Assembly: GCA_963726995.1 (NCBI GenBank)
Contig: CAVSEP010000004.1
Coordinates: 333,381-397,380, forward strand
Direction: 5' to 3'
Origin: an uncultured Pseudomonadota bacterium
GTDB taxonomy: Bacteria; Pseudomonadota; Gammaproteobacteria; Steroidobacterales; Steroidobacteraceae
Length of the DNA stretch: 64,000 nt
The position numbers were made by a program, and so were the translations under genes. How positions within the stretch are numbered: the stretch's first letter is position 1; each line of letters starts with the position of its first letter. A model generated the notes under the pieces. It had not been told where the DNA came from, searched no databases, and was given only the letters and a program-made list of their open reading frames with translations. Shown in pieces: positions 1-64,000 of this stretch.

Positions 1-261
1 CACCCGCGCTGCCCCACAGCTGTGAGCGATTGTGTCACGAGACGGGCGTGAATCAGTTCTTGCTGGCGCTGCGCGATAAATCCGCCAATTCCGCATTCAG
101 TGGGCTCCTGTCTCCGCGGCTCGGGCGGGCCATTGGAGTTGTCTCTCGACCGGAGACGGAGCTGCAAAGCCACTAATTCGAGGCGGCGCGGCCCCGGCAG
201 TTCGATGAGTACATCTGGTTCGACCTCACACATGCTGTCACGCCTTTGGCCACCGAGGCAC

Positions 262-624
262 TCACCGGCATGCCCGATACCTATCCATTCGGGCTATGAG
301 GGGAGCGGGCAAGGTGAAGGCACGAACGTTCGGGTCGTTTAGCCGAGTCAAGACAAGGGCCGCTTCCACAATATCGGTTGTGCGGCGGACCCTTGGCAGT
401 GCGTCTGTGAGCTGGAAGATCCCGCGGCGCGCTGCATGACCGGGGTTTGAAGTCCGATCGTCCTGGAGCACATCGCCAAGCATCCAGTAAACCGCATCGA
501 TGAACTCTTGCCCTGGAACCTCGCCGTCATTTTGATCGGCAGATTTCCCGAAGATATCGCGGTCAATCAACGGGCATTTCGGCTGCGCATTTGCCGCACG
601 CCTGGCGCAGTCCAACCGATCCAT
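262..624 (-). CDS. hypothetical protein (no family recognised)
   Basis: 120-aa ORF with balanced amino-acid composition, unlike the Arg/Ala/Pro-rich shadow frames. Its ATG lies 2 nt after the stop of the upstream same-strand gene (627..1769), which suggests co-transcription. Confidence 0.3.
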   Translation of the reverse strand: MDRLDCARRAANAQPKCPLIDRDIFGKSADQNDGEVPGQEFIDAVYWMLGDVLQDDRTSNPGHAARRGIFQLTDALPRVRRTTDIVEAALVLTRLNDPNVRAFTLPAPLIARMDRYRACR

Positions 625-626
625 GG

Positions 627-1769
627 TCAGTTGGGGGGCGTCTCGCTTCGCGATCGGTCAGACTGCCGTGGTGACTGCGGTCGAACGTCGGGATTACCTC
701 GTTGCGTACCCGGATGGTCCGCTGCGGTGCGCCGCGCGTCGGGTGCGCCGCGTTGCTCGGTTCGTGGAGGTGATCTATCCCCATCGTTGCGTCGCGGTCG
801 CGGCAACTCGGCGTTGCGCGGTTGGGTTGCCCCGGGGTGCGGCGGCGTGCCGGAAATGCCGGTGGCCTCGCGTCGATCGGGTGCGGGGGGAACCCGGCGT
901 CGTTCACCGCCAATCGACTGTTCGGGTGGCGAAGCCGTCCGCTGGCGCTCCGCCCCCGGAACACGATTCGATGGTGACGGGGCGTTGGGTGCGCGCGATT
1001 CAGGTCGTGGCCCGGTCGGCCGTGGCCCGGTCGGCCGTTGGGGCTCCGCCGGGCGACGATTGGAATCTCGCGTAGGCGCAGCCGGCGAACCCCAGAGCCG
1101 GCGATCCTCGGACTGGCGCGGGCGAAAGTGATAGTCGCGATCACGCAAGGACTGCTGTTGATCCCGTGAGGGATAGCGATCGCGCGGATAGGCGCGTTGA
1201 TAGTCTGGAAGCGGTGCCCGCGGCGGCGCGGTGCGCCGGTCCCATCGATCCCAGTCGCGGTGGCGTTGCTCCCACTCCCGGCCCCAACGCTCGCCCCAGC
1301 GTGGCGGCGCCAGGGGATTCCAGCCGAGAAAGAACGGCGGTGGCCGCCGATAATATTGCACCGGAACCCGCAGGATGAAATAGGGCACCGCTTCGGGTTC
1401 CACGAGTTCCCACGGGCCGTTATACCACTCGCTCGCATACCAGCGATCATCCACGAACACCCAGTACAGGCCGTCATAGAAGAAGAGATTCGAGTCACCG
1501 TCGGGAGCATAGTAGACAGGATAGCCCGGCACTTCGACCAGCGTTGGGTACACCGGAAGATTGATTCCGATGCTCAATCCCGGCACGCCAAAGCGGATAC
1601 CGACCTGCGCTTCGGCGAGACTCCCGAACCCGAGGAATAGCACCAGCGCCACGGATACCTGCAATGCCTTGGAATGCCAATTCGCTGAGCGCTTGACGCC
1701 GTTCGCCCCACGCCCAAGATCGCAGTCGCACCGTTCGCTGGAACTCATAGGGTTCTCATTGGATTGCAT
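627..1769 (-). CDS. secreted protein: conserved Tyr/Trp/Pro-rich N-terminal domain plus long Arg/Pro/Asp low-complexity tail
   Basis: Signal-like segment ALQVSVALVLFLGFGSLAEA. A globular segment follows (PGYPVYYAPDGDSNLFFYDGLYWVF...WYNGPWELV...PYFILRVPVQYYRRPP), then about 230 aa rich in R/P/D/E/Q, including the tandem RPTGP RPTGP. The start codon is uncertain. Confidence 0.55.
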   Translation of the reverse strand: MQSNENPMSSSERCDCDLGRGANGVKRSANWHSKALQVSVALVLFLGFGSLAEAQVGIRFGVPGLSIGINLPVYPTLVEVPGYPVYYAPDGDSNLFFYDGLYWVFVDDRWYASEWYNGPWELVEPEAVPYFILRVPVQYYRRPPPFFLGWNPLAPPRWGERWGREWEQRHRDWDRWDRRTAPPRAPLPDYQRAYPRDRYPSRDQQQSLRDRDYHFRPRQSEDRRLWGSPAAPTRDSNRRPAEPQRPTGPRPTGPRPESRAPNAPSPSNRVPGAERQRTASPPEQSIGGERRRVPPAPDRREATGISGTPPHPGATQPRNAELPRPRRNDGDRSPPRTEQRGAPDARRTAADHPGTQRGNPDVRPQSPRQSDRSRSETPPN

Positions 1770-1885
1770 GACTCGGGTGCCCCTTCAATTGATTCCAAAC
1801 GACGCAGTGACATGCGAAAAGAATGGTACGGGGACTTGCGCGCGGCAATGCGTAGAATTACCTAAGCTGTTGGATAGGTCATGGC

Positions 1886-3100
1886 TTATCGCACCGCGCC
1901 TGGCACCTGAGTCACTGCGACGCGCGCGTTATCACGCAGGGCATCGCTCGGATAGACGACCACGCGGTCACCCTCATTGAGTCCGGACAGCACTTCGGCA
2001 TCGCGGTCATTGCGATGGCCGACGCTCACCTGCACCAGGCGTGCGCGGTGCTCCGGGCTGATGAGATACACCTGCCAGCGCTCCCCGGCACGAAACAGCG
2101 CGCCAGTGGGAACCGTCAACGCCTTGTCTGCTCCGTACACCTGGATCTGGGCATCCAGTCGATAGCCTTCACCGAGCGTTTCCCAGTCCTTGCGGGGCGA
2201 GACGATGTCCACCAATACGTTGACGCGTTGCTCCTCGACACCCAGTGCTGACACCTTAGTAAAGCCCCAGGGTTCGACGCGCCGCACACGTCCGTTCAAC
2301 GGCGCGGGACCGCCCCAATTGATGAGCCGGACTGAAGCGCCCGCGACCACTGGAGGAGCCTCGGTGGTCAGTAGTTCGATCAAGACCTCCAAATTGAGGG
2401 GCTCCCCTAATTCAAGCAGTGGTGTACCGACGCTTACCGTTCCCGCGCTCTTTTGCTGCACTCGCAAGACGCGCCCGGCGACCGGCGCAATCACCAGCCA
2501 CACCGCACCGCTGTCCGCGGCGGGGGCCCGGGCGCGTGCCAGGGCCGCCACCGCGATGTCGATCTCGTGCAGCGCGACGTGCGCGTCCGCCCGCGAAGTC
2601 TCCAGCTCCTGGGTGGCTATGGCCAGTGCCAGTTCATCGGCCTCGAGCTTGGACACCGCAATCAGATGGCTGGTGGCGAGCTGGCGGCTGCGTTCGGCGT
2701 CACGCCGGGCCTGCGTCACGGCAACCGCGCTACGCGCGACGCGTGCATCTGCAGCTTCCTTGGCGGCGCGCGCCGCCTCTACGCGACGGCGCAGTTCCAG
2801 CTCGGTGCGATTGTCGAGCAGCGCCGGTAACACCGGATGTAAACGAGCGAGCAGGGTGCCGCTCGCCACATCATCTCCCTCTCGCAGCGTGATCCGCTCA
2901 AGTTCACCGTTGAGTGGCGCCGTCACTGCGTAGTGATCCCGGATCCGGGTCTTCGCCTGTTCGTCGACAGTCTGTTCAAACGGGCCGCGCCGCACCACTG
3001 CGCTCTCCACGCTGATCGGTGCGGGAACGAGCGCCCAGGCGATCAAGGCGCCCAGCAGGAGCAGGGCCAGACCGATCCATACCAATTGACGGCGACTCAT
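1886..3100 (-). CDS. HlyD/MacA-type periplasmic adaptor (membrane fusion protein)
   Basis: N-terminal TM segment (LVWIGLALLLLGALIAWALV), a long Ala/Arg/Glu coiled-coil middle and beta-barrel-like ends. It sits 3 nt downstream of the FtsX permease gene. Confidence 0.85.
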   Translation of the reverse strand: MSRRQLVWIGLALLLLGALIAWALVPAPISVESAVVRRGPFEQTVDEQAKTRIRDHYAVTAPLNGELERITLREGDDVASGTLLARLHPVLPALLDNRTELELRRRVEAARAAKEAADARVARSAVAVTQARRDAERSRQLATSHLIAVSKLEADELALAIATQELETSRADAHVALHEIDIAVAALARARAPAADSGAVWLVIAPVAGRVLRVQQKSAGTVSVGTPLLELGEPLNLEVLIELLTTEAPPVVAGASVRLINWGGPAPLNGRVRRVEPWGFTKVSALGVEEQRVNVLVDIVSPRKDWETLGEGYRLDAQIQVYGADKALTVPTGALFRAGERWQVYLISPEHRARLVQVSVGHRNDRDAEVLSGLNEGDRVVVYPSDALRDNARVAVTQVPGAVR

Positions 3101-3103
3101 GCG

Positions 3104-5464
3104 TTACTCCCGCGTCTTCAGGGCGCTGACCAGATCCAGGGCATCGATCCGGCGCCTCACAATCAGCGCACTCAACAGTCCGGAGGCCAGGATCGCGACG
3201 ATCGCGATGGCATAGGTCTTTGGCGCAATGATCACCGGAATGCGAAAGGTATCGCTGTGCATGGCATCGGTCAGAAACAATGCGAGTCCGTAGCCCAGCC
3301 AAAGCCCGAGCGGAATCCCCACCGCCACTTCCAGCGCGAGTTCCCCGAGCAGAAAGCTGGAGACTTCGCCGCGCCTGAATCCCAGCACCCGTAGGCTTGC
3401 GAGTTCCCAGGCACGCTCCGCGAGGGCAATGCGCGCGCTGTTGTAGACGACGCCCACGGCAATGGTTGCGGCGAAGATGGTAAAGATGGAGGTGAATACC
3501 AGGACATTGCGCGCGGAAGTTTCGCGGAAGCTCTGCAGCGAATTGGTCTTGATCGCAATCGTGGCGATCCCCGGGGTCTGCTTAATACGCGAAAAGAGCG
3601 CCTGGCTCTGTCTGGGATCCAGCCGGATATCCATTGCCGAGATGGCATCGGCCTCCCCCATGAGGCGATTGAGGGCGGTGCGATTCATGTACCCCACCAG
3701 GGCGAAGAGATCCTTGACCACCCCTTCCACTCGAACGTCGCTCTGGATGCGGCTTCCCTCCAGCGCCTCGACACGCACGAAGTCGCCCGCCCGAACGTTC
3801 AGTCGCTCCGCCAGGCGACTGGATAACAGGATTCCGGTCGATGGGATCTGCACCGGCCGACCTGCCTCATCCAGGGTCCGCCGCAGCGCCGAACCGGCGT
3901 TCAACCCCAAAATGGCCGTCCGAAAGACATGGGGGCCAGCGCGCAGCTGCACGGCGACACTGCGGTAGGGTTCGGCCTGCATGACACCCGGTAAGCGCTC
4001 GATCTCGTAGCGCGTGGCCGCCATGCGCGGGTTCACCAGTGCGACCACGGCGTCGCTGCGCTCCACGGCATTGAATTGAATATCGACCATGTAGTTGATC
4101 GCATCCCACCAGAATGTTCCTGAGACGATCAGCGCCACGGAGGCGGCGATGCCAACGGCGGCCAGGAGCGAGCGCACGGGCCGCCGCTCGAGGTTGCGCA
4201 GAACCATGCGTGCGGACATCGGTAGCCAGCCTGCCACGCCCAGCCGCTCCAGCAGCAGGCGTCGATACCGGGGTGGTGAGGGCGGCCGCATCGCCTGGGC
4301 CGGAGAGAGCCGCACGACGTTGCGAATGGCGAGCAGCGCCCCGCCGACCGCCGCCAGCAAGGTGACTCCTGCAGCGATGGCGACCAGCGCCGGCTCCAGA
4401 CGAAACGGCGCCTCAGGGAAGTGGAAGAAGGCGCTGTACATTCCGGTCATATATCGGCCGAACCAGGCGCCGACGCCGACGCCCAGCAACAGGCCGCACA
4501 GCACCACGATGGCGACAAACTGCAGGTAGTGCACGACGATCGCGCCGTTGGCGTACCCGAGGGCCTTGAGGGCGGCGATCTGCTCGCGCTGGACCGCGAT
4601 TTGCCGGCCGAGCACTACGTTGAGCAGGAATGCCGCCACCCAGATGAAGATCGCCGGCATCACCGTCCCGAGCACCCGCTGCTGGTTCATTTCCTGGGTG
4701 ACGATCTTGTGAGAGATCTGATCGCGCCGCGCGTAGGCGCCGCGTCCCCCAAAGGGTCGCAACAGCACATCGAGAGTGGCAAGTACGTCGGGCTCGGAGG
4801 CGGCCGGTGAGAGGCGCACACTCACGTGATTGAACGCATCCTTCAGGTCAAACGCACTCGCGAGGCGCTCCTCGTCCACCCAGAACACCCCGAGTCCCTT
4901 GGGATCTGGAAAGGCGCCGCCCTGCGAGGGATTGATGTATTCCGGGGAGAGGCCGATGCCGACGATGGTGAGCGACTCACGTTTGCCGTTCAGAAGGACC
5001 GAAACGGTATCCCCCGGTCTCAACTGCCGCGCAGCCGCGAAGCCTTCATCGACCAGGGCTTCCAAGCCTGCCGCGCGCTCAATCATACGCCCGCGCCGGA
5101 TATGAAGGCGGTTGAGGCGCGGTCCATCGCCCGGAGGCGTGCCCACCAAGCGGGCAATCAAAGGTTCCGCCACGCCCGCGACCATCAATTGGCTCGACGC
5201 CTCCACGTTGGCTTCCGCTTCATCCACGCCGGGAATGTCAGCGATCTGCCGCAGGAGCGACTCCGGGGCGCGCTTGAGGTCGACGAATACGTGCGCGAAG
5301 CGCGCCGTCTCATAGAATGTATCGCGTGCCCGTTGCAGCGCATGGTAGGTGCCCAGACTGCCGAAGAATCCACCGGTAGCGGAAGCGACCACTAACGCAA
5401 TGGTGAGCACCTGACCCTTCATGGCCAGCAGGTCGCGTCCGAGCTTGCGTTGCAGCATGCTCAC
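3104..5464 (-). CDS. duplicated FtsX/MacB-family ABC transporter permease (two FtsX modules, 786 aa)
   Basis: Two repeats of TM1, a large extracytoplasmic domain and three TMs. The conserved FtsX segments (ALKALGY..., [11 protein letters not shown]...) each occur once per half. ATGA overlap with the upstream ATPase gene. Confidence 0.9.
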
Positions 5465-6189
5465 CAGGTGAGCTCCGCCGGGCGCACCTTGGCGGCGTTG
5501 CGCTCTTCGGAGGCGATCCTGCCGTCCATCAGATGCAAGACCCGATCAGCCATGCGTCCGATCACAACATTGTGCGTGATCACGACCGTCGTGGTCCCGA
5601 GTTCCGCATTGATGCGCACGATTGCCTCGAGCACCAGCCGCCCGGTCTCGTGATCAAGCGCACCGGTGGGCTCATCACAAAGCAAGAGTTCGGGGCGCTT
5701 GACGATCGCGCGCGCAATGGCCACGCGCTGCTGTTCGCCGCCGGAGAGTTGAGAGGGAAAGTGATCGAGTCGGGAAGACAGGCCGACCCAATCGAGCGCC
5801 TCCTCAGGACGCATTGGTGAGACAGCGATCTCCGTCACCAGCGCGACGTTCTCGCGCACTGTGAGGCTTGGGATCAGGTTATAGAACTGAAACACGAAAC
5901 CGACATGATCGCGCCGGTACCGGGTGAGCTCCGCTTCCGATGCGTGGCTCAAGTCGTGATCGCGCCACACCGCGCTGCCACGAGTCGGCGTGTCGAGTCC
6001 GCCGAGGATGTTGAGCAGGGTGGACTTCCCACTTCCGGAGGGGCCCAAGAGCACCACAAACTCCCCCCGATCAATGTCGAGGTCAACACCCGTCAGGGCA
6101 TGCACGACGACCTCGCCCATTACGTAGTCTTTGGCGAGGCCGCGGGCGGTCAGGACCCGCCGGGGTTCAGATGGAAGGATGGCATTCAC
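5461..6189 (-). CDS. ABC transporter ATP-binding protein (MacB/LolD-like)
   Basis: Walker [10 protein letters not shown], signature [14 protein letters not shown] and Walker [13 protein letters not shown]. The track ORF extends to 6264. An in-frame GTG at 6189 has a GGAG about 10 nt upstream and looks more likely. Confidence 0.9.
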
Positions 6190-6316
6190 CGATACTGAAC
6201 TCCGGCCGAACAGTCTTCTTCGATGCCGCAGCCGACATCGAGGACGAATAATTGAGGAGAGCACTTGATCATGACGCGTCGCGTGCCGGCGGATAGAACA
6301 TCCGGATCCCTAAAGC

Positions 6317-6562
6317 CTACTTGCCCATGGGCGCCTCCGCAGGAGGTCCCTTCATCAATTCAGAGCGACATTCTGTGAAAGGCTTGTCAGAGCGCAGACA
6401 CGTGGCCATCCGGTCGCGCCGTTCGGCCATTTTTGCGCGAAGATCCTTGGAGAGCTCAGGCGCTGACGGCGGCGGCGCTGCCTGCGCAAGGGCGAAGCTT
6501 GACATTATGCTTGAGGCGGCTGCTCCCCAGACAAACCCACAGGGCGGCTGTCGTGCAGACAT
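6317..6562 (-). CDS. small putative periplasmic protein
   Basis: 81-aa ORF with a signal-like segment (AAASSIMSSFALAQA) and a charged mature part with 2 Cys. Same strand as the ABC ATPase and 52 nt upstream of it. Confidence 0.4.
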   Translation of the reverse strand: MSARQPPCGFVWGAAASSIMSSFALAQAAPPPSAPELSKDLRAKMAERRDRMATCLRSDKPFTECRSELMKGPPAEAPMGK

Positions 6563-6762
6563 CTTTCACTTACTCCCATTGCGGAACGGATTCCTCCGAT
6601 CAAGAATATCGGCCCGAACTAGACCGGCGTCTGTACGGATACTTACTTACGAGCTGATAAACATGCCGGCATGCCATTGGTGCCTCCTGACCGATGCGCC
6701 AGACACACGTAGATCCGCTCTCAGTGGACACCCGTGCGACAACCTTCGCGACCTCCAGGCAC

Positions 6763-7647
6763 TTAAAGGTGGTTGGAAGCCCTTAAGGCCTCGGCAAGCA
6801 GCGAGGTCACGGTGATGGCGTTACTGGGATGCGCCAGCGTGTCGGTGGAGACGATCCGCGCCGCTGCCGCCGACGTTGTGGCAAACGCGTCCCCTCCGAA
6901 GATCGCGTGCACCACCACGCAGATAGGGGCGGGAAAACCCTGTTTGCGTAATGCGTCGCTGGCGGCGATCAGGGTACGTCCGGAAGAGGCGATATCATCA
7001 ATGAGGACTGGCTGGCGTCCGCTATAATGTGCAAGGCGCGGGGCCGCGATCTCGACGGCCCGATCATCCCGCCGCTGCTTCGCGAGGACCGCGTACGGTG
7101 CGTGGGCCACAGCCGCAATCTCCGCCGCCCATTGCTCGCTTTCGGCGTCAGGGCCAATGATCAGCGGCTTGGCCACCTCTCGTGCGATCCATTCGCCGAT
7201 CAGAGGCGCCGCATGCAGCACGACACAAGGAATGTCATAGAGTTCGTTCAAATGTGCGAAACGATGGAGATGCGGATCAACCGTCACTAGACGATCCACG
7301 GTTGAGGAAATCAGACGCGCGAACGTGCGCGACGTGATCGCCTCGCCAACGCGAAAGCGAGCGTCCTGGCGCATATAGCCCAAATAAGGCGCCACGAGGG
7401 TGACTTCTGCGGCGCCCAAATCCCTGGCAGCGTCAGCCACAAAGGCAAGTGTCAGAAAATGCTGGTCGGCGTTCGGGCAGACTATGTCGACGGGCCGACC
7501 CTTCGGGTCGGCGGCGATCCGTACGTAGCGTTCGGCGTCTGGAAAGCGCCGAAACTCTAGCACGCCAAGTTCGAAGCCTCCCGCGACGGCCAATTTGGCC
7601 GAGAAGACTTCGCTTCCGGGAAGCGGTAGAAGCAGTCGCAAGGTCAC
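6763..7647 (-). CDS. ribose-phosphate pyrophosphokinase (Prs) family protein, divergent
   Basis: Prs-like layout: FPDAERYVRI, VAPYLGYMRQDARF (compare PY.aYaRQDR), VTVDPHLH, and the PRPP-binding loop VLIDDIASSGRTL. ATGA overlap with the upstream gene. Confidence 0.85.
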   Translation of the reverse strand: MTLRLLLPLPGSEVFSAKLAVAGGFELGVLEFRRFPDAERYVRIAADPKGRPVDIVCPNADQHFLTLAFVADAARDLGAAEVTLVAPYLGYMRQDARFRVGEAITSRTFARLISSTVDRLVTVDPHLHRFAHLNELYDIPCVVLHAAPLIGEWIAREVAKPLIIGPDAESEQWAAEIAAVAHAPYAVLAKQRRDDRAVEIAAPRLAHYSGRQPVLIDDIASSGRTLIAASDALRKQGFPAPICVVVHAIFGGDAFATTSAAAARIVSTDTLAHPSNAITVTSLLAEALRASNHL

Positions 7648-9164
7648 GACTCCAGGCTCAGCATGTCGGGATTGGCGGCGGCGTAGTCCAGCGCGTAGGC
7701 CAGTTCACCAGGGGCCTCTGCGTGGACAGTCAATAGAGGATCACCTATTGCGACCTCGTCTCCCAACCGGACATGCATTTCGATTCCAGCCACTTTGTCA
7801 TCGGGGGCGCCGGCGAGCTTGGCGAGCCGCGACAGGGTACGGTTGTTCATGGTCATCACACGGCCGGAACGGGTCGCCAAGAGCGGCCGGTTGACGGTGG
7901 AACGCGGCGGCTCGCGCAGACCGCCCTGGGCTTCGCAGATCCGCTGGAATTTCGCCCAGGCTCGGCCGTCAGCCAGCGTTTGCTCGGCAAGCCGCGTGCC
8001 CGCGCCGATGGTGCACCGCCCCGCGAGCTCAAGCGCCGCGCCTGCGAGCAGGCAGGCCCGGCGGCGTAAATCCTCTGGGGCGTCCGGCGCGCCTCGCAGT
8101 ACGGCCAGAACGTCGCGCGCCTCCAGGGCCGGGCCGATTCCGCGCCCCACTGGCTGACCGCCATCGGTGCGCACGCATCGCACCATGAGGCCGCACGACG
8201 CCGCCACATTGGTCAGGGCCTCAGCAATGGCGTCAGCATCTTCGTGTGACCGGACCTTCGCCGTCGTACCGACCGGAATGTCGAGCACCACGTGGGTAGA
8301 TCCGGCGGCGATCTTCTTTGATAGCACCGAGGCGACAAGCTGACCTTCCGTGTCGATGTCCAGCACCCTTTCGACCCGGATTAGCACGTCGTCCGCGGGG
8401 CTCAGCCGCACGGCTCCGCCCCACGCGAGACAACCGCCTTCCTGTTCTACCACGCGGCGCATGGTCGGGAGATCTAGGTCGACGGTAGTCAGCGTTTCCA
8501 TGGTGTCAGCCGTGCCGGCCGGCGAGGTGATGGCACGGGAGGAGGTCTTCGGGATAACCAGCCCGTTCGCCGCCACGATGGCCACGATGATTGGAGTGGT
8601 GCGGTTCCCTGGCAGCCCGCCGACGGAATGCTTGTCGGTCACGACTGGCGAATCCCACGTCAGGTGCTCTCCTGCCCGCACCATGGCGCGGGTGAGATGG
8701 AGCACCTCGTCCCTATCCAGGGGCAAAGCCGAGCATGCCGTGAGGAAAGCAGATAGGTGGACATCGGTGTAGCGGCCCGCGGCGACATCGACGATGATCT
8801 CACGCATGGCGGCCTCATCGAGCCGCGTGCCGTACACTCGCCGGCGAACGCTGGACATCGATACGAGAGCCGCCGAGTGTCGCACTTGGATCCGGTCCCC
8901 ATCCGCGACCCCAAGTCTTGCCCACGCCGCCTCCGAGAGGCCCGCCTCATGGACCTGCAAGAGATCGCTGCCGGTGATCTGGTAAAGGGTCGCGGTCACC
9001 TCTCGACCATGGGCCATCAGCAGCACCTGTGAGCGCGGCCCGTGCCCCTCCGACTTGCAGACCGGGCTGTCTTCGCGCATCAGCACGATGGCGTCGTGTT
9101 GCGACAGCAGACCAAGTCGACGGGCGGTCAAGGTGGGCAGAGCCGACTGTTGACCGTTGGTCAC
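7644..9164 (-). CDS. thymidine phosphorylase family protein of the long (about 500 aa) AMP-phosphorylase-like type
   Basis: Motifs DKHSVGGLPGNRTTPIIVAIVAANG and KTSSRAITSPAGTADTMETL, plus an extra N-terminal domain of about 90 aa. The track start is 9176. An in-frame GTG at 9164 forms a GTGA overlap with the MBL gene stop. Confidence 0.85.
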   Translation of the reverse strand: MTNGQQSALPTLTARRLGLLSQHDAIVLMREDSPVCKSEGHGPRSQVLLMAHGREVTATLYQITGSDLLQVHEAGLSEAAWARLGVADGDRIQVRHSAALVSMSSVRRRVYGTRLDEAAMREIIVDVAAGRYTDVHLSAFLTACSALPLDRDEVLHLTRAMVRAGEHLTWDSPVVTDKHSVGGLPGNRTTPIIVAIVAANGLVIPKTSSRAITSPAGTADTMETLTTVDLDLPTMRRVVEQEGGCLAWGGAVRLSPADDVLIRVERVLDIDTEGQLVASVLSKKIAAGSTHVVLDIPVGTTAKVRSHEDADAIAEALTNVAASCGLMVRCVRTDGGQPVGRGIGPALEARDVLAVLRGAPDAPEDLRRRACLLAGAALELAGRCTIGAGTRLAEQTLADGRAWAKFQRICEAQGGLREPPRSTVNRPLLATRSGRVMTMNNRTLSRLAKLAGAPDDKVAGIEMHVRLGDEVAIGDPLLTVHAEAPGELAYALDYAAANPDMLSLES

Positions 9165-10549
9165 GATAGGACCCACTCGTCGCCTTCAGCAGGAACCTCA
9201 CAGTCCCAACCGAGTTCCTTCTCAATCCGTTCGTGCAGCGCAGCCGAGGCGCGTCCCTCACCGTGCACAATGAAGGTCTTCTTTGGCGGGCGCCGAAAGC
9301 CGCTAAGCCAACGCAGAATTTCGTTGGCATCGGCGTGAGCAGACAGCATCGATAGGGTTTCGATCTGGGCTCGCACGGGCACCCAGCCCCCGTGAATCTT
9401 TATTTCGCGCGCGCCATTCAGCAGCGCGTCCCCGCGGGTGCCGGCCGCTTGGTATCCAGCGAATAGAAGGGTGTTCTTAGGATCAGGACCGTAGGTCTTG
9501 ATGTGGTGCAATACGCGTCCCCCGGTGGCCATGCCGCTGGCCGAAATGATGACTTTCGGCATCTCGTTTTGGCTCAGTGCCTTGGATTCCTCCACGCCCT
9601 GCACATAGGTCGCCGAAGCCATGGCCGCTTCACATACGTCCGGAGACAGCCGATGATCCAGCGGATGCCGCTTGAGCATGCCGCTCGCATTGATCGCCAT
9701 CGGGCTGTCCAGATAGATCGGCGTGAGTGGCAATCGTCCCGCGACTTTCAGCTGCCAGACCAGATACAGAAGCTCCTGCGCACGCCCGACGGCGAACGCC
9801 GGGATGATCACCGTTCCGCCGCGCGCCGCGGTGCGACTTATAACCTCTAGCAAGGCGTCGGCCGGCGCGAGCGCCGGATGCAGACGATCCCCATAGGTCG
9901 ACTCAACCACTAGATAGTCCGCTTGGGCCACCGGTGCCGGATCATGCATCAATGAGTCGTCGTAGCGACCGAGGTCGCCGGAGAAGACGATGGTCTGGCC
10001 GCCCCAACGCAACTCAGCTATGGCAGCGCCCAGTATGTGGCCTGCGCAGTGAAAGACTAGATTGGCATCGTGCCCGAGTTCTGACGGCTGCCTGAACTCC
10101 AGTGCCGTGAATTGTCGGAGGGCGCGAAGGGCGTCCTGCTTGCCGTAAAGCGGCAACGCCGGCTTGTGCTTCGAAAAGCCATGGCGATTGGCGAACTCGG
10201 CGTCACCTTCTTGAATCTTGGCGCTGTCGAGCAACAGGAGCTCACAAAGGTCCGCCGTGGCGGCCGAGCAGACAATCCGACCCCCGAAACCTTCGCGCAC
10301 CAGCTTCGGGAGATAACCGGAGTGGTCAAGGTGCGCATGGGTCAGAACCACCGTATCGATAGTTGCCGGATCGACTGGAAAGGCGCTCCAGTTCTTCAGC
10401 CGCAACATCTTCAGGCCCTGGAATAGTCCACAGTCGACAAGAATGCTGCGGCCACCCTCCCGCAGCAGATGCCTCGAACCGGTGACGGTGCCGACCCCGC
10501 CAAGAAACGTGAGACTTACCTTAGGCATGCCACTCCCGGTCGTCTCCAA
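9161..10549 (-). CDS. metallo-beta-lactamase fold / beta-CASP RNA-metabolising hydrolase
   Basis: HxHxDH motif (THAHLDHSG), a beta-CASP-type middle region and a C-terminal RNA-specificity-like domain (SAHAD...). The true start may be the MPKVSLTFLGG methionine at 10528. Confidence 0.85.
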   Translation of the reverse strand: METTGSGMPKVSLTFLGGVGTVTGSRHLLREGGRSILVDCGLFQGLKMLRLKNWSAFPVDPATIDTVVLTHAHLDHSGYLPKLVREGFGGRIVCSAATADLCELLLLDSAKIQEGDAEFANRHGFSKHKPALPLYGKQDALRALRQFTALEFRQPSELGHDANLVFHCAGHILGAAIAELRWGGQTIVFSGDLGRYDDSLMHDPAPVAQADYLVVESTYGDRLHPALAPADALLEVISRTAARGGTVIIPAFAVGRAQELLYLVWQLKVAGRLPLTPIYLDSPMAINASGMLKRHPLDHRLSPDVCEAAMASATYVQGVEESKALSQNEMPKVIISASGMATGGRVLHHIKTYGPDPKNTLLFAGYQAAGTRGDALLNGAREIKIHGGWVPVRAQIETLSMLSAHADANEILRWLSGFRRPPKKTFIVHGEGRASAALHERIEKELGWDCEVPAEGDEWVLS

Positions 10550-10719
10550 CTTCCGCGCTTGGCACCAATGGCTTCATTGGTCCTTGACCGACCCCATAAC
10601 GTAGGCGAGCGGATCGACATCGTTGCGTTGCTGACTGGCTCGCGCGGCATAAAGAGCAGTCAAGCGGGAGGTTGTGGATGCATTCATTTGCGGACCAGGA
10701 TAGAAGGTACCCACTCCTC

Positions 10720-12006
10720 TTAGCTGCCAAATACCAATGGCAAAAGCGCAACGCCAGCCAAGCCCGCGACGACGCTGAGCAGAAGCGGCGCGGCGGCGGA
10801 CCAGCCCGCCCGCCCGCGGGCGATTCCTAAAGCAAGGCCTGCCTTAACGAGGGTGTTGGCGAGGATTGGCGCAGCAATTACATAGCCTGCGGTGAGCTTG
10901 GTGAGGCTTCCCGGCGGCAAACCTCTCATGGTGATGATAGCCGCGTCCACGTCCAGCATGCCTGAAATACCGAGCACGGTCGCCAGGCCGGCGTTGCCGA
11001 AGGTCTGCAAAGCCCAACGGCCGGCCAGGGAGATGACCATGACGAGTAGGGCCAAAAGGAGCGCCGGAACCAGGTCAAAGGGGTTGCGCACCGACGGGGC
11101 TTCCGCGTGTCCGACGGCAGTTTTGCGCCGGCGTAGAGCCCATGCGACGTAAGCGCCGCCAACCAGCGCGGCCGGCGCTGCCACCACAGCCAGGGCGGGC
11201 AGTGCGATGGGGGCGAGCGCCGCCACCAGGATCAGGACCCGGGTGAACATTATCGTCGAGGCGAGGGCAATCCCCGCCACGAGCGCCGGCAGGTCCGCGT
11301 CGCCCCTTCGGATGCGCGCGCTGAGCGCGGCGGTCACGGCCGTGGAAGAGACGACGGCGCCAGCTGCAGCGGTGGCCAGCACGCCATTGGCCGAGCCCAG
11401 TCGCTTGCTCGCCGCGTAGCCCAGAAGCGAGAGTCCCGAGACCAAAACCACGACCATCCAGATCTGGCGCGGATTCCATGCGTTCAACGGGCCAAGGCCC
11501 CGATCCGGAAGCAGCGGCAGGACTGCAAACGCGATCAACCCAAAGCGCGCAATGGCCTGCAACTCCGGCTCGCTAAGGCGTCCAAGCCAAGCGTGCAAGC
11601 GCTGGCGTTGGGCGAGTACAAGGGTCGTGACTCCAGCCAGCACACTGGCCAGTACCAGGTTCCCGGCTGCCGCAAGCACGCCCACTCCGAGGGTAATGAC
11701 GCCGACCACGGTCGTCGTCGCGCTAAAATCGCCCGCAGTTGCAGCCCGAGCATAGCCGATGAGCAAGGCCCCGCCCGCAATGAGCAGGACCACCACGCCC
11801 ATCAAAGAGGAAACTTGGGCACTCACTTCGCCGGCGATCCCGCCCGCGAGCCCCAGCAGGGCAAACGTCCTGATCCCTGCGACGCGCGAGCGGTCGGCGT
11901 CAAGCCGATGCGACCAACCCCTTTCGATCCCGATCAGAAGCCCCAGAACGAACGCCAGGGCGAGCCCGGCGTGGGGTAGCATCGGAGCAAGACTATCGGC
12001 CGCCAC
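10720..12006 (-). CDS. MgtC/SapB family plus DUF4010 integral membrane protein
   Basis: N-terminal MgtC motif (LAFVLGLLIGIERGW) followed by about 10 hydrophobic helices, as in MgtC-DUF4010 fusions. Confidence 0.8.
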   Translation of the reverse strand: MAADSLAPMLPHAGLALAFVLGLLIGIERGWSHRLDADRSRVAGIRTFALLGLAGGIAGEVSAQVSSLMGVVVLLIAGGALLIGYARAATAGDFSATTTVVGVITLGVGVLAAAGNLVLASVLAGVTTLVLAQRQRLHAWLGRLSEPELQAIARFGLIAFAVLPLLPDRGLGPLNAWNPRQIWMVVVLVSGLSLLGYAASKRLGSANGVLATAAAGAVVSSTAVTAALSARIRRGDADLPALVAGIALASTIMFTRVLILVAALAPIALPALAVVAAPAALVGGAYVAWALRRRKTAVGHAEAPSVRNPFDLVPALLLALLVMVISLAGRWALQTFGNAGLATVLGISGMLDVDAAIITMRGLPPGSLTKLTAGYVIAAPILANTLVKAGLALGIARGRAGWSAAAPLLLSVVAGLAGVALLPLVFGS

Positions 12007-12319
12007 CGCACACTCTCTTCACATAGCCAACGTTATTACTTGGATCGCCCGTGCTCTGCGGGGAGTGGCGGCCCACGCCCATCGCAGGCCGTCCGTCAAT
12101 ATACCTGGAGTCGGCCCTGGCGGTTGTGTCGGGCTGGTAGGTCCGTTCGCGAATCCGACGATGACGATCATTGTCATATGGGCCGAGGCGCGGAGCGAGC
12201 AGCAGAACACGGGCCGTTCCGAGCCGGAAGCCGATCGCAAAGACGATGACCGCGTAAGCGACTCCGGCCTTCGCGGTCGACGCAAACAGTTGGCCCATAC
12301 GTTCCGTCATCGGCGGCAT
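11993..12319 (-). pseudogene. probable truncated remnant of a small membrane-protein gene
   Basis: The first 45 aa or so (MGQLFASTAKAGVAYAVIVFAIGFRLGTARVLLLAPRLG) look like the N-terminus of a small two- to four-TM protein family. After this the sequence turns hydrophilic and unrelated, and neither alternative frame restores hydrophobic helices. Confidence 0.25.
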
Positions 12320-12375
12320 CCTTGATGAGGCCTTCCTTGTTCAAATGCAGCAATCTACACGTTCCAGACGATTAA

Positions 12376-12704
12376 CTATGAATTTGTAGTATAGGGACCT
12401 CGTTCGACTCCCACCCCAGCCTTCAGAATCGAAGTACCTGTCCTCAGGAATCGGGGGAGGCTACGTACGTTCGACGGAATAGACACGTGATCGACGAGCG
12501 CCTGGCCAAGCACAAGATTCCACGGCGCGTCGAGTACTCCGAGATGAACTTCAAATGACCGGCTAATTCTTGCAGCAGTCAACGGCAGCATGGTCAGGAA
12601 ATCCGCGCTCTCGGCACTCATCGCACCTCCGTTCTGCTGCAACGTGCTGCGCAGACCGGCGCCGCATCGATCCACTCGTCGGTATCCACCAGAAACACGA
12701 TCAG
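12376..12704 (-). pseudogene. decayed PIN-domain (VapC/FitB-like) toxin gene
   Basis: A PIN-like N-terminus (L)IVFLVDTDEWIDAAPV starts at the antitoxin stop (CTGATC/GTG at 12704-12696) but hits a stop after about 22 codons. A C-terminal-like segment (NLVLGQALVDHVSIPSNVRSLPRF) continues in a different frame to 12376. Confidence 0.35.
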
Positions 12705-12886
12705 CCTCGGCGATCGACTTGCTCTTTGGCAAAGTCCTTGTCGCGGCCGACGTTCGGCATAGAAGCCGGTACATCAGCCAGGGCTCGTCGCCGGGGGCCT
12801 TGAAGCGCAGACTGAAGAACTTCCCGATGTTCCTGCTCAGCGCTGCGGTTGTGCTTTGCTGCGCGCTGCCGCAAGTTAGGTTTCAT
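12701..12886 (-). pseudogene. 5'-truncated FitA/VapB-like ribbon-helix-helix antitoxin gene
   Basis: LRQRAAKHNRSAEQEHREVLQSAL...ASMPNVGRDKDFAKEQ matches the RHH antitoxin pattern. The N-terminal beta-strand (TIRNL-type) is missing, and the reading frame runs into the 3' end of the FtsX gene (12876). Confidence 0.5.
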
Positions 12887-14066
12887 GCAGTGCATTGGCG
12901 ATGCTGGCACGGGCGGCGCGAATCGCCGGAAAGGAGCCGCCCAGGAGGCCCAGCGTACAGGCCAAGCCGACAGCAATTGCGATCAGGGACGGGGTGATGT
13001 CGAGCGCGTAGACCAGTTGTGAGTCGAATAGCGCGCCGCCCAGAGTGCTGATCTCCAGGCCATTGAAGGCTGCAAAGGCGATGGCAACTCCGATGGCGGC
13101 GCCGACCAGGGCGAGCAGCAGCGCCTCGCTCAATATTGATGCGGCCACGGCCGTGGCGGAAAAGCCGATCGCGCGCAGCGTGGCGATTTCGACGCTGCGG
13201 GCGGCCACGGCCGAGTGCATGGCATTCTGGGCGCTGAAGAATGCGCCGATGGCCATGATGGAGCCGATGGCATAGGTCACCAGCCGCAGCATCCGGTTGA
13301 TGGAAGCGGCGGCGCTGGCCAGATATTCGGGTTCCGATCGCACCACCGCCGACAGGGTCGGCTGGGCCGCGAGGTTGTTCGCGACGATGCCCAGCGACTG
13401 CGGCGAAGTCAGCATGGCGGATACGGTACGGGCCGCAGCAAACTTGTAGGCCAACATCAAGGTCTTGAGGTCGGCGACCAGCTCCGATTCCCGGGACCCG
13501 TTGCCGCCCGCGAAGCGGCCGACGATGGTCCAGTCGCCTCCCTGCAGGCGCAGCCGATCACCAAGCTCCAATCCCGCGAACTGGTTGCGCGCCGCCGCAC
13601 CCACCAGCAGTTCCTGGGTCCCGGGATGCAGCATCCTGCCGGCGACCAATTTGAGTTCGGGGCGAATGGCGAAATACTGTTCGCCGACTCCACGTAGTGT
13701 GACGTTGACATCGGAGTTGTCGCGCTTGCGGGCGACCGGTGCCTCCACGACCAGTTCCGCGGACACCATTGGCCGATCGCTTGCGTCGCGCCTAATCCCG
13801 GGTGCGTTGCTGATGGCAGCAATATTCTCCAGGGACAGGCTGCTGTCGGATTCATCGGTTGCAGTCCTGGACATCACGATGGCGCGATCGGCGCGGCCAT
13901 CGGCGCTGATCGTGTGCCGGAAGTTGACATACATGGTGAGCACGGCCAGCAGCACCCCGACGACACCGGCAATGCCGACCACGATGACCAGCGAGTTTCC
14001 GAGGCGCCGCGGCAGGCTTCGCAAGCTGAGCGCGGTCACCACCAATAGCTGGGTCGGTACCTTCAT
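12876..14066 (-). CDS. FtsX/MacB-family ABC permease (single module, 4 TM, large periplasmic domain); no ATPase in its operon
   Basis: TM1 (LVIVVGIAGVVGVLLAVLTMYV), an extracytoplasmic domain of about 220 aa, then three TMs with the FtsX core (IATLRAIGFS) and the typical C-terminus PAIRAARASIANALHET. Confidence 0.85.
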   Translation of the reverse strand: MKVPTQLLVVTALSLRSLPRRLGNSLVIVVGIAGVVGVLLAVLTMYVNFRHTISADGRADRAIVMSRTATDESDSSLSLENIAAISNAPGIRRDASDRPMVSAELVVEAPVARKRDNSDVNVTLRGVGEQYFAIRPELKLVAGRMLHPGTQELLVGAAARNQFAGLELGDRLRLQGGDWTIVGRFAGGNGSRESELVADLKTLMLAYKFAAARTVSAMLTSPQSLGIVANNLAAQPTLSAVVRSEPEYLASAAASINRMLRLVTYAIGSIMAIGAFFSAQNAMHSAVAARSVEIATLRAIGFSATAVAASILSEALLLALVGAAIGVAIAFAAFNGLEISTLGGALFDSQLVYALDITPSLIAIAVGLACTLGLLGGSFPAIRAARASIANALHET

Positions 14067-14070
14067 GGCC

Positions 14071-15213
14071 TCACCGTCTGCGCAGCGAGATTACGATGGA
14101 CATCCGTGCCAGCTTCGCGGCTGGCAGCGCGCACCCCAGCAAGGCGAGCAAGGCGGCGCAGGTCACGCCGCCGGCCACCACGGCGGGCGACACGAATATG
14201 GTGCCGACATCTTCCCGCGCCAGGGGCGCGAGGACATAGGCCAGGGCCAATCCCAGCAGGGCGGGCGGCAGGCACAGGCACAGCGCCTCGGCAAACGCCA
14301 GGGCCAGGATTCCCCGGCCGCTGAATCCCAGGGTCTTCAGGACCGCGAACTCGGGGAGTCGCTGATCCAGGGATTGCCGCAGGGTGTTGCCCGTCACGAA
14401 GGCCAGCGTGAACATCACCGCCACCATGATGGCGTCGGTGAAGAGGGCCACATCGCCCATCTGCTTGGCCTGGTTCTCGGCACGCTCCTGCATCGAGCGG
14501 GTGTGGGTCTCGTGGGAGGAGTTGGCAAAGATCCGGTCGATGGCCGCACCGGTGGCGATTGCCTTGGTGGGATCGGCAATGCGTACGTAGAAGATTTCCG
14601 CACTATCGCGATTCGCGGCGCGGTAGCCGTTCAAATACTCGTAATTGATGATCGCGAAATAGCTGTTGGCGCCGGGGGTGGTGAAGGTGCCGACGATCCT
14701 AAAGGTCCAGATCCCGTTGCCGTCGGTCTTCAGGATATCCGACTGCAAGGGGACGGTATCGCCGACCTTCCACCCATACTGCTTCAGCAACAGCTGCGTC
14801 GCCAGCATGCCGTTGCGGGTGGTGCGCATTGCCGCCAGGCTCCCCGGGGACGCAACGATGGCCGGCAGGACATCGAAGAAGACATCCGGAAAAGTGCCGA
14901 GCGCCGCGAGGTAGTTTCCGGGATCGGCGCCGCGGGCGTTGCCCGTGAAATAGGCGCGTGGCGCAACTTCCCTGATGCCCGGAATGCGTCGGATCTCGTC
15001 CATGGCGGCAATCGGCATGGGTGCCCCGCCACGAACGCGGGTATTGACCACCAGGGATTCCCGATGGGCATTGGCGATCGCCCGGGTAAATCCCGCATTG
15101 ACTCCCTGCAGCAGACCGAACAGTAAGAATGCGATGACCACGGAGAGTCCGGTGAATACGGTCCGCGCGGGCCTTCGCCACAGACCGGCCCACACTAACG
15201 GCAGGAACTTCAT
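14071..15213 (-). CDS. FtsX/MacB-family ABC permease (single module, 4 TM); no ATPase in its operon
   Basis: MKFLPLVWAGLWRRPARTVFTGLSVVIAFLLFGLL start (ATGA overlap with the kinase stop). FtsX core FAVLKTLGFS and C-terminal PAAKLARMSIVISLRRR. Confidence 0.85.
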   Translation of the reverse strand: MKFLPLVWAGLWRRPARTVFTGLSVVIAFLLFGLLQGVNAGFTRAIANAHRESLVVNTRVRGGAPMPIAAMDEIRRIPGIREVAPRAYFTGNARGADPGNYLAALGTFPDVFFDVLPAIVASPGSLAAMRTTRNGMLATQLLLKQYGWKVGDTVPLQSDILKTDGNGIWTFRIVGTFTTPGANSYFAIINYEYLNGYRAANRDSAEIFYVRIADPTKAIATGAAIDRIFANSSHETHTRSMQERAENQAKQMGDVALFTDAIMVAVMFTLAFVTGNTLRQSLDQRLPEFAVLKTLGFSGRGILALAFAEALCLCLPPALLGLALAYVLAPLAREDVGTIFVSPAVVAGGVTCAALLALLGCALPAAKLARMSIVISLRRR

Positions 15214-16589
15214 GGCAGGGCCGGCAGGGCCTGCGGAAATCTCAGGCTGAAGACACAACCGCGGCCGGTCGCCGAGCGAACCGAGATCGAGCCGCGATTC
15301 AGCTGCACCAGCTGCCGCGAGACACTCAGGCCCACGCCGGTGCCGTTGCGCTTGGTGGTGAAGAACGGGACGAAGATACTGTCGAGATGCTCCGGCGGTA
15401 TGCCGCCGCCGTTGTCGATCACCTGCACCTGGATTTCGTTCTGGGTGCTATGTGCGGCACGTACCACGATGCGTGGCTCAGCCGCTGTCTCGAGCGCCTC
15501 GATGGCATTGCGCAGCAGATTGATCAGCACCTGTTCGATCTGTCCGGCGTCCACGCTGATGCCCAACGGGTCCCCCGCGCATTGGATCTCCAGCGAAATG
15601 CCGCGCGCGCGCAGATCCTGGGACAGCAGCACGCGTACCCGCTCAAGCAGCGAGCGAACCTCGACAAACGCGAATGAGGCTTGCGGCAACTTGGAAAAGC
15701 CGCGATAGGCACGCACGAAATCCAGCAGGCCGCGACTGCGGGTGTGGATGGCGGTCACGCTTCGCAGCATGTCGCTTTGCTGTTGCGGCGACAGGGCGCG
15801 CGCCGCGGGTGTCGGGGCGGCCTCATCAATCATCGTCTCGCGCACCAGGCCGCTCAAGGAAATGATCGGCGTCACTGAGTTCATGATCTCATGCGTCAGG
15901 ACGCGAATGAGTTTCTGCCAGGAATCGGTTTCCTGCCGGTCGAGCTCCTGGCGGATATTCTGGAAGGACACCAGCTTGTAGCTGCAGCCCAGGAGTTCGA
16001 AGGTGGTCGTGTACAGCAGCAACTGCAGGTTGTCGTCGTCCCGCTGCACCGCCAGCAAAGTGCGCTCGCCATCGGTGGATTTGCGCAGCATCTCCGGCAG
16101 GCGCTCATCGATACGCGCGAATGTCTGCCAGCTGTTCAGGTAGGGCAGGCGAAAGAGCTCCCGGGCGGGCTTGTTCATCATCTTGACGTAGCCATGCTCA
16201 TCCAGACAGCACAGGGCCACGCTGACATGTTCGACGACGGCTTCCAGGTATTGCAGGTTGGCGGCCTTCTGCAGGTTGAGCCGCCGGAACTCCTCGCTCA
16301 GGAAGTGATAGGCGGATTGCAGTTCGGTGAACGTCGCCCCCTTGTCCGGCAACGTTATCGGCGTCGAATAGTCGTGATGCGCCACGAAGCTCAGGAAATT
16401 GGAGAAATCCCGGACCGTGCGCTCGACATAACGGATGAGCTCGGCGGCGCTGACGGCAATCAGCGCGAGGCACGCCAGGGGAGTCGCCAGCCAGCTGGTG
16501 TTGACGATGCCCCAGACCAGGATCAGGCACAGCGCGATCAGCAGCAGCACCCGCAGCAGAACGTTGACGCGAAAGTTATTGAAGCTCAT
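15210..16589 (-). CDS. sensor histidine kinase with two N-terminal TMs and almost no periplasmic loop (intramembrane-type), PAS-like linker, HisKA and HATPase domains
   Basis: TM1 and TM2 are separated only by NTSW. H-box LTHEIMNSVTPI, N-box LLRNAIEA, G1 VIDNGGGI and G2 GTGVGLSVS. Confidence 0.85.
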   Translation of the reverse strand: MSFNNFRVNVLLRVLLLIALCLILVWGIVNTSWLATPLACLALIAVSAAELIRYVERTVRDFSNFLSFVAHHDYSTPITLPDKGATFTELQSAYHFLSEEFRRLNLQKAANLQYLEAVVEHVSVALCCLDEHGYVKMMNKPARELFRLPYLNSWQTFARIDERLPEMLRKSTDGERTLLAVQRDDDNLQLLLYTTTFELLGCSYKLVSFQNIRQELDRQETDSWQKLIRVLTHEIMNSVTPIISLSGLVRETMIDEAAPTPAARALSPQQQSDMLRSVTAIHTRSRGLLDFVRAYRGFSKLPQASFAFVEVRSLLERVRVLLSQDLRARGISLEIQCAGDPLGISVDAGQIEQVLINLLRNAIEALETAAEPRIVVRAAHSTQNEIQVQVIDNGGGIPPEHLDSIFVPFFTTKRNGTGVGLSVSRQLVQLNRGSISVRSATGRGCVFSLRFPQALPALP

Positions 16590-17943
16590 AGCGCGTCATC
16601 TTGCGGTACAGGGTGGTGCGGCTCAGTCCCAGGGACAGCGCGGCCTTGCTCAGGTTTCCCTGATGCAGGGCGATGGCCTTCTGGATGGCCTGCTTTTCCA
16701 AGGCCTCGAGATTCAAGGTCGCAGGTTCCGGTACATTGGGGTGCGCGAACGGCAGATCATCCAGATGCAGCGGGCCGCGCTCATGCATGATGACCAGGCG
16801 TTCGATGACATGCCGCAGCTCACGCACGTTGCCCGGCCAGTGATATTGCTTGAGCCGGCGAACCGTCGCCGCGTCGAATCCCGGTTCGGGCTTGTGGTAC
16901 TTGCGCGCGAAGACGCGGGCGAAGTGTGTGGCGATCGCCGGGATGTCATCGGCGCGCTCGCGCAGCGCCGGCACCCGGATCTCGATGGTGTTGATGCGGT
17001 AGAGCAGGTCCTGGCGGAACTGCGCGCCGGCGCGCAGCTCCGCGGCGGAAAGATTGGTGGCGCAGATCAGGCGCGCATCGATCTTTATGGGACGGTCGGA
17101 GCCAACGCGGCTGACCGTCATGCTCTCCAGGGCGCCCAGCAACTTGGCCTGCATGGCGAGACTGAGATTGCCGATCTCATCCAGAAACAGCGTGCCGCCC
17201 CGGGCAACCTCGAAGCGCCCGGCACGATCCTCGCGCGCATCGGTAAAGGCGCCGCGCCGATGGCCGAACAGCTCGGACTCGAACAGGTTCTCGGATATCG
17301 CCCCGAGATCCACGCTGACGAACACCTGCCCCTGGCGCAGTGACTGCCGGTGAATCTCCCTGGCCACGAGTTCCTTGCCCGTGCCGTTCTCACCCAGAAT
17401 CAGCACATTGGCTTCGGTGCGGGCGACCTTGGCGATTCTGGAGAGTACCTGTCGCAGCGCGTCTGAGTCGCCGATGATCTGATCCACATCGGGCGAGGGG
17501 AATTCGTTCAACGTGCGCTGCCGGCTTTGCAGGCTGGCGACTTCCCGATCGGCCCGGGCGAGCCGCGCGACGGTGGAGACGGTGGCCACCAGCTTGGCGT
17601 TGTCCCAGGGCTTCACGACGAAATCCGCCGCGCCCTCGCGCATGGCGTTCACGGCCGTCTCGATGCCACCGTAGGCGGTCATCAGGATGATCTTGGTGTC
17701 CGGGGCAATGGCCTGCACGGTTTTCAGCCAGTCGATGCCTTCGCGGCCGGAGGTCGCCCCGACCGAGAAATTCATGTCGAGCAGGATCGCATCGAAGGCT
17801 CGCTGGGACAGCAGTGATTTGATCTGGCCGGGGTCGGAGGCCGTGACCACTGTCTGAAAATGACCTTTCAGAACCAGCTCGGCCGCGAGCAGCACTTCCG
17901 AATCATCGTCGACAATCAGGATGTCGCAGGGCTGCAGTTTCAT
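16576..17943 (-). CDS. sigma54-dependent response regulator (NtrC/AtoC family enhancer-binding protein)
   Basis: Receiver domain (ILIVDDD...LLDMNF), AAA+ domain (GENGTGKE, variant sigma54-contact loop GAFTDA, LFLDEIG) and a C-terminal Fis-type HTH (LGLSRTTLYRKM). The start is taken at MKLQPCDILIVDDD rather than the longer track ORF. Confidence 0.9.
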   Translation of the reverse strand: MKLQPCDILIVDDDSEVLLAAELVLKGHFQTVVTASDPGQIKSLLSQRAFDAILLDMNFSVGATSGREGIDWLKTVQAIAPDTKIILMTAYGGIETAVNAMREGAADFVVKPWDNAKLVATVSTVARLARADREVASLQSRQRTLNEFPSPDVDQIIGDSDALRQVLSRIAKVARTEANVLILGENGTGKELVAREIHRQSLRQGQVFVSVDLGAISENLFESELFGHRRGAFTDAREDRAGRFEVARGGTLFLDEIGNLSLAMQAKLLGALESMTVSRVGSDRPIKIDARLICATNLSAAELRAGAQFRQDLLYRINTIEIRVPALRERADDIPAIATHFARVFARKYHKPEPGFDAATVRRLKQYHWPGNVRELRHVIERLVIMHERGPLHLDDLPFAHPNVPEPATLNLEALEKQAIQKAIALHQGNLSKAALSLGLSRTTLYRKMTRYELQ

Positions 17944-17973
17944 GGCTCGGAGACTGTCCAGGTTGTACCGTAG

Positions 17974-17992
17974 TGGAACACAAACTGTTTCA
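17974..17992. promoter_or_regulatory. imperfect inverted repeat TGGAACA-N5-TGTTTCA, candidate enhancer (UAS) site
   Basis: 6/7 matching arms. It lies about 100 bp upstream of the sigma54-like promoter element in the divergent intergenic region. GGAAC recurs at 17996-18000. Confidence 0.25.
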
Positions 17993-18085
17993 TTTCGGAA
18001 CGATCGAGTCAGGCCGTGGCCTGCAGGCCGCATCACCCGGGTGTGCTAACTCATTGAATCAGTGAGTTTCTTCGCCTGGTGTGGC

Positions 18086-18102
18086 CCTGGCATGCATCTT
18101 GA
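18086..18102 (+). promoter_or_regulatory. sigma54 (-24/-12)-like promoter element CTGGCATGCATCTTGAT
   Basis: Matches YTGGCACGrNNNTTGCW at 15/17 positions with correct GG/TTG spacing. The -12 element reads TTGA instead of TTGC. It points into the HlyD-ABC operon next to a sigma54 activator gene. Confidence 0.35.
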
Positions 18103-18105
18103 TCT

Positions 18106-19407
18106 ATGAGATACCCATGCATGGATAGGACCATAGAAAAAAAGGGCTGGTCGCCGGCCAGGTGGGCGATCAGCGCGGCCGTGGGACTGGTTGCCCTGGG
18201 CGTCATCTGGCAGCTGATCAGCCGCGCGGGCACATCGCGGCTGAGCGTCGACCCATCGCGCCTCACGACGGCGCAGGTGCGCACGGGGGAGTTCCTGGAC
18301 TACTACCCCTTCGACGGCACGGTGCAGCCGGCGACCTCCGTATATCTGGATGTCGAGGAAGGCGGCCGGGTCGAACAGATCGTCGACGACGGCGGCCAGC
18401 ATGTGCAGAAGGGCGACCTGATCCTGCGGTTTTCAAACCCTACGCTGGAGCGCAACACCATCCAGACGGAAAGCACGCTGCTGTACAACCTGGACATCCA
18501 GCGCAGCACCCAGCACGACCGGGCGCAGAACGTCAATCTGCTGAAGGAAACGCTGCTCGAGCTTGATCACGAGATCCTCGACGCGCAGAACAAGGATCGG
18601 CGCTACGCGCGGCTGATCAAGGATGGCAATACCGCCATCTCGCAGGAGCAGTTCGAGACCCAGCACAACCAACGGGAGTACCTGCAGAAGAAACGCGAGT
18701 TGATGGCCGAGCGCATCCGTCAGGAAGACAGCGCCAGCGCCAGGGAAATCGCCGAAGCGCAGAAGTCCATCGATTCAGAGCTCACGAATCTGAAAATGCT
18801 GCAGCAGATCAAGCAGAGTCTGGAGGTGCGGGCGCCGATCTCCGGCTATCTGTCGACCATCGACGCCCAGGTCGGACAGAACATCAATGCGGGCCAGCGC
18901 ATCGGCCAGATCGACCTGCTGGACAAACTCAAGGTGAATCTGAGCATCGATCAGTTCTACATAAGCCGCGTGCAGGTCGGCACCATCGGCCACGTGAATC
19001 TGGATGGGCGCAACTGGGACGTGAAGATCCAGAAGATCTATCCGGAGGTCAAGAACAGCGCCTTCGCGGCCGACGCCGTGTTCATCGGTGAGACGCCCGA
19101 ATCGCTCAAGCGCGGCCAGACCCTGACCATCGAGCTCACCTTCGGCGCGCCCTCGCATACGCTGATCGTGAACAAGGGCAGCTTCTACCAGGAGACCGCC
19201 GGCCGTTGGGTGTACCTGCTTGCCAAGGACGGCCGCAGCGCGCGCAAGGCCCAGGTTCGCCTCGGCCGGCAGAATCCGCTGCAGGTCGAGGTGCTGGACG
19301 GCCTGCGCGAAGGCGACCGCATCATCACCTCCGGCTACGACACCTTCAACAGCGTCGACGAACTGCAATTCACCGAGTCGATAAACACCAATCGGGGCAG
19401 CACATGA
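18106..19407 (+). CDS. HlyD-family periplasmic adaptor
   Basis: MDRTIEKKGWSPARW plus a TM segment, a coiled-coil (QREYLQKKRELMAERIRQ...), then barrel domains. The real start may be the second ATG at 18121. ATGA overlap with the next gene. Confidence 0.85.
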   Translation: MRYPCMDRTIEKKGWSPARWAISAAVGLVALGVIWQLISRAGTSRLSVDPSRLTTAQVRTGEFLDYYPFDGTVQPATSVYLDVEEGGRVEQIVDDGGQHVQKGDLILRFSNPTLERNTIQTESTLLYNLDIQRSTQHDRAQNVNLLKETLLELDHEILDAQNKDRRYARLIKDGNTAISQEQFETQHNQREYLQKKRELMAERIRQEDSASAREIAEAQKSIDSELTNLKMLQQIKQSLEVRAPISGYLSTIDAQVGQNINAGQRIGQIDLLDKLKVNLSIDQFYISRVQVGTIGHVNLDGRNWDVKIQKIYPEVKNSAFAADAVFIGETPESLKRGQTLTIELTFGAPSHTLIVNKGSFYQETAGRWVYLLAKDGRSARKAQVRLGRQNPLQVEVLDGLREGDRIITSGYDTFNSVDELQFTESINTNRGST

Positions 19408-20087
19408 TCATTGAAACTGAGAACCTGAAGAAGATCTATCGCACTGAAGTGGTGGAGACCACGGCCGTGAACGATATCAACTTCTCCTTGAGTCCCGGAC
19501 AGTTCGTTTCGGTGATGGGCCCCTCCGGATGCGGCAAATCCACGCTGCTGCACGTGCTGGGCCTGATCGACAGTCCGAGCGGCGGGCGCTACCGCTTCAT
19601 GGGCGAGGATGTCTCGGGATACCCGGAGCGGCGGCGCGCCAAGATCCGCAAAGCCCACATCGGCTTCGTGTTTCAGAGCTTCAACCTCATCGATGAACTG
19701 ACGGTGTTTGAGAACGTCGAATTGCCACTGATCTACGCGGGTGTGGCCGCCCACGATCGCAAGAGCCGCGTCGAGGGGGTGCTGGAGAAGATGGACATCG
19801 GGCACCGTCGCGGGCACTTCCCGGCGCAGCTGTCTGGCGGCCAGCAGCAGCGCGTGGCGGTCGCAAGGGCCCTGGTCAACCGGCCCAATGTGATCTTTGC
19901 CGATGAGCCGACCGGCAACCTGGATTCGGAGCACGGCGAGGAGGTCATGAAGATGCTGCTCAAGCTCAATGAGGAAGGCACCACCATCCTGATGGTGACC
20001 CATTCGGCGACCAATGCGGCCTACAGCGGCCGGATAGTCAGCCTGCTGGACGGCAAGATCGTTTCCGACAAGTCGGCCGGGCGCTAG
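19404..20087 (+). CDS. ABC transporter ATP-binding protein (MacB/LolD-like)
   Basis: Walker A GPSGCGKST, Q-loop, signature LSGGQQQRVAVARAL and Walker B VIFADEPTGNLD. The start is the ATG at 19404, not the long track ORF. Confidence 0.9.
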   Translation: MIIETENLKKIYRTEVVETTAVNDINFSLSPGQFVSVMGPSGCGKSTLLHVLGLIDSPSGGRYRFMGEDVSGYPERRRAKIRKAHIGFVFQSFNLIDELTVFENVELPLIYAGVAAHDRKSRVEGVLEKMDIGHRRGHFPAQLSGGQQQRVAVARALVNRPNVIFADEPTGNLDSEHGEEVMKMLLKLNEEGTTILMVTHSATNAAYSGRIVSLLDGKIVSDKSAGR

Positions 20088-20090
20088 GCC

Positions 20091-22544
20091 ATGCGCAACT
20101 ATCTGCTGGTGCTGCTCAGAACCCTGCAGCGCGAGAAAGTCTACGCCGCAATCAATATCGCGGGGCTGTCACTGGGCGTGGCGTGCTGCCTGCTGCTGGG
20201 CCTGTTCCTGTGGAGTGAACTGACCTATGACCGGCACTTCGCCAACCACGAGCGCATCTACCGCATCGAGAACGAATTCGACATCGCCGGCGCACACGAT
20301 CGATTCTCGATCACCTCGCGGGCGCTGGGGCCCATGCTGATCGCCGACAATCCCATCATCAAGGCCTTCGTGCGATTCCAGAGCAATGGTTCCGGGATCG
20401 GCAACAGCGGGGGCGTGGCCATCCATCACGGCACGGATACCTTCTACTGGGACAACTCCTACTACGTCGATGACAATGTGTTCGACGTGTTCTCGCACAA
20501 GATCATCGCCGGAGATCCCAACACGGCGCTGAAGGATCCCTCGTCCGTTGCCATCAGTGAAACGGTGGCCCGGAAGTACTTTGGCAACGCCAATCCGGTC
20601 GGCGAGACACTCACGACGGATGCCGGCCTGCCGGCCCGCGTGACGCTGGTGTTCGCCGATCTGCCGCCCAACACACATCTTAAGTACGATCTGCTCTTTT
20701 CGGGCAACGCCCCGTTCCTGCGTGACCCGGACAATCCGACCGTGCGGCGCCAGACGCTCTTTGGCGTCAATTCCTATACCTACCTGCTCATGGCGCCGGG
20801 ATTTGATCCCAAGAGCTGGCCGCGCATCAGCGATGAGTTCTTCAAGCGCTACATGGCGGATACGGCCAAGACCATCAAGGCCACCTGGTCCAGCTGGGTG
20901 CAACCGCTGACGTCGGTTCACCTGCATTCCACGGCGAACTACGATCGGCCCAATGGCAATCCGGTGTACCTGTATGGCTGTGCGGCGGTGGCGCTGTTCA
21001 TCCTGGTGGTGGCCTGCATCAACTACATGAACCTCGCCACGGCCCGGGCGATGCGCCGCGCCCACTCGGTGGGCATCCGCAAGATACTGGGCGCCAGCCG
21101 CCTGTCCCTGGGGCTGCAGTTCCTGGGCGAGGCGGTGCTGTTTTCGCTGCTGGCGCTCATCATCGGCGTGGTGCTGGTGGAGGTCTCCTTGCGGCTGACC
21201 AATATCAATTCACTGCTGGGCCAGCAGGTCAGCCTGGACCTGGTGCACCATCCGGCGTTGATCGCAGCGCTGATCGGCTTCGGGCTGCTGATGGGGCTGC
21301 TGTCGGGATTCTACCCGGCCGTTTACCTGTCCTCCTGGGCGCCGCTGTCCGCGCTCACCAGCAAGCATGCGGCAGGCAAAGGCAACCTGCGGTTCCGTGA
21401 AGCACTGGTGCTGACGCAGTTCACGATTTCGGTGGCGGTGATCGCCTGCACCATCCTCATGGCAGCCCAGATGCGCTATGTCGCCGGCAAGTCCCTAGGC
21501 TTCCAGAAGGAGAACCAGGTGGTCGTCACACTGCGCGGGGTGGCCACCATCGACCGGATCAGCACCATTCGCACGGAGCTGGCCAAGAACGGCCATGTGC
21601 TGGGCACCGCCGAGGCCTCGATCCTGATGGGGCAGACCCCCAGCATGAACGTCATGCAGCTGGAGAACAACGCCGGCGTGGTCACCCCGGTCACGAGTGC
21701 CAACGTCGCAATCGGCGAAGACTTCGTGAACGTAATGGGACTGAAGATCGTGCAGGGGCGCGACTTCTCGAAACGACTGCTCACCGATGTGGGTACGAAT
21801 GTCCTGGTGAACGAAGCCATGGTCCGAAAAATGGGCTGGAGCGAGCCGCTGGGCAAGCGTGGTCAGATGGGCAACCAGAGCGGACACGTGGTCGGCGTCG
21901 TACAGGATTTCAATTTCAAGTCGCTGCACACCCTGGTCGAGCCGCTGCTGATGTTTCCGCTGGTGGACAATTTCGGGCAGGTGCCGGAGATATTCCGCCC
22001 CACCGTGCAGCGCCTGTTGGTCGTGAAGATCTCAGGCACCGAGGTGGACAAGACGCTCGCCTATATAGAAAGTGTGATGGCAAAGGCCGATCCCAAGCAT
22101 CCATTCCAGTACCAGTTTCTCGATGACTCGCTGGATCAGCTGTATAAGTCCGAACACCAGCTCACGCGGCTGATCGGGATATTCTCGGTGATCTGCATCT
22201 TCATCGCCTGCCTGGGGCTGTTTGGACTCGCGTCCTTCACCACTGAGCAGCGCAGTCGCGAGATCGGCACCCGCAAGGTGCTGGGCGCTTCGGCCTGGCA
22301 GATCATCACCCTGCTGGCGCGCCGCATCCTGCTGCTGGTGGTGATCGCCTCGGTGCTGGCGGCCGTCATTTCCTACTTCGCCATCGATGAGTGGCTGACC
22401 GGATTCGCGTATCGGGCGGGAATCAATCCGCTGATATTCGTGCTCGCGGCCGTGGTGGCGGCCATCGTGGCATTCGTTACCGTGGCGCTGCAGTCGTACA
22501 AGACCGCCAGCGCCGATCCGGTAGATGCCCTGCGTCAGGTCTAG
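20091..22544 (+). CDS. duplicated FtsX/MacB-family permease (817 aa, two FtsX modules)
   Basis: Two TM1, extracytoplasmic domain and 3-TM units. FtsX cores IRKILGASRLSL and TRKVLGASAWQI. C-terminus KTASADPVDALRQV. Confidence 0.9.
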   Translation: MRNYLLVLLRTLQREKVYAAINIAGLSLGVACCLLLGLFLWSELTYDRHFANHERIYRIENEFDIAGAHDRFSITSRALGPMLIADNPIIKAFVRFQSNGSGIGNSGGVAIHHGTDTFYWDNSYYVDDNVFDVFSHKIIAGDPNTALKDPSSVAISETVARKYFGNANPVGETLTTDAGLPARVTLVFADLPPNTHLKYDLLFSGNAPFLRDPDNPTVRRQTLFGVNSYTYLLMAPGFDPKSWPRISDEFFKRYMADTAKTIKATWSSWVQPLTSVHLHSTANYDRPNGNPVYLYGCAAVALFILVVACINYMNLATARAMRRAHSVGIRKILGASRLSLGLQFLGEAVLFSLLALIIGVVLVEVSLRLTNINSLLGQQVSLDLVHHPALIAALIGFGLLMGLLSGFYPAVYLSSWAPLSALTSKHAAGKGNLRFREALVLTQFTISVAVIACTILMAAQMRYVAGKSLGFQKENQVVVTLRGVATIDRISTIRTELAKNGHVLGTAEASILMGQTPSMNVMQLENNAGVVTPVTSANVAIGEDFVNVMGLKIVQGRDFSKRLLTDVGTNVLVNEAMVRKMGWSEPLGKRGQMGNQSGHVVGVVQDFNFKSLHTLVEPLLMFPLVDNFGQVPEIFRPTVQRLLVVKISGTEVDKTLAYIESVMAKADPKHPFQYQFLDDSLDQLYKSEHQLTRLIGIFSVICIFIACLGLFGLASFTTEQRSREIGTRKVLGASAWQIITLLARRILLLVVIASVLAAVISYFAIDEWLTGFAYRAGINPLIFVLAAVVAAIVAFVTVALQSYKTASADPVDALRQV

Positions 22545-22576
22545 ACCTGAGGAACTGCGTTCATAGGAGTTTTGCA

Positions 22577-23650
22577 ATGAAGATGCGCTCAAGATTCTTC
22601 GCGCTGCTGGCGGCGGTGCTGTTGACCGGTGTGGCCCTGGCGCAGCAGCCGGCGGCCGCGCCGCAGGACCTTGCGGGTACCTGGCAGGGCAAGCTGCAGG
22701 TGGACCCAAAGACGGCCATGACCATCCGGTTCACCTTCACGAAGAAACCCGACGGCAGCTATGCGGCCGTCCTGAACTCGCCGGACAACGCCAGCATCAA
22801 GGATGTGGCGGCAGACTCGGTGCTGTGGAAGGCCGGGGCCTTGAGTCTTCAGGTCCCCTCGCTCAGCGGGTCATTCGCCGGCACGCTCGGCGCGGGTGCG
22901 ATCAGTGGCCAGTGGAAGCAGCCCGGGGGTGCACTGCCTCTGGTGCTGGCCCGCTATGAGAAGGCGCAGATTTCCAAGGCGGCCACCAGCATTCTGGTCG
23001 GCAGCTGGAACGGCCCCTTGGGCACGCCGCAGCCCAGCCTGACGTTCCTGATCGACTTCAAGCTCGATGACAAGGGTCAGCTGCAGGGCAGCCTGAAGTT
23101 CGCCGAACAGAATGTACCGGTACCGCCGTTTTCGGATATCGAGTTTGCCGACAACAAGCTGACCGCAAACATCCAGATGCCGAACGGCATTCCGGGGCAG
23201 TACTCGGCGACCTATGCCAACGGCGTGCTCACCGGCGTGTGGCGCGCAGGAAATCCGCTGCAGCCGCCGGCGGGCGTGCCGCTGGTGCTGAAGAAGGGCA
23301 CCTTCGTTCCCGTCGTGCATGTCCTTAAATTGAGCGCGGAAAGCTTCGGCCAGCTCGCCGGCACCTGGAATGGTGATTTGCAGGCGACCGGGCCGCAGGG
23401 CCCGGTGACGATTCCGCTGGTGCTGCGATTCGAGACCAACAAGAATGCCGACATGGTGGCATTCATCGACAGTCCGAAGCAGAACGCCATGAATCTGCCG
23501 GTGCTGGAGGCCACCCTGGCCGCGGGGAAGCTGATGATCAAGGTCGGCCTGGTCAACGGCGAGTATGACGCGACGCTGTCCGGCAATTCCCTGACCGGTG
23601 AGTGGAAGCAGGGGCCTGGTGTCTTGCCGTTGACGATGACCCGGAAATAA
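22577..23650 (+). CDS. secreted protein made of three tandem modules of about 110 aa (G[TS]W.G.L ... G.W.Q pattern)
   Basis: Signal peptide MKMRSRFFALLAAVLLTGVALAQQ. The modules start at LAGTWQGKL, LVGSWNGPL and LAGTWNGDL, and each ends in ...G.W[KR]QG...PL.L... The gene lies 32 nt after the permease gene. Confidence 0.75.
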   Translation: MKMRSRFFALLAAVLLTGVALAQQPAAAPQDLAGTWQGKLQVDPKTAMTIRFTFTKKPDGSYAAVLNSPDNASIKDVAADSVLWKAGALSLQVPSLSGSFAGTLGAGAISGQWKQPGGALPLVLARYEKAQISKAATSILVGSWNGPLGTPQPSLTFLIDFKLDDKGQLQGSLKFAEQNVPVPPFSDIEFADNKLTANIQMPNGIPGQYSATYANGVLTGVWRAGNPLQPPAGVPLVLKKGTFVPVVHVLKLSAESFGQLAGTWNGDLQATGPQGPVTIPLVLRFETNKNADMVAFIDSPKQNAMNLPVLEATLAAGKLMIKVGLVNGEYDATLSGNSLTGEWKQGPGVLPLTMTRK

Positions 23651-23677
23651 TCAAAGTTCCCGACGGAGGGATGTCAC

Positions 23678-24733
23678 ATGAGAATCCGAAATTGTCTGGC
23701 GGCCCTGGCGGCGATGTTCTGCCTGGCCGGGTGGGCCGCAACGCCTGCCTGGTCCCAGGAGCTTGCGGGCACCTGGCAGGGCAAGCTGCAGGTGGACCCG
23801 AAGACCGTCATGACCATTCAGTTCACCTTCGCGAAGAAGGCCGACGGCAGCTACTCCGCCGTGCTGAATTCGCCGGACAATGGTGCCCTGAAGAACGTCT
23901 CGGCGGACTCGGTGTCCTTGAAGGCCGGCGCGGTCAGCGTGCAGGTGGCCGCGCTCAGCGGCGGCTTCGACGGCACCCTCAGCGCCGGAAGCATCAGCGG
24001 GCACTGGAAGCAGCCCGGCGGCACGCTGCCTCTGGTTCTCAGTCCCTACCAGCGGCCGGTGTTCTCGAAGGCGGCCCTGGATACTCTCGTTGGCTCTTGG
24101 AACGGCCCGATATCGGCAGGCGGCAACAGCATGACCTTCGTGGCGCAGTTCAAGGTCGACGACAAGGGTGCCCTGCAGGGAACCCTCGCCGTTCCCGAGC
24201 AGGGAGGCAGGCCGCTGGACATGGCCGATATCCAGTTTGCCGACAGCAAGCTCACCTTCAAGATTCCGATCGTCTCGGGCGAGTTCAACGGGGCGCTTGC
24301 CAATGGCGCGTTCAACGGCCTATGGCGCCAGGGCAATCCCCTGCAGCCCCCGGAAGGCGTTCCGGTGGTGCTGAAGAAGGGAGAATTCGTCGCGAAGGTC
24401 CAGGTGCTGAAATTGAGCGCCGAATCCTTCGGCAAGCTGGCCGGATCCTGGACGGGAGAGCTCAACGTGCCGGGTCCGAACGGTGAAGTGGTCATCCCGG
24501 TCGTGTTGCGCTTCGAGACCAACCAGCAAGCCGCCATGGTCGGTTTCTGGGATGTGCCCAGCCAGGGCGCCAAAGGCATTCCCGTCTCTGAGGCCAGCCT
24601 TGAGGCGGGTAAGTTGGTGATCAAGGTACCCGCCCTGAACAGCGAGTATGATGCGAATCTCTCCGGCAATACCCTAAGCGGGCAGATGTCACAGGGGCCG
24701 GGCAGCTATGCCCTGACCCTGACGAGAAAGTAG
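23678..24733 (+). CDS. paralog of the preceding secreted triple-module protein
   Basis: Same architecture, about 60% aa identity by eye. Signal peptide MRIRNCLAALAAMFCLAGWAATPAWSQ. The first 40 nt or so of the mature region are nearly identical to the upstream paralog. Confidence 0.75.
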   Translation: MRIRNCLAALAAMFCLAGWAATPAWSQELAGTWQGKLQVDPKTVMTIQFTFAKKADGSYSAVLNSPDNGALKNVSADSVSLKAGAVSVQVAALSGGFDGTLSAGSISGHWKQPGGTLPLVLSPYQRPVFSKAALDTLVGSWNGPISAGGNSMTFVAQFKVDDKGALQGTLAVPEQGGRPLDMADIQFADSKLTFKIPIVSGEFNGALANGAFNGLWRQGNPLQPPEGVPVVLKKGEFVAKVQVLKLSAESFGKLAGSWTGELNVPGPNGEVVIPVVLRFETNQQAAMVGFWDVPSQGAKGIPVSEASLEAGKLVIKVPALNSEYDANLSGNTLSGQMSQGPGSYALTLTRK

Positions 24734-24774
24734 GCGCACAGCCCGGCCCGCAAGCACGCGGACGGGGAGGGGCG

Positions 24775-26253
24775 ATGCGGGTACATCGATTCGTTTCGAG
24801 CATGACCCTTGCATTGCTGACCTGTTCGATGGGGTGGCCCTTCGAAGCGGGGGCCGACGACTACTCCGATGCTCTGATGAGAAGCGAGTTCCTGTTGAAG
24901 AACGCGCAGCTTCAACTCTGCTTTGATCTGCAGCAGTCGGCGCCGAAGCGGCTTGCGTCCTGTACGTGGATCTTGGACCGGGAGACGCTGCAGAACGACC
25001 AGTACCGGATGGTCTACGTGGCGCGGGCACAGGTCTACCAACAAAGCGGCGATGATCGCGCGGCCTTGCACGATCTGAATGCCGCGGTGAAGGTCGATCC
25101 CAGGAGCCTGCAGGCCCGGATCGCGCGCGGCACCTATTTCGCATCCAAGGCGGACTTTGCGGCTGCCATGGCAGACTTCAACGCCGCGGTGGCCGATCAT
25201 CCCAAGGATGCCGTCGCTTACAACAGCCGCGGAGCTGGGCTGCATACCTTGGGCAAGGATGCGGAGGCGATTGCGGACTTCAGCCGCGCGATCGCACTCG
25301 ATCGCCATGACCTGAAGGCGTATTCGAATCGCGCCACCGCGGCAGTTGCGGCGGGGCAGCTGGACCTGGCCATCGCGGACCTCTCCGAGGTACTGAGGGT
25401 CAAGCCCGACAATGGCATGGCCTTCTATAACCGGGGTACGGCCTACGATCTGCATGGAGAGACCGACAAGGCCCTGGAGGACTACCGCAACGCCGTGCGT
25501 CTGCAGCCAAGGTATGCCCCGGCACTCGCGGCGCTCGGGCGGCTGCTCAGGAGCAAGGATCCGGACGCCGCCGTTCACGAATTGAGCGAGGCCATCAGGC
25601 TTGACCCGCGCTCTCCGGCACTCAGGAGCCGTGCCATCCTCTACCTGTCGATGGGTCGACTCGACACGGCAATCTTGGATTTCGACCAGGTCATCGCCAA
25701 TGATGGCTCCGATGCCATCGCCTACCTCGATCGTGGCGTGGCCAACGAGAAACTGGGCCGGCTGAACGACGCCATCCGCGACTTCTCCCGCAGCTACGAA
25801 TTGAGCCCCACGGTGGCCGTGCAGGTGAATCGCGGTAATGCCTACGCTCAGCTGGAGCAGCCGCAGAAGGCCTTGCTGGATTTCAACGCGGCACTGGTCA
25901 CAGAGCCGAAGAATCCTCTGGCCCTGATCGGCAGGGCCAACGCGCACTATGCGCAGCAGCTGAGGGCGGAAAGTCTTGAAGACTACACGCGGGTCATCGA
26001 AGTGGATCCGAACAATGCCATCGCCTATTTCAAGCGCGGCAATGTGCACCTTGACCTGCAGGAATTTGCCGCGGCCTTCAGCGACTATTCGAGCAGCCTC
26101 AAGCTCGCTCCGGACCAGGCCGTGGTGCTCTATAACCGGTCGATTGTCGCAGCCCGCCTGGGGCGCCGCAAAGAGTCTGCCGAGGACCGCCGTCGGGCGC
26201 TTGGGCTGGATCCGGAACTGGGCCACGGTGAAGCGCTCTCGCGGGGGAAATGA
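24775..26253 (+). CDS. secreted tetratricopeptide-repeat protein (about 10-11 TPRs)
   Basis: Repeated A..Y..RG.....G....A..DF..A..L.P pattern throughout, with an N-terminal signal-like segment. Confidence 0.8.
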   Translation: MRVHRFVSSMTLALLTCSMGWPFEAGADDYSDALMRSEFLLKNAQLQLCFDLQQSAPKRLASCTWILDRETLQNDQYRMVYVARAQVYQQSGDDRAALHDLNAAVKVDPRSLQARIARGTYFASKADFAAAMADFNAAVADHPKDAVAYNSRGAGLHTLGKDAEAIADFSRAIALDRHDLKAYSNRATAAVAAGQLDLAIADLSEVLRVKPDNGMAFYNRGTAYDLHGETDKALEDYRNAVRLQPRYAPALAALGRLLRSKDPDAAVHELSEAIRLDPRSPALRSRAILYLSMGRLDTAILDFDQVIANDGSDAIAYLDRGVANEKLGRLNDAIRDFSRSYELSPTVAVQVNRGNAYAQLEQPQKALLDFNAALVTEPKNPLALIGRANAHYAQQLRAESLEDYTRVIEVDPNNAIAYFKRGNVHLDLQEFAAAFSDYSSSLKLAPDQAVVLYNRSIVAARLGRRKESAEDRRRALGLDPELGHGEALSRGK

Positions 26254-26259
26254 ACGGCG

Positions 26260-26475
26260 CTAAGCGCGCGGGCGGGTGTTGCTCCAGACCACCTGAGCGA
26301 TGCCCACCACTGCCAGGATGGCCCCGTACAGCGTCCAGTGCAGGTCACCGACCATGAAGCCCACGCGGAAGGCGAGATTCAGACCCTGCAGCATCCACAC
26401 CGCGCCCGCGGCCACCATCGCGAGGCCGATCAGGCTGCTCACGATGCGCATGATGATGTTGAAGGCTTGACGCAT
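26260..26475 (-). CDS. small two-TM membrane protein
   Basis: MRQAFNIIMRIVSSLIGLAMVAAGAVWMLQGL...LYGAILAVVGIAQVVW contains two hydrophobic helices. It is divergent from the blaI-like gene. The start is chosen at an internal Met. Confidence 0.45.
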   Translation of the reverse strand: MRQAFNIIMRIVSSLIGLAMVAAGAVWMLQGLNLAFRVGFMVGDLHWTLYGAILAVVGIAQVVWSNTRPRA

Positions 26476-26576
26476 AGGCTTTCGACTCCCCGCTGGCTCG
26501 ATCGCGACCGTATCACATCGGCCTGGCGGTGATCTTTCCCGGAGTTTTGCGTTCGGCCGATTCATATGCTACTTTG

Positions 26577-26588
26577 TGTAGCACTACA
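26577..26588. promoter_or_regulatory. TGTAG-N2-CTACA inverted repeat, candidate BlaI/CopY-type operator
   Basis: The palindrome TGTAGCACTACA lies 16 nt upstream of the blaI-like ATG. Further TACA/TGT half-sites flank it (CTACTTTGTGTAG, ACAGGATGT). Confidence 0.35.
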
Positions 26589-26603
26589 GGATGTCGCAGT
26601 TAT

Positions 26604-26984
26604 ATGAAGCAGATTCCGACGGATCTGGGTGAGCTTGAGCGCGAGGTGCTGGAGTTGGTCTGGCGGTTGGGACAGACCACGGCCGAACAGATCCGCCAGG
26701 CGCTGAAACGGTCGCTGAAGGAATCCACCGTGCGCACGGTGTTGAGCCGCCTGGAGCAGAAGGGCTTTCTGGTGCATGAGGTGGAGCAGCGAACCTTCAT
26801 CTATCGGGCCGCGACCCCGCGTGCTGATGTTACCTCGCGTGCCGTGCAGCGCATCGCCGATTGGTTCTGCAAGGGATCGGTCGATGAGGTGCTGCTGGGC
26901 ATGGTGGAAGCAAAGGTCATCGACCAGCGGGATCTGCAGCGCCTTATCGCCAAGATCGAGAAACTTAAGACGGGGGACAAGTAA
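26604..26984 (+). CDS. BlaI/MecI/CopY-family winged-helix repressor
   Basis: LGELEREVLELVWRLGQTTAEQIRQAL...STVRTVLSRLEQKGFL... is the typical penicillinase-repressor fold sequence. The stop overlaps the start of the M56 gene. Confidence 0.85.
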   Translation: MKQIPTDLGELEREVLELVWRLGQTTAEQIRQALKRSLKESTVRTVLSRLEQKGFLVHEVEQRTFIYRAATPRADVTSRAVQRIADWFCKGSVDEVLLGMVEAKVIDQRDLQRLIAKIEKLKTGDK

Positions 26985-28153
26985 TGCTCGCACTGCTCGT
27001 GGAAAGTGCCCTGCGGTCTATGTCGCTGTTTGTCATCGTCTGGCTGCTGCTCAAGGCGGTTCGGTTGAGCGATCTGCGCGTCGAGAAACGTATCTGGACC
27101 GGGGTGGTTCTGGTCTCACTAGTCATGCCGCTGTTGATTCAAACCCTTGCTTTACCGATTCCCGCGCCGCCGTTGCCCCTGCGGGGCGTGGGCAGGCTTG
27201 AGATCTTGATTGCGGCGCAATCCGGCCCGCACGTGCTCGTGCAGCTCGCGCGGGATTCCTACCTGCTGGTCGCCACCGTCCTGCTCGCGCGCCTGGCGAT
27301 GGGCATGTGGGCGGCGGCCCGCCTGCGGCACATGGCGCGGCGCCTATCCGTGAATTTGGCTGGGCCTGTCGATGTGCGCAGTAGCTCGAACCTTCGGGCG
27401 CCATCGTCTTTCGGATCCACCATCCTGTTGCCGGTCGGATGGGAATCGTGGGATGCGCGCAAATTGGCCGCGGTGCTTGCGCACGAGCGCGCTCACATCC
27501 GTGAGCATGATTGCTGGCGAATCTGGCTGGCGTCGTTCTATGGTGCGCTCTTTTGGTTCAATCCTTGCGCGTTCTGGCTGCGCCGTCGTCTGATCCTGCT
27601 AGCTGAATTGACCAGCGACGAAACGGCTATTGCCGAGGTGGGCAATCGCCTTGGGTACGCAGAAATGCTGATCAACTTGGCGGCTGACGCTCAAATGACC
27701 ACGGTGACGATGGGTATGGCGTCCCCCTCAACTCTGACACCCCGCCTCAAACGACTATTGGAGAGTGACATGTCGCCGACGAACTTGCGTCCTTCCCGAA
27801 AAGTGCTGCTGATGAGCGCAGTGATTCTCACCGCGGCGAGCGCAGCCTGCGCCGCGACTGCGCCATTGGTGCTGACCGAGGCGCAGGACCCGGCCGTGAA
27901 TTGGGTCGCCGGCGAACCGCTGAGCAACTTCTATCCGAAGGCGCTGCAGAAGCAGGGTGTACAGGGCCAAGTCGTCTGCCGCGTTACCATCGACGCGACC
28001 GGGCGGGTGACAAAAGTCGTTGCGGTGAAGGCGGATCAGTCCCATCCCGAACTGACGGTCGCCGCCGTGAACGCAGTGAAAACCTTTCGTTTCAACAACA
28101 CCCTTGTACGGCCCGTCATCAAGACCATGGCCGTGAAGTTCGTTCTGACCTGA
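26984..28153 (+). CDS. M56 (BlaR1-type) membrane metalloprotease domain fused to a TonB C-terminal-like domain
   Basis: Four N-terminal TMs, the HExxH site (AHERAHIREHD), a further TM and a C-terminal TonB_C-like segment (YPKALQKQGVQGQVVCRVTIDATGRVTKV...AVNAVKTFRFNN). Confidence 0.8.
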   Translation: MLALLVESALRSMSLFVIVWLLLKAVRLSDLRVEKRIWTGVVLVSLVMPLLIQTLALPIPAPPLPLRGVGRLEILIAAQSGPHVLVQLARDSYLLVATVLLARLAMGMWAAARLRHMARRLSVNLAGPVDVRSSSNLRAPSSFGSTILLPVGWESWDARKLAAVLAHERAHIREHDCWRIWLASFYGALFWFNPCAFWLRRRLILLAELTSDETAIAEVGNRLGYAEMLINLAADAQMTTVTMGMASPSTLTPRLKRLLESDMSPTNLRPSRKVLLMSAVILTAASAACAATAPLVLTEAQDPAVNWVAGEPLSNFYPKALQKQGVQGQVVCRVTIDATGRVTKVVAVKADQSHPELTVAAVNAVKTFRFNNTLVRPVIKTMAVKFVLT

Positions 28154-28184
28154 GCTTCCAACTTCGCAACGTGCAGGGCCGGGT

Positions 28185-28206
28185 CCGGCTCAACCCTTGG
28201 AGCCGG
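28185..28206 (+). terminator. GC-rich hairpin (CCGGCTC-N8-GAGCCGG) after the M56 gene
   Basis: A 7-bp perfect stem about 30 nt after the stop codon. No U-tract follows it, so terminator function is uncertain. Confidence 0.25.
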
Positions 28207-28485
28207 GTGATGGGGCGGGCAACGGGGCCTCCTGCTGCGATCTTGGCGCGGTCCGTCTTGCCAGATCCGGCACGTGCGCGCCTTTGAGGAACCGCTCCGT
28301 TCCTCCCGAAAGCGGCGCGCGGGGTCGTAGTCCGTCTCGCCTTGAACCTTCGATGCAGGATTCATCTGCGCAGGTCGTGTAGGACTGGACCTGCCGCAGA
28401 TTCGGCATCGCCACATATCTTTGCTGCAAAGCTCCGTGACCTAATCGCGAGCGAGCTTCACAGGAGTCCTGCCGCAACGCGAACC

Positions 28486-29658
28486 ATGGACAGCGAAGAG
28501 CCCATCATTTCACGCAAGGGAGCATCCGCGTCGCAGGTGCAGGGAGTGACGGCACTGCGGCTGCTGGTACTCGGCGGCCTGGGCCTGCTGTTGTACGTGG
28601 CCCATGTCGCATTCATCCCCATCGCACTGGCGCTGCTGTTCGCGTTGGTGTTGTCGAGTCCCGTTGAAGGCCTGTGCCGGCGCGGCGTACCCCGCGGACT
28701 GGGCGCCCTGGTGCTGCTCGCGGTGGCGCTGACCATCCTGAGCGTGGCGATTTCCCTGCTGTGGAAGCCGGTCCAGTACTGGTACGGCGAAGCGCCGCGG
28801 ACCATCAGGACCATCGAACGCCGGTTCGCGCCGGCCGTGAAGATCGTGGCGCGCATGGATGCGGTCGGAAACTCCGCGGTGGCGCTGGGCACCAGCCCGC
28901 CGCCCCGCTCCGGCCCAGGCACTGGCGGGCAGCCAATGCCGGCTGCCCCCGCGCCGAGCGCCGCATCCACGATTCTGGGCTCTTCCCTGGAGGCGGCAGT
29001 GAGCAGCCTCACGTTCATCATCCTGACGCTCTTCCTGCTGACCGGCGGCCCCCCCATGATGGCGCGCATGACGGCGGCTTTCGTGGACGATCTGAACGCA
29101 TCCCACGTTCTGACGATCATCGAAGCCGTGCGCGCCGAAGTGGGGCGCTTCTACGTCGTCACGGCGATCATCAACGCGGGATTGGGCATTGTGACGACGG
29201 TCGTGATGATGCTCTGGGGAATGCCCACGCCCTATGTCTGGGGAATCATCGCTGCCTTGCTGAATTTCATTCCCTACGCAGGGGCCACCACGACGCTCGT
29301 GATCGTGACCTTCGTCGCCTCGATGACTTTCACTGACGTGCCGCGGATTCTCGGAGTCGCGGGCAGCTACCTGGCCATCGCGGCCATCGAGGGACAGGTC
29401 ATTCAACCGCTGTTTGTCGGCCGGCGCCTGGAGATCAATCCGCTGCTGCTGTTTCTGGGACTGTGGCTCGGCGGGCTCTTCTGGGGTGTCGCCGGGGTCC
29501 TGCTGGCCACTCCCGTGCTGGTCGCCCTGAAGGTGATTGCCAAGCATTCCCGCGATGGCCGTGCGGTACTGGACTTTCTGGGCCCGAATGATCAGCCAGG
29601 CCAGGCGGCCGAACCGCGTTTTCGGGGGTGGACGGCCGGGCAGGTTTCGGATCGATGA
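28486..29658 (+). CDS. AI-2E family transporter (PerM/UPF0118)
   Basis: Eight or so TMs with the typical C-terminal region (LLNFIPYAGATTT...IEGQVIQPLFVGRRLEINPLLLFLGLWLGG..WG..G). The start is set at MDSEEP. Confidence 0.8.
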   Translation: MDSEEPIISRKGASASQVQGVTALRLLVLGGLGLLLYVAHVAFIPIALALLFALVLSSPVEGLCRRGVPRGLGALVLLAVALTILSVAISLLWKPVQYWYGEAPRTIRTIERRFAPAVKIVARMDAVGNSAVALGTSPPPRSGPGTGGQPMPAAPAPSAASTILGSSLEAAVSSLTFIILTLFLLTGGPPMMARMTAAFVDDLNASHVLTIIEAVRAEVGRFYVVTAIINAGLGIVTTVVMMLWGMPTPYVWGIIAALLNFIPYAGATTTLVIVTFVASMTFTDVPRILGVAGSYLAIAAIEGQVIQPLFVGRRLEINPLLLFLGLWLGGLFWGVAGVLLATPVLVALKVIAKHSRDGRAVLDFLGPNDQPGQAAEPRFRGWTAGQVSDR

Positions 29659-29721
29659 GGCAAGGGCTGCCGGCCGCCTGCGACCGGTACGTGTTCGTGA
29701 GTAGAAGTTAAGGGGAAGCAT

Positions 29722-29967
29722 GTGAATTTCATCTGGTTCATTCTGGTCGGACTCATCGCCGGATGGCTGGCGGGCATATTGATGAAGGGCGGCGGCTTCG
29801 GCGTTCTTGGCGATATCATCGTCGGCATCGTCGGAGCGCTGATCGGCGGCTTCCTGTTCGGCGCCCTGGGAGTTTCCACGGGCGGGGGTCTCCTGGGCGC
29901 CATCGTGGTGGCGACCATCGGGGCCGTGGTGCTGATCTTCCTGCTGCGACTGATCAAGCGAGCCTGA
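29722..29967 (+). CDS. GlsB/YeaQ/YmgE family stress-response membrane protein
   Basis: NFIWFILVGLIAGWLAGILMKGGGFG..GDIIVGIVGALIGGFLF is the family signature. GTG start preceded by AAGGGGA. Confidence 0.85.
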   Translation: MNFIWFILVGLIAGWLAGILMKGGGFGVLGDIIVGIVGALIGGFLFGALGVSTGGGLLGAIVVATIGAVVLIFLLRLIKRA

Positions 29968-30106
29968 TGCCGCCCGTCCGGGGCGCGAGCGACGGCGGAT
30001 GTAGGCTTCGTCCTACCCGATCTTGCCGAGACAGGCGGGCGGTCGGCGATACGCACAGGCCTCAGGATGCAGCCCTGCAGGCACCCATCACTCTCGAGGA
30101 CTTCCG

Positions 30107-30358
30107 ATGAACAGACTACTTTTGACGTTGGCAAGCTGCGCGATATGCAGCGTGGCCGTTGCCCAGGTCGGCACGACCGTGAAGGAAGGCGCCAAGGCCA
30201 CTTCCGAGAAGGCACAGCAACTGGGCGATCAGGCCAAGGCGTCCGTGGAGTCGCAGCCGGACAAGTCGATCGACAAGACCAAGGCGCAGATTCACAAGGC
30301 CAAGGCACATCATCATGCCAAGAAGGCGAAGGCGGCCGCCGAGGAAATTCCGAAGTAA
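30107..30358 (+). CDS. small secreted Lys/Ala-rich protein
   Basis: Signal peptide MNRLLLTLASCAICSVAVAQ, then a hydrophilic, helix-prone K/A/E/Q-rich 60 aa with an HHH stretch. Confidence 0.5.
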   Translation: MNRLLLTLASCAICSVAVAQVGTTVKEGAKATSEKAQQLGDQAKASVESQPDKSIDKTKAQIHKAKAHHHAKKAKAAAEEIPK

Positions 30359-30430
30359 CAGAAGCGGCCCGCCGGGCGCGCGGCTTCCCCTGCGCCCGCT
30401 GGAAGTGCCAGAATCCGCGCATGCGGCCCG

Positions 30431-31321
30431 ATGCCTGCCGGATCCGAATCTTCCGTGGCCAGCGACGCTGATAGGGTCGCGACCGAGACCGCCATCTGGC
30501 TGGCGCGGCTGGAGCGCGGGCTGCAGGCGCACGAAGGGGCCGAGCTTCGTGAATGGCTGCGGCAAAGTACCCATGGGGATGCCATTGTCGAAGCCGCGAA
30601 GCTCTGGCACGGCCCCGATATCGTCGCCGTGCTGGCCGAGCTGGTCCCGGTGGGCTTCGGCACGCCGCGTGCACCCAGGAAGAAGACCCTGCGTCCCATC
30701 CACCTGGCCATTGGCATCTGCCTGGGGTTGGTGATGCTGGCGGCGCCCATTGTCATGGTTCGCCAAATGACCCGGGGGCTGTATACCTCAAGAAACGGCC
30801 AGTCGCCGGTGAACTCCATGCCATGGGGCGAGACCATCTACACCACCAAGCCGGGTGAGGTACGAGCCGTCACCCTGGCTGACGGCAGCAAGATGACTTT
30901 GAATGGTCATACGCGGATTGCGGTGTGGCTGGGCACCGCCTTTCGACAGGCCACCCTGGACTTCGGCGAGGCGATATTCCAGATATCCCCGCAACGCCAG
31001 CGCCCCTTTGAGGTCACTGCCGCCGGGCGCAACTTCCAGGCGCCGCCTTCGATGTTCGACCTGCAGGTGAACGGGGCCCACTCGGTGGAACTCCTGGTGC
31101 TCGACGGCGGCGTGACGGTGCGCGGCCTGCCCTGGCATTGGCCCGCAACGCCCGCTGAGGCCAGGGTCTTTGATCCGGCCATATTCGTCGATACGGTGGT
31201 GGGTCCCCAGCAGGCGGCGCTCATCGAGGATCAGATCTTCAGCCGCCGTACGGTCACCGCCGCCAACATGCAGGCCCGGCTGAAGTGGCGACCCGAAGAC
31301 GTCATGTACGTCACCCAGTAG
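30431..31321 (+). CDS. FecR-family transmembrane sensor (anti-sigma-like), no adjacent ECF sigma gene
   Basis: N-terminal anti-sigma-type helix (ETAIWLARLERG...LREWL), one TM and a FecR domain (YTTKPGEVRAVTLADGSKMTLNGHTRI...GEAIFQI...PFEV). Confidence 0.7.
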   Translation: MPAGSESSVASDADRVATETAIWLARLERGLQAHEGAELREWLRQSTHGDAIVEAAKLWHGPDIVAVLAELVPVGFGTPRAPRKKTLRPIHLAIGICLGLVMLAAPIVMVRQMTRGLYTSRNGQSPVNSMPWGETIYTTKPGEVRAVTLADGSKMTLNGHTRIAVWLGTAFRQATLDFGEAIFQISPQRQRPFEVTAAGRNFQAPPSMFDLQVNGAHSVELLVLDGGVTVRGLPWHWPATPAEARVFDPAIFVDTVVGPQQAALIEDQIFSRRTVTAANMQARLKWRPEDVMYVTQ

Positions 31322-32966
31322 CGGCGGGAGCGCCGGTGGCAAAGTGGCGCAGCTCCTCGGCCACGAACGCCAGATCGGTGGCTTCCTGGATGGCCAGCCG
31401 CATCTGCAGCTCCAGCACATCCTGCGGAATGGCGCTCTGGTAGCCGCTGAGGCAGCGGGCGAGGGCGGCGGGGGGCGCCACAGATTCCGTGCGGGATACC
31501 CGGTAGGCCTTCACGACCAGCGCCTCGGCCGCCCCGGGCGTCAGCATGGCCGGCACCAGCGGCAGCATCTGCTGCAATTCGTCCGCTGAAATCCGCAGGT
31601 CGTAGCGCTTCGCCAGAGCCGCGATCAATCCGCTGCTTTGTTCGCGCGTGGCCGTCGGCAGGATGGGAACCTTCAGGTCGATGCGACCGGGTCGCTTGAG
31701 GTCCACCTCGATCAGATCGGGGCGCGAGGAACCCAGCACCCACACGACATTGCCGCGATTGGCGGTGTCGGCCATTTCCTGGGCAATCATGGAGTACAGC
31801 CGCCCCGAAAGTCCGCTGTCGGAGATCCCCGAGTCGCGCCGACCCAGCGTCTGGTCGGCTTCGTCGACGAACACGATGCAGCGGCCCAGGGCGTGAATCA
31901 GCCGGAAGATCTTCTCCAGGTTCGCCTCACTCGAGCCGATCCACTTGTCGCGGAAGTTCTTGAGCTTCAGGACCGGCACGCCGGCCTCGCCGGCGAGGCA
32001 TTCCACCAGGAAGGTCTTGCCGGTGCCCACCGGGCCGCACAGCAGGTAGCCCATGGGCAGCGCCTTGATGTCGTTGATGCGCCACAGCGCAATGTCCTGC
32101 CGCAGCCAGTTCTTCAGCGCCTCCTGGCCGAAGTAGTCGTCGAGGGTGCGCCGCGATTCGACGAATTCGACCAGTCCCGGCGCGTCGCGTTCCAGCATCT
32201 CCTTCTTCAAGGCGGCGAAATCATGCGATTGCAGTACCTCGCCGTTGTGGGCGCGTACCTTGGTGATCTGCTGCAGCGTGTTGACGGACAGCCCCGTGAT
32301 GGCCGCCGCGAGCGAGGCGAAATCGGTGCCGGCGGGAATGGTCTTGGGGTATTCCTGGTGCAGCACGCGCAGCGCCAGATCCAGATCCGCGGCCGATGGC
32401 AGCGGAATGCGCACCAGCTTGGACTGCGGAGCGAACGCCAGCAGCGGATCCAGATCCGTCAGGTTGTCGGCGATCAGGAAGCTGTAGAAGGGCAGCTGCG
32501 AGAAGGGACTGCTCAGGCCCCAGTCACGCACCAGGCACGTCAGACTGCCGTGCTGCAGTCCCTGGCCGTCGGCCGGCAGCAGCTGATCCGCGCCGCGCAC
32601 CACCACCGCGACGCTCGGAATCTCCACATGCTGGACGGCGCGCAGATTCGCCAGATAGCGTGCATAGCGGTTGATGAATCGCACGGCCTCCAGGGGTTCG
32701 AGCGGCAGGTTGCGCAACGACGAGGGAACCCACTGCGCCAGGTGCTCCTCGCCGCGCTCCACCGTCAGCCCGTTGCCCAGATCATAGGAGAGCACCACCT
32801 TCATGGCGGCCAGCAGCGTGTCCTGCAGGTACCGATCGATGCTCAGCAGCCGACCATCCACGGCGAGCCGATCGTGCACGTTGCCATACAGCACACATTG
32901 CCCGCTGGCGCCGCTGCGAAATGCGATCTGAAGTTCCGTGGCCCAGGCAGGCGTATTGGGGATCAT
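31311..32966 (-). CDS. AAA+ ATPase with a large N-terminal region lacking Walker motifs
   Basis: C-terminal classic AAA module: Walker A GPVGTGKT, Walker B IVFVDEAD, and LKRPGRIDLKV. The N-terminal 320 aa or so have no P-loop. The start is taken at MIPNTPAW (32966), because the track ORF extends upstream without support. Confidence 0.8.
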   Translation of the reverse strand: MIPNTPAWATELQIAFRSGASGQCVLYGNVHDRLAVDGRLLSIDRYLQDTLLAAMKVVLSYDLGNGLTVERGEEHLAQWVPSSLRNLPLEPLEAVRFINRYARYLANLRAVQHVEIPSVAVVVRGADQLLPADGQGLQHGSLTCLVRDWGLSSPFSQLPFYSFLIADNLTDLDPLLAFAPQSKLVRIPLPSAADLDLALRVLHQEYPKTIPAGTDFASLAAAITGLSVNTLQQITKVRAHNGEVLQSHDFAALKKEMLERDAPGLVEFVESRRTLDDYFGQEALKNWLRQDIALWRINDIKALPMGYLLCGPVGTGKTFLVECLAGEAGVPVLKLKNFRDKWIGSSEANLEKIFRLIHALGRCIVFVDEADQTLGRRDSGISDSGLSGRLYSMIAQEMADTANRGNVVWVLGSSRPDLIEVDLKRPGRIDLKVPILPTATREQSSGLIAALAKRYDLRISADELQQMLPLVPAMLTPGAAEALVVKAYRVSRTESVAPPAALARCLSGYQSAIPQDVLELQMRLAIQEATDLAFVAEELRHFATGAPAATG

Positions 32967-33032
32967 CCGCCGCTTATACCACGGGCAATCAGCCGATTTG
33001 TACCCGCGGTGCAGCGTGCTACCGTGGCTGAC

Positions 33033-33455
33033 ATGCACTCCGTGATTGATCCGGCGACCGTGCTTGCTTACCGCCAGACGGAGTATCGGGTTCTGGGCAG
33101 CCTGCCGGCGCTGCTGCAGGTGGGCGTTCACTGCGCGCAGCTGGCGCTGCTGCACCGGAAGTTTCGCACCGATTGCAGCGCGTTCGTCACGGCCTGCAAT
33201 CCATGGGGCGAGCGCGTCGCAGACGCGCTCAACGCCGGGCGGCAGGCTGCGCTGGCGGCGCAACTGTCCCGTCAGGGATGCGTGGCCATCGAGGGCATTG
33301 GGCAGCACCCCACCGGTGAGTGGCCGGCGGAGGCCAGCTACCTGGTGCCCGGCCTGCCACGCAACGCCGCGCAACAGCTGGGCAGGCAGTTCGAGCAGAA
33401 CGCCATCCTCTGGGCGGGCAGCGATGCGGTTCCGGAACTGATCCTGCTCAGATAG
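33033..33455 (+). CDS. DUF3293-like protein
   Basis: YRQTEYRV...SAFVTACNPWGERV...NAGRQAALAAQL...GEWPAEASYLVPGL...QNAILWAG matches my recollection of the DUF3293 pattern. It is the real 3' tail of a long antisense track ORF. Confidence 0.6.
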   Translation: MHSVIDPATVLAYRQTEYRVLGSLPALLQVGVHCAQLALLHRKFRTDCSAFVTACNPWGERVADALNAGRQAALAAQLSRQGCVAIEGIGQHPTGEWPAEASYLVPGLPRNAAQQLGRQFEQNAILWAGSDAVPELILLR

Positions 33456-33470
33456 TCCGCTGCAGCCGGA

Positions 33471-34274
33471 CTACTTGCCGGCCTTGTAGTTGCCCGCGAA
33501 TGCCGGGTCACACTCATACGGATAGACGTGCTGTCCCGGCTGCCTGCGCCAGGCGATGAAACGCACGCCACGATTCTCGATCATGGTCGGGTCTTCGTAT
33601 TCCTGGGTAGCCATCAGGACCTTGCCGTCCGGGCTCAGGCGGAATCGTTCCACGACCTTGATGTTCTCGGAATGATCCAGGCCATTGTTGGTGAGCGTTG
33701 CCGCTTCCAGGTGAGTGGTCTCGACCACCAGCGTCGAGCCCTCCCAGTGACCGCTGGAAAAACCCGTCATGGAGTGCGGGAAGTCGGATTCCGGTTTACG
33801 GCCATCGAGGAAGATGAGGCGCACCAGGTCGTAGTACTCGAGCTTCATGACGATGAACGCGTCGCTCTGGAAGATCTCGATGGGAAAGGGACCCTGCAAG
33901 GCATACACGATGGAGGGCGCACGGCAGGCGTTTTCCGGCTTCAGCTGGTCGCGGGGATTCCATTTCCTGATGGCCGCCTGCGCGGCTGGCGTGGGCAGCA
34001 GTCCGCCGTAGTTGCCGGCCGGAAACTCCACCGGTCCCGTATCGTCCATGAAGACGGTGTTGGCCGGCACGAGTGCCATCAGTGCGGAGTCACGCGGCGT
34101 CTTCAGGTCGAGATTCCAGAATCCGGACAGATCCGGATGCGCGTTCACCGGCGCCGGCGGCGGCGCGGAGGCACTGGCGGGGCCCGCGCCGGGCGCCGAG
34201 CAGCCCGCGATCACCAACAGGGACAGCGCCATCAGGCCGACGGCGATCCGGGAGAGAGTGCCCATGTTCATCAT
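33471..34274 (-). CDS. lipoprotein of unknown function
   Basis: Lipobox LLVIAGC after a hydrophobic signal. The mature protein of about 240 aa has balanced composition. ATGA-type overlap with the upstream gene. Confidence 0.65.
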   Translation of the reverse strand: MMNMGTLSRIAVGLMALSLLVIAGCSAPGAGPASASAPPPAPVNAHPDLSGFWNLDLKTPRDSALMALVPANTVFMDDTGPVEFPAGNYGGLLPTPAAQAAIRKWNPRDQLKPENACRAPSIVYALQGPFPIEIFQSDAFIVMKLEYYDLVRLIFLDGRKPESDFPHSMTGFSSGHWEGSTLVVETTHLEAATLTNNGLDHSENIKVVERFRLSPDGKVLMATQEYEDPTMIENRGVRFIAWRRQPGQHVYPYECDPAFAGNYKAGK

Positions 34275-34702
34275 CCCACCGGCTGACCCACGAGGCGGCC
34301 GTCCGCGAGCCGCGCGGACTTGAGGCGCATGTAGCGGGTGCCATCCCGGGCCGGCCAGCCTTCCAGGGTGACCTTGTCCCCGACATGAAGACTGTCCGGT
34401 GTCCAGCCGCGACGGCGCAGCACCGAGGGCGAATTGGTTTCCGCGCGCCAGGTGATCTGTGCGCCGCCTTTAGGCACCACCAGGGTGATCACCCCATGGG
34501 GATTGCGGAACTGGAAGTCCCGGACCACCCCGGTCACCTTCACCAGCTGCGCATCGGTGTTGAAAAACACCGCGAAGGAATGGTGAGCGGCGGCTGATTC
34601 CGCCAGACCCAGACTCAACCCCAGGACCACCGTCAGGACCACTTTCTTATTAATCCGCAACACCGCACCCCTAGATGCCGGCCACCTGCGCCGCGGGGCC
34701 AT
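34271..34702 (-). CDS. small secreted DUF6152-like protein (mature N-terminus HHSF...)
   Basis: Signal INKKVVLTVVLGLSLGLAESAAA, then HHSFAVFFNTD...VTGVVRDFQFRNPHGVI...WRAETNSPSVLRRRGW. The start may be the GTG/TTG at 34663/34660. The rest of track ORF 34271..35413 is antisense shadow. Confidence 0.6.
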   Translation of the reverse strand: MAPRRRWPASRGAVLRINKKVVLTVVLGLSLGLAESAAAHHSFAVFFNTDAQLVKVTGVVRDFQFRNPHGVITLVVPKGGAQITWRAETNSPSVLRRRGWTPDSLHVGDKVTLEGWPARDGTRYMRLKSARLADGRLVGQPVG

Positions 34703-34783
34703 TCTAGTGCAGGTTTGGCCGCGCAGGGTTACCGGATGCAAACTTGAGCCTGAGCGGGCGAACGGGACGGTGCAGGGAGTCAT

Positions 34784-35479
34784 TTGACGGCCGATGGGTT
34801 TTCGCAGTCTGATGCCCTCTGCAGTGCGTGCCAGTCCAGGCAGGAGGAGCCCGAAGTGCAGGTCAGGCCGCGATTCGATGCGCAGGTACCGCCCTATCAG
34901 CTGTCGCTGCACGTCCGCCACCCCAGCGTGGACCCGGCGGAGATTTCGCGCGAGTTGGCGCTGGAAGCCACCGAATCCTTTCGCGCCGGGGAGCCGCGCG
35001 AGTCGCGCAGTGGAATCGCGGCCACGGCCGTACATCCGGAAACCTACTGGGCCGCGGTGCTCGATCCCATGGTCTGGTCGGCGCCGGCCACCGTGGCGCG
35101 CCGATCGGGGATCACAGGGTCCGAAGCGCGCGTACCCCGCGCGTCCGAGACGACCCAGGAGTTTCTGGCCGCGTTGCTGCCGCTGGAGGCGAAGGTGCTG
35201 CGGGCGCGATTCGGACTGGAGGAAGGCGAGGCCAGCGCTCGCGGCAGTCTCGGCTGGGGCATCGTGCTGGTGTGTTATTGCCTGACGGTGCGTCATGGCC
35301 GCTTCCTGGCGCGGCTGCGGCAGCAGGGCGGCTCCCTGACCCTGCTCGCGGCGGTGCAGCCGGAGGCCCTGGTGGGTTTGCGCATCACGCCCGAAATAGG
35401 GCGCCAGCTGCATGATCTGGGCCTGACGGTCAAGATCGAACTGTCGAACCAGCGCGAATTCAATCCCGACCTGAACTGA
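34784..35479 (+). CDS. hypothetical protein, DUF4279-like ends
   Basis: Balanced composition, in contrast to two overlapping Arg/Gly-rich shadow frames. LSLHVRHPSVDPAEISRELALEAT...GEPRESRSG...ETYW and the terminal ITPEIGRQLHDLGLTVKIEL resemble DUF4279. Confidence 0.45.
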   Translation: MTADGFSQSDALCSACQSRQEEPEVQVRPRFDAQVPPYQLSLHVRHPSVDPAEISRELALEATESFRAGEPRESRSGIAATAVHPETYWAAVLDPMVWSAPATVARRSGITGSEARVPRASETTQEFLAALLPLEAKVLRARFGLEEGEASARGSLGWGIVLVCYCLTVRHGRFLARLRQQGGSLTLLAAVQPEALVGLRITPEIGRQLHDLGLTVKIELSNQREFNPDLN

Positions 35480-35583
35480 GCTTGCCGCACTGCGGTCACG
35501 CGCCGGGTCCTGCCCGGCGGCGTGCGCGAAATTATCTAGCCCACAGGTTATTCACAAGCCATCCACAGCCCGGAGGCGGTAAC

Positions 35584-35937
35584 ATGAATGCCATGGGTCT
35601 CCTCAAGACATCCGCGGTGCGCTGGCAGCGTCGCCTGTCGTCCACGGCGCTGTGCACCTACCAGGTCGGACAGCGCACGGTGCAACTGTTCCAGCTGGCC
35701 AATGGCCACATCCAGTGGGTGTGCAACTGCGACGACTATGCCGCCTCCGCCGGCTTCGCCCAGGGCGCCTGGTGCAAGCACGTGGCCAAGGCTTCCGCCA
35801 TCCGCTCCATCGAGAGGCTCACGGGGGCCCGCGTGGTGGGGCGCAGCCGCGCCGCTTCCGCCCCACTGTCCGCCGCGCCGGATGCCGCGCGGGCGCAACT
35901 CGACGAGCCCTCCGAAGGCCTGATTCAGCCGAGCTGA
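35584..35937 (+). CDS. SWIM-type zinc-finger protein
   Basis: CxCx(n)CxH signature: VCNCDDYAASAGFAQGAWCKHV. GGAGG lies about 8 nt upstream of the ATG. Confidence 0.6.
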   Translation: MNAMGLLKTSAVRWQRRLSSTALCTYQVGQRTVQLFQLANGHIQWVCNCDDYAASAGFAQGAWCKHVAKASAIRSIERLTGARVVGRSRAASAPLSAAPDAARAQLDEPSEGLIQPS

Positions 35938-35959
35938 CGCGAACGCGGATGCCGAGGCG

Positions 35960-36379
35960 ATGACCGACACCATTTTCGGCAAGATCATCGCGGGCCGTAT
36001 TCCCTGTCACAAGGTGTACGAGGATGCCCAGGTGCTTGCCTTCCTGGATATCGCCCCGCTGAGTCGGGGACACACCCTGGTCATTCCCAAGGAGGCTGCG
36101 GCCACCCTGGACCAGCTGTCGGATGAATCCGCGGCGGCACTGGGGCGGGTGCTGCCGCGCATCTGCCGGGCCGTGATCGCTGTCACCGGCGTGAGTGAAT
36201 ACAACGTGCTGGAAAACAACGGTGCGGGCGCGCATCAGGCCGTGCCGCATGTTCATTTCCATATCATCCCGAAGCCCGCCGTTGCGGGGGGGCTGGGCAT
36301 CCACTGGCCCTCAGGCGAGGTGGGGAGCGATGCCGCGCAACTGGCCAGTCTGCTGGCGCAGCATCTTCAGGGCGGCTGA
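35960..36379 (+). CDS. HIT-family (histidine triad) nucleotide hydrolase
   Basis: TIFGKIIAGRIPCHKVYEDAQVLAFLDI.P...GHTLVIPK and the histidine triad HVHFHIIP. Confidence 0.9.
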   Translation: MTDTIFGKIIAGRIPCHKVYEDAQVLAFLDIAPLSRGHTLVIPKEAAATLDQLSDESAAALGRVLPRICRAVIAVTGVSEYNVLENNGAGAHQAVPHVHFHIIPKPAVAGGLGIHWPSGEVGSDAAQLASLLAQHLQGG

Positions 36380-37365
36380 TCGTCGTGCGCGGCGCGCGGC
36401 GCGCGTCGCGCGGCAGCGCCGTAGTAGTTCGGATAGTCGGCCGTCAGGCCCTTGAAGCGCCGGTGTATCCACCAGTACTGCGGCGGATTGCGGCGCACTT
36501 CTGATTCCACGAAACGATTGAACTGTTCGGCATCCTCGATCGCCGACTCGCTCGGATAACCCGCCGGCGCCGGGTGGATGCTGACGCGGTAACCCGCGTT
36601 GCCGCTCAAGCGCTCGTGACCGACGAACAGCACCGCGGCGCCCGTCATGCTCGCCAGCCGTGAGGTGAACACGTTGGTGGCCGCCGGAATCCCGAAGAAC
36701 CGGATCATCTGCGCCCCCTTCTTCCGGTAGCTCTGGTCGGGTGCGTACCAGACGCACTCATTGTCACGCAGCGCCCGGACCATGCCCCGGACATTGTCGC
36801 GACTGAAGATGCGCAGTGCGTGGCGACCCCGATGCCGTTCGAAGAAGTGCGCCAGCAGTTCGTTCTTGGGCCGCTTGTGCATGGCATTGAGCGCCACCTG
36901 CGTGTTCAGCACCCGGGCGCCGATTTCCAGAGTCGTGAAATGCGCCGTGAGCAGGATCGCGCCGCGCCCCTGATCCAGGGCGTGCCGCAGGTGCTCCACG
37001 CCCACCACCTGCGCCAGGCGCGAGATCTGCTCATCCGTGCCCCACCAGGTCATGGCCGATTCGCAAAGCCCCATGCCTAAGGCTTCGAAATGTTCATCGA
37101 GTACCCGCTCGCGCTGCGCCGCGGTGAGCGCCGGCAGACACAGTTGCAGGTTGCAGCGCACCACCTGCGCATAGTGCAGCGGCAGGCGGCGCACCAGGCG
37201 GCCGATGGCGCGTCCCACGCCCAGCAGCAGGCGGTGGGGCAGCAGCTGGATCAGCCGCAGCAGGCCCAGTCCCAGCCACGTGGGCCAGTAGCGCGGTCCG
37301 AACAGTCGCCAAGGCAGACGGGCGCTGCGGACCGCCTGGTCCGTCGGCGCCGCCGGGACGTTCAC
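36367..37365 (-). CDS. lpxL: lipid A biosynthesis (Kdo)2-lipid IVA acyltransferase, LpxL/HtrB family
   Basis: FGPRYWPTWLGLGLLRLIQLLP N-terminal anchor, the HFTTLE (HX4E-type) motif and YAPDQS... The track start is 37416. A GTG at 37365 gives a GTGA overlap with the M16 gene stop. Confidence 0.75.
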   Translation of the reverse strand: MNVPAAPTDQAVRSARLPWRLFGPRYWPTWLGLGLLRLIQLLPHRLLLGVGRAIGRLVRRLPLHYAQVVRCNLQLCLPALTAAQRERVLDEHFEALGMGLCESAMTWWGTDEQISRLAQVVGVEHLRHALDQGRGAILLTAHFTTLEIGARVLNTQVALNAMHKRPKNELLAHFFERHRGRHALRIFSRDNVRGMVRALRDNECVWYAPDQSYRKKGAQMIRFFGIPAATNVFTSRLASMTGAAVLFVGHERLSGNAGYRVSIHPAPAGYPSESAIEDAEQFNRFVESEVRRNPPQYWWIHRRFKGLTADYPNYYGAAARRAPRAAHDDQPP

Positions 37366-40049
37366 GGGGGTGTCGGCCCCTGACTCACGCGCACGAAATC
37401 GCCGGGACGGATCCATTTCCTGAAGGCATCCTGCACATCCTGGGGCGTCAGTTCGATATAGCGGCGGGCGGCGATGCTGGGTTCATCCAGCGGCAGGCCC
37501 AGGTCATCCCGACTGATGATGCCGCGGGCGATCTCCGCGGTGCTCGCTTCCGAGAGGGGAATCTGGCGCAGCATCAGTGCCTTGGCCCGCAGCAGTTCCT
37601 CGGCGCCGACCGGCTGCTCCTGCAGGCCCTTCACATCCTGCAGGGCCATGGCCGCAGCCTTGGTGACGTTCTGCGGATCGCTGGCGAAGTCGATGAGGTA
37701 GATGCCGCGCGTGCGTCCGACCTGCAGATTCGAGCTGACCGAATACACCAGGCCCGCTTCCTTACGCAGATGGATGGACAGCCGTGAGGAATAGAATCCG
37801 CCGCCCAGCAGCGCGCTACCCATTTGCATGGCGTAGTAGTCCGGATTGCTGCGAGTCAGGGCGAGGTTCTGCGCCAGCAGCACCACGTCCTGCACGCGCG
37901 TCGCATCCGGAACGGCGACAGTCGCAGCGGCATTGGCCGGAACGGGCGGCAGGTCGGTGTCGGGCTTTGGACCTGTGGCCGACCAGGCGCCAAAATATTT
38001 CTCGATGGTGGCGCGGGCCTTCTGCGGCGTGATCCTGCCGATCACCACGATGGTGGTCAGGTCCGGCCTGAAGGTCTGGGCGTGGAAGGCGCGCACCTGA
38101 TCGATGCTGATGCCCTGGACGCTGGCCGGCGTGGTCTCGCGCAGGCTCGGGTCGGTCGCCGGGAACAGTGCGCTGCGCAGCGAGCGCTGCATGAGGTAGC
38201 CGGGGCTGCGGTTGCGTCCGGCCACTGCCTGCGCGAACTGCGGCCGCATGATCTCCAGCGCCTGCGCCGGCAGCGCCGGGTGCAGTTCATTGTCGGCCAG
38301 CAGTTCCACCGAGCGCTCGAAGCCGCTGGCGAGGGTGGCCGCGGAGAAGTCGGTGCCGGCGCGCGCTTCGGCGCCGATGGCATCCAGCGCGCTCTCGAAA
38401 CTCAGGCGGTCCAGATGCTGCGAACCATAGGTCAGCAATTCGCCCAGCAGATTGGAGACGCCTTCCTGGCCTTTCGGCGCCTGCACTTCGGGCCGATTGC
38501 GGATGTGGCCGAACACGGTCACCGTGTCGCTCACGTCCTCGGGCTGCACCATCAGGGTGAGTCCATTGGGCAGGTGACTGACCACCGGATGGGAGGTCAC
38601 GGCCGGCACGCTCAGACGGTTCACGGCCGCCTGCGCCCAGCTGGGCAGGGCCGTGGGCTTGGCTTCCCCGAGGGAAATATTCTCCTGGCCGCCGAAGCCG
38701 CTGCCGCCGCCGCTCACGGGTTTGCCCGAGCCCTTGGGCAGCATCACCGCCGTCACGGCCTGGTCGAGCTTCAGGTATTCACGCGCCACGCGGTTCACGT
38801 CCGCAACCGTGACCTTTTCGATTCGTGTGAGGTCCGCTTCGGGTGACTCCAGCCCGTACAGTGCCAGCGCGTCGGCCCAGACCGAGGCGAGGCCGGCGAT
38901 GGAGTTCTTCTGGAATTCCGTCTGGCGCCGCTCCTGCAGCTTTGCCGCCGCCACCAGTTCCGCCGGCACGCCCTCGCGGGCGACGCGCTCGAGAATGGCG
39001 CGCACCTGCTTTTCCAGTGCCTTGTGATCCGCGCCCGCCGGAAACGACACGGTCGCGAAGGCGAGCCCGGCATGGGGCAGGGGATCCACGGAGAACTCCG
39101 CGGCCAGAGCCTTGCCCTGCGGCACCAGTCCGTACAGGTCAAACCGCCGGCTCGCCAGCACGTCCGAGAGTACCTCTAGTGCCGGCGTGTCCGGACTGTC
39201 CAGGCCCGGAACCCGGAAGGCAATCATCTGTGTGCCCTCGGGCCGGTCCGTGTCGACGCTGAAGGAGGTCTCCTTCAGCGGCTGCAGGTTGACGGCTGGG
39301 CGCGCGGGCAGGGCCTTGCGGGGAATGGCGCCGAACAGCGACTTGACCTGGGTCAGGGTGGCGGCGGGCTCCACGTTGCCGACGATGATGAGCAGCGCAT
39401 TGTTCGGCGCATACCACTGGTCGTGGAAGTGCTTGAGCATCGCGGCCGTGGTCTTTTCAAAGGAGGGCCGGGTGCCCAGCGCATCGAAAGCATAGGGCGT
39501 GCCCTTGAAGGCGATGCCGCGCAGCTTGGAATACAGGATGTAGCCGGGCTCCGAGAGGTCCTGGGCGACCTCCTGCTCGATGGCGCCACGCTCGTGGTCC
39601 CATTCCGACTGGGCATCCGAGACCCCCTGCATGCGCAGGGACTCGATGTGCAGTGCCACGTCCAGATCTTCGGAAGGCACGGTGTACAGGTACTGGGTCA
39701 GGCTCTCACGGGTATTGGCGTTGAAGTCGCCGCCCATGATGCTGCCGATGTTCGCCAGCTGATCCGCGCTCAGGCCCGGGCTGCCGCGGAACATCATGTG
39801 TTCCTGCGCGTGCGCCGTGCCCGGAAAGCCGGCCGGGGTCTCCTCCGAGCCCACCATGTAGTTCACCGAGGTGGCCACCACCGGCGCCAGGGTATTGCGC
39901 ACGATGACAACCTTCAGGCCGTTGGCGAGGGTCGCGCGCAGGACATTTCCCGCGGGAGTGGCGGTCACGGTCTGGGCATGGCAGCTTTGCGCCAGCGCCG
40001 ATCCCAGCAGCAGCGTGGCCAGGATACGACGCACAGTCAGCAGGAACAT
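37362..40049 (-). CDS. secreted M16 (pitrilysin/insulinase) zinc peptidase, two fused M16 units (PqqL-like)
   Basis: Signal MFLLTVRRILATLLLGSALAQSCHA. Inverted zinc motif HxxEH (HAQEHMMFRG) in the first half, with a second non-catalytic M16 repeat. Confidence 0.9.
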   Translation of the reverse strand: MFLLTVRRILATLLLGSALAQSCHAQTVTATPAGNVLRATLANGLKVVIVRNTLAPVVATSVNYMVGSEETPAGFPGTAHAQEHMMFRGSPGLSADQLANIGSIMGGDFNANTRESLTQYLYTVPSEDLDVALHIESLRMQGVSDAQSEWDHERGAIEQEVAQDLSEPGYILYSKLRGIAFKGTPYAFDALGTRPSFEKTTAAMLKHFHDQWYAPNNALLIIVGNVEPAATLTQVKSLFGAIPRKALPARPAVNLQPLKETSFSVDTDRPEGTQMIAFRVPGLDSPDTPALEVLSDVLASRRFDLYGLVPQGKALAAEFSVDPLPHAGLAFATVSFPAGADHKALEKQVRAILERVAREGVPAELVAAAKLQERRQTEFQKNSIAGLASVWADALALYGLESPEADLTRIEKVTVADVNRVAREYLKLDQAVTAVMLPKGSGKPVSGGGSGFGGQENISLGEAKPTALPSWAQAAVNRLSVPAVTSHPVVSHLPNGLTLMVQPEDVSDTVTVFGHIRNRPEVQAPKGQEGVSNLLGELLTYGSQHLDRLSFESALDAIGAEARAGTDFSAATLASGFERSVELLADNELHPALPAQALEIMRPQFAQAVAGRNRSPGYLMQRSLRSALFPATDPSLRETTPASVQGISIDQVRAFHAQTFRPDLTTIVVIGRITPQKARATIEKYFGAWSATGPKPDTDLPPVPANAAATVAVPDATRVQDVVLLAQNLALTRSNPDYYAMQMGSALLGGGFYSSRLSIHLRKEAGLVYSVSSNLQVGRTRGIYLIDFASDPQNVTKAAAMALQDVKGLQEQPVGAEELLRAKALMLRQIPLSEASTAEIARGIISRDDLGLPLDEPSIAARRYIELTPQDVQDAFRKWIRPGDFVRVSQGPTPP

Positions 40050-40132
40050 GGGCAACCTCGGCACAACCATTTGGCTGTAAGGATACTCGTTGGCCCTCGG
40101 ACAAACCATGTGGGGTCGATTATCCTTGAGCC

Positions 40133-40567
40133 ATGAACAAGTGGGTCATCGTGCGAGTGGTGGTCGTGCTCCTGGCGGCGGTGCAGGGGGCACTGAGCGG
40201 CGACAACTGGCTGCCGGCGCGCCCGGTGACGGGACTGCTGCTGGTGGGCATGGTGGCGTACGGGGTGATCGCCGTTCCCGTCGTCGTGTGGGCGCAGCGG
40301 CTCAATCCGCGCAACACCCCGGTGTGGCACTTCCCGTCCTGGCGACGCAATCCGCTCACCCTGCGTGATCCCATGCAGTTCTTTCACATGGTGGGATTTG
40401 TATTCACCGCCGCGGGCCTGGGGGTCGCAGGCCACGCGCTCGCCATCGGCGAGCCGCCGCGCCTGCCCTATGGCGTGCTGCCGGCCTTCGGCGTGGGCAT
40501 GATCATCGGCTGCTATGTCGCGGCCCGGCTGTTCAAGAAGCAGCTGGATGCCGTGCGGGAGCCTTGA
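40133..40567 (+). CDS. four-TM membrane protein, unknown function
   Basis: Four hydrophobic helices. ATGA-type overlap with the downstream gene. Confidence 0.5.
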   Translation: MNKWVIVRVVVVLLAAVQGALSGDNWLPARPVTGLLLVGMVAYGVIAVPVVVWAQRLNPRNTPVWHFPSWRRNPLTLRDPMQFFHMVGFVFTAAGLGVAGHALAIGEPPRLPYGVLPAFGVGMIIGCYVAARLFKKQLDAVREP

Positions 40568-41922
40568 GCATGCCGCGGCATCGACTGGCCATCGCCGGCC
40601 TTTCAGTCACTCTCGGCCTGGCGCTGACGACGCTGGCGCAGGGCCAGGTCGGTACCGATCCTTTTTCGCAGGCCCCGCCGACGCGGCTGCCCTATGACAA
40701 GGAATATCCTGCCCTGCACTACGAGCGCGTGCCGACGCACAATGCCATCGCCCGTCTGCAGCAGCGCCTGGCGGCCGGGGAGCTCAAGCTCACCTACACG
40801 GCACCGCGCGGGTACCTGGATTCACTGCTGGCGGCGCTGGCCATCTCGCCCAGCTCCCAGGCCCTGGTGTATTCCAAGACCAGCCTGCAGACCGGATCCA
40901 TCAGCGCCGCCACGCCGCGGGCGCTGTATTTCGACGCCGACACCTACGTGGGCTACGTGCAGGGATCCGGAAACCTGGAGCTGGCTGCCATGGACAGCGA
41001 ACTGGGGCAGGTGTTCTATCTTTTGCCGAACCGGGAGTCCACGACTCCGGCGCTGCAGCGTCAGACGCTCACCTGCCTGGCCTGTCACGACACCTATGAA
41101 ATGTCGGGCGGCGGCGTACCGCGCTTCCTGCTGATGTCCTCCTACGTGAGCATCCGGGGCGATCAGCTCACTCACGAGGACAACATCCTGACCACGGATG
41201 AGACCCCCATCGAATCGCGCTGGGGTGGCTGGTATGTCACGGGCCAGACTGGCAAGCAGGTGCATGTCGGCAATATTCTGGTGAAGAGCGTGCAGGAACT
41301 GATGAAGCTCGAGAGCGTGCGCCGTGGAAACATCGACACGCTGGAGGGCCTGTTCGATACCGCGCCCTACCTGACGAACCAGAGCGATGTCGTGGCCCTG
41401 CTGGTGCTGCAGCATCAGGTGACGGTGCAGGATCTGATCACGCGTGCCAACTTCGAAGTGCGCCAGGCGCTGGCGCGGGTGAAGAACCGGCCGGGCGCGC
41501 TGTCGGCGAAGACGCGCAGCGCGCTGCAGGGCTATCTGGATGATCTGGCCAAAGCCATGCTGTTCGGCGACGCGGCACCCTACACCGATGCCATTCACGG
41601 CCATTCGGGATTCGATGCGTGGTTCCAGAGCCAGGGGATCCGCGATCCGGCCGGCCGCTCGCTGCGCGATCTTGACCTGCACTCAAGACTATTGCGCTAT
41701 CCGCTGAGCTACCTGGTGTACAGCAGCGCGTTCAGCGCGTTGCCCGATTACGCCCGCGACCAGCTGTTCGGTCGTTTCGCGGATGTCCTCGAAGGCCACG
41801 ATCACTCGGATACCTACGCCTTCATGAGTGCGGCGGACCGAGCCGACACGCTGCAGATCCTGACGGCGACGCTGCCGGCCTTCGCGAGCTACCGGGCGAG
41901 ACATCCGGATATGGCTCGATGA
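40564..41922 (+). CDS. secreted protein with a single CXXCH motif (putative c-type haem site)
   Basis: Signal LAIAGLSVTLGLALTTLAQG. One CLACH motif (LTCLACHDTYEM). No family name recognised. Confidence 0.55.
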   Translation: MSMPRHRLAIAGLSVTLGLALTTLAQGQVGTDPFSQAPPTRLPYDKEYPALHYERVPTHNAIARLQQRLAAGELKLTYTAPRGYLDSLLAALAISPSSQALVYSKTSLQTGSISAATPRALYFDADTYVGYVQGSGNLELAAMDSELGQVFYLLPNRESTTPALQRQTLTCLACHDTYEMSGGGVPRFLLMSSYVSIRGDQLTHEDNILTTDETPIESRWGGWYVTGQTGKQVHVGNILVKSVQELMKLESVRRGNIDTLEGLFDTAPYLTNQSDVVALLVLQHQVTVQDLITRANFEVRQALARVKNRPGALSAKTRSALQGYLDDLAKAMLFGDAAPYTDAIHGHSGFDAWFQSQGIRDPAGRSLRDLDLHSRLLRYPLSYLVYSSAFSALPDYARDQLFGRFADVLEGHDHSDTYAFMSAADRADTLQILTATLPAFASYRARHPDMAR

Positions 41923-43070
41923 GATTCGGGCCGCCGCGGGCGCTCATGCTCGCCGGCCTGGTGTTGCTCGCCGGCTGCCGGACCGCGCCGCAGGGGCCCG
42001 GCGCAGGTACCGCGCCGCCTCGCGTCGAGTACGTCGCGGCGCAGTGGTCGCAGCTGCCGGGCTGGCAGACGGATGCGCTGCTGGAAGCCTGGCCGGCCCT
42101 GCTGGCCAGCTGCCGCGTGCACACCCGCCCTGAATGGAATCAGGTCTGCGCCGCGGCAAGCGCGCTTGCGCCGATTTCCGAAAGCTCGGTCCGCGCCTTC
42201 TTCAGCGCGAACTTCCAACCCCTGGCGCTGCTTCGCAGCGGTAGCCGGTCCCGAAGCCGGCAGGTCACGGGCCTGCTGACCGGCTACTACGAGCCGCAGC
42301 TGCGCGGCTCACGGGCGCATCTGCCCGGATTCGATACGCCGCTGTATGCGAGCCCGGATGATCTGCTGACCGTGGATCTGGCCGCCGTCATTCCGGAGCT
42401 CAAGGGCCGCCGGGTGCGCGGACGGCTGGTGGGCAAGAGCGTGGTTCCCTATTTTCCGCGCGGCGAGCTTGCGAAGGATCCGGCGCTGCAGGGACGCGAG
42501 CTGGTCTGGGTGGAAAGCGCCCTGGATGCCTTCCTGCTGGAAGTGCAGGGTTCCGGGCGAATCCAGTTGGACGACGGCACGGTGATCCGCCTGGGTTACG
42601 CGGACCAGAACGGGCAACCCTATCGGTCGATCGGCCGCTACCTGGTGAACCAGGGAGCCCTGAGCCTCGAGCAGGCCGATATGTCGGGCATCCGGGCGTG
42701 GCTGGCGGCGCATCCGGAGCGCTTGCGCGAGGTGCTCGATGCCAATCCCAGCGTGGTGTTCTTCCAGGAACTGCCGCTGGGGGATGCGGCGCAGGGTCCC
42801 CGCGGCGCGCAGGGCGTGGCGCTGAGCGCGGGGCGGTCCATCGCGGTGGATCCGTCCTATGTGCCGCTGGGTACACCGGTATTCCTCGCCAGCGAGGATG
42901 CAACCCTGCAGCGCCTGGTCGTGGCGCAGGACACGGGCGGGGCGATCAGCGGCGCCCCACGTGCCGATCTGTTCTGCGGTACCGGCGATGAGGCGGGTCG
43001 GACGGCCGGGAACCTGCGGGCCCAGGCGAGGCTGTGGTTGCTGTGGCCGCGCGCCGTGCCACCCCCTTAG
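41919..43070 (+). CDS. mltA: membrane-bound lytic murein transglycosylase A
   Basis: Lipobox LLAGC. MltA-specific segments (LLTGYYEP, VPYFPRGEL, AFLLEVQGSGRIQLDDG, YRSIGRYLV) and the C-terminal 3D domain (QDTGGAISG..RADLF.G). Confidence 0.85.
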   Translation: MRFGPPRALMLAGLVLLAGCRTAPQGPGAGTAPPRVEYVAAQWSQLPGWQTDALLEAWPALLASCRVHTRPEWNQVCAAASALAPISESSVRAFFSANFQPLALLRSGSRSRSRQVTGLLTGYYEPQLRGSRAHLPGFDTPLYASPDDLLTVDLAAVIPELKGRRVRGRLVGKSVVPYFPRGELAKDPALQGRELVWVESALDAFLLEVQGSGRIQLDDGTVIRLGYADQNGQPYRSIGRYLVNQGALSLEQADMSGIRAWLAAHPERLREVLDANPSVVFFQELPLGDAAQGPRGAQGVALSAGRSIAVDPSYVPLGTPVFLASEDATLQRLVVAQDTGGAISGAPRADLFCGTGDEAGRTAGNLRAQARLWLLWPRAVPPP

Positions 43071-43079
43071 GCCAACGGC

Positions 43080-44099
43080 TCAGAACTCCAGGCAGATCTT
43101 GCCGAAGTGCTGGTTGGATTCCTGGTAGCGAAACGCATCCGCGAGCTCGCCCAGGGCGAAGCGCCGGTCAATCACGGGCCTGATGTCGGTGAGGTCCAGG
43201 TCATGCACCAGCTGCTGCTGTTGCGCGCGACTGCCCACGATCAGCCCCTGCAGCCGGATCTGCTTGCGCATCAGGGTGGCCGTGGGGACCTGACCGGCAT
43301 GTCCGGTCAGCGTGCCGATCAGTGAGATCTGGCCGCCGATGCGGCAGGCGGTGATGGACTGGGGCAGCGTGCCCGGACCTGCGAGTTCCAGGACCTGGTC
43401 GACGCCGCGCCCGTCGGTGAGCTTGAGCACCTCGGCGCCCCATTCCGGCAGCGAGCGATAGTTCAGCAAGTGATCGGCACCCAGCGCCTTCGCACGCGCC
43501 AGCTTCTGATCCGAGGAAGAGGTGAGGATGACCGAGGCGCCGATGGCCTTGGCCAGCTGCAGGCCGAAGATGGCGACTCCTCCCGTGCCCAGTATCAGCA
43601 CGGTGTCGCCGGCCTTGATGCCGCCATCGCCCACCAGCGCCCGCCACGCTGTCAGGCCCGCCGTCGTCAGGGTGGCGCTTTGCACCGCCGACCAGTTCCG
43701 TGGAGCCTTGGTGAACCAGGTTGCCGGCCGCACCACCCGTTCGCGGGCATAGCCGTCAACGCCATCGCCCGGGACGGTCGTGAAATCGCCGTTGACGGGC
43801 CGACCCGCCAGCCACTGCGGAAAGAAGGTGGAGACCACCGTGTCGCCGGGCGCGAATTCAGTCACTGCGGCGCCCACCGCTTCGACCACACCGGCGCCAT
43901 CGGCCATCGGGATGCGGTCCACGGTATGGGGCGCATCGAAGCGCGCCACGGCATAGTCGTGGAAATTCAGGGAACTGCCCTGCACCCGCACCTGGATTTC
44001 ACCGGCAACCGGCGCCGGCGGATCCGGCAGGTCGAGCAGCTTCAGGCGCTCAAGGCCACCGCTGGCGCCCAGTTTCATGGCTTTCATGCGCGCTAGCAT
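43080..44099 (-). CDS. zinc-type/MDR-family NAD(P)-dependent oxidoreductase
   Basis: GroES-like N-domain (PMADGAGVVEAVG) and a Rossmann GxGxxG (ILGTGGVAIFGLQLAK). The C-terminus ends ...GKICLEF. Confidence 0.85.
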   Translation of the reverse strand: MLARMKAMKLGASGGLERLKLLDLPDPPAPVAGEIQVRVQGSSLNFHDYAVARFDAPHTVDRIPMADGAGVVEAVGAAVTEFAPGDTVVSTFFPQWLAGRPVNGDFTTVPGDGVDGYARERVVRPATWFTKAPRNWSAVQSATLTTAGLTAWRALVGDGGIKAGDTVLILGTGGVAIFGLQLAKAIGASVILTSSSDQKLARAKALGADHLLNYRSLPEWGAEVLKLTDGRGVDQVLELAGPGTLPQSITACRIGGQISLIGTLTGHAGQVPTATLMRKQIRLQGLIVGSRAQQQQLVHDLDLTDIRPVIDRRFALGELADAFRYQESNQHFGKICLEF

Positions 44100-44189
44100 A
44101 GTCGGGTCGGCGCCAACGCGCTGCCCCCCCGTGAGTTATGCTTACGAGTCGTTGCCCAGGCCCCTTTTATTGCAGTCAACGCCCCAATC

Positions 44190-46103
44190 ATGACAACCGA
44201 AACCTTTCCCATCGACCTTGGCAAACTGCTGCCGCTGAAGCTCAATCCCGCCGTCACCACCCTGACCGACGAGCAGCGCGCCGCATTGCGCCAGAACATT
44301 CAGCTGGCACGCGACGCCATCGTGTTCTTCACCGCACTGGCCGGCGCCCGCGGCCTGTCCGGTCATACCGGCGGCGCCTACGACACCGTGCCCGAGGTCA
44401 TGATCGTGCGCGCCTTCATCGCCTACGGCGCCCCCATCGTGCCGGTGTTCTATGACGAGGCCGGGCATCGCGTGGCTACTCAATACCTGCTGTCGGTACT
44501 CGACGGGCATATGCCGGCCGAGCGCCTGCTGCACTATCGCGAGTTCAACGCGGGACTCCCGGGTCACTCCGAGAGGGGGGTGACGCCCGGAGTCGAGTTC
44601 AGCTCCGGACGCCTGGGGCACCTTTGGGCCTTCTGCAACGGCGTGGCCATGGCCAATCCCGGCAAGGCCGTGGTGCTGCTGGGTTCCGACGGCAGCCAGA
44701 TGGAGGGCGATGATGCGGAAGCCGCGCGCCTGGCCGTCGGACGGCAGCTGAACATCAAGGTGCTGGTGGACGACAACAACGTCACCATCGCCGGACACCC
44801 GCAGGAATACATGCCGGGCTACGATCTGTCGCGCACGCTCAACGGCTACGGCCTGACCGCCGAGACCACCATGGGCGAGGATCTGGATGCGCTGTACGTG
44901 GACCTGTGCCGGGCCTTCAGCGATACCCGTCCGCATGCGCTGGTCATCAAGCGCCCCATGGCGCCGGGCATCGCCGGCGTGGAGGGCAGTCCGCATGCCC
45001 ACGAGGTACTCAAGGCCGACGTGGCCGTCCAGTACCTGCAGCAGCGCGGCGGCTATGATGCCGCCATTGCGTTGATCAAATCGGCGGTCGGCGAGAAATC
45101 GCCGCTGACCTACCAGGGCTCCAGCGGCGTGGGCAAGAACCGCGATGACTTCGGCAAGATCATCAACGGCATTCTCGATGCCCTGACGCCCGAACAGCGC
45201 CTCGCCAGCGTGCGGGTGTTCGACAACGACCTGGAAGGCTCCTGCGGCCTGGTTCACATCCGCAAGCAGCACCCGGAAGTGTTCGTACGCGGCGGCATCA
45301 TGGAGCGCGGCAACTTCTCCGCCGCGGCCGGCTTCGGTGCCAGCCCCGGCAAGCAGGGCATCTTCGCCACCTTCAGCGCATTCCTGGAGATGTGCCTGAG
45401 CGAGATCACCATGGCGCGCCTGAATTTCTCCAATGTGCTGGCCCATTTCAGCCACAGCGGCGTGGATGACATGGCCGACAACACCTGTCACTTCGGCATC
45501 AACAGCATGCTGGCCGACGGGGGGCTTGAGCCGCATCACGGCGCGGATACGACGCGTCTGTACTTCCCGGCCGACCAGCACCAGTTTGCCGCCTGCGTGA
45601 AGCGCATCTTCAACGACCCGGGACTGCGTTTCCTGTTCAGCACGCGAGCTCCGGTGCCCGACATCCTGGATGAGCAGGGCCGGCCCCTGTATGCCGGCAA
45701 ACCCTTTGATCCGTTGAGCGATACGGTGGTGCGCGAAGCGCCGGCCGGAGGCGGCTATGTCGTCGCCATGGGTGAGACCGTGTATCGGGCCCTGGATGCG
45801 GTGATCAGCCTGCAGAAGCAGGGCATCAAGGTGGGCCTGATCAACAAGGCCACCCTGAATGTGGTGGACCAGGCCATGATGCGACGCCTGGCCGCGGCGC
45901 CCTTCGTGCTGGTGGCCGAAGGCTGGAACGTCAAAACGGGCCTGGGTAGCCGCTTTGGCAGCCACCTGTTGCAGGTTGGCTTCAAGGGGCGTTACAACCA
46001 TGTGGGTGTATATCGCGAAGGTTGTGGCGGCCTATGGCAGCAGATGGGGCATCAGGGCCTGGATTCACCGGGCATCCAGGCGGCCGTCAAGGCGCTCATC
46101 TGA
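44190..46103 (+). CDS. transketolase-family thiamine-diphosphate enzyme
   Basis: GHTGGA, TPP motif GSDGSQMEGDDAEAA...LVDDNNVTIAG, then Pyr and C-terminal domains. 637 aa. Confidence 0.8.
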   Translation: MTTETFPIDLGKLLPLKLNPAVTTLTDEQRAALRQNIQLARDAIVFFTALAGARGLSGHTGGAYDTVPEVMIVRAFIAYGAPIVPVFYDEAGHRVATQYLLSVLDGHMPAERLLHYREFNAGLPGHSERGVTPGVEFSSGRLGHLWAFCNGVAMANPGKAVVLLGSDGSQMEGDDAEAARLAVGRQLNIKVLVDDNNVTIAGHPQEYMPGYDLSRTLNGYGLTAETTMGEDLDALYVDLCRAFSDTRPHALVIKRPMAPGIAGVEGSPHAHEVLKADVAVQYLQQRGGYDAAIALIKSAVGEKSPLTYQGSSGVGKNRDDFGKIINGILDALTPEQRLASVRVFDNDLEGSCGLVHIRKQHPEVFVRGGIMERGNFSAAAGFGASPGKQGIFATFSAFLEMCLSEITMARLNFSNVLAHFSHSGVDDMADNTCHFGINSMLADGGLEPHHGADTTRLYFPADQHQFAACVKRIFNDPGLRFLFSTRAPVPDILDEQGRPLYAGKPFDPLSDTVVREAPAGGGYVVAMGETVYRALDAVISLQKQGIKVGLINKATLNVVDQAMMRRLAAAPFVLVAEGWNVKTGLGSRFGSHLLQVGFKGRYNHVGVYREGCGGLWQQMGHQGLDSPGIQAAVKALI

Positions 46104-46134
46104 CGCGGTCCGAACAGGCCTGGCGACCACCGCT

Positions 46135-48171
46135 GTGGCCGCGCGACTAGGGCCTTCCCGGATTGCCGCCGGTGTGGTGCTGGCGGCGCTCTCGGCGGTG
46201 CACGCTGCCTGGGGCGCCGATCCGCTCAGCTACCGCGTGCGCCTGGATGGCGCGATCGCCAAGGACATCGAAACCACGCTGACCGCCAGCTCCGACCTGG
46301 AGACTCTGCGCAAGTCCGCGCCGGTGGGTCCGGTGGGCCTGATCCTGCGCGCCCGCGGGGACACGGTGCGACTGAAGACCGTGTTGGAGAGCTACGGCTA
46401 CTACGACAGCGCGGTGACGGCGACCATCGATGGGGAGACTCTGACCAGCGCCGACCTGGCCGACAAACTGGCGGCGCTGCCGGCCGGCAAGGATGCCGGC
46501 GTCGTGGTGGCGTTCACTCCCGGTCCGCAGTACCACCTGGGGAAGATCAGCATCGAGGGTGACCTGCCGGATGGCATGCGGGATCTGCTCAACCTGCACG
46601 CCGGTCAGGCGGCCATCGCCGCGGACGTGCTGATCGCCGGAACGCGCCTGCTCACGGCACTGCAGGATCGCGGCTATGCCTTCGCCAAGGTCGATGTGCC
46701 GGTGGCCGACCTGTTGCCGGACTCCCACGAGATGGAGGTGAGCTTTCACGTGCAGACTGGCGTGATCGCCCGCTTCGGGGCCATCAGCGTGACCGGGCTG
46801 CAGCGCACCCGGCTGGCCGCGGTGCTCTCGCGACTGGGCCTGCATGCCGGAGATCAGTACAGTGCCCAGGCGCTGGATCGGGCGCGCCGCAACCTCCTGG
46901 CCATGGGCGTGCTCGGCAGTGTCGATGTGAAGATCGCAACGGCGGTGGACGAGAATGGCGCGGTTCCCGTGACGTTTCTGGTGACCGAGCGCCAGCGTCA
47001 CGACGTGGTGTTGAACGCCGCCTACTCAAGCGATCTGGGCGGCAGCGGCGGAGTCACCTGGAGTGATCACAATCTGCTGGGCAGCGCCGAGGAACTGGTG
47101 CTGTCCGCCTCGGTGATCAACATCAAGGGCAGCGCCACCGACGGCGTCGGCTATGACACCGGCGCAAAATTCATCGTGCCGGAGTTCCAGCAGTATGCGC
47201 AAACCCTGCAGGTGTCGCTCGATGCCATCAAGCAGTCGCTGCTGGCCTATGACCAGCGTGCCGAAACTGCCGGATTGACCCTGATCCGCAACTTGTCCAA
47301 GAGCTGGAGCGCCAGTGTCGGCGTCACCGCCACGGTGGATGCGATCACCCAGCCTCAGGAACTCATCGTCCCGGCCCTGAACAAGGCCAACTTCTTCTAC
47401 ACCCTGTTCGCCCTGCCGCTGAGCCTGCGGTACGACTCGACCGGCCTGTCCTCGCCCTTGCTCGATCCTACGCATGGCATCCGCGCGGCGCTGACCGTCG
47501 CTCCGACCCTGTCCCTGGGACCGCCCGACGCCACCTATGTCATCAGCCAGTTCCGTGCCTCGGCGTACCTGGACCTGCATGACTTTTCCTGGACCGCACC
47601 CGGCCGCACGGTCATCGCGCTGCGTGCACTTTATGGTTATGCGCAGGGCGCCAAGGTCATTGACCTGCCGCCGGACCAGCGTTTCTATGCCGGGGGCAGC
47701 GGCACCCTGCGCGGTTACCCGTTTCAGTCGGTAGGCCCGCAGTTCTCGAAATTCTGCGGCCCTCCCGGAGGGCCAATCCCGGTACCGCCGAACGCGAGCC
47801 TGCAGGTCGCATCAGCTTTCTGGCAGTTCTGTAACGCAGCCAAGCCGCTAGGTGCGACGCCATTCGGATCGAACTTCTCGATTAACACCCCGGTGGGCGG
47901 TGTGGCCGTGCAGGCCGTGAGCGTGGAATTGCGCCAACGCGTGGGTACTCACTATGGCTTTGCGGTTTTCGCCGACGGCGGAACCATCGGTCAGTCCGCG
48001 CTGCCATTCAGTGGCCAGTTTCAAGTTGGCGTCGGCACGGGTGCGCGTTATTACACGCCTATCGGCGCCATACGGTTCGACATTGCCTTTCCGTGGCAGC
48101 TGCCGGCGAACGAAGTCGGCTCGCGCGCGCGCGGACTGCAAGTTTATATCGGTCTGGGACAGTCCTTCTGA
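46135..48171 (+). CDS. tamA: TamA (BamA/Omp85-family outer-membrane translocation and assembly module)
   Basis: Signal AAGVVLAALSAVHAAWG from the GTG at 46135, POTRA repeats and a 16-strand-type barrel ending in the OMP beta-signal ...VYIGLGQSF. TGATG junction with tamB. Confidence 0.8.
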   Translation: MAARLGPSRIAAGVVLAALSAVHAAWGADPLSYRVRLDGAIAKDIETTLTASSDLETLRKSAPVGPVGLILRARGDTVRLKTVLESYGYYDSAVTATIDGETLTSADLADKLAALPAGKDAGVVVAFTPGPQYHLGKISIEGDLPDGMRDLLNLHAGQAAIAADVLIAGTRLLTALQDRGYAFAKVDVPVADLLPDSHEMEVSFHVQTGVIARFGAISVTGLQRTRLAAVLSRLGLHAGDQYSAQALDRARRNLLAMGVLGSVDVKIATAVDENGAVPVTFLVTERQRHDVVLNAAYSSDLGGSGGVTWSDHNLLGSAEELVLSASVINIKGSATDGVGYDTGAKFIVPEFQQYAQTLQVSLDAIKQSLLAYDQRAETAGLTLIRNLSKSWSASVGVTATVDAITQPQELIVPALNKANFFYTLFALPLSLRYDSTGLSSPLLDPTHGIRAALTVAPTLSLGPPDATYVISQFRASAYLDLHDFSWTAPGRTVIALRALYGYAQGAKVIDLPPDQRFYAGGSGTLRGYPFQSVGPQFSKFCGPPGGPIPVPPNASLQVASAFWQFCNAAKPLGATPFGSNFSINTPVGGVAVQAVSVELRQRVGTHYGFAVFADGGTIGQSALPFSGQFQVGVGTGARYYTPIGAIRFDIAFPWQLPANEVGSRARGLQVYIGLGQSF

Positions 48172-51100
48172 TGTCACGACTCCCCCGCATTGCTCTGGTC
48201 ATCATCGCAGTACCGCTATTGCTGGTCGCGATAGTGTCGGGCGCAGTATTTGCGGTGGGAAACACGGACTGGGGCCGCCAGCGCGTTGAATCGCTGGTCG
48301 CCTATCTCACGTCCAATCACGTGCAGCTGATCGGGCTGGGAGGTGAGTTCCCCGGTCGGCTCACGCTGCGCGAACTGAAGCTCAGCGACTCGCAGGGTCT
48401 GTGGCTGCAGGCCCAGGACCTTGAGGTGCAGACCTGGAATCCCTGGGCGCTGCTGCACAGACGTGTTGAGATCGGCACGGGCCATGTGCGTCAGATCGAC
48501 TGGTTCCGGCTGCCGGTTTCCAAGTCGCACCGGCCCGGGCGTGGCCGCATTCCGGATATCGAAGCGCGTGAGCTCACCGCCGACGTCGTGCACCTCAGTG
48601 CCGCGCTCGCCGGCACGGCCGCGACCGTCAATCTGCATGCGGGCGCGCACCTGCGCAGCCTGATGGACATGCAGATGGCCTTCGCCGGCACGCGCCTGGA
48701 CGGTCCCGGCACGTATTCATTCCAGCTGGCATTCGATCAGCAACGCATGGACGCCGTTATCAACCTGCGGGAACCTGCGCAAGGGCCGCTCGCCGGCCTG
48801 CTGGGCGTACCGGCCATCGGTGCGGTGCAGGTCGCTGGGGAGCTCACGGGCCCGCGCAATGCCGAGCATGTCAAACTGCAGGCCGATCTGGGTGACCTGC
48901 ATGCCTCGGCCACCGGCGCGGTGGATCTCATTCACCGCTCGGCCGATCTGGAATATTCAGCCGAGGCCGGTGCGATGGCGCCGCGCGCCGATCTGTCGTG
49001 GCAGCAGCTTCACGTGCGGGGCAGCTGGCATGGAGCCTTGTCGAGCGCCGCGGCCGCCGGTGATGTCAAACTGCTGGCGCTGGTGCTTCCGGACGGGATC
49101 CGGATCGGCGCGCTCGATGCGTCGCTCGAAGCGCACGCGGGAGATCTGAGCGCCCATGCGCGCCTGGTCGATGCGAGCGCACCGGGAATGTCTGCGGGTC
49201 TGCTGTCCGGTGCACCGCTGCTCGTCGAGGGTTCGATCCGTCTCGAGGAGGCGGCCCGACCCTTCCAGCTGCAGGTCTCGCATCCGGACTTCGAGCTGCG
49301 CGCCAAGGGGCAGGCCGCGGGCGCACGCGCTGTGGATGCGGATCTGAATGCGGCCAATGTCGCGCCCTTGCTGCAGTCCCTGCCGGGAGGACTCACCGGT
49401 CCGCTGCACGTGCACGCGACCGTGCAGCAGCAGGGCAGTCAATACCAGGGACGCCTGAGTGCCACGGGCAATTTGGATTCGACGCTGCCGGCATTGCATC
49501 CGTGGCTGCGCGGGCCCGAGAGCGCCGATCTCCGCGCCACTTTCGGCGCAGGCGACGTGAAGGTCGAATCCTCCTCGGTGTCCAACAAGGCGCTGAGCGT
49601 GTCGCTGTCGGGCCGACTGTCGGCATCGACGGGTTCGGATGCGTCCTGGACGGTCACCGGAAAATCCCGGGCGACGCTCGCGGATCTGTCGGCGCTGTTG
49701 CCCGGCTTGTCCGGACACGCCGACATCCGGGCCGATCTGGCCGGTACCACCCAGGCGATGCGCCTGGCCGGTGAACTGCAGGCTTCGGTGGCCGTCGGGG
49801 ACTCCGCTCCCGGGGCGGTGCGCGGCACCTTTGAGCTGGCGGACCTGCCGCACGCACCGCGGGCGCGGGCACAGTTGCAAGGCCAGCTGGCCGGTGAGCC
49901 GCTGACGCTGCAGGCGGATCTGCAGGACAATCCCGGGCAGGCGGTGCATATCCGGGTGCCGCAGGCCGACTGGCAGAGCCTTCATGCCCAGGGCGACCTG
50001 ACGCTGGCGCATGACCTGGATCAATCCGCGGGCCAGTTCAAATTGTCGGTCGCGAAACTGAGTGATCTGAATCAGCTGTTGGGTCGGCATTTTGGCGGCA
50101 GCCTCGCGGCGGCGCTGACCCTGATGCCGGCATCGAAAGGCGCCGGGGCCACCGCCCAAACCAGTCTGGAGGTCACCACCGAGGGCCTGCGGGTGGGCGG
50201 GTTGAGTGTCAACGCCAAGCTCACGGGCACCGGACCGCTGCATGCCCTGCAGCTGTCGCTGGCCGCGCAATCCGAAGTCCTGGGAGCCGCCTCGCATGTG
50301 GAGGCGCAGGGCCTGATGGATACCGCCCGCAGAACGGTGCAGTTGACGGCGACCACGGGGCTGGTGCGCGGCGTGCCGATCAAGCTGCTGCAGCCCGCGG
50401 CGCTGGACTTCGGGCGCGGCATTTCACTCGCCGACTTGCATGCCAGCCTCGCCGACGCGCAGCTGCAGGCGGCCGGTCAGATCTCACCGCAGCTGCAGTT
50501 CCACGCCGAACTCGCGGATGCCACCGCCGGCCTGATCGATGCGGTGCTGCCCGGCTACCTGGCGTCCGGAAAACTGCTGGGCACGCTGCAGCTGCAGGGC
50601 ACCGTGGCGCATCCGCTGGGGGAGTTGAAGGTCACCGGCACGGACCTGCGGGCGGCCGGCGATGCCGGGAGTCTGCCGCCGGTGCAGCTCACCGCCACGA
50701 TTGATATGGCAGCCGATGGCGCGCGGCTGGCGCTGCGCACTTCGGCCGGCAATTCCACCCATATGACGGTGCAGGGGAGCATTCCCTGGAGCGGTCCCAT
50801 CGCCGTGGATGTCAACGGCAACATCGACCTGACGCGCCTGAACCCCCTGCTGGAAAGCGCCGGTCGGCGGATCACGGGAACTCTGGACGTGAATGCCCAG
50901 GTGGCCGGTACTCTCGATGCACCCACCGTCAAGGGCTCGGTGCAGCTGCACAAGGGTTCGGTCCACGATTACCGGCATGGCGTGGACCTCACCGAGATCG
51001 AGGGCAACCTGGAAGGCACGCAGAATGAACTGCGCATCACGCGCCTCACCGCCCATTCCGCCTCGGGCACGGTCGCCGTCACCGGCACGCTCGGCGTGCT

Positions 51101-52127
51101 GCAGGGGGGCTGGCCGCTGGATCTGCGCTTCACGGCGCACGATGCGCAGCCCTTGAGCAGCAGCATCGTGACCGGGGTGGTGAACGCCGATCTCACCCTG
51201 CAGGGCACCGCGCTGCATGAACTGACGCTGGCCGGCATCATCGGCATCGACAGGGCGACGGTGGAAATCCCCAACAGTCTGCCGCCCAACGTGGCAGTCC
51301 TCAATGTACGGCGGCCCGGACAGCAGCGCGCGCCCGCCACCCTCATCGGCCCGGTCATCAATCTGAAGGTGACCGTGAATGCCCCGCGCCAGATCCTGGT
51401 CAAGGGTCGCGGCCTGGACGCCGAACTGGGCGGCCGCGTGGAAATCGGCGGCACGGCCAGGGCGCCGACCGTCGCCGGCGGATTCGACCTGCAGCGGGGC
51501 CAGTTCTCCCTGGCCAGCAGCCGCCTCAACTTCACCTCCGGACGGGTGAGCTTCGCGGGCTCGGATGTCACCGGCACGATCGATCCGACGCTGGATTTCA
51601 CGGCGCAGACGACTGCGCTGGATGCCACCGTGACCTTGCGCATCACGGGCGTGGCGGATGCGCCCCAGTTCGAACTCACCAGCGCACCCCCCATGCCGCA
51701 GGATGAAATCCTGGCGCGCATGCTGTTCGGCGAGAACTCCGGGCAGCTGTCGGCGATCCAGGCCGCGCAGCTGGGCGCCGCACTGGTGACCCTGACGGGC
51801 GTCGGCAGCGGTTTGAATCCACTGGTGGAGCTGCAGAAGCACCTGGGCCTGGATCGCCTGGCGGTGGGCAGCAATGAACCGAATACGCCCGGCAATACCC
51901 AGAACACCGGCGCCACCATCGAGGCGGGCCGCTATGTCACCAATCGGATTTTCGTGGATCTGAAGCAGAACACCACCGGATCCACCCAGCTGCAGGTGGA
52001 CGTGGATCTGACGAATAAGCTGAAACTGCAGACCCGGGTGGGCACCGGCACGGCCACCGTGCAGGGCACCACGCCGGACAACGACCCGGGCAGCAGCGTC
52101 GGTCTATCGTACCGGTTTGCCTATTGA
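48171..52127 (+). CDS. tamB: TamB (translocation and assembly module inner-membrane-anchored subunit, DUF490)
   Basis: N-terminal anchor IALVIIAVPLLLVAIVSGAVFAV, a long Ala/Gly/Leu beta-rich body and a DUF490-type C-terminus (...GRYVTNRIFVDLKQ...LKLQTRVG...GLSYRFAY). Confidence 0.85.
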   Translation: MSRLPRIALVIIAVPLLLVAIVSGAVFAVGNTDWGRQRVESLVAYLTSNHVQLIGLGGEFPGRLTLRELKLSDSQGLWLQAQDLEVQTWNPWALLHRRVEIGTGHVRQIDWFRLPVSKSHRPGRGRIPDIEARELTADVVHLSAALAGTAATVNLHAGAHLRSLMDMQMAFAGTRLDGPGTYSFQLAFDQQRMDAVINLREPAQGPLAGLLGVPAIGAVQVAGELTGPRNAEHVKLQADLGDLHASATGAVDLIHRSADLEYSAEAGAMAPRADLSWQQLHVRGSWHGALSSAAAAGDVKLLALVLPDGIRIGALDASLEAHAGDLSAHARLVDASAPGMSAGLLSGAPLLVEGSIRLEEAARPFQLQVSHPDFELRAKGQAAGARAVDADLNAANVAPLLQSLPGGLTGPLHVHATVQQQGSQYQGRLSATGNLDSTLPALHPWLRGPESADLRATFGAGDVKVESSSVSNKALSVSLSGRLSASTGSDASWTVTGKSRATLADLSALLPGLSGHADIRADLAGTTQAMRLAGELQASVAVGDSAPGAVRGTFELADLPHAPRARAQLQGQLAGEPLTLQADLQDNPGQAVHIRVPQADWQSLHAQGDLTLAHDLDQSAGQFKLSVAKLSDLNQLLGRHFGGSLAAALTLMPASKGAGATAQTSLEVTTEGLRVGGLSVNAKLTGTGPLHALQLSLAAQSEVLGAASHVEAQGLMDTARRTVQLTATTGLVRGVPIKLLQPAALDFGRGISLADLHASLADAQLQAAGQISPQLQFHAELADATAGLIDAVLPGYLASGKLLGTLQLQGTVAHPLGELKVTGTDLRAAGDAGSLPPVQLTATIDMAADGARLALRTSAGNSTHMTVQGSIPWSGPIAVDVNGNIDLTRLNPLLESAGRRITGTLDVNAQVAGTLDAPTVKGSVQLHKGSVHDYRHGVDLTEIEGNLEGTQNELRITRLTAHSASGTVAVTGTLGVLQGGWPLDLRFTAHDAQPLSSSIVTGVVNADLTLQGTALHELTLAGIIGIDRATVEIPNSLPPNVAVLNVRRPGQQRAPATLIGPVINLKVTVNAPRQILVKGRGLDAELGGRVEIGGTARAPTVAGGFDLQRGQFSLASSRLNFTSGRVSFAGSDVTGTIDPTLDFTAQTTALDATVTLRITGVADAPQFELTSAPPMPQDEILARMLFGENSGQLSAIQAAQLGAALVTLTGVGSGLNPLVELQKHLGLDRLAVGSNEPNTPGNTQNTGATIEAGRYVTNRIFVDLKQNTTGSTQLQVDVDLTNKLKLQTRVGTGTATVQGTTPDNDPGSSVGLSYRFAY

Positions 52128-52940
52128 GCGGGCGAGCACGCCGTCCAGGGCGCGTCGCACCTGCAAACCGCAATCCTCGAGGCGCTGCAGCACCTCGCCC
52201 TGCACATCGCGTCCGCTGGTGAGCTTGTTGGGACTGCCGGTGTAGTGGAACAGCGCGCCGCCGGGTTTGAGCACCCGCGCCAGCTGCAAGTAGAACTGGC
52301 GCGAATACAGCTCGCCGGCAATGCCGAAGCGCGGCGGATCGTGCAGCACCACATCGAATGACGCCGCGGGAAGCGACTCGATCTGGGTGTCGATGCCCAC
52401 GTTGCGCACTTCCAGCACGGCATTCGCGCGTGGCGACCAGGGATTCAGTTCGCGCAGCCACAGCACGCTGGGATTCTTTTCACACGAGAGCACGTGCGTG
52501 GCCCCCAGGCGCAGGCACCAGGCCGCGAAATAGCCCAACCCGCCGCAGGTGTCCAGCACCCGGCGCTGCCGCACGCCGACCAGCTCGACCTTGCGCCGCG
52601 CATCCTCGAAGGGCGAGTCCTGCGACGTGGGCAGCATCTTGATGCCGTCGATTTCGAAGGTGGGTGCGCCCCAGGGTGTGGGCACCAGCTTGATCAGTGA
52701 GCCTGCGTAGACCGATGCAGCTTCGAAGCCGCTGCCGTTCCAATAATAGATGGTGCGGTCCCTGATCTTTCCCGGCCAGGGGTAGTTCACACCGCCGACG
52801 CTGAATCCGGACGCCGCCACGCTCACCTGCACCTCGGTGCGGCCCAGATCCAGCGAGCAGGCGCATTCACTGGCGCCGCCCGCCAGCGCCTGGCACATCA
52901 GGGCATGGGTTTCAGCCGTCAGCAGCGGTACGAGGGGCAT
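52104..52940 (-). CDS. class I SAM-dependent methyltransferase (DPPxF/Y-type)
   Basis: Motif I VLDTCGGLGY and motif IV VLHDPPRFG. An N-terminal extra domain of about 110 aa. The 3' end overlaps tamB convergently by 24 nt. Confidence 0.75.
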   Translation of the reverse strand: MPLVPLLTAETHALMCQALAGGASECACSLDLGRTEVQVSVAASGFSVGGVNYPWPGKIRDRTIYYWNGSGFEAASVYAGSLIKLVPTPWGAPTFEIDGIKMLPTSQDSPFEDARRKVELVGVRQRRVLDTCGGLGYFAAWCLRLGATHVLSCEKNPSVLWLRELNPWSPRANAVLEVRNVGIDTQIESLPAASFDVVLHDPPRFGIAGELYSRQFYLQLARVLKPGGALFHYTGSPNKLTSGRDVQGEVLQRLEDCGLQVRRALDGVLARSIGKPVR

Positions 52941-52943
52941 CCC

Positions 52944-53618
52944 TCAATGCGATTCCTTGGCCACAAGGTACTTCACCAGCTGGATCACCTGGTCCGCGCC
53001 GCCGGCTGACTGGGTGCCCAGGCGATACTTGCCGTTCACGATGATGGTCGGCGTGGAGTCGACCTGGCCGTGCAGCACATAGGCGTCATCCGCCTTCATC
53101 TTCACTTCCACCGCGAAGGACTGACTGACCGAAACGAACTTGTCCACCGGCACACCGGTGAGCTTGTTATAGACCTTGGCGGCATCCTGGATCGAGGGCA
53201 GCGGGCTTCTGATGCGGTTGGTCTGCGGATCTACTACCGAAAGTTCGCCGCTCTTCCAGATGGCGTCGAATATCCCGTCATTGGCCTTGTCGGCGATGCC
53301 CAGCACTTCAGCGGTGACGTAGGCGCGCTGGAACATCGGCCAGTCCTCGGCCGGATTGAAGGAAGCCGGCCGCTGCACGAACACGGCATTCGGCGGCAAG
53401 GCCGCCTTCAGCTGTTTGATGACGGGCCGGAACTCCGAACAATGCGGACAGCCGTAGGAGAACACCTCGGTGACTTCCACCTTGCCCGCCGGCACGCTGG
53501 TCTGCAGCGTCGGGGTGACCAGGAAGTAGTGCTTGCCCTCGGTCCAGGTCTGGCCCTGGGCCATCAGGGGCAGGGCCGTGGCGGCGAGTGTGAACAGGGC
53601 AAGGAGGCGTCGAATCAT
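52944..53618 (-). CDS. dsbA: thiol:disulfide interchange protein DsbA
   Basis: Signal LALFTLAATALPLMAQG, active site FSYGCPHC, and typical DsbA length and C-terminal region. Confidence 0.9.
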   Translation of the reverse strand: MIRRLLALFTLAATALPLMAQGQTWTEGKHYFLVTPTLQTSVPAGKVEVTEVFSYGCPHCSEFRPVIKQLKAALPPNAVFVQRPASFNPAEDWPMFQRAYVTAEVLGIADKANDGIFDAIWKSGELSVVDPQTNRIRSPLPSIQDAAKVYNKLTGVPVDKFVSVSQSFAVEVKMKADDAYVLHGQVDSTPTIIVNGKYRLGTQSAGGADQVIQLVKYLVAKESH

Positions 53619-53658
53619 GGCTGAACTTCCGCGGCAATGTCGAAGTGAGAGGCGGCCA

Positions 53659-54183
53659 TTATGCCTGCACGGGCGTCAGATGCAGTTCGGCCTTGGGCAG
53701 GGGCACCAGCACCGCAGCGGCTTCCTCCGTCGTGCCGGTGAGCCAGGCGGCCTGCTCGGCGGGTCCCAGGATGACCGGCCCGCCATCGGGCAGCAGTACC
53801 AGGGCGCAGCTCTCGATCATCGGGCCGTCGACCGGCTGCGAGCGATCCCACAGCGCGGCCAGGCCGAATACTTCGTGGCGACGGGGCCGAACCTGCCAGC
53901 GGCAGGGCCGCCCCTGGTCATCGATCGTTGCATACTGGTAGCTGGTGGCCAGCTGCAGGCAGCGTTGTCCGTTCACCCAGGGGCCACGGTACAGCTCCGA
54001 GTTCGCGAGGCCCTGCAGCGGCACGTGAATCACGGGTCGCTCCCCGGCGATGCCGCGGGCGGCAAACGGAATCAAGCCCCAGCGCATGGCCAGCTGTTCG
54101 CGCGGCCCGTCGAATTCCCGCAACACCGGCACCGGTTGGCCGGGAAGAGCTTCGCCATGGGTAAATTGGTATTGCTCGCACAT
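53659..54183 (-). CDS. divergent, short SRAP (SOS-response-associated peptidase / YedK, DUF159)-like protein
   Basis: Starts with MC (nucleophile Cys2), followed by MRWGLIPFAA, RCLQLATSYQY and FGLAALWD. It has only about 174 aa, and the usual GR after Cys2 and the H.RMPV motif were not seen (GPVIL instead). Confidence 0.5.
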   Translation of the reverse strand: MCEQYQFTHGEALPGQPVPVLREFDGPREQLAMRWGLIPFAARGIAGERPVIHVPLQGLANSELYRGPWVNGQRCLQLATSYQYATIDDQGRPCRWQVRPRRHEVFGLAALWDRSQPVDGPMIESCALVLLPDGGPVILGPAEQAAWLTGTTEEAAAVLVPLPKAELHLTPVQA

Positions 54184-54193
54184 TGCGGGATCT

Positions 54194-54910
54194 TCAGCGC
54201 ACTCGGCTCCAGGACTTCTCGGTCCACAACCGGAAGCCGCCCCGGAAGGCATTGGTATTGTGCCCGGCGCGCACCTGCGGCGGCAGCTTTTTGAGCTTCG
54301 CCACATTGCCGCCGCCCAACATCACGTAGTCCACCTCGAATGCCTCGCTCAGTCTTTCCACGATGTCGAAGACGGCGCGCCGCCAGCGCTTCTTGCCCAG
54401 TCGGTTGAGCCCGCTGATGCCGGCGTAATCCTCATAGGTGCGGCCCTTGCGATAGGGCAGGTGGCCCAGCTCCATGGGCTCGATGACGCCGTCCAGTATC
54501 AGCGCCGAGCCCAGTCCCGTGCCCAGTCCCAGGAACAGCATCCGGCCGCCCTCGTAACTGCCGATGGCCTGCATGGCCGCATCATTGATGATGCGCACGG
54601 GTTTGCCGAAGGCCGCCGCATAGTCGAAGGTGACCCAACCCTTGCCCAGATGGTGCGGTTCGACGATTGGCCGCCCATGCCAGACCACGCCGGGGTAGCC
54701 GATCGCGACCGCATCAAACTTCCAGTCCCGGGTCATGGCCCGCACCGCCCTGACCATCTGCGCGGGGGTCAGCTGCGGGCCCGAAGCGCTCAGGCGCTCG
54801 CTCTGGTTCGCCGGCAGCCCGGAAAGCAACACCTTGACGTGACTGCCGCCGATATCGACCGACAGGATCCTTTGGGGTCGGCGACGCTTCTTCACCATCG
54901 ATGCACGCAC
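54194..54910 (-). CDS. ROK-family sugar kinase (polyphosphate/ATP glucokinase-like)
   Basis: ILSVDIGGSHVK phosphate-1 motif, INDAAMQA, and GLGTGLGSALI. About 235 aa, as in PpgK-type ROK kinases. Confidence 0.75.
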   Translation of the reverse strand: MRASMVKKRRRPQRILSVDIGGSHVKVLLSGLPANQSERLSASGPQLTPAQMVRAVRAMTRDWKFDAVAIGYPGVVWHGRPIVEPHHLGKGWVTFDYAAAFGKPVRIINDAAMQAIGSYEGGRMLFLGLGTGLGSALILDGVIEPMELGHLPYRKGRTYEDYAGISGLNRLGKKRWRRAVFDIVERLSEAFEVDYVMLGGGNVAKLKKLPPQVRAGHNTNAFRGGFRLWTEKSWSRVR

Positions 54911-55068
54911 CAGGCTAGTCTGCCTTTCTGCGGCAGCGCCGTCATTCGGCAGGGCACGATCATATCGGGGTGCGACTGGCGATTTTCGCCATCCGGCGGC
55001 TTCCCCGGGCTGCGCGCGGCAATGAGCATGAGGACTCCGTTACGCAGATCAGGTCTCCCGATGATCCT

Positions 55069-55155
55069 TGGTGCCCGGAGCCGGAATCGAACCGGCAAGG
55101 GGTTGCCCCCGAGGGATTTTAAGTCCCTTGCGTCTACCAATTTCGCCATCCGGGC
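55069..55155 (-). tRNA. tRNA-Leu (anticodon UAA)
   Basis: Manual cloverleaf: acceptor GCCCGGA/TCCGGGC, D-arm GCG..CGC, anticodon stem AGGGA/TCCCT with loop CTTAAAA, long variable arm, T-arm CCGG-TTCGATT-CCGG, and encoded CCA. Confidence 0.9.
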
Positions 55156-55227
55156 AGCGCGGCGCCGACAGCCGGCAATTCTACCCCGGGGATGGCGATA
55201 AGCCACTGACTTTGCGAGACTGCGACC

Positions 55228-55854
55228 ATGTCCGATTCAAATCTCAATGCGGAAAATCTGCACCTGTGGCGCGCGGAGCGGCATGTCCTGAAGGGAGTCA
55301 ACCTGTCGGTGAAGGGTGGGGAATTGCTGCAACTGACCGGCGCCAATGGCGCGGGCAAGACGACGCTGCTGCGCGCCTTATGCGGCATCAACCATCTGGA
55401 GGAGGGCCGGGTGTTCTGGAATCGGCGCGATGTGCGCGAGGACCGCGAGGGATTTCACGCCGCGCTGGTGTACCTGGGTCATGAACCGCCGCTCAAACCG
55501 GACCTCTCGGGGGCCGAAAACCTGAGATTCTGGATGGGCATGCGCCGGAACATCTCGCCCACGGCAATCCATGACGCCCTGGCGGGCACAGGCGCGGGCG
55601 AATTCGCCACCCGCGCGGTGCGCACACTGTCGGCCGGGCAGCGGCGGCGCGTGGCCCTGGCCGGACTGCTGCTCGCAGCGGCGCCATTGTGGTTACTGGA
55701 TGAGCCCACCACCAATCTGGACAGTGCCGGCCAGGAGATGGTGGCGTCGCTGCTGGATGCGCACCTGGCCTCGGGGGGGCTGGCGATCGCAGCCGTGCAT
55801 CACCGCCTGGCCATCGAACCTGCGCGGATTCGCGAATTGAATCTCTCGGCGTGA
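55228..55854 (+). CDS. ccmA: haem exporter ATP-binding protein CcmA
   Basis: Walker A GANGAGKTT, signature LSAGQRRRVALA, Walker B LWLLDEPTTNLD. First gene of a colinear ccm operon. Confidence 0.9.
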   Translation: MSDSNLNAENLHLWRAERHVLKGVNLSVKGGELLQLTGANGAGKTTLLRALCGINHLEEGRVFWNRRDVREDREGFHAALVYLGHEPPLKPDLSGAENLRFWMGMRRNISPTAIHDALAGTGAGEFATRAVRTLSAGQRRRVALAGLLLAAAPLWLLDEPTTNLDSAGQEMVASLLDAHLASGGLAIAAVHHRLAIEPARIRELNLSA

Positions 55855-56552
55855 TGTTGCAGTCAGCACCCGCACTCACCGCACCGCTGTTGGCCGCGCG
55901 TCTGGTCGTCACGCGCGATCTGACGCTGGCGTTTCGGCGCCCGGAGCAGCTGCTGCACCCGCTGGCGTTCTTCGTGCTGGTGACGACCCTGTTCGCGCTT
56001 TCGCTGGGTCCGGAACGCACCATCCTGCGCTTGATAGCCCCCGGTGTGCTGTGGGTCGCCGCGTTGCTGGCCGCGCTGCTGGCGCTGGATTTTCTGTTCC
56101 GCGACGACGCGCAGGATGGCACGCTGGAGCAATATGCCCTGTCGGGACAGTCGCTGACCTGGCTGCTGCTGGGCAAGACCGCCGCGCACTGGCTGCTGAC
56201 CGGGGTACCCCTGTCGCTGATGGCGCCCCTGATGGGTTACACCCTGGGCGTGCCGTGGGAGGCCAGCGTGGGTATCATGCTGACCGTGGCGCTGGGAAGC
56301 CTGGCCCTGAGCTTCATCGGATCCATCGGGGCGGCATTGACCCTCGGCGCCCGGCGCGGCGGGGTGCTGCTTTCCATATTGATCCTGCCGCTTGCGGCGC
56401 CGATCCTGATTTTTGGGAGCCGCGCCACAGAACTGGCGATCCGCGGGGAGTCGTACCTGGCCCCCATGGAACTGCTGGGGGCCATCGTGGTCCTGTCGTT
56501 CACCCTGGCCCCTCTGGCCGCGGCCGCCGCCGTCCGCATCAGCCTGGAGTAG
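55851..56552 (+). CDS. ccmB: haem exporter permease CcmB
   Basis: Six TMs, with typical FLFRDDAQDGTLEQ and LLLGK segments. GTGA overlap with ccmA. Confidence 0.9.
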   Translation: MMLQSAPALTAPLLAARLVVTRDLTLAFRRPEQLLHPLAFFVLVTTLFALSLGPERTILRLIAPGVLWVAALLAALLALDFLFRDDAQDGTLEQYALSGQSLTWLLLGKTAAHWLLTGVPLSLMAPLMGYTLGVPWEASVGIMLTVALGSLALSFIGSIGAALTLGARRGGVLLSILILPLAAPILIFGSRATELAIRGESYLAPMELLGAIVVLSFTLAPLAAAAAVRISLE

Positions 56553-56559
56553 ACGTAAC

Positions 56560-57295
56560 GTGACTTGGACATGGTTTCACCGGCTGGGATCCCCGCCATA
56601 TGTGTACGGACTGGCAGGCCGTCTGACGCCCTGGTTCGCCTGGAGTGCCGCGGTGCTGATCGTCGCGGGTCTGTTCGGCGGGCTGGTGCTGGCGCCGCCG
56701 GATTATCAGCAGGGCGATGGCTTCCGGATCATCTACGTGCACGCGCCGACCGCATGGCTGTCGCTGATGGTCTACACCTGGATGGGGGTGGCGGCGGCCG
56801 TGGGGCTCATCTGGCGCATCAAGGTATCGCATGCGCTCGCCGCCGCCTGCGCGCCGGTGGGCGCCTCCTTCACCGCCGTCGCCCTGGCCACCGGTTCGCT
56901 GTTCGGGCAAACCCATGTGGGGCACCTGGTGGGTATGGACGCCGCGCCTGACTTCCGAGCTGTTGCTGCTGTTCCTGTACCTGGGATACATGGGTCTCAG
57001 GGCGTCATTTGATGACATCCAGCGAGCAGATCGTGCCAGTGCCGTGCTGGCGGTCGTGGGAATCGTTAATGTACCCATCGTGCATTATTCAGTAGTGTGG
57101 TGGAACGATCTGCACCAGGCCTCCTCGGTGACCCTGGCGGGCAAGGACACCATTGCCACCTCCATGCTGGTGCCGCTGCTGGTGAGCCTGCTGGGATTCA
57201 CGTTGTTCTTCGGCGCCATCGTGCTGGTGCGGCTGCGCGGGGAGATCCTGCGGCGCGAACGCTCCACGAACTGGATCCGGGAGGCGCTGGCATGA
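56560..57295 (+). pseudogene. ccmC: ccmC (haem-handling WWD protein) interrupted by a +1 frameshift near 56905-56907
   Basis: The N-terminal 115 aa (PDYQQGDGFRIIYVHAPTAW...ATGSLFG) are in frame 1. The rest (KPMWGTWWVW..RLTSELLLLFLYLGY...) is in frame 2. The WWD Asp reads Thr-Pro at 56939-56944, consistent with a compensated indel pair. This could be a sequencing artefact. Confidence 0.8.
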
Positions 57296-57480
57296 TGGTC
57301 CAGTTCCAGTCGCTGGCCCAGTTCCTGGCCATGGGAAAATACGCCGCCTACGTCTGGCCCTCCTATGGCCTGACACTGCTGGTGGTGGCGTTGAACGTCG
57401 CCTGGGCACGGCGCCTGCTGCGGGATGCGCAAGGCGAAGCGCGCCGGCGGCTCGTCATACAACAAGAGGAGCGCGCATGA
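57292..57480 (+). CDS. ccmD: haem exporter protein CcmD
   Basis: 62-aa single-TM protein (YAAYVWPSYGLTLLVVALNV) between ccmC and ccmE. ATGA overlaps on both sides. Confidence 0.7.
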   Translation: MMVQFQSLAQFLAMGKYAAYVWPSYGLTLLVVALNVAWARRLLRDAQGEARRRLVIQQEERA

Positions 57481-57911
57481 CACCGCAACGCCGCAAACGG
57501 CTGTATCTGGTGCTGGGGATCGTCGCGGGCGTAGGCGTCGCCACCGCGCTGGCTCTGTCGGCCTTTCGGCAGAATGTCACGTTCTATTTCATTCCGACTC
57601 AGGTGTCGCAGGGCGCCGTTCATAACGATGAGTCCTTCCGTCTCGGCGGCATGGTCAAGAACGGCAGTGTCCAACGCCAGCCGGGCAGCCTGCAGGTGAG
57701 TTTCGTGCTCACTGATTTCAAGCATGAGGTGCCGGTGACTTATGACCGCGTGCTGCCGGACCTGTTCCGCGAGGGCCAGGGCGTGATCGCTCATGGACAT
57801 CTGGACGGCCGGGGTGTGTTCGTCGCGGATGAGGTGCTGGCCAAGCATGATGAGAAGTACATGCCGCCAAAGATCGCCGGTACGCCGCCGGTCGCGCAGG
57901 GAGGAGGCTGA
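57477..57911 (+). CDS. ccmE: cytochrome c-type biogenesis haem chaperone CcmE
   Basis: N-terminal anchor, OB-fold ([12 protein letters not shown]) and the haem-binding [11 protein letters not shown] motif. Confidence 0.9.
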
Positions 57912-59868
57912 TGCTGCCTGAATTGGGTCACTTCGCACTGGTGATGGCGCTGCTGCTGGCGGGCCTGCAGGCTTTCTTCGGCATTCTCGGGCCCGCGCTG
58001 GGCCGCGATCGCTGGGTCGCGGCGGCGACTTCCGCGGTCGCCGGGCAGTTCGTGATGGTGGCCACGGCGGTCGGCATCCTGGTCTACGCCTTCGTCAACT
58101 TCGATTTTTCAGTTCTCTATGTCGCCGAGAATTCCAACTCCGCGCTGCCGTTGATGTACCGCGTCGCGGCCCTGTGGGGCGCGCACGAAGGCTCGCTGTT
58201 GTTGTGGATCTTCCTGCTGGCAGTGTGGACGCTGGCGGTGGCCATCGCCTCGCGCAATCTGCCGGAGCGTTTCACGGCCCGCGTGCTGGGTGTGCTGGGG
58301 GTGCTCAGTTTCGGGTTCCTGCTGTTCACCCTGGCCACTTCGGATCCCTTCCGTCGGCTGATTCCCGCGGCAGCGGATGGCCATGACCTGAACCCGCTGC
58401 TGCAGGACCCCGGGCTCGCCGTGCATCCGCCGGTGCTGTACACGGGCTATGTCGGTCTCGCGGTGGCTTTCTCGTTTGCCTGCGCGGCCATGCTCGAGGG
58501 TCGCATGGATCCGGATTGGGCCCGCTGGACGCGGCCCTGGACCACGGCGGCCTGGGCCTTCCTGACCTGCGGCATCACGCTCGGCAGCTGGTGGTCGTAC
58601 TACACGCTGGGGTGGGGCGGCTACTGGGAGTGGGACCCGGTCGAGAACGCCTCCTTCATGCCGTGGCTGGTGGCCACCGCGTTGATCCATTCGCTCGCCG
58701 TTACCGAAAAGCGCGGCCTGTTCAAGAGCTGGACGCTGCTGCTGGCCATCCTGGCATTCTCATTGAGTCTGATGGGTACCTTCCTGGTGCGCTCGGGCGT
58801 GCTGGTGTCGGTGCACTCCTTCGCGGCGGATCCCGCCCGCGGACGATTCATCCTGGCCTTCCTCGGGCTGGTGATCGGGGGCGCGCTGACCCTGTACGCC
58901 TGGCGCGCGCCGCTGCTGAAGTCAAATGCGGGCTTCGACCTGCTCTCACGCGAGAGCTTCCTGCTGTTCAACAACATCCTGCTGGTGATTGCCGCCGCGA
59001 CGGTGCTGGGCGGCACGCTGGCGCCGCTGATCGCGGACACGCTCGGCCAGGCGGCGCTGTCGGTGGGCCCCCCGTACTTCCGGCCCGACCTTTCTGCTGG
59101 CGGTGATCCCGCTGCTGCTGCTGCTGTCGATCGGCATCCATGCCAACTGGAAGCGGGGTCGCCTGGAGGAGGCGGGCCGGCCACTGCTGGTGACTTTGGC
59201 CGTTGCGATCGCACTCGGCGCCGCCACGGTATATGGCATCTACGAGCGGCCACCATGCGCTGGCCATCGCCGGGATCGGCATCGGCAGCTGGATCATCCT
59301 GTCATCGCTGCTGGATCCGGTGGATCGGCTGCGACGCCACCTGAGCCTGTCGCGTGCGGTGCTGGGCATGACCTCGCGCATATCGGCATGGGGGTGGCGG
59401 TGATCGCGCTGACGGGCGTGGAGTCCTATACCAGCGAGCGCGATATTGCGTTGGCCGCCGGCGCCAGCGCCGAGGTCGGCGGCTACGAATTCAAGCTCAT
59501 GGGCACCGCGCCCGTTGAGGGAGACAACTACAGTGCCATCCGCGCGACAGTGACGGTCAGCCGCCAGGGACAGCCGATCACCACGCTGTATCCCGGAGAG
59601 CCGCACGTTCTGGGTCCAGCAGCAGACCCGCAAGGTCGCCGGCATCTACAACCTGCACGGCACGGACCTGTTCATCGCCCTCGGCGACAATCTGGGCGCC
59701 GGCCGCTGGAGTTTCCGCGCGCAGATCCGGCCGCTGATCACGCTGCTGTGGCTGGGTCCGCTGTTCATGGCACTGGGCGGTGCGCTGGCGCTGTCGGACA
59801 AACGCTACCGTCTGCAGCGGGCCGCAGCGCGGGAGGGTGCCAAGCCGGTGCTCGGAGCGGCGCATTGA
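57911..59868 (+). pseudogene. ccmF: ccmF (cytochrome c haem lyase subunit) with four 1-nt indels in its 3' third
   Basis: Homology runs continuously but changes frame at about 59084-86 (+1), 59247-52 (+1), 59372-74 (-1) and 59600-03 (+1), always in C/G runs. The WWD motif [12 protein letters not shown] is intact. The canonical C-terminus ...LALSDKRYRL is in a third frame. This could be a sequencing artefact. Confidence 0.85.
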
Positions 59869-60437
59869 AACCACGCTTCCTGCTGCCCCTGGGCGTGTTC
59901 GCGGTGCTGGTGGTGGTGCTGGCCGTGGGCATCAATCATTCACGCATGGTGGGCGTGTTGCAGTCGCCGCTGGTCGGGCATCAGATCCCGGACTGGGAAC
60001 TGCCGGTGCTCACGGATCCGGCCAAGACCTTGGGCTCCAGTGAGCTCAAGGGGCAATGGTATGTGCTCAATTACTGGGGCGCATGGTGTTACGCCTGCCG
60101 GGTCGAACACCCGACTCTGCTGCAGGCGCAGCGCGAGGCCCGGGTGCAGATCATCGGCGTGGACTGGGTGGCGGGCAACGAAGATGAGAATGCCGCCGCG
60201 CTGGATTGGCTGTCGCGGCTCGGCAATCCCTACCGCCAGGTCGTCACCGATCGGGACGGGCGCACCGCCATCGACCTAGGAGTCGCACAGGCGCCGGAGT
60301 CCTTTCTGGTGAATCCGCAGGGCGTGATCGTCTACAAGGAGCCCGGGGTCATCACGCCGGAGATCTGGCGCCGGGAGTTCCTGTCGCGCCTGCCGCCGCA
60401 GTCCACCGTGTCGGCCCCGGGCCCGGGTGCCTCGTGA
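59865..60437 (+). CDS. ccmG: thiol:disulfide oxidoreductase CcmG/DsbE
   Basis: TM anchor FLLPLGVFAVLVVVLAV and thioredoxin motif WGAWCYAC. TTG start overlapping the ccmF stop. Confidence 0.85.
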   Translation: MKPRFLLPLGVFAVLVVVLAVGINHSRMVGVLQSPLVGHQIPDWELPVLTDPAKTLGSSELKGQWYVLNYWGAWCYACRVEHPTLLQAQREARVQIIGVDWVAGNEDENAAALDWLSRLGNPYRQVVTDRDGRTAIDLGVAQAPESFLVNPQGVIVYKEPGVITPEIWRREFLSRLPPQSTVSAPGPGAS

Positions 60438-60865
60438 GGGCCGTCTCGGTCTTGCTGCTGGCGCTGGGGGCCCTGCTGCTGGCGCGCACGGCCGCGGCGG
60501 TGGATCCGGTGAACTTGTCCGACCCGGCGCTGCAGGCACGCTACCTGGTGCTCATTCATGAACTGCGCTGCGTGCAGTGCGAGAACAATTCACTGGCGGA
60601 TTCCGATGCCTCGATCGCCGCGGATGTGCGCCGTCAGATCCGCGAACGACTCAGCGCGGGTCAGTCCGACGCCCAGATCAAGGACTACCTGGTCTCGCGC
60701 TACAGCGAATTCATACTGTTCCGTCCCCGCGGATCCTGGCGCAACGCCTGGCTGTGGGGTCTGCCGGTGTTTCTGCTCTTGATCGGTGCCGCCGTGGGCG
60801 TGCGGGTGATCAGGCAGCGCGCCGCGCTCATCGACGCTGACGATGCGAGTGTTTCCGACCCATGA
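60434..60865 (+). CDS. ccmH: cytochrome c-type biogenesis protein CcmH
   Basis: Signal, LRCVQCENNSLADS motif and a C-terminal TM. GTGA overlap with ccmG. Confidence 0.85.
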   Translation: MRAVSVLLLALGALLLARTAAAVDPVNLSDPALQARYLVLIHELRCVQCENNSLADSDASIAADVRRQIRERLSAGQSDAQIKDYLVSRYSEFILFRPRGSWRNAWLWGLPVFLLLIGAAVGVRVIRQRAALIDADDASVSDP

Positions 60866-61911
60866 TTACCTTTATCGCCATCGCCGCAGCGATGGTCCTC
60901 GCGCTTGCCGCGCTGCTCGCCGTCCCGCTGCTGTCGCGCCGCCCCGTGACTCCGCAGCTGCCGTGGAGCGCACTGGCCGTGGTGGTGGTGCTGCTCGGCG
61001 GCGGTGCGGGCCTGTACTCGACGTTCAGCAACTGGAAGTGGTCGGCGCCCCAGGCAGATAGCGCGGCCGGTTCGCCCCAGACCATGGTGACGACTCTGGC
61101 GCGCCGCCTGGCCAGTCACCCCGAGGATCTCAATGGCTGGCTGCTGCTCGGCCGCTCCTACAGCGTGCTGCAGGAAACGCCGTTGGCGGTGCGTGCCTAC
61201 GAGCGCGCCAATCAGCTGGCGAAGGGCGAGAATGTCGATGCGCTGCTCGGGCTGGCCGAGGCGCTGGTCGCGGAGGATGACTCCCAGCTCGCCGGCCGGG
61301 CCGGGGATCTGGTGGACCAGGCACTGACCCTTGCGCCGCAGTCACCGAAGGCCCTGTTCTACGGCGCCGTGTCGGCCATCCAGCGCAAACAGCTGCCGCT
61401 GGCGCGCCAGCGTTTCGTGACCTTGCTGGACGAGGGGCCTCCGGAGAACGTCCGGCCCATCATCCAGCAGCAGATCAACTCCATTGACCAGGCGCTGGCC
61501 GCCGCCGGCCAGCCGGTTGAACAGGGCCCGCTGACCGCGGGTGCCGTACCGGCCGCGTCGGGCGGAGCGTCGGCGCGGGTCCGTATTACTATCAAGCTTG
61601 CGCCCACGCTTGGCTTCGACGGCAAGAGTGATGCGCCGTTGTTCGTGTTCGTCCGGGATCCCAAAGCGGCGGGCCCGCCGCTGGCGGTGAAACGCCTGAC
61701 GGCGCACTTTCCGCAGACCGTGGAACTTTCTTCGGCGGATGCGATGCTCGCCGGCCATGGCATGCAGGTGGGCCAGGATGTGGAAATCGTCGCGCGCCTG
61801 TCCGGTTCGGGTGGTCCGCTGCCCCGCAAGGGCGATCCGTTTGGCGCCGTCGCCTACCATGTCGCGGCCAACGGCGCGGTGGCCGTCCTGATCGATCGCC
61901 TCACGCCCTAG
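60862..61911 (+). CDS. ccmI: c-type cytochrome biogenesis protein CcmI (CycH, TPR)
   Basis: Two N-terminal TMs and a TPR region (GWLLLGRSYSVLQETPLAVRAYERANQL). ATGA overlap with ccmH. Confidence 0.8.
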   Translation: MITFIAIAAAMVLALAALLAVPLLSRRPVTPQLPWSALAVVVVLLGGGAGLYSTFSNWKWSAPQADSAAGSPQTMVTTLARRLASHPEDLNGWLLLGRSYSVLQETPLAVRAYERANQLAKGENVDALLGLAEALVAEDDSQLAGRAGDLVDQALTLAPQSPKALFYGAVSAIQRKQLPLARQRFVTLLDEGPPENVRPIIQQQINSIDQALAAAGQPVEQGPLTAGAVPAASGGASARVRITIKLAPTLGFDGKSDAPLFVFVRDPKAAGPPLAVKRLTAHFPQTVELSSADAMLAGHGMQVGQDVEIVARLSGSGGPLPRKGDPFGAVAYHVAANGAVAVLIDRLTP

Positions 61912-62120
61912 CGCCCCCGGTTCGCGGCTGGCTCGCGGCCAGAATTTATTCTTCCAGCCTGGGCAATCTTTACCCTTGTTCAACGGTCATACGTGATGAG
62001 GGACAGGTTGCATTGTCACGAGCGTGCGACCAATGTAGTCAAGAGAGCGGCTTAGGACGGCATGCGTCTTGCTTCAGTCTTCGCTTAAGACTTTCTCATT
62101 ACGAGTAAGGAGAGCCGGAT

Positions 62121-62582
62121 ATGGCACAGACAAGAGGTGCGGAAGGCCGAACTTCCAACCGCGGGTTTGCCTCGATGAACCAGGAACGGCAACGGCAGAT
62201 CGCCAGCATGGGCGGCAAGGCGGTCCCGGATTCCAAACGCAGCTTCTCCCAGAATCGCGATCTGGCCGCGCAGGCGGGCCGCAAGGGCGGTCAGAGCGTG
62301 CCCGGCGAGAAGCGCAGCTTCTCCCAGAACCGGGAACTCGCGGCGCAGGCGGGCCGCAAGGGTGGCCAGAGCGTGCCGGATGAGAAACGCAGCTTCTCGC
62401 AGAATCCCGGTTTGGCCGCACAGGCGGGCCGCAAGGGCGGGCAGGCCAGCCACAGCGGCGTGCCGGCGCACGAACCTAGCGCGACCTCGGTAGCCGGCCG
62501 AACGTCCGGGCCCATCCCGCTGAACACGCCTCAAGGCGCGTGCAATCTTTACGCGCCGGCATGCAGAAACTGCACGGGATGA
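62121..62582 (+). CDS. KGG-repeat general stress protein (YciG-like)
   Basis: RGFASMNQERQRQIASMGGKA, followed by three copies of KRSFSQN..LAAQAGRKGGQ. AGGAG lies 8 nt upstream of the ATG. Confidence 0.75.
   Translation: MAQTRGAEGRTSNRGFASMNQERQRQIASMGGKAVPDSKRSFSQNRDLAAQAGRKGGQSVPGEKRSFSQNRELAAQAGRKGGQSVPDEKRSFSQNPGLAAQAGRKGGQASHSGVPAHEPSATSVAGRTSGPIPLNTPQGACNLYAPACRNCTG
62235..62459 (+). repeat. three tandem 75-bp coding repeats inside the KGG gene
   Basis: Repeat units start at 62235, 62310 and 62385 (AAACGCAGCTTCTCCCAGAA... / AAGCGCAGCTTCTCCCAGAA... / AAACGCAGCTTCTCGCAGAA...). The period is exactly 75 nt. Confidence 0.85.
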
Positions 62583-62583
62583 T

Positions 62584-63954
62584 TCAGGCCGGACCCGGAA
62601 ACCTCACCACGAAGCGGGTGCCGCGACCTTCGCGACCCGCCTGCGCGCTCACCGTGGCGCCGTGCACGGTGGCGATCTCGCGCACGATCGCCAACCCCAG
62701 GCCGCAGCCCTCGGCATCCTCGCTGGCGCCGCGATGGAAGCGTTCGAAAATGCGCTCCCGCTCGGACTCGGGGATACCCGGCCCGTCGTCAGTGACGGCC
62801 AGTTCCGGCAGCGGCGCGGCCGCGACGCTCAATGTGACGCTGGCGCCCTGCGGGCAGTAACGCAGGGCATTGTCGACCAGGTTGTTGATCAGTTCCTCGA
62901 GCAGGCCGGCATGGCCCTGGATCATGACCGGCTGCTCCGGGGCCACGAAGCCGAAGTCGATGTGACGGGCGAGGGCGGGCCCGATCCAGTTCTCCCCGGC
63001 CGAGCGGGCGATCTGGACCAGGTCCAGGCGTGACAAAGTTCGGGTGGCCGCGGCCTCAGGTCCGGAACGGGCCAGCGCCAGCAGCTGCTGGGTCACCCGG
63101 GCGGCACGCACGATCGAGGACTGCAGGGCGTCCAGGGCCTGATTGCGCGACTCGCTGTCCGGACTGCGTTTGGCACGTTCGGCATGCAGCGAGACGGCCG
63201 CGAGCGGCGTGCGCAGCTGATGGGCGGCATCGGACACGAACCGGCGCTGCGCGGTGATGGTCTGCTGCAGCCTGCCCAGCAGGTCATTGATGCGCGTCAC
63301 CAGGATGCGCGCTTCCCAGGGCAGCCCGGCTTCGGAGACCGGGGTGAGCAGATCCTGGCCGCGTGCCTCGATGGCAGCCGACACCACCGTCAGGGGCTTC
63401 AGTCCCCGGTCCACGGCGAAGCGCACGAACCACAACGCACCCAGCAGCAGGCCCAACTGGGGTAAGGCCATCTCCAGCAGGATTTGCGACAGCAGCGAGG
63501 CGCGCTTGTTGACGGTCTCCCCGACGATCAGGCGCACCATTTCCGTGGATCCGGGCACCCTAAGCTCCGTGGCGACCAGGCGCATCGGCACCCCGGCGAT
63601 GGTCATGGAGGTCAGCCGCGGCTTGCCGTCGGGACCTGCGGGCACGTCGGGCAGATTGCCGTCGTTGGCAATCGGGCGCCCCTGGGTGGTGATCAGACGG
63701 TAGGAGGTCTGGTCGTAGTCGTCGAACTTGAAGATGGCGAGGGCCACGCGCGGCAGTACCACGGTGATCCGGCCGTTCTCGACGCTCAGGGCCTGCGCGA
63801 GCGAGCCGGCATCCTCGATCAGCCAGCGGTCATAGGCGAGATTGGCGAAATGCGCCGACAGCGCATAACAGTAGACGCCGTCCAGGGCCAGCAGCAGCAG
63901 CGCCACGGCCAGGACGCGCAGCGTCAGGCCGGAGCGCAGCGAGCGTTCAGGCAT
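62584..63954 (-). CDS. two-component sensor histidine kinase (QseC/PhoQ-type: 2 TM, periplasmic domain, HAMP, HisKA, HATPase)
   Basis: H-box SDAAHQLRTPL, N-box LINNLVDNALRY, G1 VTDDGPGIP and G2 GCGLGLAIV. Confidence 0.85.
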   Translation of the reverse strand: MPERSLRSGLTLRVLAVALLLLALDGVYCYALSAHFANLAYDRWLIEDAGSLAQALSVENGRITVVLPRVALAIFKFDDYDQTSYRLITTQGRPIANDGNLPDVPAGPDGKPRLTSMTIAGVPMRLVATELRVPGSTEMVRLIVGETVNKRASLLSQILLEMALPQLGLLLGALWFVRFAVDRGLKPLTVVSAAIEARGQDLLTPVSEAGLPWEARILVTRINDLLGRLQQTITAQRRFVSDAAHQLRTPLAAVSLHAERAKRSPDSESRNQALDALQSSIVRAARVTQQLLALARSGPEAAATRTLSRLDLVQIARSAGENWIGPALARHIDFGFVAPEQPVMIQGHAGLLEELINNLVDNALRYCPQGASVTLSVAAAPLPELAVTDDGPGIPESERERIFERFHRGASEDAEGCGLGLAIVREIATVHGATVSAQAGREGRGTRFVVRFPGPA

Positions 63955-64000
63955 CGGCTTCCTGTTCCGCCTTGGTCTCCAGCAGGTAACCGAAGCCGCG
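63947..64000 (-). CDS. 3' end of an OmpR-family response regulator (runs off the window)
   Basis: Translates to ...RGFGYLLETKAEQEADA*, the typical winged-helix C-terminus. ATGCCTGA overlap with the kinase start. Confidence 0.55.
   Translation of the reverse strand, partial: RGFGYLLETKAEQEADA

Follow-up and report, generated by a model that had tools for sequence, protein, structure and literature searches.

A mobile three-gene cassette uniting an AMP-phosphorylase-type protein, a Prs-like paralogue and a beta-CASP hydrolase, and its possible role in ribose phosphate recycling

Archaeal AMP phosphorylase initiates the AMP (pentose bisphosphate) pathway, to which R15P isomerase and type III RuBisCO also belong. 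In Escherichia coli, ribose-1,5-bisphosphate (R15P) is converted to PRPP by the ribose-1,5-bisphosphokinase PhnN, and to our knowledge no enzyme of the Prs (ribose-phosphate diphosphokinase) family uses R15P. In Bradyrhizobium diazoefficiens, a thymidine phosphorylase (TP)-family protein, a Prs and an MBL-fold hydrolase are encoded together in the operon bll3117-bll3116-bll3115 (PMC6515984, PMC9104804). At 0.5% O2 the bll3115, bll3116 and bll3117 proteins increase by log2 2.9, 4.4 and 2.1, and their transcripts 15.4-, 7.7- and 5.1-fold, respectively, and bll3117-3115 are part of the core microoxic proteome (PMC6515984). The operon carries a FixK2 box and depends on FixK2, and the same regulator governs bll2518-2517, an operon for phosphoketolase and acetate kinase (PMC9104804).

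We have analysed a 64-kb stretch of DNA (hereafter the window) from an uncultured member of the Steroidobacteraceae that carries the same three families, found as the original prediction had described them: three minus-strand open reading frames whose family assignments are borne out by Pfam. B. diazoefficiens, the only counterpart with expression data, has the order TP-Prs-MBL, whereas the order in the window is MBL-TP-Prs. The first gene (9161..10528, minus strand) is predicted to encode a beta-CASP hydrolase of the metallo-beta-lactamase fold of 455 amino acids. Its longest open reading frame (9161..10549) starts at an in-frame TTG at 10549, but the ATG at 10528 is the likely start: the Caulobacter homologue has been called at this same length of 455 residues, and it is exactly from this ATG onwards that the two cassettes are homologous at the DNA level. 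It is followed by a gene for a putative AMP/NMP-phosphorylase-type protein of the thymidine phosphorylase superfamily (7644..9164, minus strand; 506 amino acids), for which the GTG at 9164 corresponds to the length at which homologues are annotated and an alternative GTG is present at 9176 (longest frame 7644..9176). The third gene (6763..7647, minus strand) would encode a Prs-like paralogue of 294 amino acids, of the PRK07199 type and class-III-like. The proposed coupling of the three genes through stop/start overlaps holds at both junctions, which are of the GTGA type on the minus strand (cta tcG TGA cca at 9164-9161; gag tcG TGA cct at 7647-7644); the ATGA overlap claimed for one of them is absent.

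The phosphorylase has the Pfam domains Glycos_trans_3N, Glycos_transf_3 and PYNP_C, and the two motifs quoted for it, DKHSVGGLPGNRTT and KTSSRAITSPAGTADTME, are found in the translation. Among the NCBIfam models, NF003338 (the PRK04350 subfamily) and TIGR02645 match it above their cut-offs (663.6 bits versus 434 and 577.4 bits versus 434.6), and the AMP_phos equivalog TIGR03327 reaches 480.2 bits, under its cut-off of 535. All DeoA/PyNP models remain below theirs, at 143-197 bits (TIGR02643, 145.2 versus 570.7; NF004490, 196.5 versus 269; TIGR02644, 190.2 versus 409; NF004747, 143.2 versus 559). The closest solved structure is the AMP phosphorylase of T. kodakarensis (4GA5, 333.5 bits), as compared with about 127 bits for true thymidine phosphorylases. 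The architecture of this archaeal enzyme (4GA4/4GA5/4GA6; TIGR03327) is shared, including the extra N-terminal domain of approximately 85 residues before the TP core (residues 16-502 align to positions 2-487 of TIGR03327), where DeoA-type proteins show gaps in every column of the alignment. Moreover, 33 conserved columns that differ from DeoA are common to the protein and to archaeal/CPR AMP phosphorylases, among them the motifs HSxGGxPGN(K/R)T and PKTSSRAITSxAGTAD; one AMP-phosphorylase column is shifted (Y136 versus L). In the phylogenetic tree the protein falls into one clade with the archaeal/CPR enzymes (SH-aLRT 100), within which the proteobacterial phosphorylases form a separate monophyletic branch that is not nested among the archaeal ones. 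DeoA is a distant outgroup, which together with the low profile scores rules out a DeoA/PyNP identity. Profile scores, structural match, shared columns and tree placement all agree with the original prediction, and on its sequence we assign the protein to the AMP-phosphorylase type rather than to DeoA, with the difference from the T. kodakarensis enzyme that it scores below the equivalog cut-off (480 versus 535) and belongs to a bacterial branch of its own.

The divergent Prs homologue proposed for the third gene proved to be a PRK07199-type, class-III-like protein, with the domains Pribosyltran_N and Pribosyltran and an NF005537 score of 373.3 bits (cut-off 322). It fits PRK00934, the archaeal model (202.9 bits), better than PRK01259, the model of the bacterial class I enzymes (123.9 bits, cut-off 297), and the closest solved structure is the class III Prs of M. 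jannaschii (1U9Y, 147 bits). With the latter (1U9Y/1U9Z) the protein shares a similar length, the full set of catalytic motifs and the absence of the class I regulatory loop; it differs in belonging to its own bacterial subfamily with specific conserved residues (DPHLHR, GPDxESxQW and KxRxgDr), and in that PRK07199 proteins always accompany a class I Prs, as an additional copy, and are tied to the phosphorylase. The canonical Prs of this genome (383.5 bits) is encoded elsewhere (C7:948434-949363), so the gene is not the only prs of the organism, and this together with the PRK01259 score excludes it as the housekeeping class I enzyme. Among 28 members of the family, the motifs FPDxE, RQD, DPH, KxR and DDxxSxGxT are retained by at least 90%, and the window's protein has all the catalytic motifs of an ordinary Prs, including the KxR flexible loop and the ribose-5-phosphate loop. 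The suggested comparison of active sites consequently does not bear out R15P as a substrate: every motif of an R5P diphosphokinase is kept, and nothing in them shows use of R15P.

The beta-CASP protein matches Lactamase_B, Beta-Casp (113.8 bits) and RMMBL (71.7 bits), all above cut-off, confirming the predicted RNA-specificity-type C-terminus, and contains the HAHLDH motif and the histidine of motif C (SAHAD). Its closest solved relative is the RNase TTHA0252 of Thermus thermophilus (2DKF/3IEK; 268.7 bits), with Cas14 and archaeal CPSF next. TTHA0252 likewise consists of these three domains and no others, although its operon context differs, and the window's protein is probably an RNase of the RNA-type beta-CASP family. 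Type VII CRISPR Cas14, the best NCBIfam match, is ruled out as an identity by a score of 379 against a cut-off of 800, with an alignment confined to positions 2-426 of 612, which make up the nuclease core, by the lack of CRISPR context and by the lack of PADLOC matches.

The predicted absence of the archaeal partner enzymes extends from the window to the whole genome (91% complete), in which neither RuBisCO nor R15P isomerase was found, as distinct from the archaeal AMP pathway. The isomerase model TIGR00511 gives 152 bits (cut-off 314) for the sole IF-2B homologue, the gene of which adjoins that of an MTA phosphorylase, and its cut-off was exceeded in none of 46 carrier genomes. PhnN is likewise missing from this genome. 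In two other genomes (G220 and G352) a phosphorylase that has no Prs-like partner is fused in one open reading frame to PhnN (183.7 and 168.8 bits, respectively; cut-off 156). These fusions are located directly after nadC (330.8 bits, cut-off 198.4), their phosphorylase domains belong to the PRK04350 family (588 and 543 bits) and branch inside the proteobacterial clade, and the fusion family comprises 196 clusters at 90% identity from alpha- and betaproteobacteria. Since they occur in genomes lacking the Prs-like gene, the fusions give indirect support to a flow of R15P to PRPP, and by analogy the cassette may follow the same logic of coupling an R15P producer to a PRPP-forming enzyme; its partner is a Prs-family protein and not a P-loop kinase, and nadC is not a neighbour. 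Complementarity between PhnN and the Prs-like gene was apparent in the first genome sample (PhnN in 5/5 Prs-less genomes versus 4/41 others) and did not recur in a second sample, which was rich in MAGs (1/7 Prs-less genomes).

The trio is real and widespread. Among 401 Pseudomonadota genomes, about a tenth of which have the cassette, the phosphorylase was found at 49 places, at 38 of which the Prs-like gene lies immediately downstream on the same strand; conversely, the phosphorylase is present in 41 of the 42 genomes with a Prs-like gene. In a second set of 80 named-species loci, closer to the window's cassette, the Prs-like gene lies within 5 kb in 69. No such pairing was seen at archaeal/CPR AMP phosphorylase loci (0/44). 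Of the 49 places, approximately 16 have an adjacent beta-CASP gene; two gene orders occur, and the encoded proteins represent two clades, one with 50-70% and the other with about 40% identity to the window's protein. In the closer set, 55 of the 80 loci include a beta-CASP gene. The claimed co-conservation thus holds for the phosphorylase/Prs-like pair, which is the conserved core, and less so for the beta-CASP gene, which is frequent without being obligate. The phosphorylase was found in none of 24 other Steroidobacteraceae genomes. Alignment to a Caulobacter island is limited to the three cassette genes (76% DNA identity), and on this basis the cassette is horizontally transferred.

The explanation that we favour, with a probability of roughly 55%, is that this mobile cassette recycles the ribose phosphate of RNA and nucleotides when the cell runs short of oxygen or energy. 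As judged from its family, the beta-CASP enzyme would degrade RNA to 5'-NMPs. The AMP-phosphorylase-type enzyme, whose active site is nearly identical to the archaeal one, would then convert NMP and Pi to the free base and R15P. The dedicated Prs-like enzyme would return the ribose phosphate to the PRPP pool, at about even odds either by taking R15P itself as substrate, in which case it would stand in functionally for PhnN, or by acting on R5P as a PRPP synthase that has no class I allosteric site and would work at low energy charge. The PRPP would finally serve the purine, pyrimidine and NAD salvage phosphoribosyltransferases. The RNA-to-PRPP interpretation of the original prediction is in part supported: the natural PhnN fusions speak for PRPP as the destination of R15P, and nothing points to R15P as the substrate of the Prs-like enzyme. 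Note also that the AMP_phos score, the separate proteobacterial branch, the ordinary motifs retained by the Prs-like protein and the unreplicated complementarity with PhnN count against the salvage view.

The cassette could instead be catabolic, conserving energy by fermentation of RNA and nucleotides, with R15P converted to R5P and further through pentose phosphates and phosphoketolase to acetyl phosphate, from which acetate kinase would form ATP; we regard this as unlikely, at perhaps a third of the weight of salvage. It draws on the gene neighbourhoods: 22 of the 80 loci have a phosphoketolase gene no more than 5 kb away, which is often inserted between those for the Prs-like and beta-CASP proteins (prs-pket-bcasp-tp in nine cases), acetate kinase is nearby in 10 of the 80, the Caulobacter vibrioides island holds the cassette together with Usp, a P-type ATPase, phosphoketolase and an alcohol dehydrogenase, and FixK2 controls bll2518-2517 as well (PMC9104804). 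The embedding of phosphoketolase in 22 operons points to catabolism and weighs against salvage, but the gene is missing from the other 58 loci, and fusion of PhnN to the phosphorylase beside NadC points to PRPP and not to R5P. R5P might arise in this scheme by reverse Prs chemistry (R15P + AMP to R5P + ADP) or otherwise. That the Prs-like enzyme acts in vivo as such a ribose-1,5-bisphosphate:AMP phosphotransferase, and not as a PRPP synthase, is an improbable proposal, somewhat less favoured than the catabolic scheme as a whole. R15P would offer the same C1-O phosphorus that AMP attacks in the reverse Prs reaction, and all conserved residues could stay; the transfer is nevertheless uphill under standard conditions, and we know of no precedent for it. 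Were it to occur, phosphotransferase and NMP phosphorylase would together conserve the energy of the N-glycosidic bond in a phosphoanhydride and feed R5P to phosphoketolase, and RNA would become an anaerobic source of ATP by a type of substrate-level phosphorylation that has not been described. In this genome, acetate kinase, phosphoketolase, Usp and class II RNR genes form a cluster, which would also suit catabolism.

It is quite improbable that the phosphorylase-like enzyme is a PRPP-dependent phosphoribosyltransferase like TrpD, forming an unknown ribonucleotide from the PRPP of a private Prs. Strict pairing with a PRPP synthase would be expected of a PRPP consumer, and the protein belongs to the TrpD superfamily (weak trpD matches, 44 bits), but it keeps the 33 AMP-phosphorylase-specific columns with the one shift, and PhnN, the fusion partner in the sister architecture, consumes R15P, the expected product of a phosphorylase. 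Least probable is an anti-phage device in which infection would trigger nucleotide depletion by the RNase and the nucleotide-cleaving enzyme. The mobility and patchy distribution of the cassette and the Cas14 match would fit such a role, against which stand the low score of that match, outside any CRISPR context, the empty PADLOC search, the energy- and stress-metabolism genes (not defence genes) of the neighbourhood and the oxygen regulation of the Bradyrhizobium counterpart.

This counterpart also substantiates the association of the trio with stress and hypoxia islands stated in the original prediction, as do the Usp, P-type ATPase, phosphoketolase and acetate kinase genes neighbouring the cassette elsewhere. 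Differently from the B. diazoefficiens operon and its FixK box, no FNR/FixK box (TTGA-N6-TCAA) was matched in the entire 64-kb window, and low-oxygen control of the window's cassette would for this reason be an extrapolation. The B. diazoefficiens phosphorylase also falls into another subclade than that of the window, and in four genomes with the TP-Prs-MBL order (G056, G172, G188 and G236) the beta-CASP protein is only about 40% identical to the window's and is taken to be of the Bradyrhizobium type.

Directly upstream of the trio, on the same strand and as predicted, lies a gene for a membrane protein with MgtC (50.7 bits) and DUF4010 (166.9 bits) domains (10720..12006, minus strand), separated from it by approximately 170-190 nt. 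This gene does not align with the Caulobacter island, and MgtC genes are rare next to the cassette (4/42 and 2/80 loci), making it an occasional accessory outside the transferred cassette. A second pair of MgtC/DUF4010 and beta-CASP genes is found in the same genome at C4:623890-626208.

The three genes predicted at 6763-10549 of the window were found on the minus strand, as a beta-CASP gene (9161..10528; Pfam domains Lactamase_B, Beta-Casp and RMMBL), a phosphorylase gene with the three thymidine-phosphorylase-family domains (7644..9164) and a Prs-like gene with two Prs domains (6763..7647). ATG 10528 is the most likely start of the first, since it yields 455 residues, the length called for the Caulobacter homologue, and since the DNA similarity with the Caulobacter vibrioides island described below begins exactly there; GTG 9164 was taken as the start of the phosphorylase (506 aa), because its relatives are annotated with this length. 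The genes are coupled as proposed, with GTGA stop/start overlaps at both junctions, the ATGA overlap of the original prediction being a slip. The MgtC-family gene placed upstream is also there, on the same strand and at a distance of approximately 170-190 nt, and combines MgtC with DUF4010 (Pfam). Between 5000 and 13500 of the window, a promoter and terminator scan gave no signal above chance and an Rfam search no riboswitch.

The phosphorylase contains the motifs originally quoted for it, and its assignment to the AMP phosphorylase type rather than to DeoA holds, as it scores far under all cut-offs for the true nucleoside phosphorylases DeoA and PyNP. It exceeds the cut-offs of NF003338 (663.6 bits against 434) and TIGR02645 (577.4 bits), and misses the AMP phosphorylase equivalog TIGR03327 (480.2 versus a cut-off of 535). 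Its best solved relative is the AMP phosphorylase of T. kodakarensis (333 bits), whereas true thymidine phosphorylases reach only about 127 bits. A tree was computed for 41 copies from proteobacteria, 18 relatives from archaea, CPR and other MAGs, and 8 DeoA proteins. All long-form enzymes constitute a single clade in it (SH-aLRT 100); the proteobacterial phosphorylases among them are monophyletic (98) and branch next to the Thermococcus-type and CPR-type AMP phosphorylase groups, nested in neither. When the comparison is limited to alignment columns with 90% or more conservation within the proteobacterial clade, 33 are common to the archaeal and CPR enzymes yet unlike DeoA, and 1 is shifted. 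Judging from these shared columns and the family comparisons, the catalytic core is that of a predicted NMP phosphorylase.

The Prs-like protein passes NF005537 (373 bits) and resembles the archaeal class III enzymes more closely than class I Prs. It keeps the FPDxE, RQD and DPH motifs and the KxR and DDxxSxGxT loops, which are conserved across 28 family members, and has lost none of the residues of an ordinary Prs. As expected of the divergent homologue originally described, its gene is a second copy, a canonical class I Prs being encoded elsewhere in the genome. The beta-CASP protein, most closely related to RNase TTHA0252, is of the RNA type claimed for it, with the HxHxDH motif and, in motif C, the His typical of RNA-type enzymes.

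The distribution of these genes was followed in 401 evenly drawn Pseudomonadota genomes, of which 46 (about 1 in 9) contain the phosphorylase above its cut-off, at 49 places. The Prs-like gene is present in 42 genomes, 41 of them also carrying the phosphorylase, and at 38 of the 49 places it lies directly downstream on the same strand, in agreement with the proposed co-conservation. In roughly one-ninth of the sampled proteobacterial genomes an archaeal-type NMP phosphorylase is locked to a Prs paralogue that appears private to it; no such neighbour was found at 44 loci of archaeal and CPR AMP phosphorylases. In the same sample, a beta-CASP homologue directly precedes the phosphorylase at about 12 places (50-70% identity) or directly follows the Prs-like gene at 4 (about 40% identity), the latter being the Bradyrhizobium-type order; these two positions and two identity levels indicate that two beta-CASP lineages joined the phosphorylase/Prs-like pair independently. 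Open reading frames of 590-1063 aa suggesting beta-CASP::phosphorylase fusions at four high-GC loci (L035, L042, L044 and L045) were recognized by Blast as upstream open-frame artefacts, the PhnN fusions described below being the sole genuine ones. A second set comprised the 80 named species loci nearest to the window's phosphorylase (±5 kb), with the Prs-like gene at 69 and beta-CASP at 55. The order seen in the window, beta-CASP-phosphorylase-Prs-like, is the commonest (21 loci), followed by the order phosphorylase-Prs-like (20 loci). Among the carriers are strains of Caulobacter, Bradyrhizobium, Pseudomonas putida, Ralstonia, Bordetella and Legionella, as well as MAGs of Myxococcota, Gemmatimonadales and Bacteroidota.

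The cassette is mobile as well as widespread. The canonical Prs of the host is most similar to Steroidobacteraceae MAG proteins (up to 84% identity) and the window's phosphorylase shares 86-89% identity with Caulobacter proteins; homologues of the latter are absent from all 24 same-family genomes (13 of the same genus) and present in only 1 of 16 same-order genomes. In C. vibrioides the three genes belong to an IS-flanked island ordered beta-CASP, phosphorylase, Prs-like, Usp, P-type ATPase, IS, phosphoketolase and ADH. Only 6809-10528 of the window aligns with this island (76.5% over 3729 nt), a span of exactly the three cassette genes; the cassette is therefore the unit of transfer, which crosses classes, and the MgtC and flanking ABC/FtsX/HlyD genes are local context. 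Similar exporters do, however, accompany a few other copies of the cassette.

The original prediction also held that the archaeal partners of AMP phosphorylase were missing, and indeed no RuBisCO is found in the source genome (91% complete) and no R15P (ribose-1,5-bisphosphate) isomerase above the cut-off in any of the 46 carrier genomes. The sole IF-2B homologue of the source genome adjoins an MTA phosphorylase gene and is read as MtnA for this reason. Since no carrier has the enzyme that consumes R15P in archaea, one or more steps in the nucleotide or ribose metabolism of bacteria are undescribed. PhnN, the PRPP-forming R15P kinase, is likewise absent from the source genome. Of the five carriers that lack a Prs-like gene, two have a single ORF directly after nadC that fuses PhnN to the phosphorylase (G220, C37:29050-31089; G352, C77:230283-232031). 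Such fusions, of about 680 aa with the N-terminal domain or about 590 aa without it, form 196 clusters at 90% identity (Bosea, Rhodoplanes, Pandoraea, Ottowia and others), are labelled either 'PhnN' or 'thymidine phosphorylase' at NCBI, and have phosphorylase domains branching within the proteobacterial clade. This Rosetta-stone link supports the view that phosphorylases of the clade make R15P and that bacteria pass it to PRPP, and makes the Prs-like partner a candidate PhnN analogue. Whether PhnN and the Prs-like gene replace one another across genomes was considered as a test of functional equivalence and set aside: PhnN occurs in 5/5 Prs-less carriers versus 4/41 others in the first sample, and in 1/7 versus 4/15 in a second, MAG-rich one, where the pattern was not replicated.

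The role we favour, with a probability of roughly 0.55, is that RNA and the ribose phosphate of NMPs are recycled, via R15P towards PRPP, when oxygen or energy is limiting. The Bradyrhizobium diazoefficiens counterpart, bll3117-bll3116-bll3115, lies within the 62-protein core microoxic proteome, its products being among those most strongly induced at low oxygen (PMC6515984), and is FixK2-dependent, with a FixK2 box at -74 (PMC9104804). The whole window contains no match to the FNR/FixK box TTGA-N6-TCAA, so this regulation is not transferable to the source organism. The main rival, a catabolic role linked to phosphoketolase, is rather unlikely; in its favour, phosphoketolase is found at 22 of the 80 nearest loci, nine of which are ordered Prs-like-phosphoketolase-beta-CASP-phosphorylase, and against it, the PhnN fusions point to PRPP. 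Other neighbours at these loci are P-type ATPase (23), an ICMT-like gene (11), acetate kinase (10) and MgtC/DUF4010 (2). A defence system was dismissed, PADLOC giving no matches. The cassette travels with other anoxic-survival genes; together with the induction in the rhizobium, this suggests that its function bears on the persistence of obligate aerobes in nodules, biofilms and sediments when oxygen is absent.

The source genome holds typical anoxic-survival clusters outside the window. At C6:293667-301476, acetate kinase, phosphoketolase, tandem Usp and a seemingly intein-containing class II ribonucleotide reductase resemble the Burkholderia low-oxygen (lxa) locus; the main text of the lxa paper does not mention the phosphorylase. 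A second phosphorylase paralogue (C4:612654-614186) lies some 270 kb away from the window. It is 55% identical to the first, is not its sister in the tree and has no Prs-like partner; a tandem-Usp gene is oriented divergently from it, with a P-type cation ATPase gene coming next (C4:614558-618048). About 10 kb from this paralogue is a second MgtC/DUF4010 and beta-CASP pair (C4:623890-626208), whose beta-CASP is split between two frames near residue 320, as a frameshift pseudogene or through an assembly indel; trpD (C6:454324-455077) also matches in two frames, hence indel errors in this assembly are possible.

Within the window, the cassette lies between two MacB/DevCBA-like exporter sets (HlyD, FtsX permease and ABC ATPase; 1886-6264 and 12876-22544), and a sigma-54 two-component pair is nearby (15210-18036). 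Similar ABC-FtsX-HlyD sets also adjoin the cassette at a small number of other loci, among them those of two sampled genomes (G124 and G184) and of Hyphomonas jannaschiana. The stretch 12020-12870, upstream of the MgtC gene, is gene-poor with short ORFs, and could represent either the decayed remains of a toxin-antitoxin system or the scar of an insertion at the edge of the island; the ORF at 12701-12976 resembles a ribbon-helix-helix antitoxin fragment. Finally, the 500-nt gap between the Prs-like and ABC ATPase genes contains an 81-aa ORF (6317-6562, minus strand) with a signal-peptide-like N-terminus.

Follow-up and report, generated by a model that had tools for sequence, protein, structure and literature searches.

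The two divergent gene arms described here probably form a copy of a module that is widespread but experimentally uncharacterised, in which an NtrC-type two-component system (TCS) controls a divergent MacB-type (Type VII ABC) tripartite efflux operon via sigma-54; we found no characterised member of this module in the literature. Open reading frames and Pfam matches in the window—the whole stretch of 64,000 nucleotides that was analysed—confirmed ten genes and their order, and the main features in the first-pass annotation were found in the sequence: the ten genes, a kinase with two transmembrane (TM) segments and a loop of 4-5 residues, a GAFTDA motif and a truncated antitoxin. These genes are real and their catalytic motifs are intact; as the gene order is seen again in many genomes, the arrangement is not due to chance. 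Features of the locus are as follows.

12803-12877, minus strand: truncated FitA-like ribbon-helix-helix antitoxin (matches positions 15-39 of the 39-position profile Pfam PF22513, E 1.9e-8)
12876-14066, minus strand: ftsxA, single-module MacB-type permease, 396 aa, second gene of its cassette (Pfam MacB_PCD and FtsX)
14071-15213, minus strand: ftsxB, single-module FtsX permease, 380 aa, first gene of its cassette (Pfam FtsX)
15210-16589, minus strand: histidine kinase (HK), 459 aa (2-TM hairpin, juxtamembrane linker, PAS-like region, H-box with H233, HATPase_c)
16576-17943, minus strand: NtrC-family sigma-54 response regulator (RR), 455 aa (Pfam REC, Sigma54_activat (AAA+) and HTH_8; GAFTDA loop)
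17974-17992, no strand assigned: candidate enhancer (UAS), palindrome TGGAACA-N5-TGTTyCA followed by a third half-site, GGAAC (from conservation)
18088-18103, plus strand: candidate sigma-54-type promoter of the pump operon, TGGCAT-N5-TTGAT (from conservation and orientation bias)
18121-19407, plus strand: hlyD, HlyD-family periplasmic adaptor, 428 aa (Pfam HlyD_D23/HlyD_3; homologues 428-429 aa)
19404-20087, plus strand: ABC ATPase of the LolD/MacB-NBD/DarD type, 227 aa (Pfam ABC_tran)
20091-22544, plus strand: fused-dimer MacB-type permease, 817 aa (two MacB_PCD + FtsX modules, 8 TM segments)
22577-23650, plus strand: sec1, exported paralogue of sec2, 357 aa (three calycin-like 8-stranded beta-barrel repeats, from sequence repeats)
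23678-24733, plus strand: sec2, exported protein, 351 aa (three calycin-like beta-barrels, from AF2 and Foldseek)
24775-26253, plus strand: exported TPR protein, 492 aa (Pfam TPR)

The minus arm (RR, HK, ftsxB, ftsxA) encodes no ATPase, and the sole ATPase of the locus is that of the plus arm. Minus-arm genes had been described as all overlapping, which is slightly overstated: RR and HK genes share 14 nt and the HK and ftsxB genes meet in an ATGA overlap of stop and start codon (read directly at the junction), but ftsxB and ftsxA lie 4 nt apart. Intergenic gaps in the plus arm measure 3, 32, 27 and 41 nt. Two start codons were reassigned by comparison: homologue lengths place the true RR start at M32 of the long ORF, giving 455 aa, while the hlyD ORF spans 18106-19407 with an ATG at 18106 that is not conserved, the conserved start being M6 at 18121 (MDRTIEKKGW).

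A neighbourhood survey across phyla found RR-HK genes divergent from HlyD, ATPase and duplicated FtsX genes in 46 of 63 informative related loci (numbered here with the prefix L), from at least six phyla, and this recurrent order supports the view that the two arms would act as one regulatory unit. The module occurs in Bacteroidota, Ignavibacteria, Latescibacterota, Zixibacteria, Acidobacteriota and Gammaproteobacteria, and the earlier statement that similar clusters are common in Bacteroidota and Acidobacteriota was borne out; the accompanying suggestion of horizontal acquisition was not, the composition of the window showing no sign of a recent event. Pump genes were absent within 2.5 kb of the TCS in the other 17 loci, two of which (L063 and L064) have them 6-7 kb away. 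At least two permeases per arm were seen in 13 loci, four loci have hlyD-atp-OEP without any permease, and the number of permeases in cis with the module-family ATPase commonly ranges from zero to four. OEP genes lie within the same operon in L088, L012, L030, L045 and L051; no outer-membrane factor was detectable in the window.

Hydrophobic segments of the kinase fall at residues ~10-28 and ~34-52, with only N30-T-S-W33 between them, and the protein has no periplasmic domain, as the first reading of the sequence had proposed. This absence extends throughout the kinase family: the 2-TM hairpin, its tiny loop and the linker YVE+TNR..FL.SI+..DFS are kept in all 80 HK homologues, and the catalytic motifs were invariant across the homologues compared. 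The GAFTDA loop, noted earlier as replacing GAFTGA, is indeed present, but we rejected the idea that it is an oddity of this regulator, since most of the family shares it: 62 of 77 RRs have GAFTDA and a single one has GAFTGA. By these comparisons, the sensor-less kinase and the GAFTDA loop are hallmarks of the whole family.

The candidate promoter lies 18 nt upstream of hlyD. TGGCAY-N5-TTGAT is kept at the same position in L081, L082 and L001, and L002 has TGGCAC-N5-TTGTT; across 51 loci, a TGGCAY -24/-12 box is directed at the pump operon in 32 and in the opposite direction in four. An independent in-silico study reported an enrichment of sigma-54 promoters ahead of COG0577 FtsX permease genes in Gammaproteobacteria, Opitutia and Bacteroidia (PMC12316311). 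Matches to the -24/-12 consensus are no more frequent in the window than chance would give (31 observed, 37.75 expected), so that the assignment depends on comparative evidence, which supports an element aimed at the pump operon. Two features are atypical: the -12 element reads TTGA rather than TTGC, and its G stands ~19 nt upstream of the start codon, so close that the predicted mRNA would be nearly leaderless, which is unusual. The candidate enhancer precedes the RR start by 30-50 bp and the -24/-12 box by ~100 bp; the window shares its conserved palindrome with three other loci (L081, L082 and L001) and contains no other match at ≤1 mismatch.

Among the pump proteins, the ATPase has DarD as its closest NCBIfam match (273 bits, under the cutoff of 375) and the 817-aa permease has ADOP (TIGR03434; 248 against a cutoff of 622). 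The nearest curated families of the pump are the darobactin exporter DarBCD and DevA/DevB, all NCBIfam scores being far under their cutoffs. With two periplasmic domains of ~240 aa each, and with MacB (5nik/5lil/5gko) and Spr0695 (5xu1) as nearest solved structures, the permease is by its predicted architecture MacB-type, not BceB-type.

The first-pass annotation counted a secreted-protein tail as part of the system, and this stood for sec, which, where present, always lies directly 3′ of the duplicated permease gene, but not for the second sec copy or the TPR gene, both specific to the window. The sec slot is shared by L001, L002, L079, L081, L082, L087 and L088; most Bacteroidota members of the module lack sec. 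Sec1 and Sec2 are ~60% identical and each consists of three ~110-aa repeats, mutually 23-26% identical; AF2 modelled Sec2 with a pLDDT of 87 overall, and a single repeat with 93.8. On these models, the conserved operon partner is a periplasmic triple calycin-like beta-barrel protein. Membership of the TPR gene in the system is doubtful, no such gene being found at the corresponding position in L081, L082, L087 or L001.

Taken together, the TCS probably switches on the adjacent ABC efflux pump. The kinase, through its hairpin, juxtamembrane linker and PAS-like region, would detect a membrane or envelope signal in or at the membrane and, judging from the intact H-box, receiver Asp and AAA+ motifs, would phosphorylate the GAFTDA-type activator. 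The activator may then bind the conserved TGGAACA-N5-TGTTCCA palindrome and open the TGGCAT-N5-TTGAT predicted promoter, to which conservation and orientation bias point. Adaptor, ATPase, fused-dimer permease and periplasmic triple-barrel proteins would thus be made and act together, clearing the periplasm or outer leaflet of a hydrophobic or amphipathic compound via an outer-membrane factor encoded elsewhere. We infer this last step from the family.

Alternatively, the sensor-less kinase might form a complex with the 817-aa permease and ATPase and read transport activity, as in Bce systems; induction would then follow pump load, not the compound itself, and the locus would do the work of BceRS-AB in a Gram-negative, sigma-54-wired form. 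Sensing of this type is established for FtsX-family (Type VII) permeases (PMC11009047, PMC9169098), and the precedent fits a kinase family that uniformly lacks an extracytoplasmic domain, conserves its TM hairpin and juxtamembrane linker and is tightly and widely linked to transporter genes. We nevertheless consider it unlikely, since the permease, with its 8 TM segments and two periplasmic domains, is not of BceB architecture, the extra cytoplasmic PAS-like region could itself be the input, 17 of the 63 TCS loci have no pump genes nearby and the four loci without a permease in cis still regulate hlyD-atp-OEP.

It seems quite improbable that the pump is instead a dedicated exporter of an endogenous lipid, glycolipid or peptide, like DevBCA or DarBCD, with Sec ferrying cargo through the periplasm and the PAS-like region sensing a cytoplasmic or metabolic cue. 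The nearest curated families, the kinase's PAS-like region, the resemblance of the Sec barrel, fixed in the operon, to a lipid-binding-protein fold and the known cooperation of Type VII ABC systems with LolA, TesA and other periplasmic partners (PMC12646458) all speak for such a role; the sub-cutoff NCBIfam scores, the lack of flanking biosynthetic genes in the window and its relatives and the absence of sec from most Bacteroidota members speak against it.

The two single-module permeases of the minus arm have a history of their own. FtsxA has 4 TM segments and a periplasmic MacB_PCD domain, and its homologues form at least 120 clusters, nearly all of 396 aa and 65-79% identical. The pair was absent from 80 of 80 distant loci and also from L001 (HK 57% identical) and L082/L083 (HK 73% identical); we found it joined to the kinase gene in just three loci (the window, L081 and L089), with the same ATGA junction in L081 and L089, and ftsxB and its positional counterpart in L081 are 80% identical. 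Elsewhere the two genes form a cassette of their own, with no ATPase and behind a conserved promoter region, in unrelated contexts (L084-L086). On this distribution, the pair is a recent add-on in a narrow Steroidobacteraceae sub-lineage, outside the conserved sensing machinery. The earlier claim that the left border cuts through a toxin-antitoxin remnant was confirmed: the FitA-like antitoxin has lost its N-terminal 14 profile positions and abuts the ftsxA stop codon, by which position it marks the outer edge of the predicted insertion.

That these co-operonic orphan permeases act as co-sensors for the kinase, with the divergent pump and secreted proteins as output, as the first-pass annotation proposed, is very improbable: translational coupling of HK and ftsxB, retention of the fusion in three genomes over 71-80% protein identity and the ~215-aa periplasmic domains of ftsxA and ftsxB beside a kinase with none are consistent with it, but the kinase family evidently works without the pair in the distant loci and sister lineages, the cassette stands elsewhere under its own promoter and the kinase N-terminus of the fused lineage is not visibly different from that of its relatives. 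That the fusion to the kinase gene has persisted while the proteins diverged by ~25% argues for some functional tie. Under the preferred reading, of a TCS switching on the adjacent pump, an ATPase-less cassette would have been captured directly 3′ of the kinase gene in one Steroidobacteraceae sub-lineage and would serve as an extra output or client, not a conserved sensor, most likely borrowing the ATPase of the pump operon, a view favoured by the varying number of permeases per arm across the module family.

Several known systems resemble parts of the locus. The sigma-54 envelope-stress system ZraSR has an NtrC-family RR with the same REC, AAA+ and HTH_8 domains, and ZraS is the nearest solved structure to the catalytic domain of the kinase, which also scored well against ZraS and AtoS models; however, ZraS senses by a periplasmic domain that the window kinase lacks, the presumed target here is an ABC pump and the loop is GAFTDA, not GAFTGA. 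LolCDE-LolA, YbbAP-TesA and FtsEX-EnvC likewise pair a MacB-type transporter with a dedicated soluble periplasmic protein (PMC12646458), and Foldseek places the Sec barrel among folds of the kind that binds hydrophobic ligands, but Sec does not resemble LolA, TesA or EnvC in sequence and the window also encodes an HlyD adaptor. The acidobacterial duplicated orphan permeases (ADOP) and the orphan FtsX paralogue arrays of Bacteroidota are, like the ftsxB-ftsxA cassette, ATPase-less and rich in paralogues (PMC3914696), whereas the ADOP-like 817-aa permease adjoins an ATPase and the orphan cassette consists of two separate single-module genes, not fused ones.

Bce modules of Firmicutes (BceRS-BceAB) share the genetic linkage of an FtsX-superfamily ABC transporter to a TCS and a kinase whose two TM helices are joined with hardly any extracellular loop. 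They differ in that BceB spans the membrane 10 times and has a single extracellular domain, where the window permease spans it 8 times, has two periplasmic domains of MacB type and comes with an adaptor; their RR is of OmpR type, not NtrC/sigma-54 type; and the window kinase has an added PAS-like region in a diderm host. Closest in transporter parts are MacAB-TolC and MacB-like Type VII tripartite pumps, which share the FtsX/MacB_PCD permease, HlyD-family adaptor and LolD/MacB-type ATPase. By comparison, the window has its ATPase as a separate polypeptide, its permease as a fused 817-aa pseudo-dimer, no outer-membrane factor encoded in the locus, an extra periplasmic triple-barrel protein, a sigma-54 bEBP with GAFTDA and a kinase without a periplasmic domain. 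In Stenotrophomonas maltophilia, the MacRS TCS is divergent from the macABCsm pump genes, the TCS being transcribed away from the pump as in the window (PMC10295115).

The locus consists of two divergent arms, and the gene map drawn up in the first-pass annotation agreed almost exactly with ORF listing, translation and domain scans. The minus arm encodes a response regulator (RR), a histidine kinase (HK)—together the two-component system (TCS)—and a pair of single-module FtsX permeases, ftsxB-ftsxA; the plus arm encodes an adaptor, an ATPase, a large permease (ftsx817), two exported paralogues (sec1 and sec2) and a TPR protein.

Genes of the locus, with a second ABC set in the same window
start 17943 (long ORF from 18036), minus: RR, with REC, Sigma54_activat, AAA_lid and HTH_8
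minus: HK, histidine kinase, 459 aa
minus: ftsxB, single-module FtsX permease, 380 aa
minus: ftsxA, single-module FtsX permease with MacB_PCD, 396 aa
conserved start 18121 (ATG at 18106 not conserved), plus: HlyD-family adaptor
19404-20087, plus: ABC ATPase, 227 aa, a separate gene
plus: ftsx817, permease, 817 aa, two MacB_PCD+FtsX modules, eight hydrophobic segments
plus: sec1 and sec2, exported paralogues
plus: TPR protein, exported
1886-6264, minus: second tripartite ABC set, only distantly related (ATPase 5461-6264, 786-aa duplicated FtsX 3104-5464, HlyD 1886-3100)

The RR start was placed at 17943 because homologues are 455 aa long. The minus-arm genes had all been described as overlapping; read directly, the junctions show this for RR and HK (14 nt) and for HK and ftsxB (ATGA), while ftsxB and ftsxA are 4 nt apart. 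Adaptor and ATPase genes are joined by an ATGA overlap, and the later gaps in the plus arm are 3, 32, 27 and 41 nt. Catalytic motifs are intact in the kinase, regulator and ATPase, the closest database matches carry Steroidobacteraceae names and an Rfam scan of the locus returned no match. Two ORFs downstream of ftsxA (12376-12774 and 11993-12319) were judged non-coding, since they matched no family and showed no similarity to genes found downstream of the permease pair elsewhere.

Twelve kinase homologues were aligned and the alignment was used to fetch 80 related loci (L001-L080) from one-genome-per-species contigs, drawn from Bacteroidota, Ignavibacteria, Latescibacterota, Zixibacteria, Kryptoniota, Cloacimonadota, Acidobacteriota and Gammaproteobacteria, in which the kinase matched over its full length at 32-57% identity. 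The ten proteins of the locus were mapped onto these loci by phmmer and then with HMMs. RR-HK lay directly divergent from hlyD, atp and/or a duplicated FtsX gene in 46 of the 63 loci with enough upstream flank, so that both arms in the window form one evolutionarily conserved module; in the other 17, pump genes were absent from the nearest 2.5 kb (in two of these they lie 6-7 kb off), and the neighbours checked in the rest were unrelated genes. This survey bears out the earlier statement that similar clusters are common in Bacteroidota and Acidobacteriota. Full-text literature searches on sigma-54, MacB, FtsX, intramembrane-sensing kinases and Bce analogues of Gram-negatives yielded no characterised homologue, an in-silico regulon survey (PMC12316311) being the one paper of relevance; the parts belong to known families, while the module they form, though widespread (at least six phyla), is uncharacterised.

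As first proposed, the kinase has no periplasmic sensor domain: its only hydrophobic segments, at approximately residues 10-28 and 34-52, are separated by N-T-S-W, and the same architecture was found in 80/80 homologues. Common to all 80 are an FR motif at the N-terminus, two TM helices joined by a loop of 3-6 residues and a strongly conserved segment after TM2, YVE+TNR.L..FL.SI+..DFS. A conserved 60-residue linker had no match in Pfam, and a PAS-like region lies beyond it; the PAS_8 match (E 7e-4, 19.8 bits) falls below the Pfam cutoff of 21.8, and residues 111-453 align with AtoS and PhoR, their PAS regions included. Among solved structures, the nearest to the catalytic domain is ZraS. The regulator carries the NtrC-family set of REC, AAA+ sigma-54 interaction and Fis-type HTH domains (PF00072, PF00158, PF25601 and PF02954), and its activator loop does read GAFTDA, not the canonical GAFTGA. 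Among 77 homologues, 62 have GAFTDA, 7 GSFTDA, 5 GAYTDA and one GAFTGA, so the Asp is a conserved family variant and not decay. The sensor-less kinase and GAFTDA are thus family hallmarks rather than peculiarities of the window. At L089:6079-8854, in a Steroidobacteraceae MAG, two ORFs of 397 and 70 aa stand in place of an intact RR and the kinase is short of ~70 N-terminal residues, reflecting either assembly frameshifts or decay of the TCS with the fused FtsX pair kept intact. A weak histidine-kinase match also occurs at the edge of the window (62587-63999, minus).

A candidate sigma-54 promoter for the pump operon, TGGCATGCATCTTGAT (TGGCAT-N5-TTGAT), lies at 18088-18103 (+). A consensus match proves nothing by itself, because a scan of the window gave 31 matches against 37.75 expected, that is, no enrichment; the call therefore rests on position, conservation and orientation bias. 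TGGCAY-N5-TTGAT occurs at the homologous position in three relatives (L081, L082 and L001) and TGGCAC-N5-TTGTT in a fourth (L002). Of 51 intergenic regions, 32 have a TGGCAY-N5-N[TG]G box oriented toward the transporter and 4 have one facing the RR; requiring a strict TTG leaves 15 and 1, respectively. An in-silico regulon survey from 2025 found an excess of sigma-54 promoters in front of COG0577 (FtsX) permease genes and called this a "previously unrecognised axis" (PMC12316311). Conservation in relatives, orientation bias and this independent survey support the prediction of a -24/-12 promoter at the pump operon.

Given the conserved hlyD start at 18121, the transcript leader is predicted to be shorter than ~10 nt: the -12 G stands ~19 nt before that start (18101-18123), and the mRNA would be nearly leaderless and free of a Shine-Dalgarno sequence. 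Spacing from -12 to the hlyD start matches that of the window in L081 and L082 and is greater in L001 and L002. Of 34 candidate promoters in the module, 12 have the canonical -12 C, a scarcity that occurs alongside near-universal GAFTDA-type activators; absence of the -12 C and GAFTDA may or may not be connected, as they would be if activator loop and promoter had co-adapted. About 100 bp upstream of the promoter lies a palindrome, TGGAACA-N5-TGTTCCA, whose window copy (17974-17992) has one mismatch, is followed by a third GGAAC half-site and is the sole match with ≤1 mismatch in the window. It is taken as a candidate enhancer bound by the RR; among the related loci compared it is not conserved outside the Steroidobacteraceae clade, so the enhancer sequence would be clade-specific.

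The pump itself is of MacB type. PF12704 and PF02687 each match the 817-aa permease twice, giving FtsX four-TM units with a MacB periplasmic core; its hydrophobic segments fall in a 1+3 / 1+3 pattern with two loops of ~240 aa. Its nearest solved chains are MacB (5nik, 5lil and 5gko) and Spr0695 (5xu1), and BceB was absent from the solved-structure matches. The adaptor matched HlyD_D23, HlyD_3 and TIGR01730 RND_mfp (123.9 bits, cutoff 94.9). No homologue of an outer-membrane factor gene (OEP) was detected in the 64-kb window by phmmer with the OEP of L088, a further relative, as query; OEP genes lie inside the operon in L088, L012, L030, L045 and L051.

One ATPase for three permease units, as counted at the outset, is what the window contains, and related loci suggest that such a ratio is normal for the family. 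Two or three full-length duplicated permeases were present in 13 related loci, the arm often having a single ATPase, and in four loci from Bacteroidota (L012, L030, L045 and L051) the sigma-54 TCS lies opposite an hlyD-atp-OEP operon that lacks a permease gene, so that the permeases must be encoded elsewhere. Multi-permease arms, permease-less arms and ATPase-less cassettes together suggest that the sigma-54-controlled adaptor and ATPase may serve several permeases in common. The second ABC set in the window (1886-6264) has no adjacent two-component system and gave weak cross-matches; a weak ABC-ATPase match at 55210-55851 (plus) has no adjoining FtsX gene.

The secreted triple-repeat paralogues were correctly recognised: sec1 and sec2 are ~60% identical, each with three repeats of ~110 aa sharing 23-26% identity among themselves. 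Pfam and NCBIfam have no family for them, and a sequence search of the PDB with a sec profile gave nothing meaningful. In all, 332 members of the sec family could be detected, carrying three, four or five repeats. A sec gene stands directly 3′ of the duplicated permease in every context examined (L001, L002, L079 from Acidobacteria, L081, L082, L087 and L088), followed in L088 by the OEP gene. AlphaFold2 modelled sec as three beta-barrels (pLDDT 87). Whole-protein Foldseek searches recovered tandem-barrel proteins (DUF3598, BF2706, TbpB, the haemophore HphA and MucB/LolA-like folds) with TM scores kept low by domain orientation, and a single repeat was therefore modelled; it gave an 8-stranded up-and-down barrel (pLDDT 93.8) whose best matches were proteins that bind fatty acids, bile acids or retinol (TM 0.55-0.66, E ~4e-3). 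Sec is thus a conserved periplasmic accessory and, judging from the predicted fold, possibly a carrier for a hydrophobic ligand, a role that would parallel those of LolA with LolCDE and TesA with YbbAP (PMC12646458). At L087:10445-11737 the gene immediately after a four-repeat sec homologue encodes a serine hydrolase of the beta-lactamase family; by analogy with YbbAP-TesA this hints at a periplasmic enzyme partner. The TPR gene is missing at the corresponding position in L081, L082, L087 and L001 and so may be no part of the system.

The orphan pair appears to have a different history from the core module. Even with thresholds relaxed, none of the 80 loci showed an ftsxA- or ftsxB-like gene after the kinase. 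Nearer to the window, the pair follows HK with the same ATGA junction in L081 (HK 77% identical to that of the window) and L089, and is missing after HK in L082/L083 (73%) and in L001 (57%). Homologues of ftsxA are nonetheless plentiful, forming at least 120 clusters at 65-79% identity, nearly all of 396 aa. In three sampled contexts (L084, L085 and L086) the same B-A pair is free-standing, the nearest 8 kb lacking an ATPase gene; around it lie TIR-TPR genes, a relaxase/NikA pair, and toxin-antitoxin and immunity genes, with two pairs in one locus.

These free-standing copies share a ~130 bp conserved upstream region (L084:2180-2400, L085:6644-6864 and L086:6644-6864), in which an extended -10 box (TGATATAAGT) is accompanied by the invariant block GTGCxCGTGG...CCGTTGTG and a ~90-nt leader. 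The region may be a dedicated operator or leader of orphan permease pairs; Rfam assigned the leader to no family, with just a sub-threshold match at chance level. In the window, the toxin-antitoxin remnant reported at the left border is indeed there, as a FitA-like antitoxin short of the first 14 profile positions that adjoins the pair on its outer side and marks a boundary of rearrangement. From these comparisons we conclude that ftsxB-ftsxA is an independent orphan-permease cassette, captured onto the TCS operon by one sub-lineage. Its retention there through 20-29% protein divergence implies that co-expression is probably useful. The proposal that the orphan permeases serve as co-sensors for the kinase is not supported, as the kinase family at large works without the pair (the 80 loci, L001 among them, and L082/L083). 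Another orphan FtsX gene starts ~9 kb downstream of the sec homologue in L087, at the end of the fetched locus (L087:19241-19395).

The suggested horizontal acquisition, if recent, left no visible sign: the G+C content of the locus (0.615-0.64) is the same as that of its flanks (0.62-0.65), and neighbouring genes such as the AI-2E transporter and BlaI/BlaR are common to L081. Over the window as a whole, G+C steps from ~0.62-0.65 in 1-30000, which includes the locus, to ~0.65-0.69 in 30001-64000. Just past the TPR gene, a BlaI-like repressor (Penicillinase_R) and a BlaR1-type M56 peptidase with a C-terminal TonB_C (26529-28153) close the locus; L081 has this pair at the opposite flank, which implies local rearrangement.

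Taken together, the first-pass observations are confirmed and their interpretation is borne out in part. The best explanation of the locus is a MacB-type efflux module controlled by a sigma-54 TCS and provided with a periplasmic barrel-protein partner. Additions to this core are an orphan-permease cassette peculiar to the lineage, a duplicate sec and the TPR gene. Bce-like action, as first proposed, survives only in weakened form, in which the main pump would take the place of the orphan pair in sensing. We think it unlikely that a fuller combination holds in its entirety: that RR, sensor-less HK, adaptor, ATPase and MacB-type permease form a diderm, sigma-54-wired counterpart of Bce flux sensing, with the kinase reading the activity of a Type VII ABC pump; that ATPase and adaptor are a regulated hub powering scattered orphan FtsX permeases, ftsxB-ftsxA included; and that the triple calycin-barrel is a new class of periplasmic partner beside LolA, TesA and EnvC.

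Few transporter families of soil and gut bacteria (such as Bacteroidota, Acidobacteriota and Steroidobacteraceae) are as expanded and as poorly understood as the FtsX/MacB-type permeases, many of which are "orphans" without an ATPase. The module described here couples MacB-type pumps to a dedicated sigma-54 TCS whose kinase cannot see the periplasm. If that TCS reads pump activity or controls a shared ATPase, this would account both for the powering and control of orphan permeases and for the ability of diderms to sense membrane-active compounds without a periplasmic receptor. Family-wide GAFTDA, together with an often non-canonical -12 element, also offers a natural test case for co-adaptation between sigma-54 activators and their promoters.

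Several known systems resemble the module in part. In Bce modules, BceB has 10 TM segments with one large extracellular domain between TM7 and TM8, and the regulator belongs to the OmpR family; the window instead has a MacB-like permease of eight segments with two ~240-aa loops, and a regulator built of REC, Sigma54_activat and HTH_8. It shares with them a two-TM kinase with a tiny loop and no extracytoplasmic domain, and genetic linkage of TCS and transporter. E. coli MacB carries its NBD fused to the permease N-terminus, whereas the 227-aa ATPase of the window is a gene of its own; the FtsX + MacB_PCD permease and the HlyD/MFP adaptor in the operon are as in MacAB-TolC. The nearest curated NCBIfam families are DarBCD and ADOP, all far below cutoffs: DarD (273 vs 375), DarC (156 vs 450) and DarB (100 vs 700) for NF038007/8/10, with no RiPP genes near the locus to provide a dar biosynthetic context, and 248 bits vs 622 for the 817-aa permease against ADOP TIGR03434, the ATPase gene moreover lying 3 nt upstream. 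Bce modules have been described as a feature of Firmicutes (PMC11009047). The ftsxB-ftsxA cassette bears a conceptual likeness to ADOP orphans (PMC3914696), and the divergent arrangement of TCS and MacAB-like pump is that of MacRS-macABCsm in S. maltophilia (PMC10295115).
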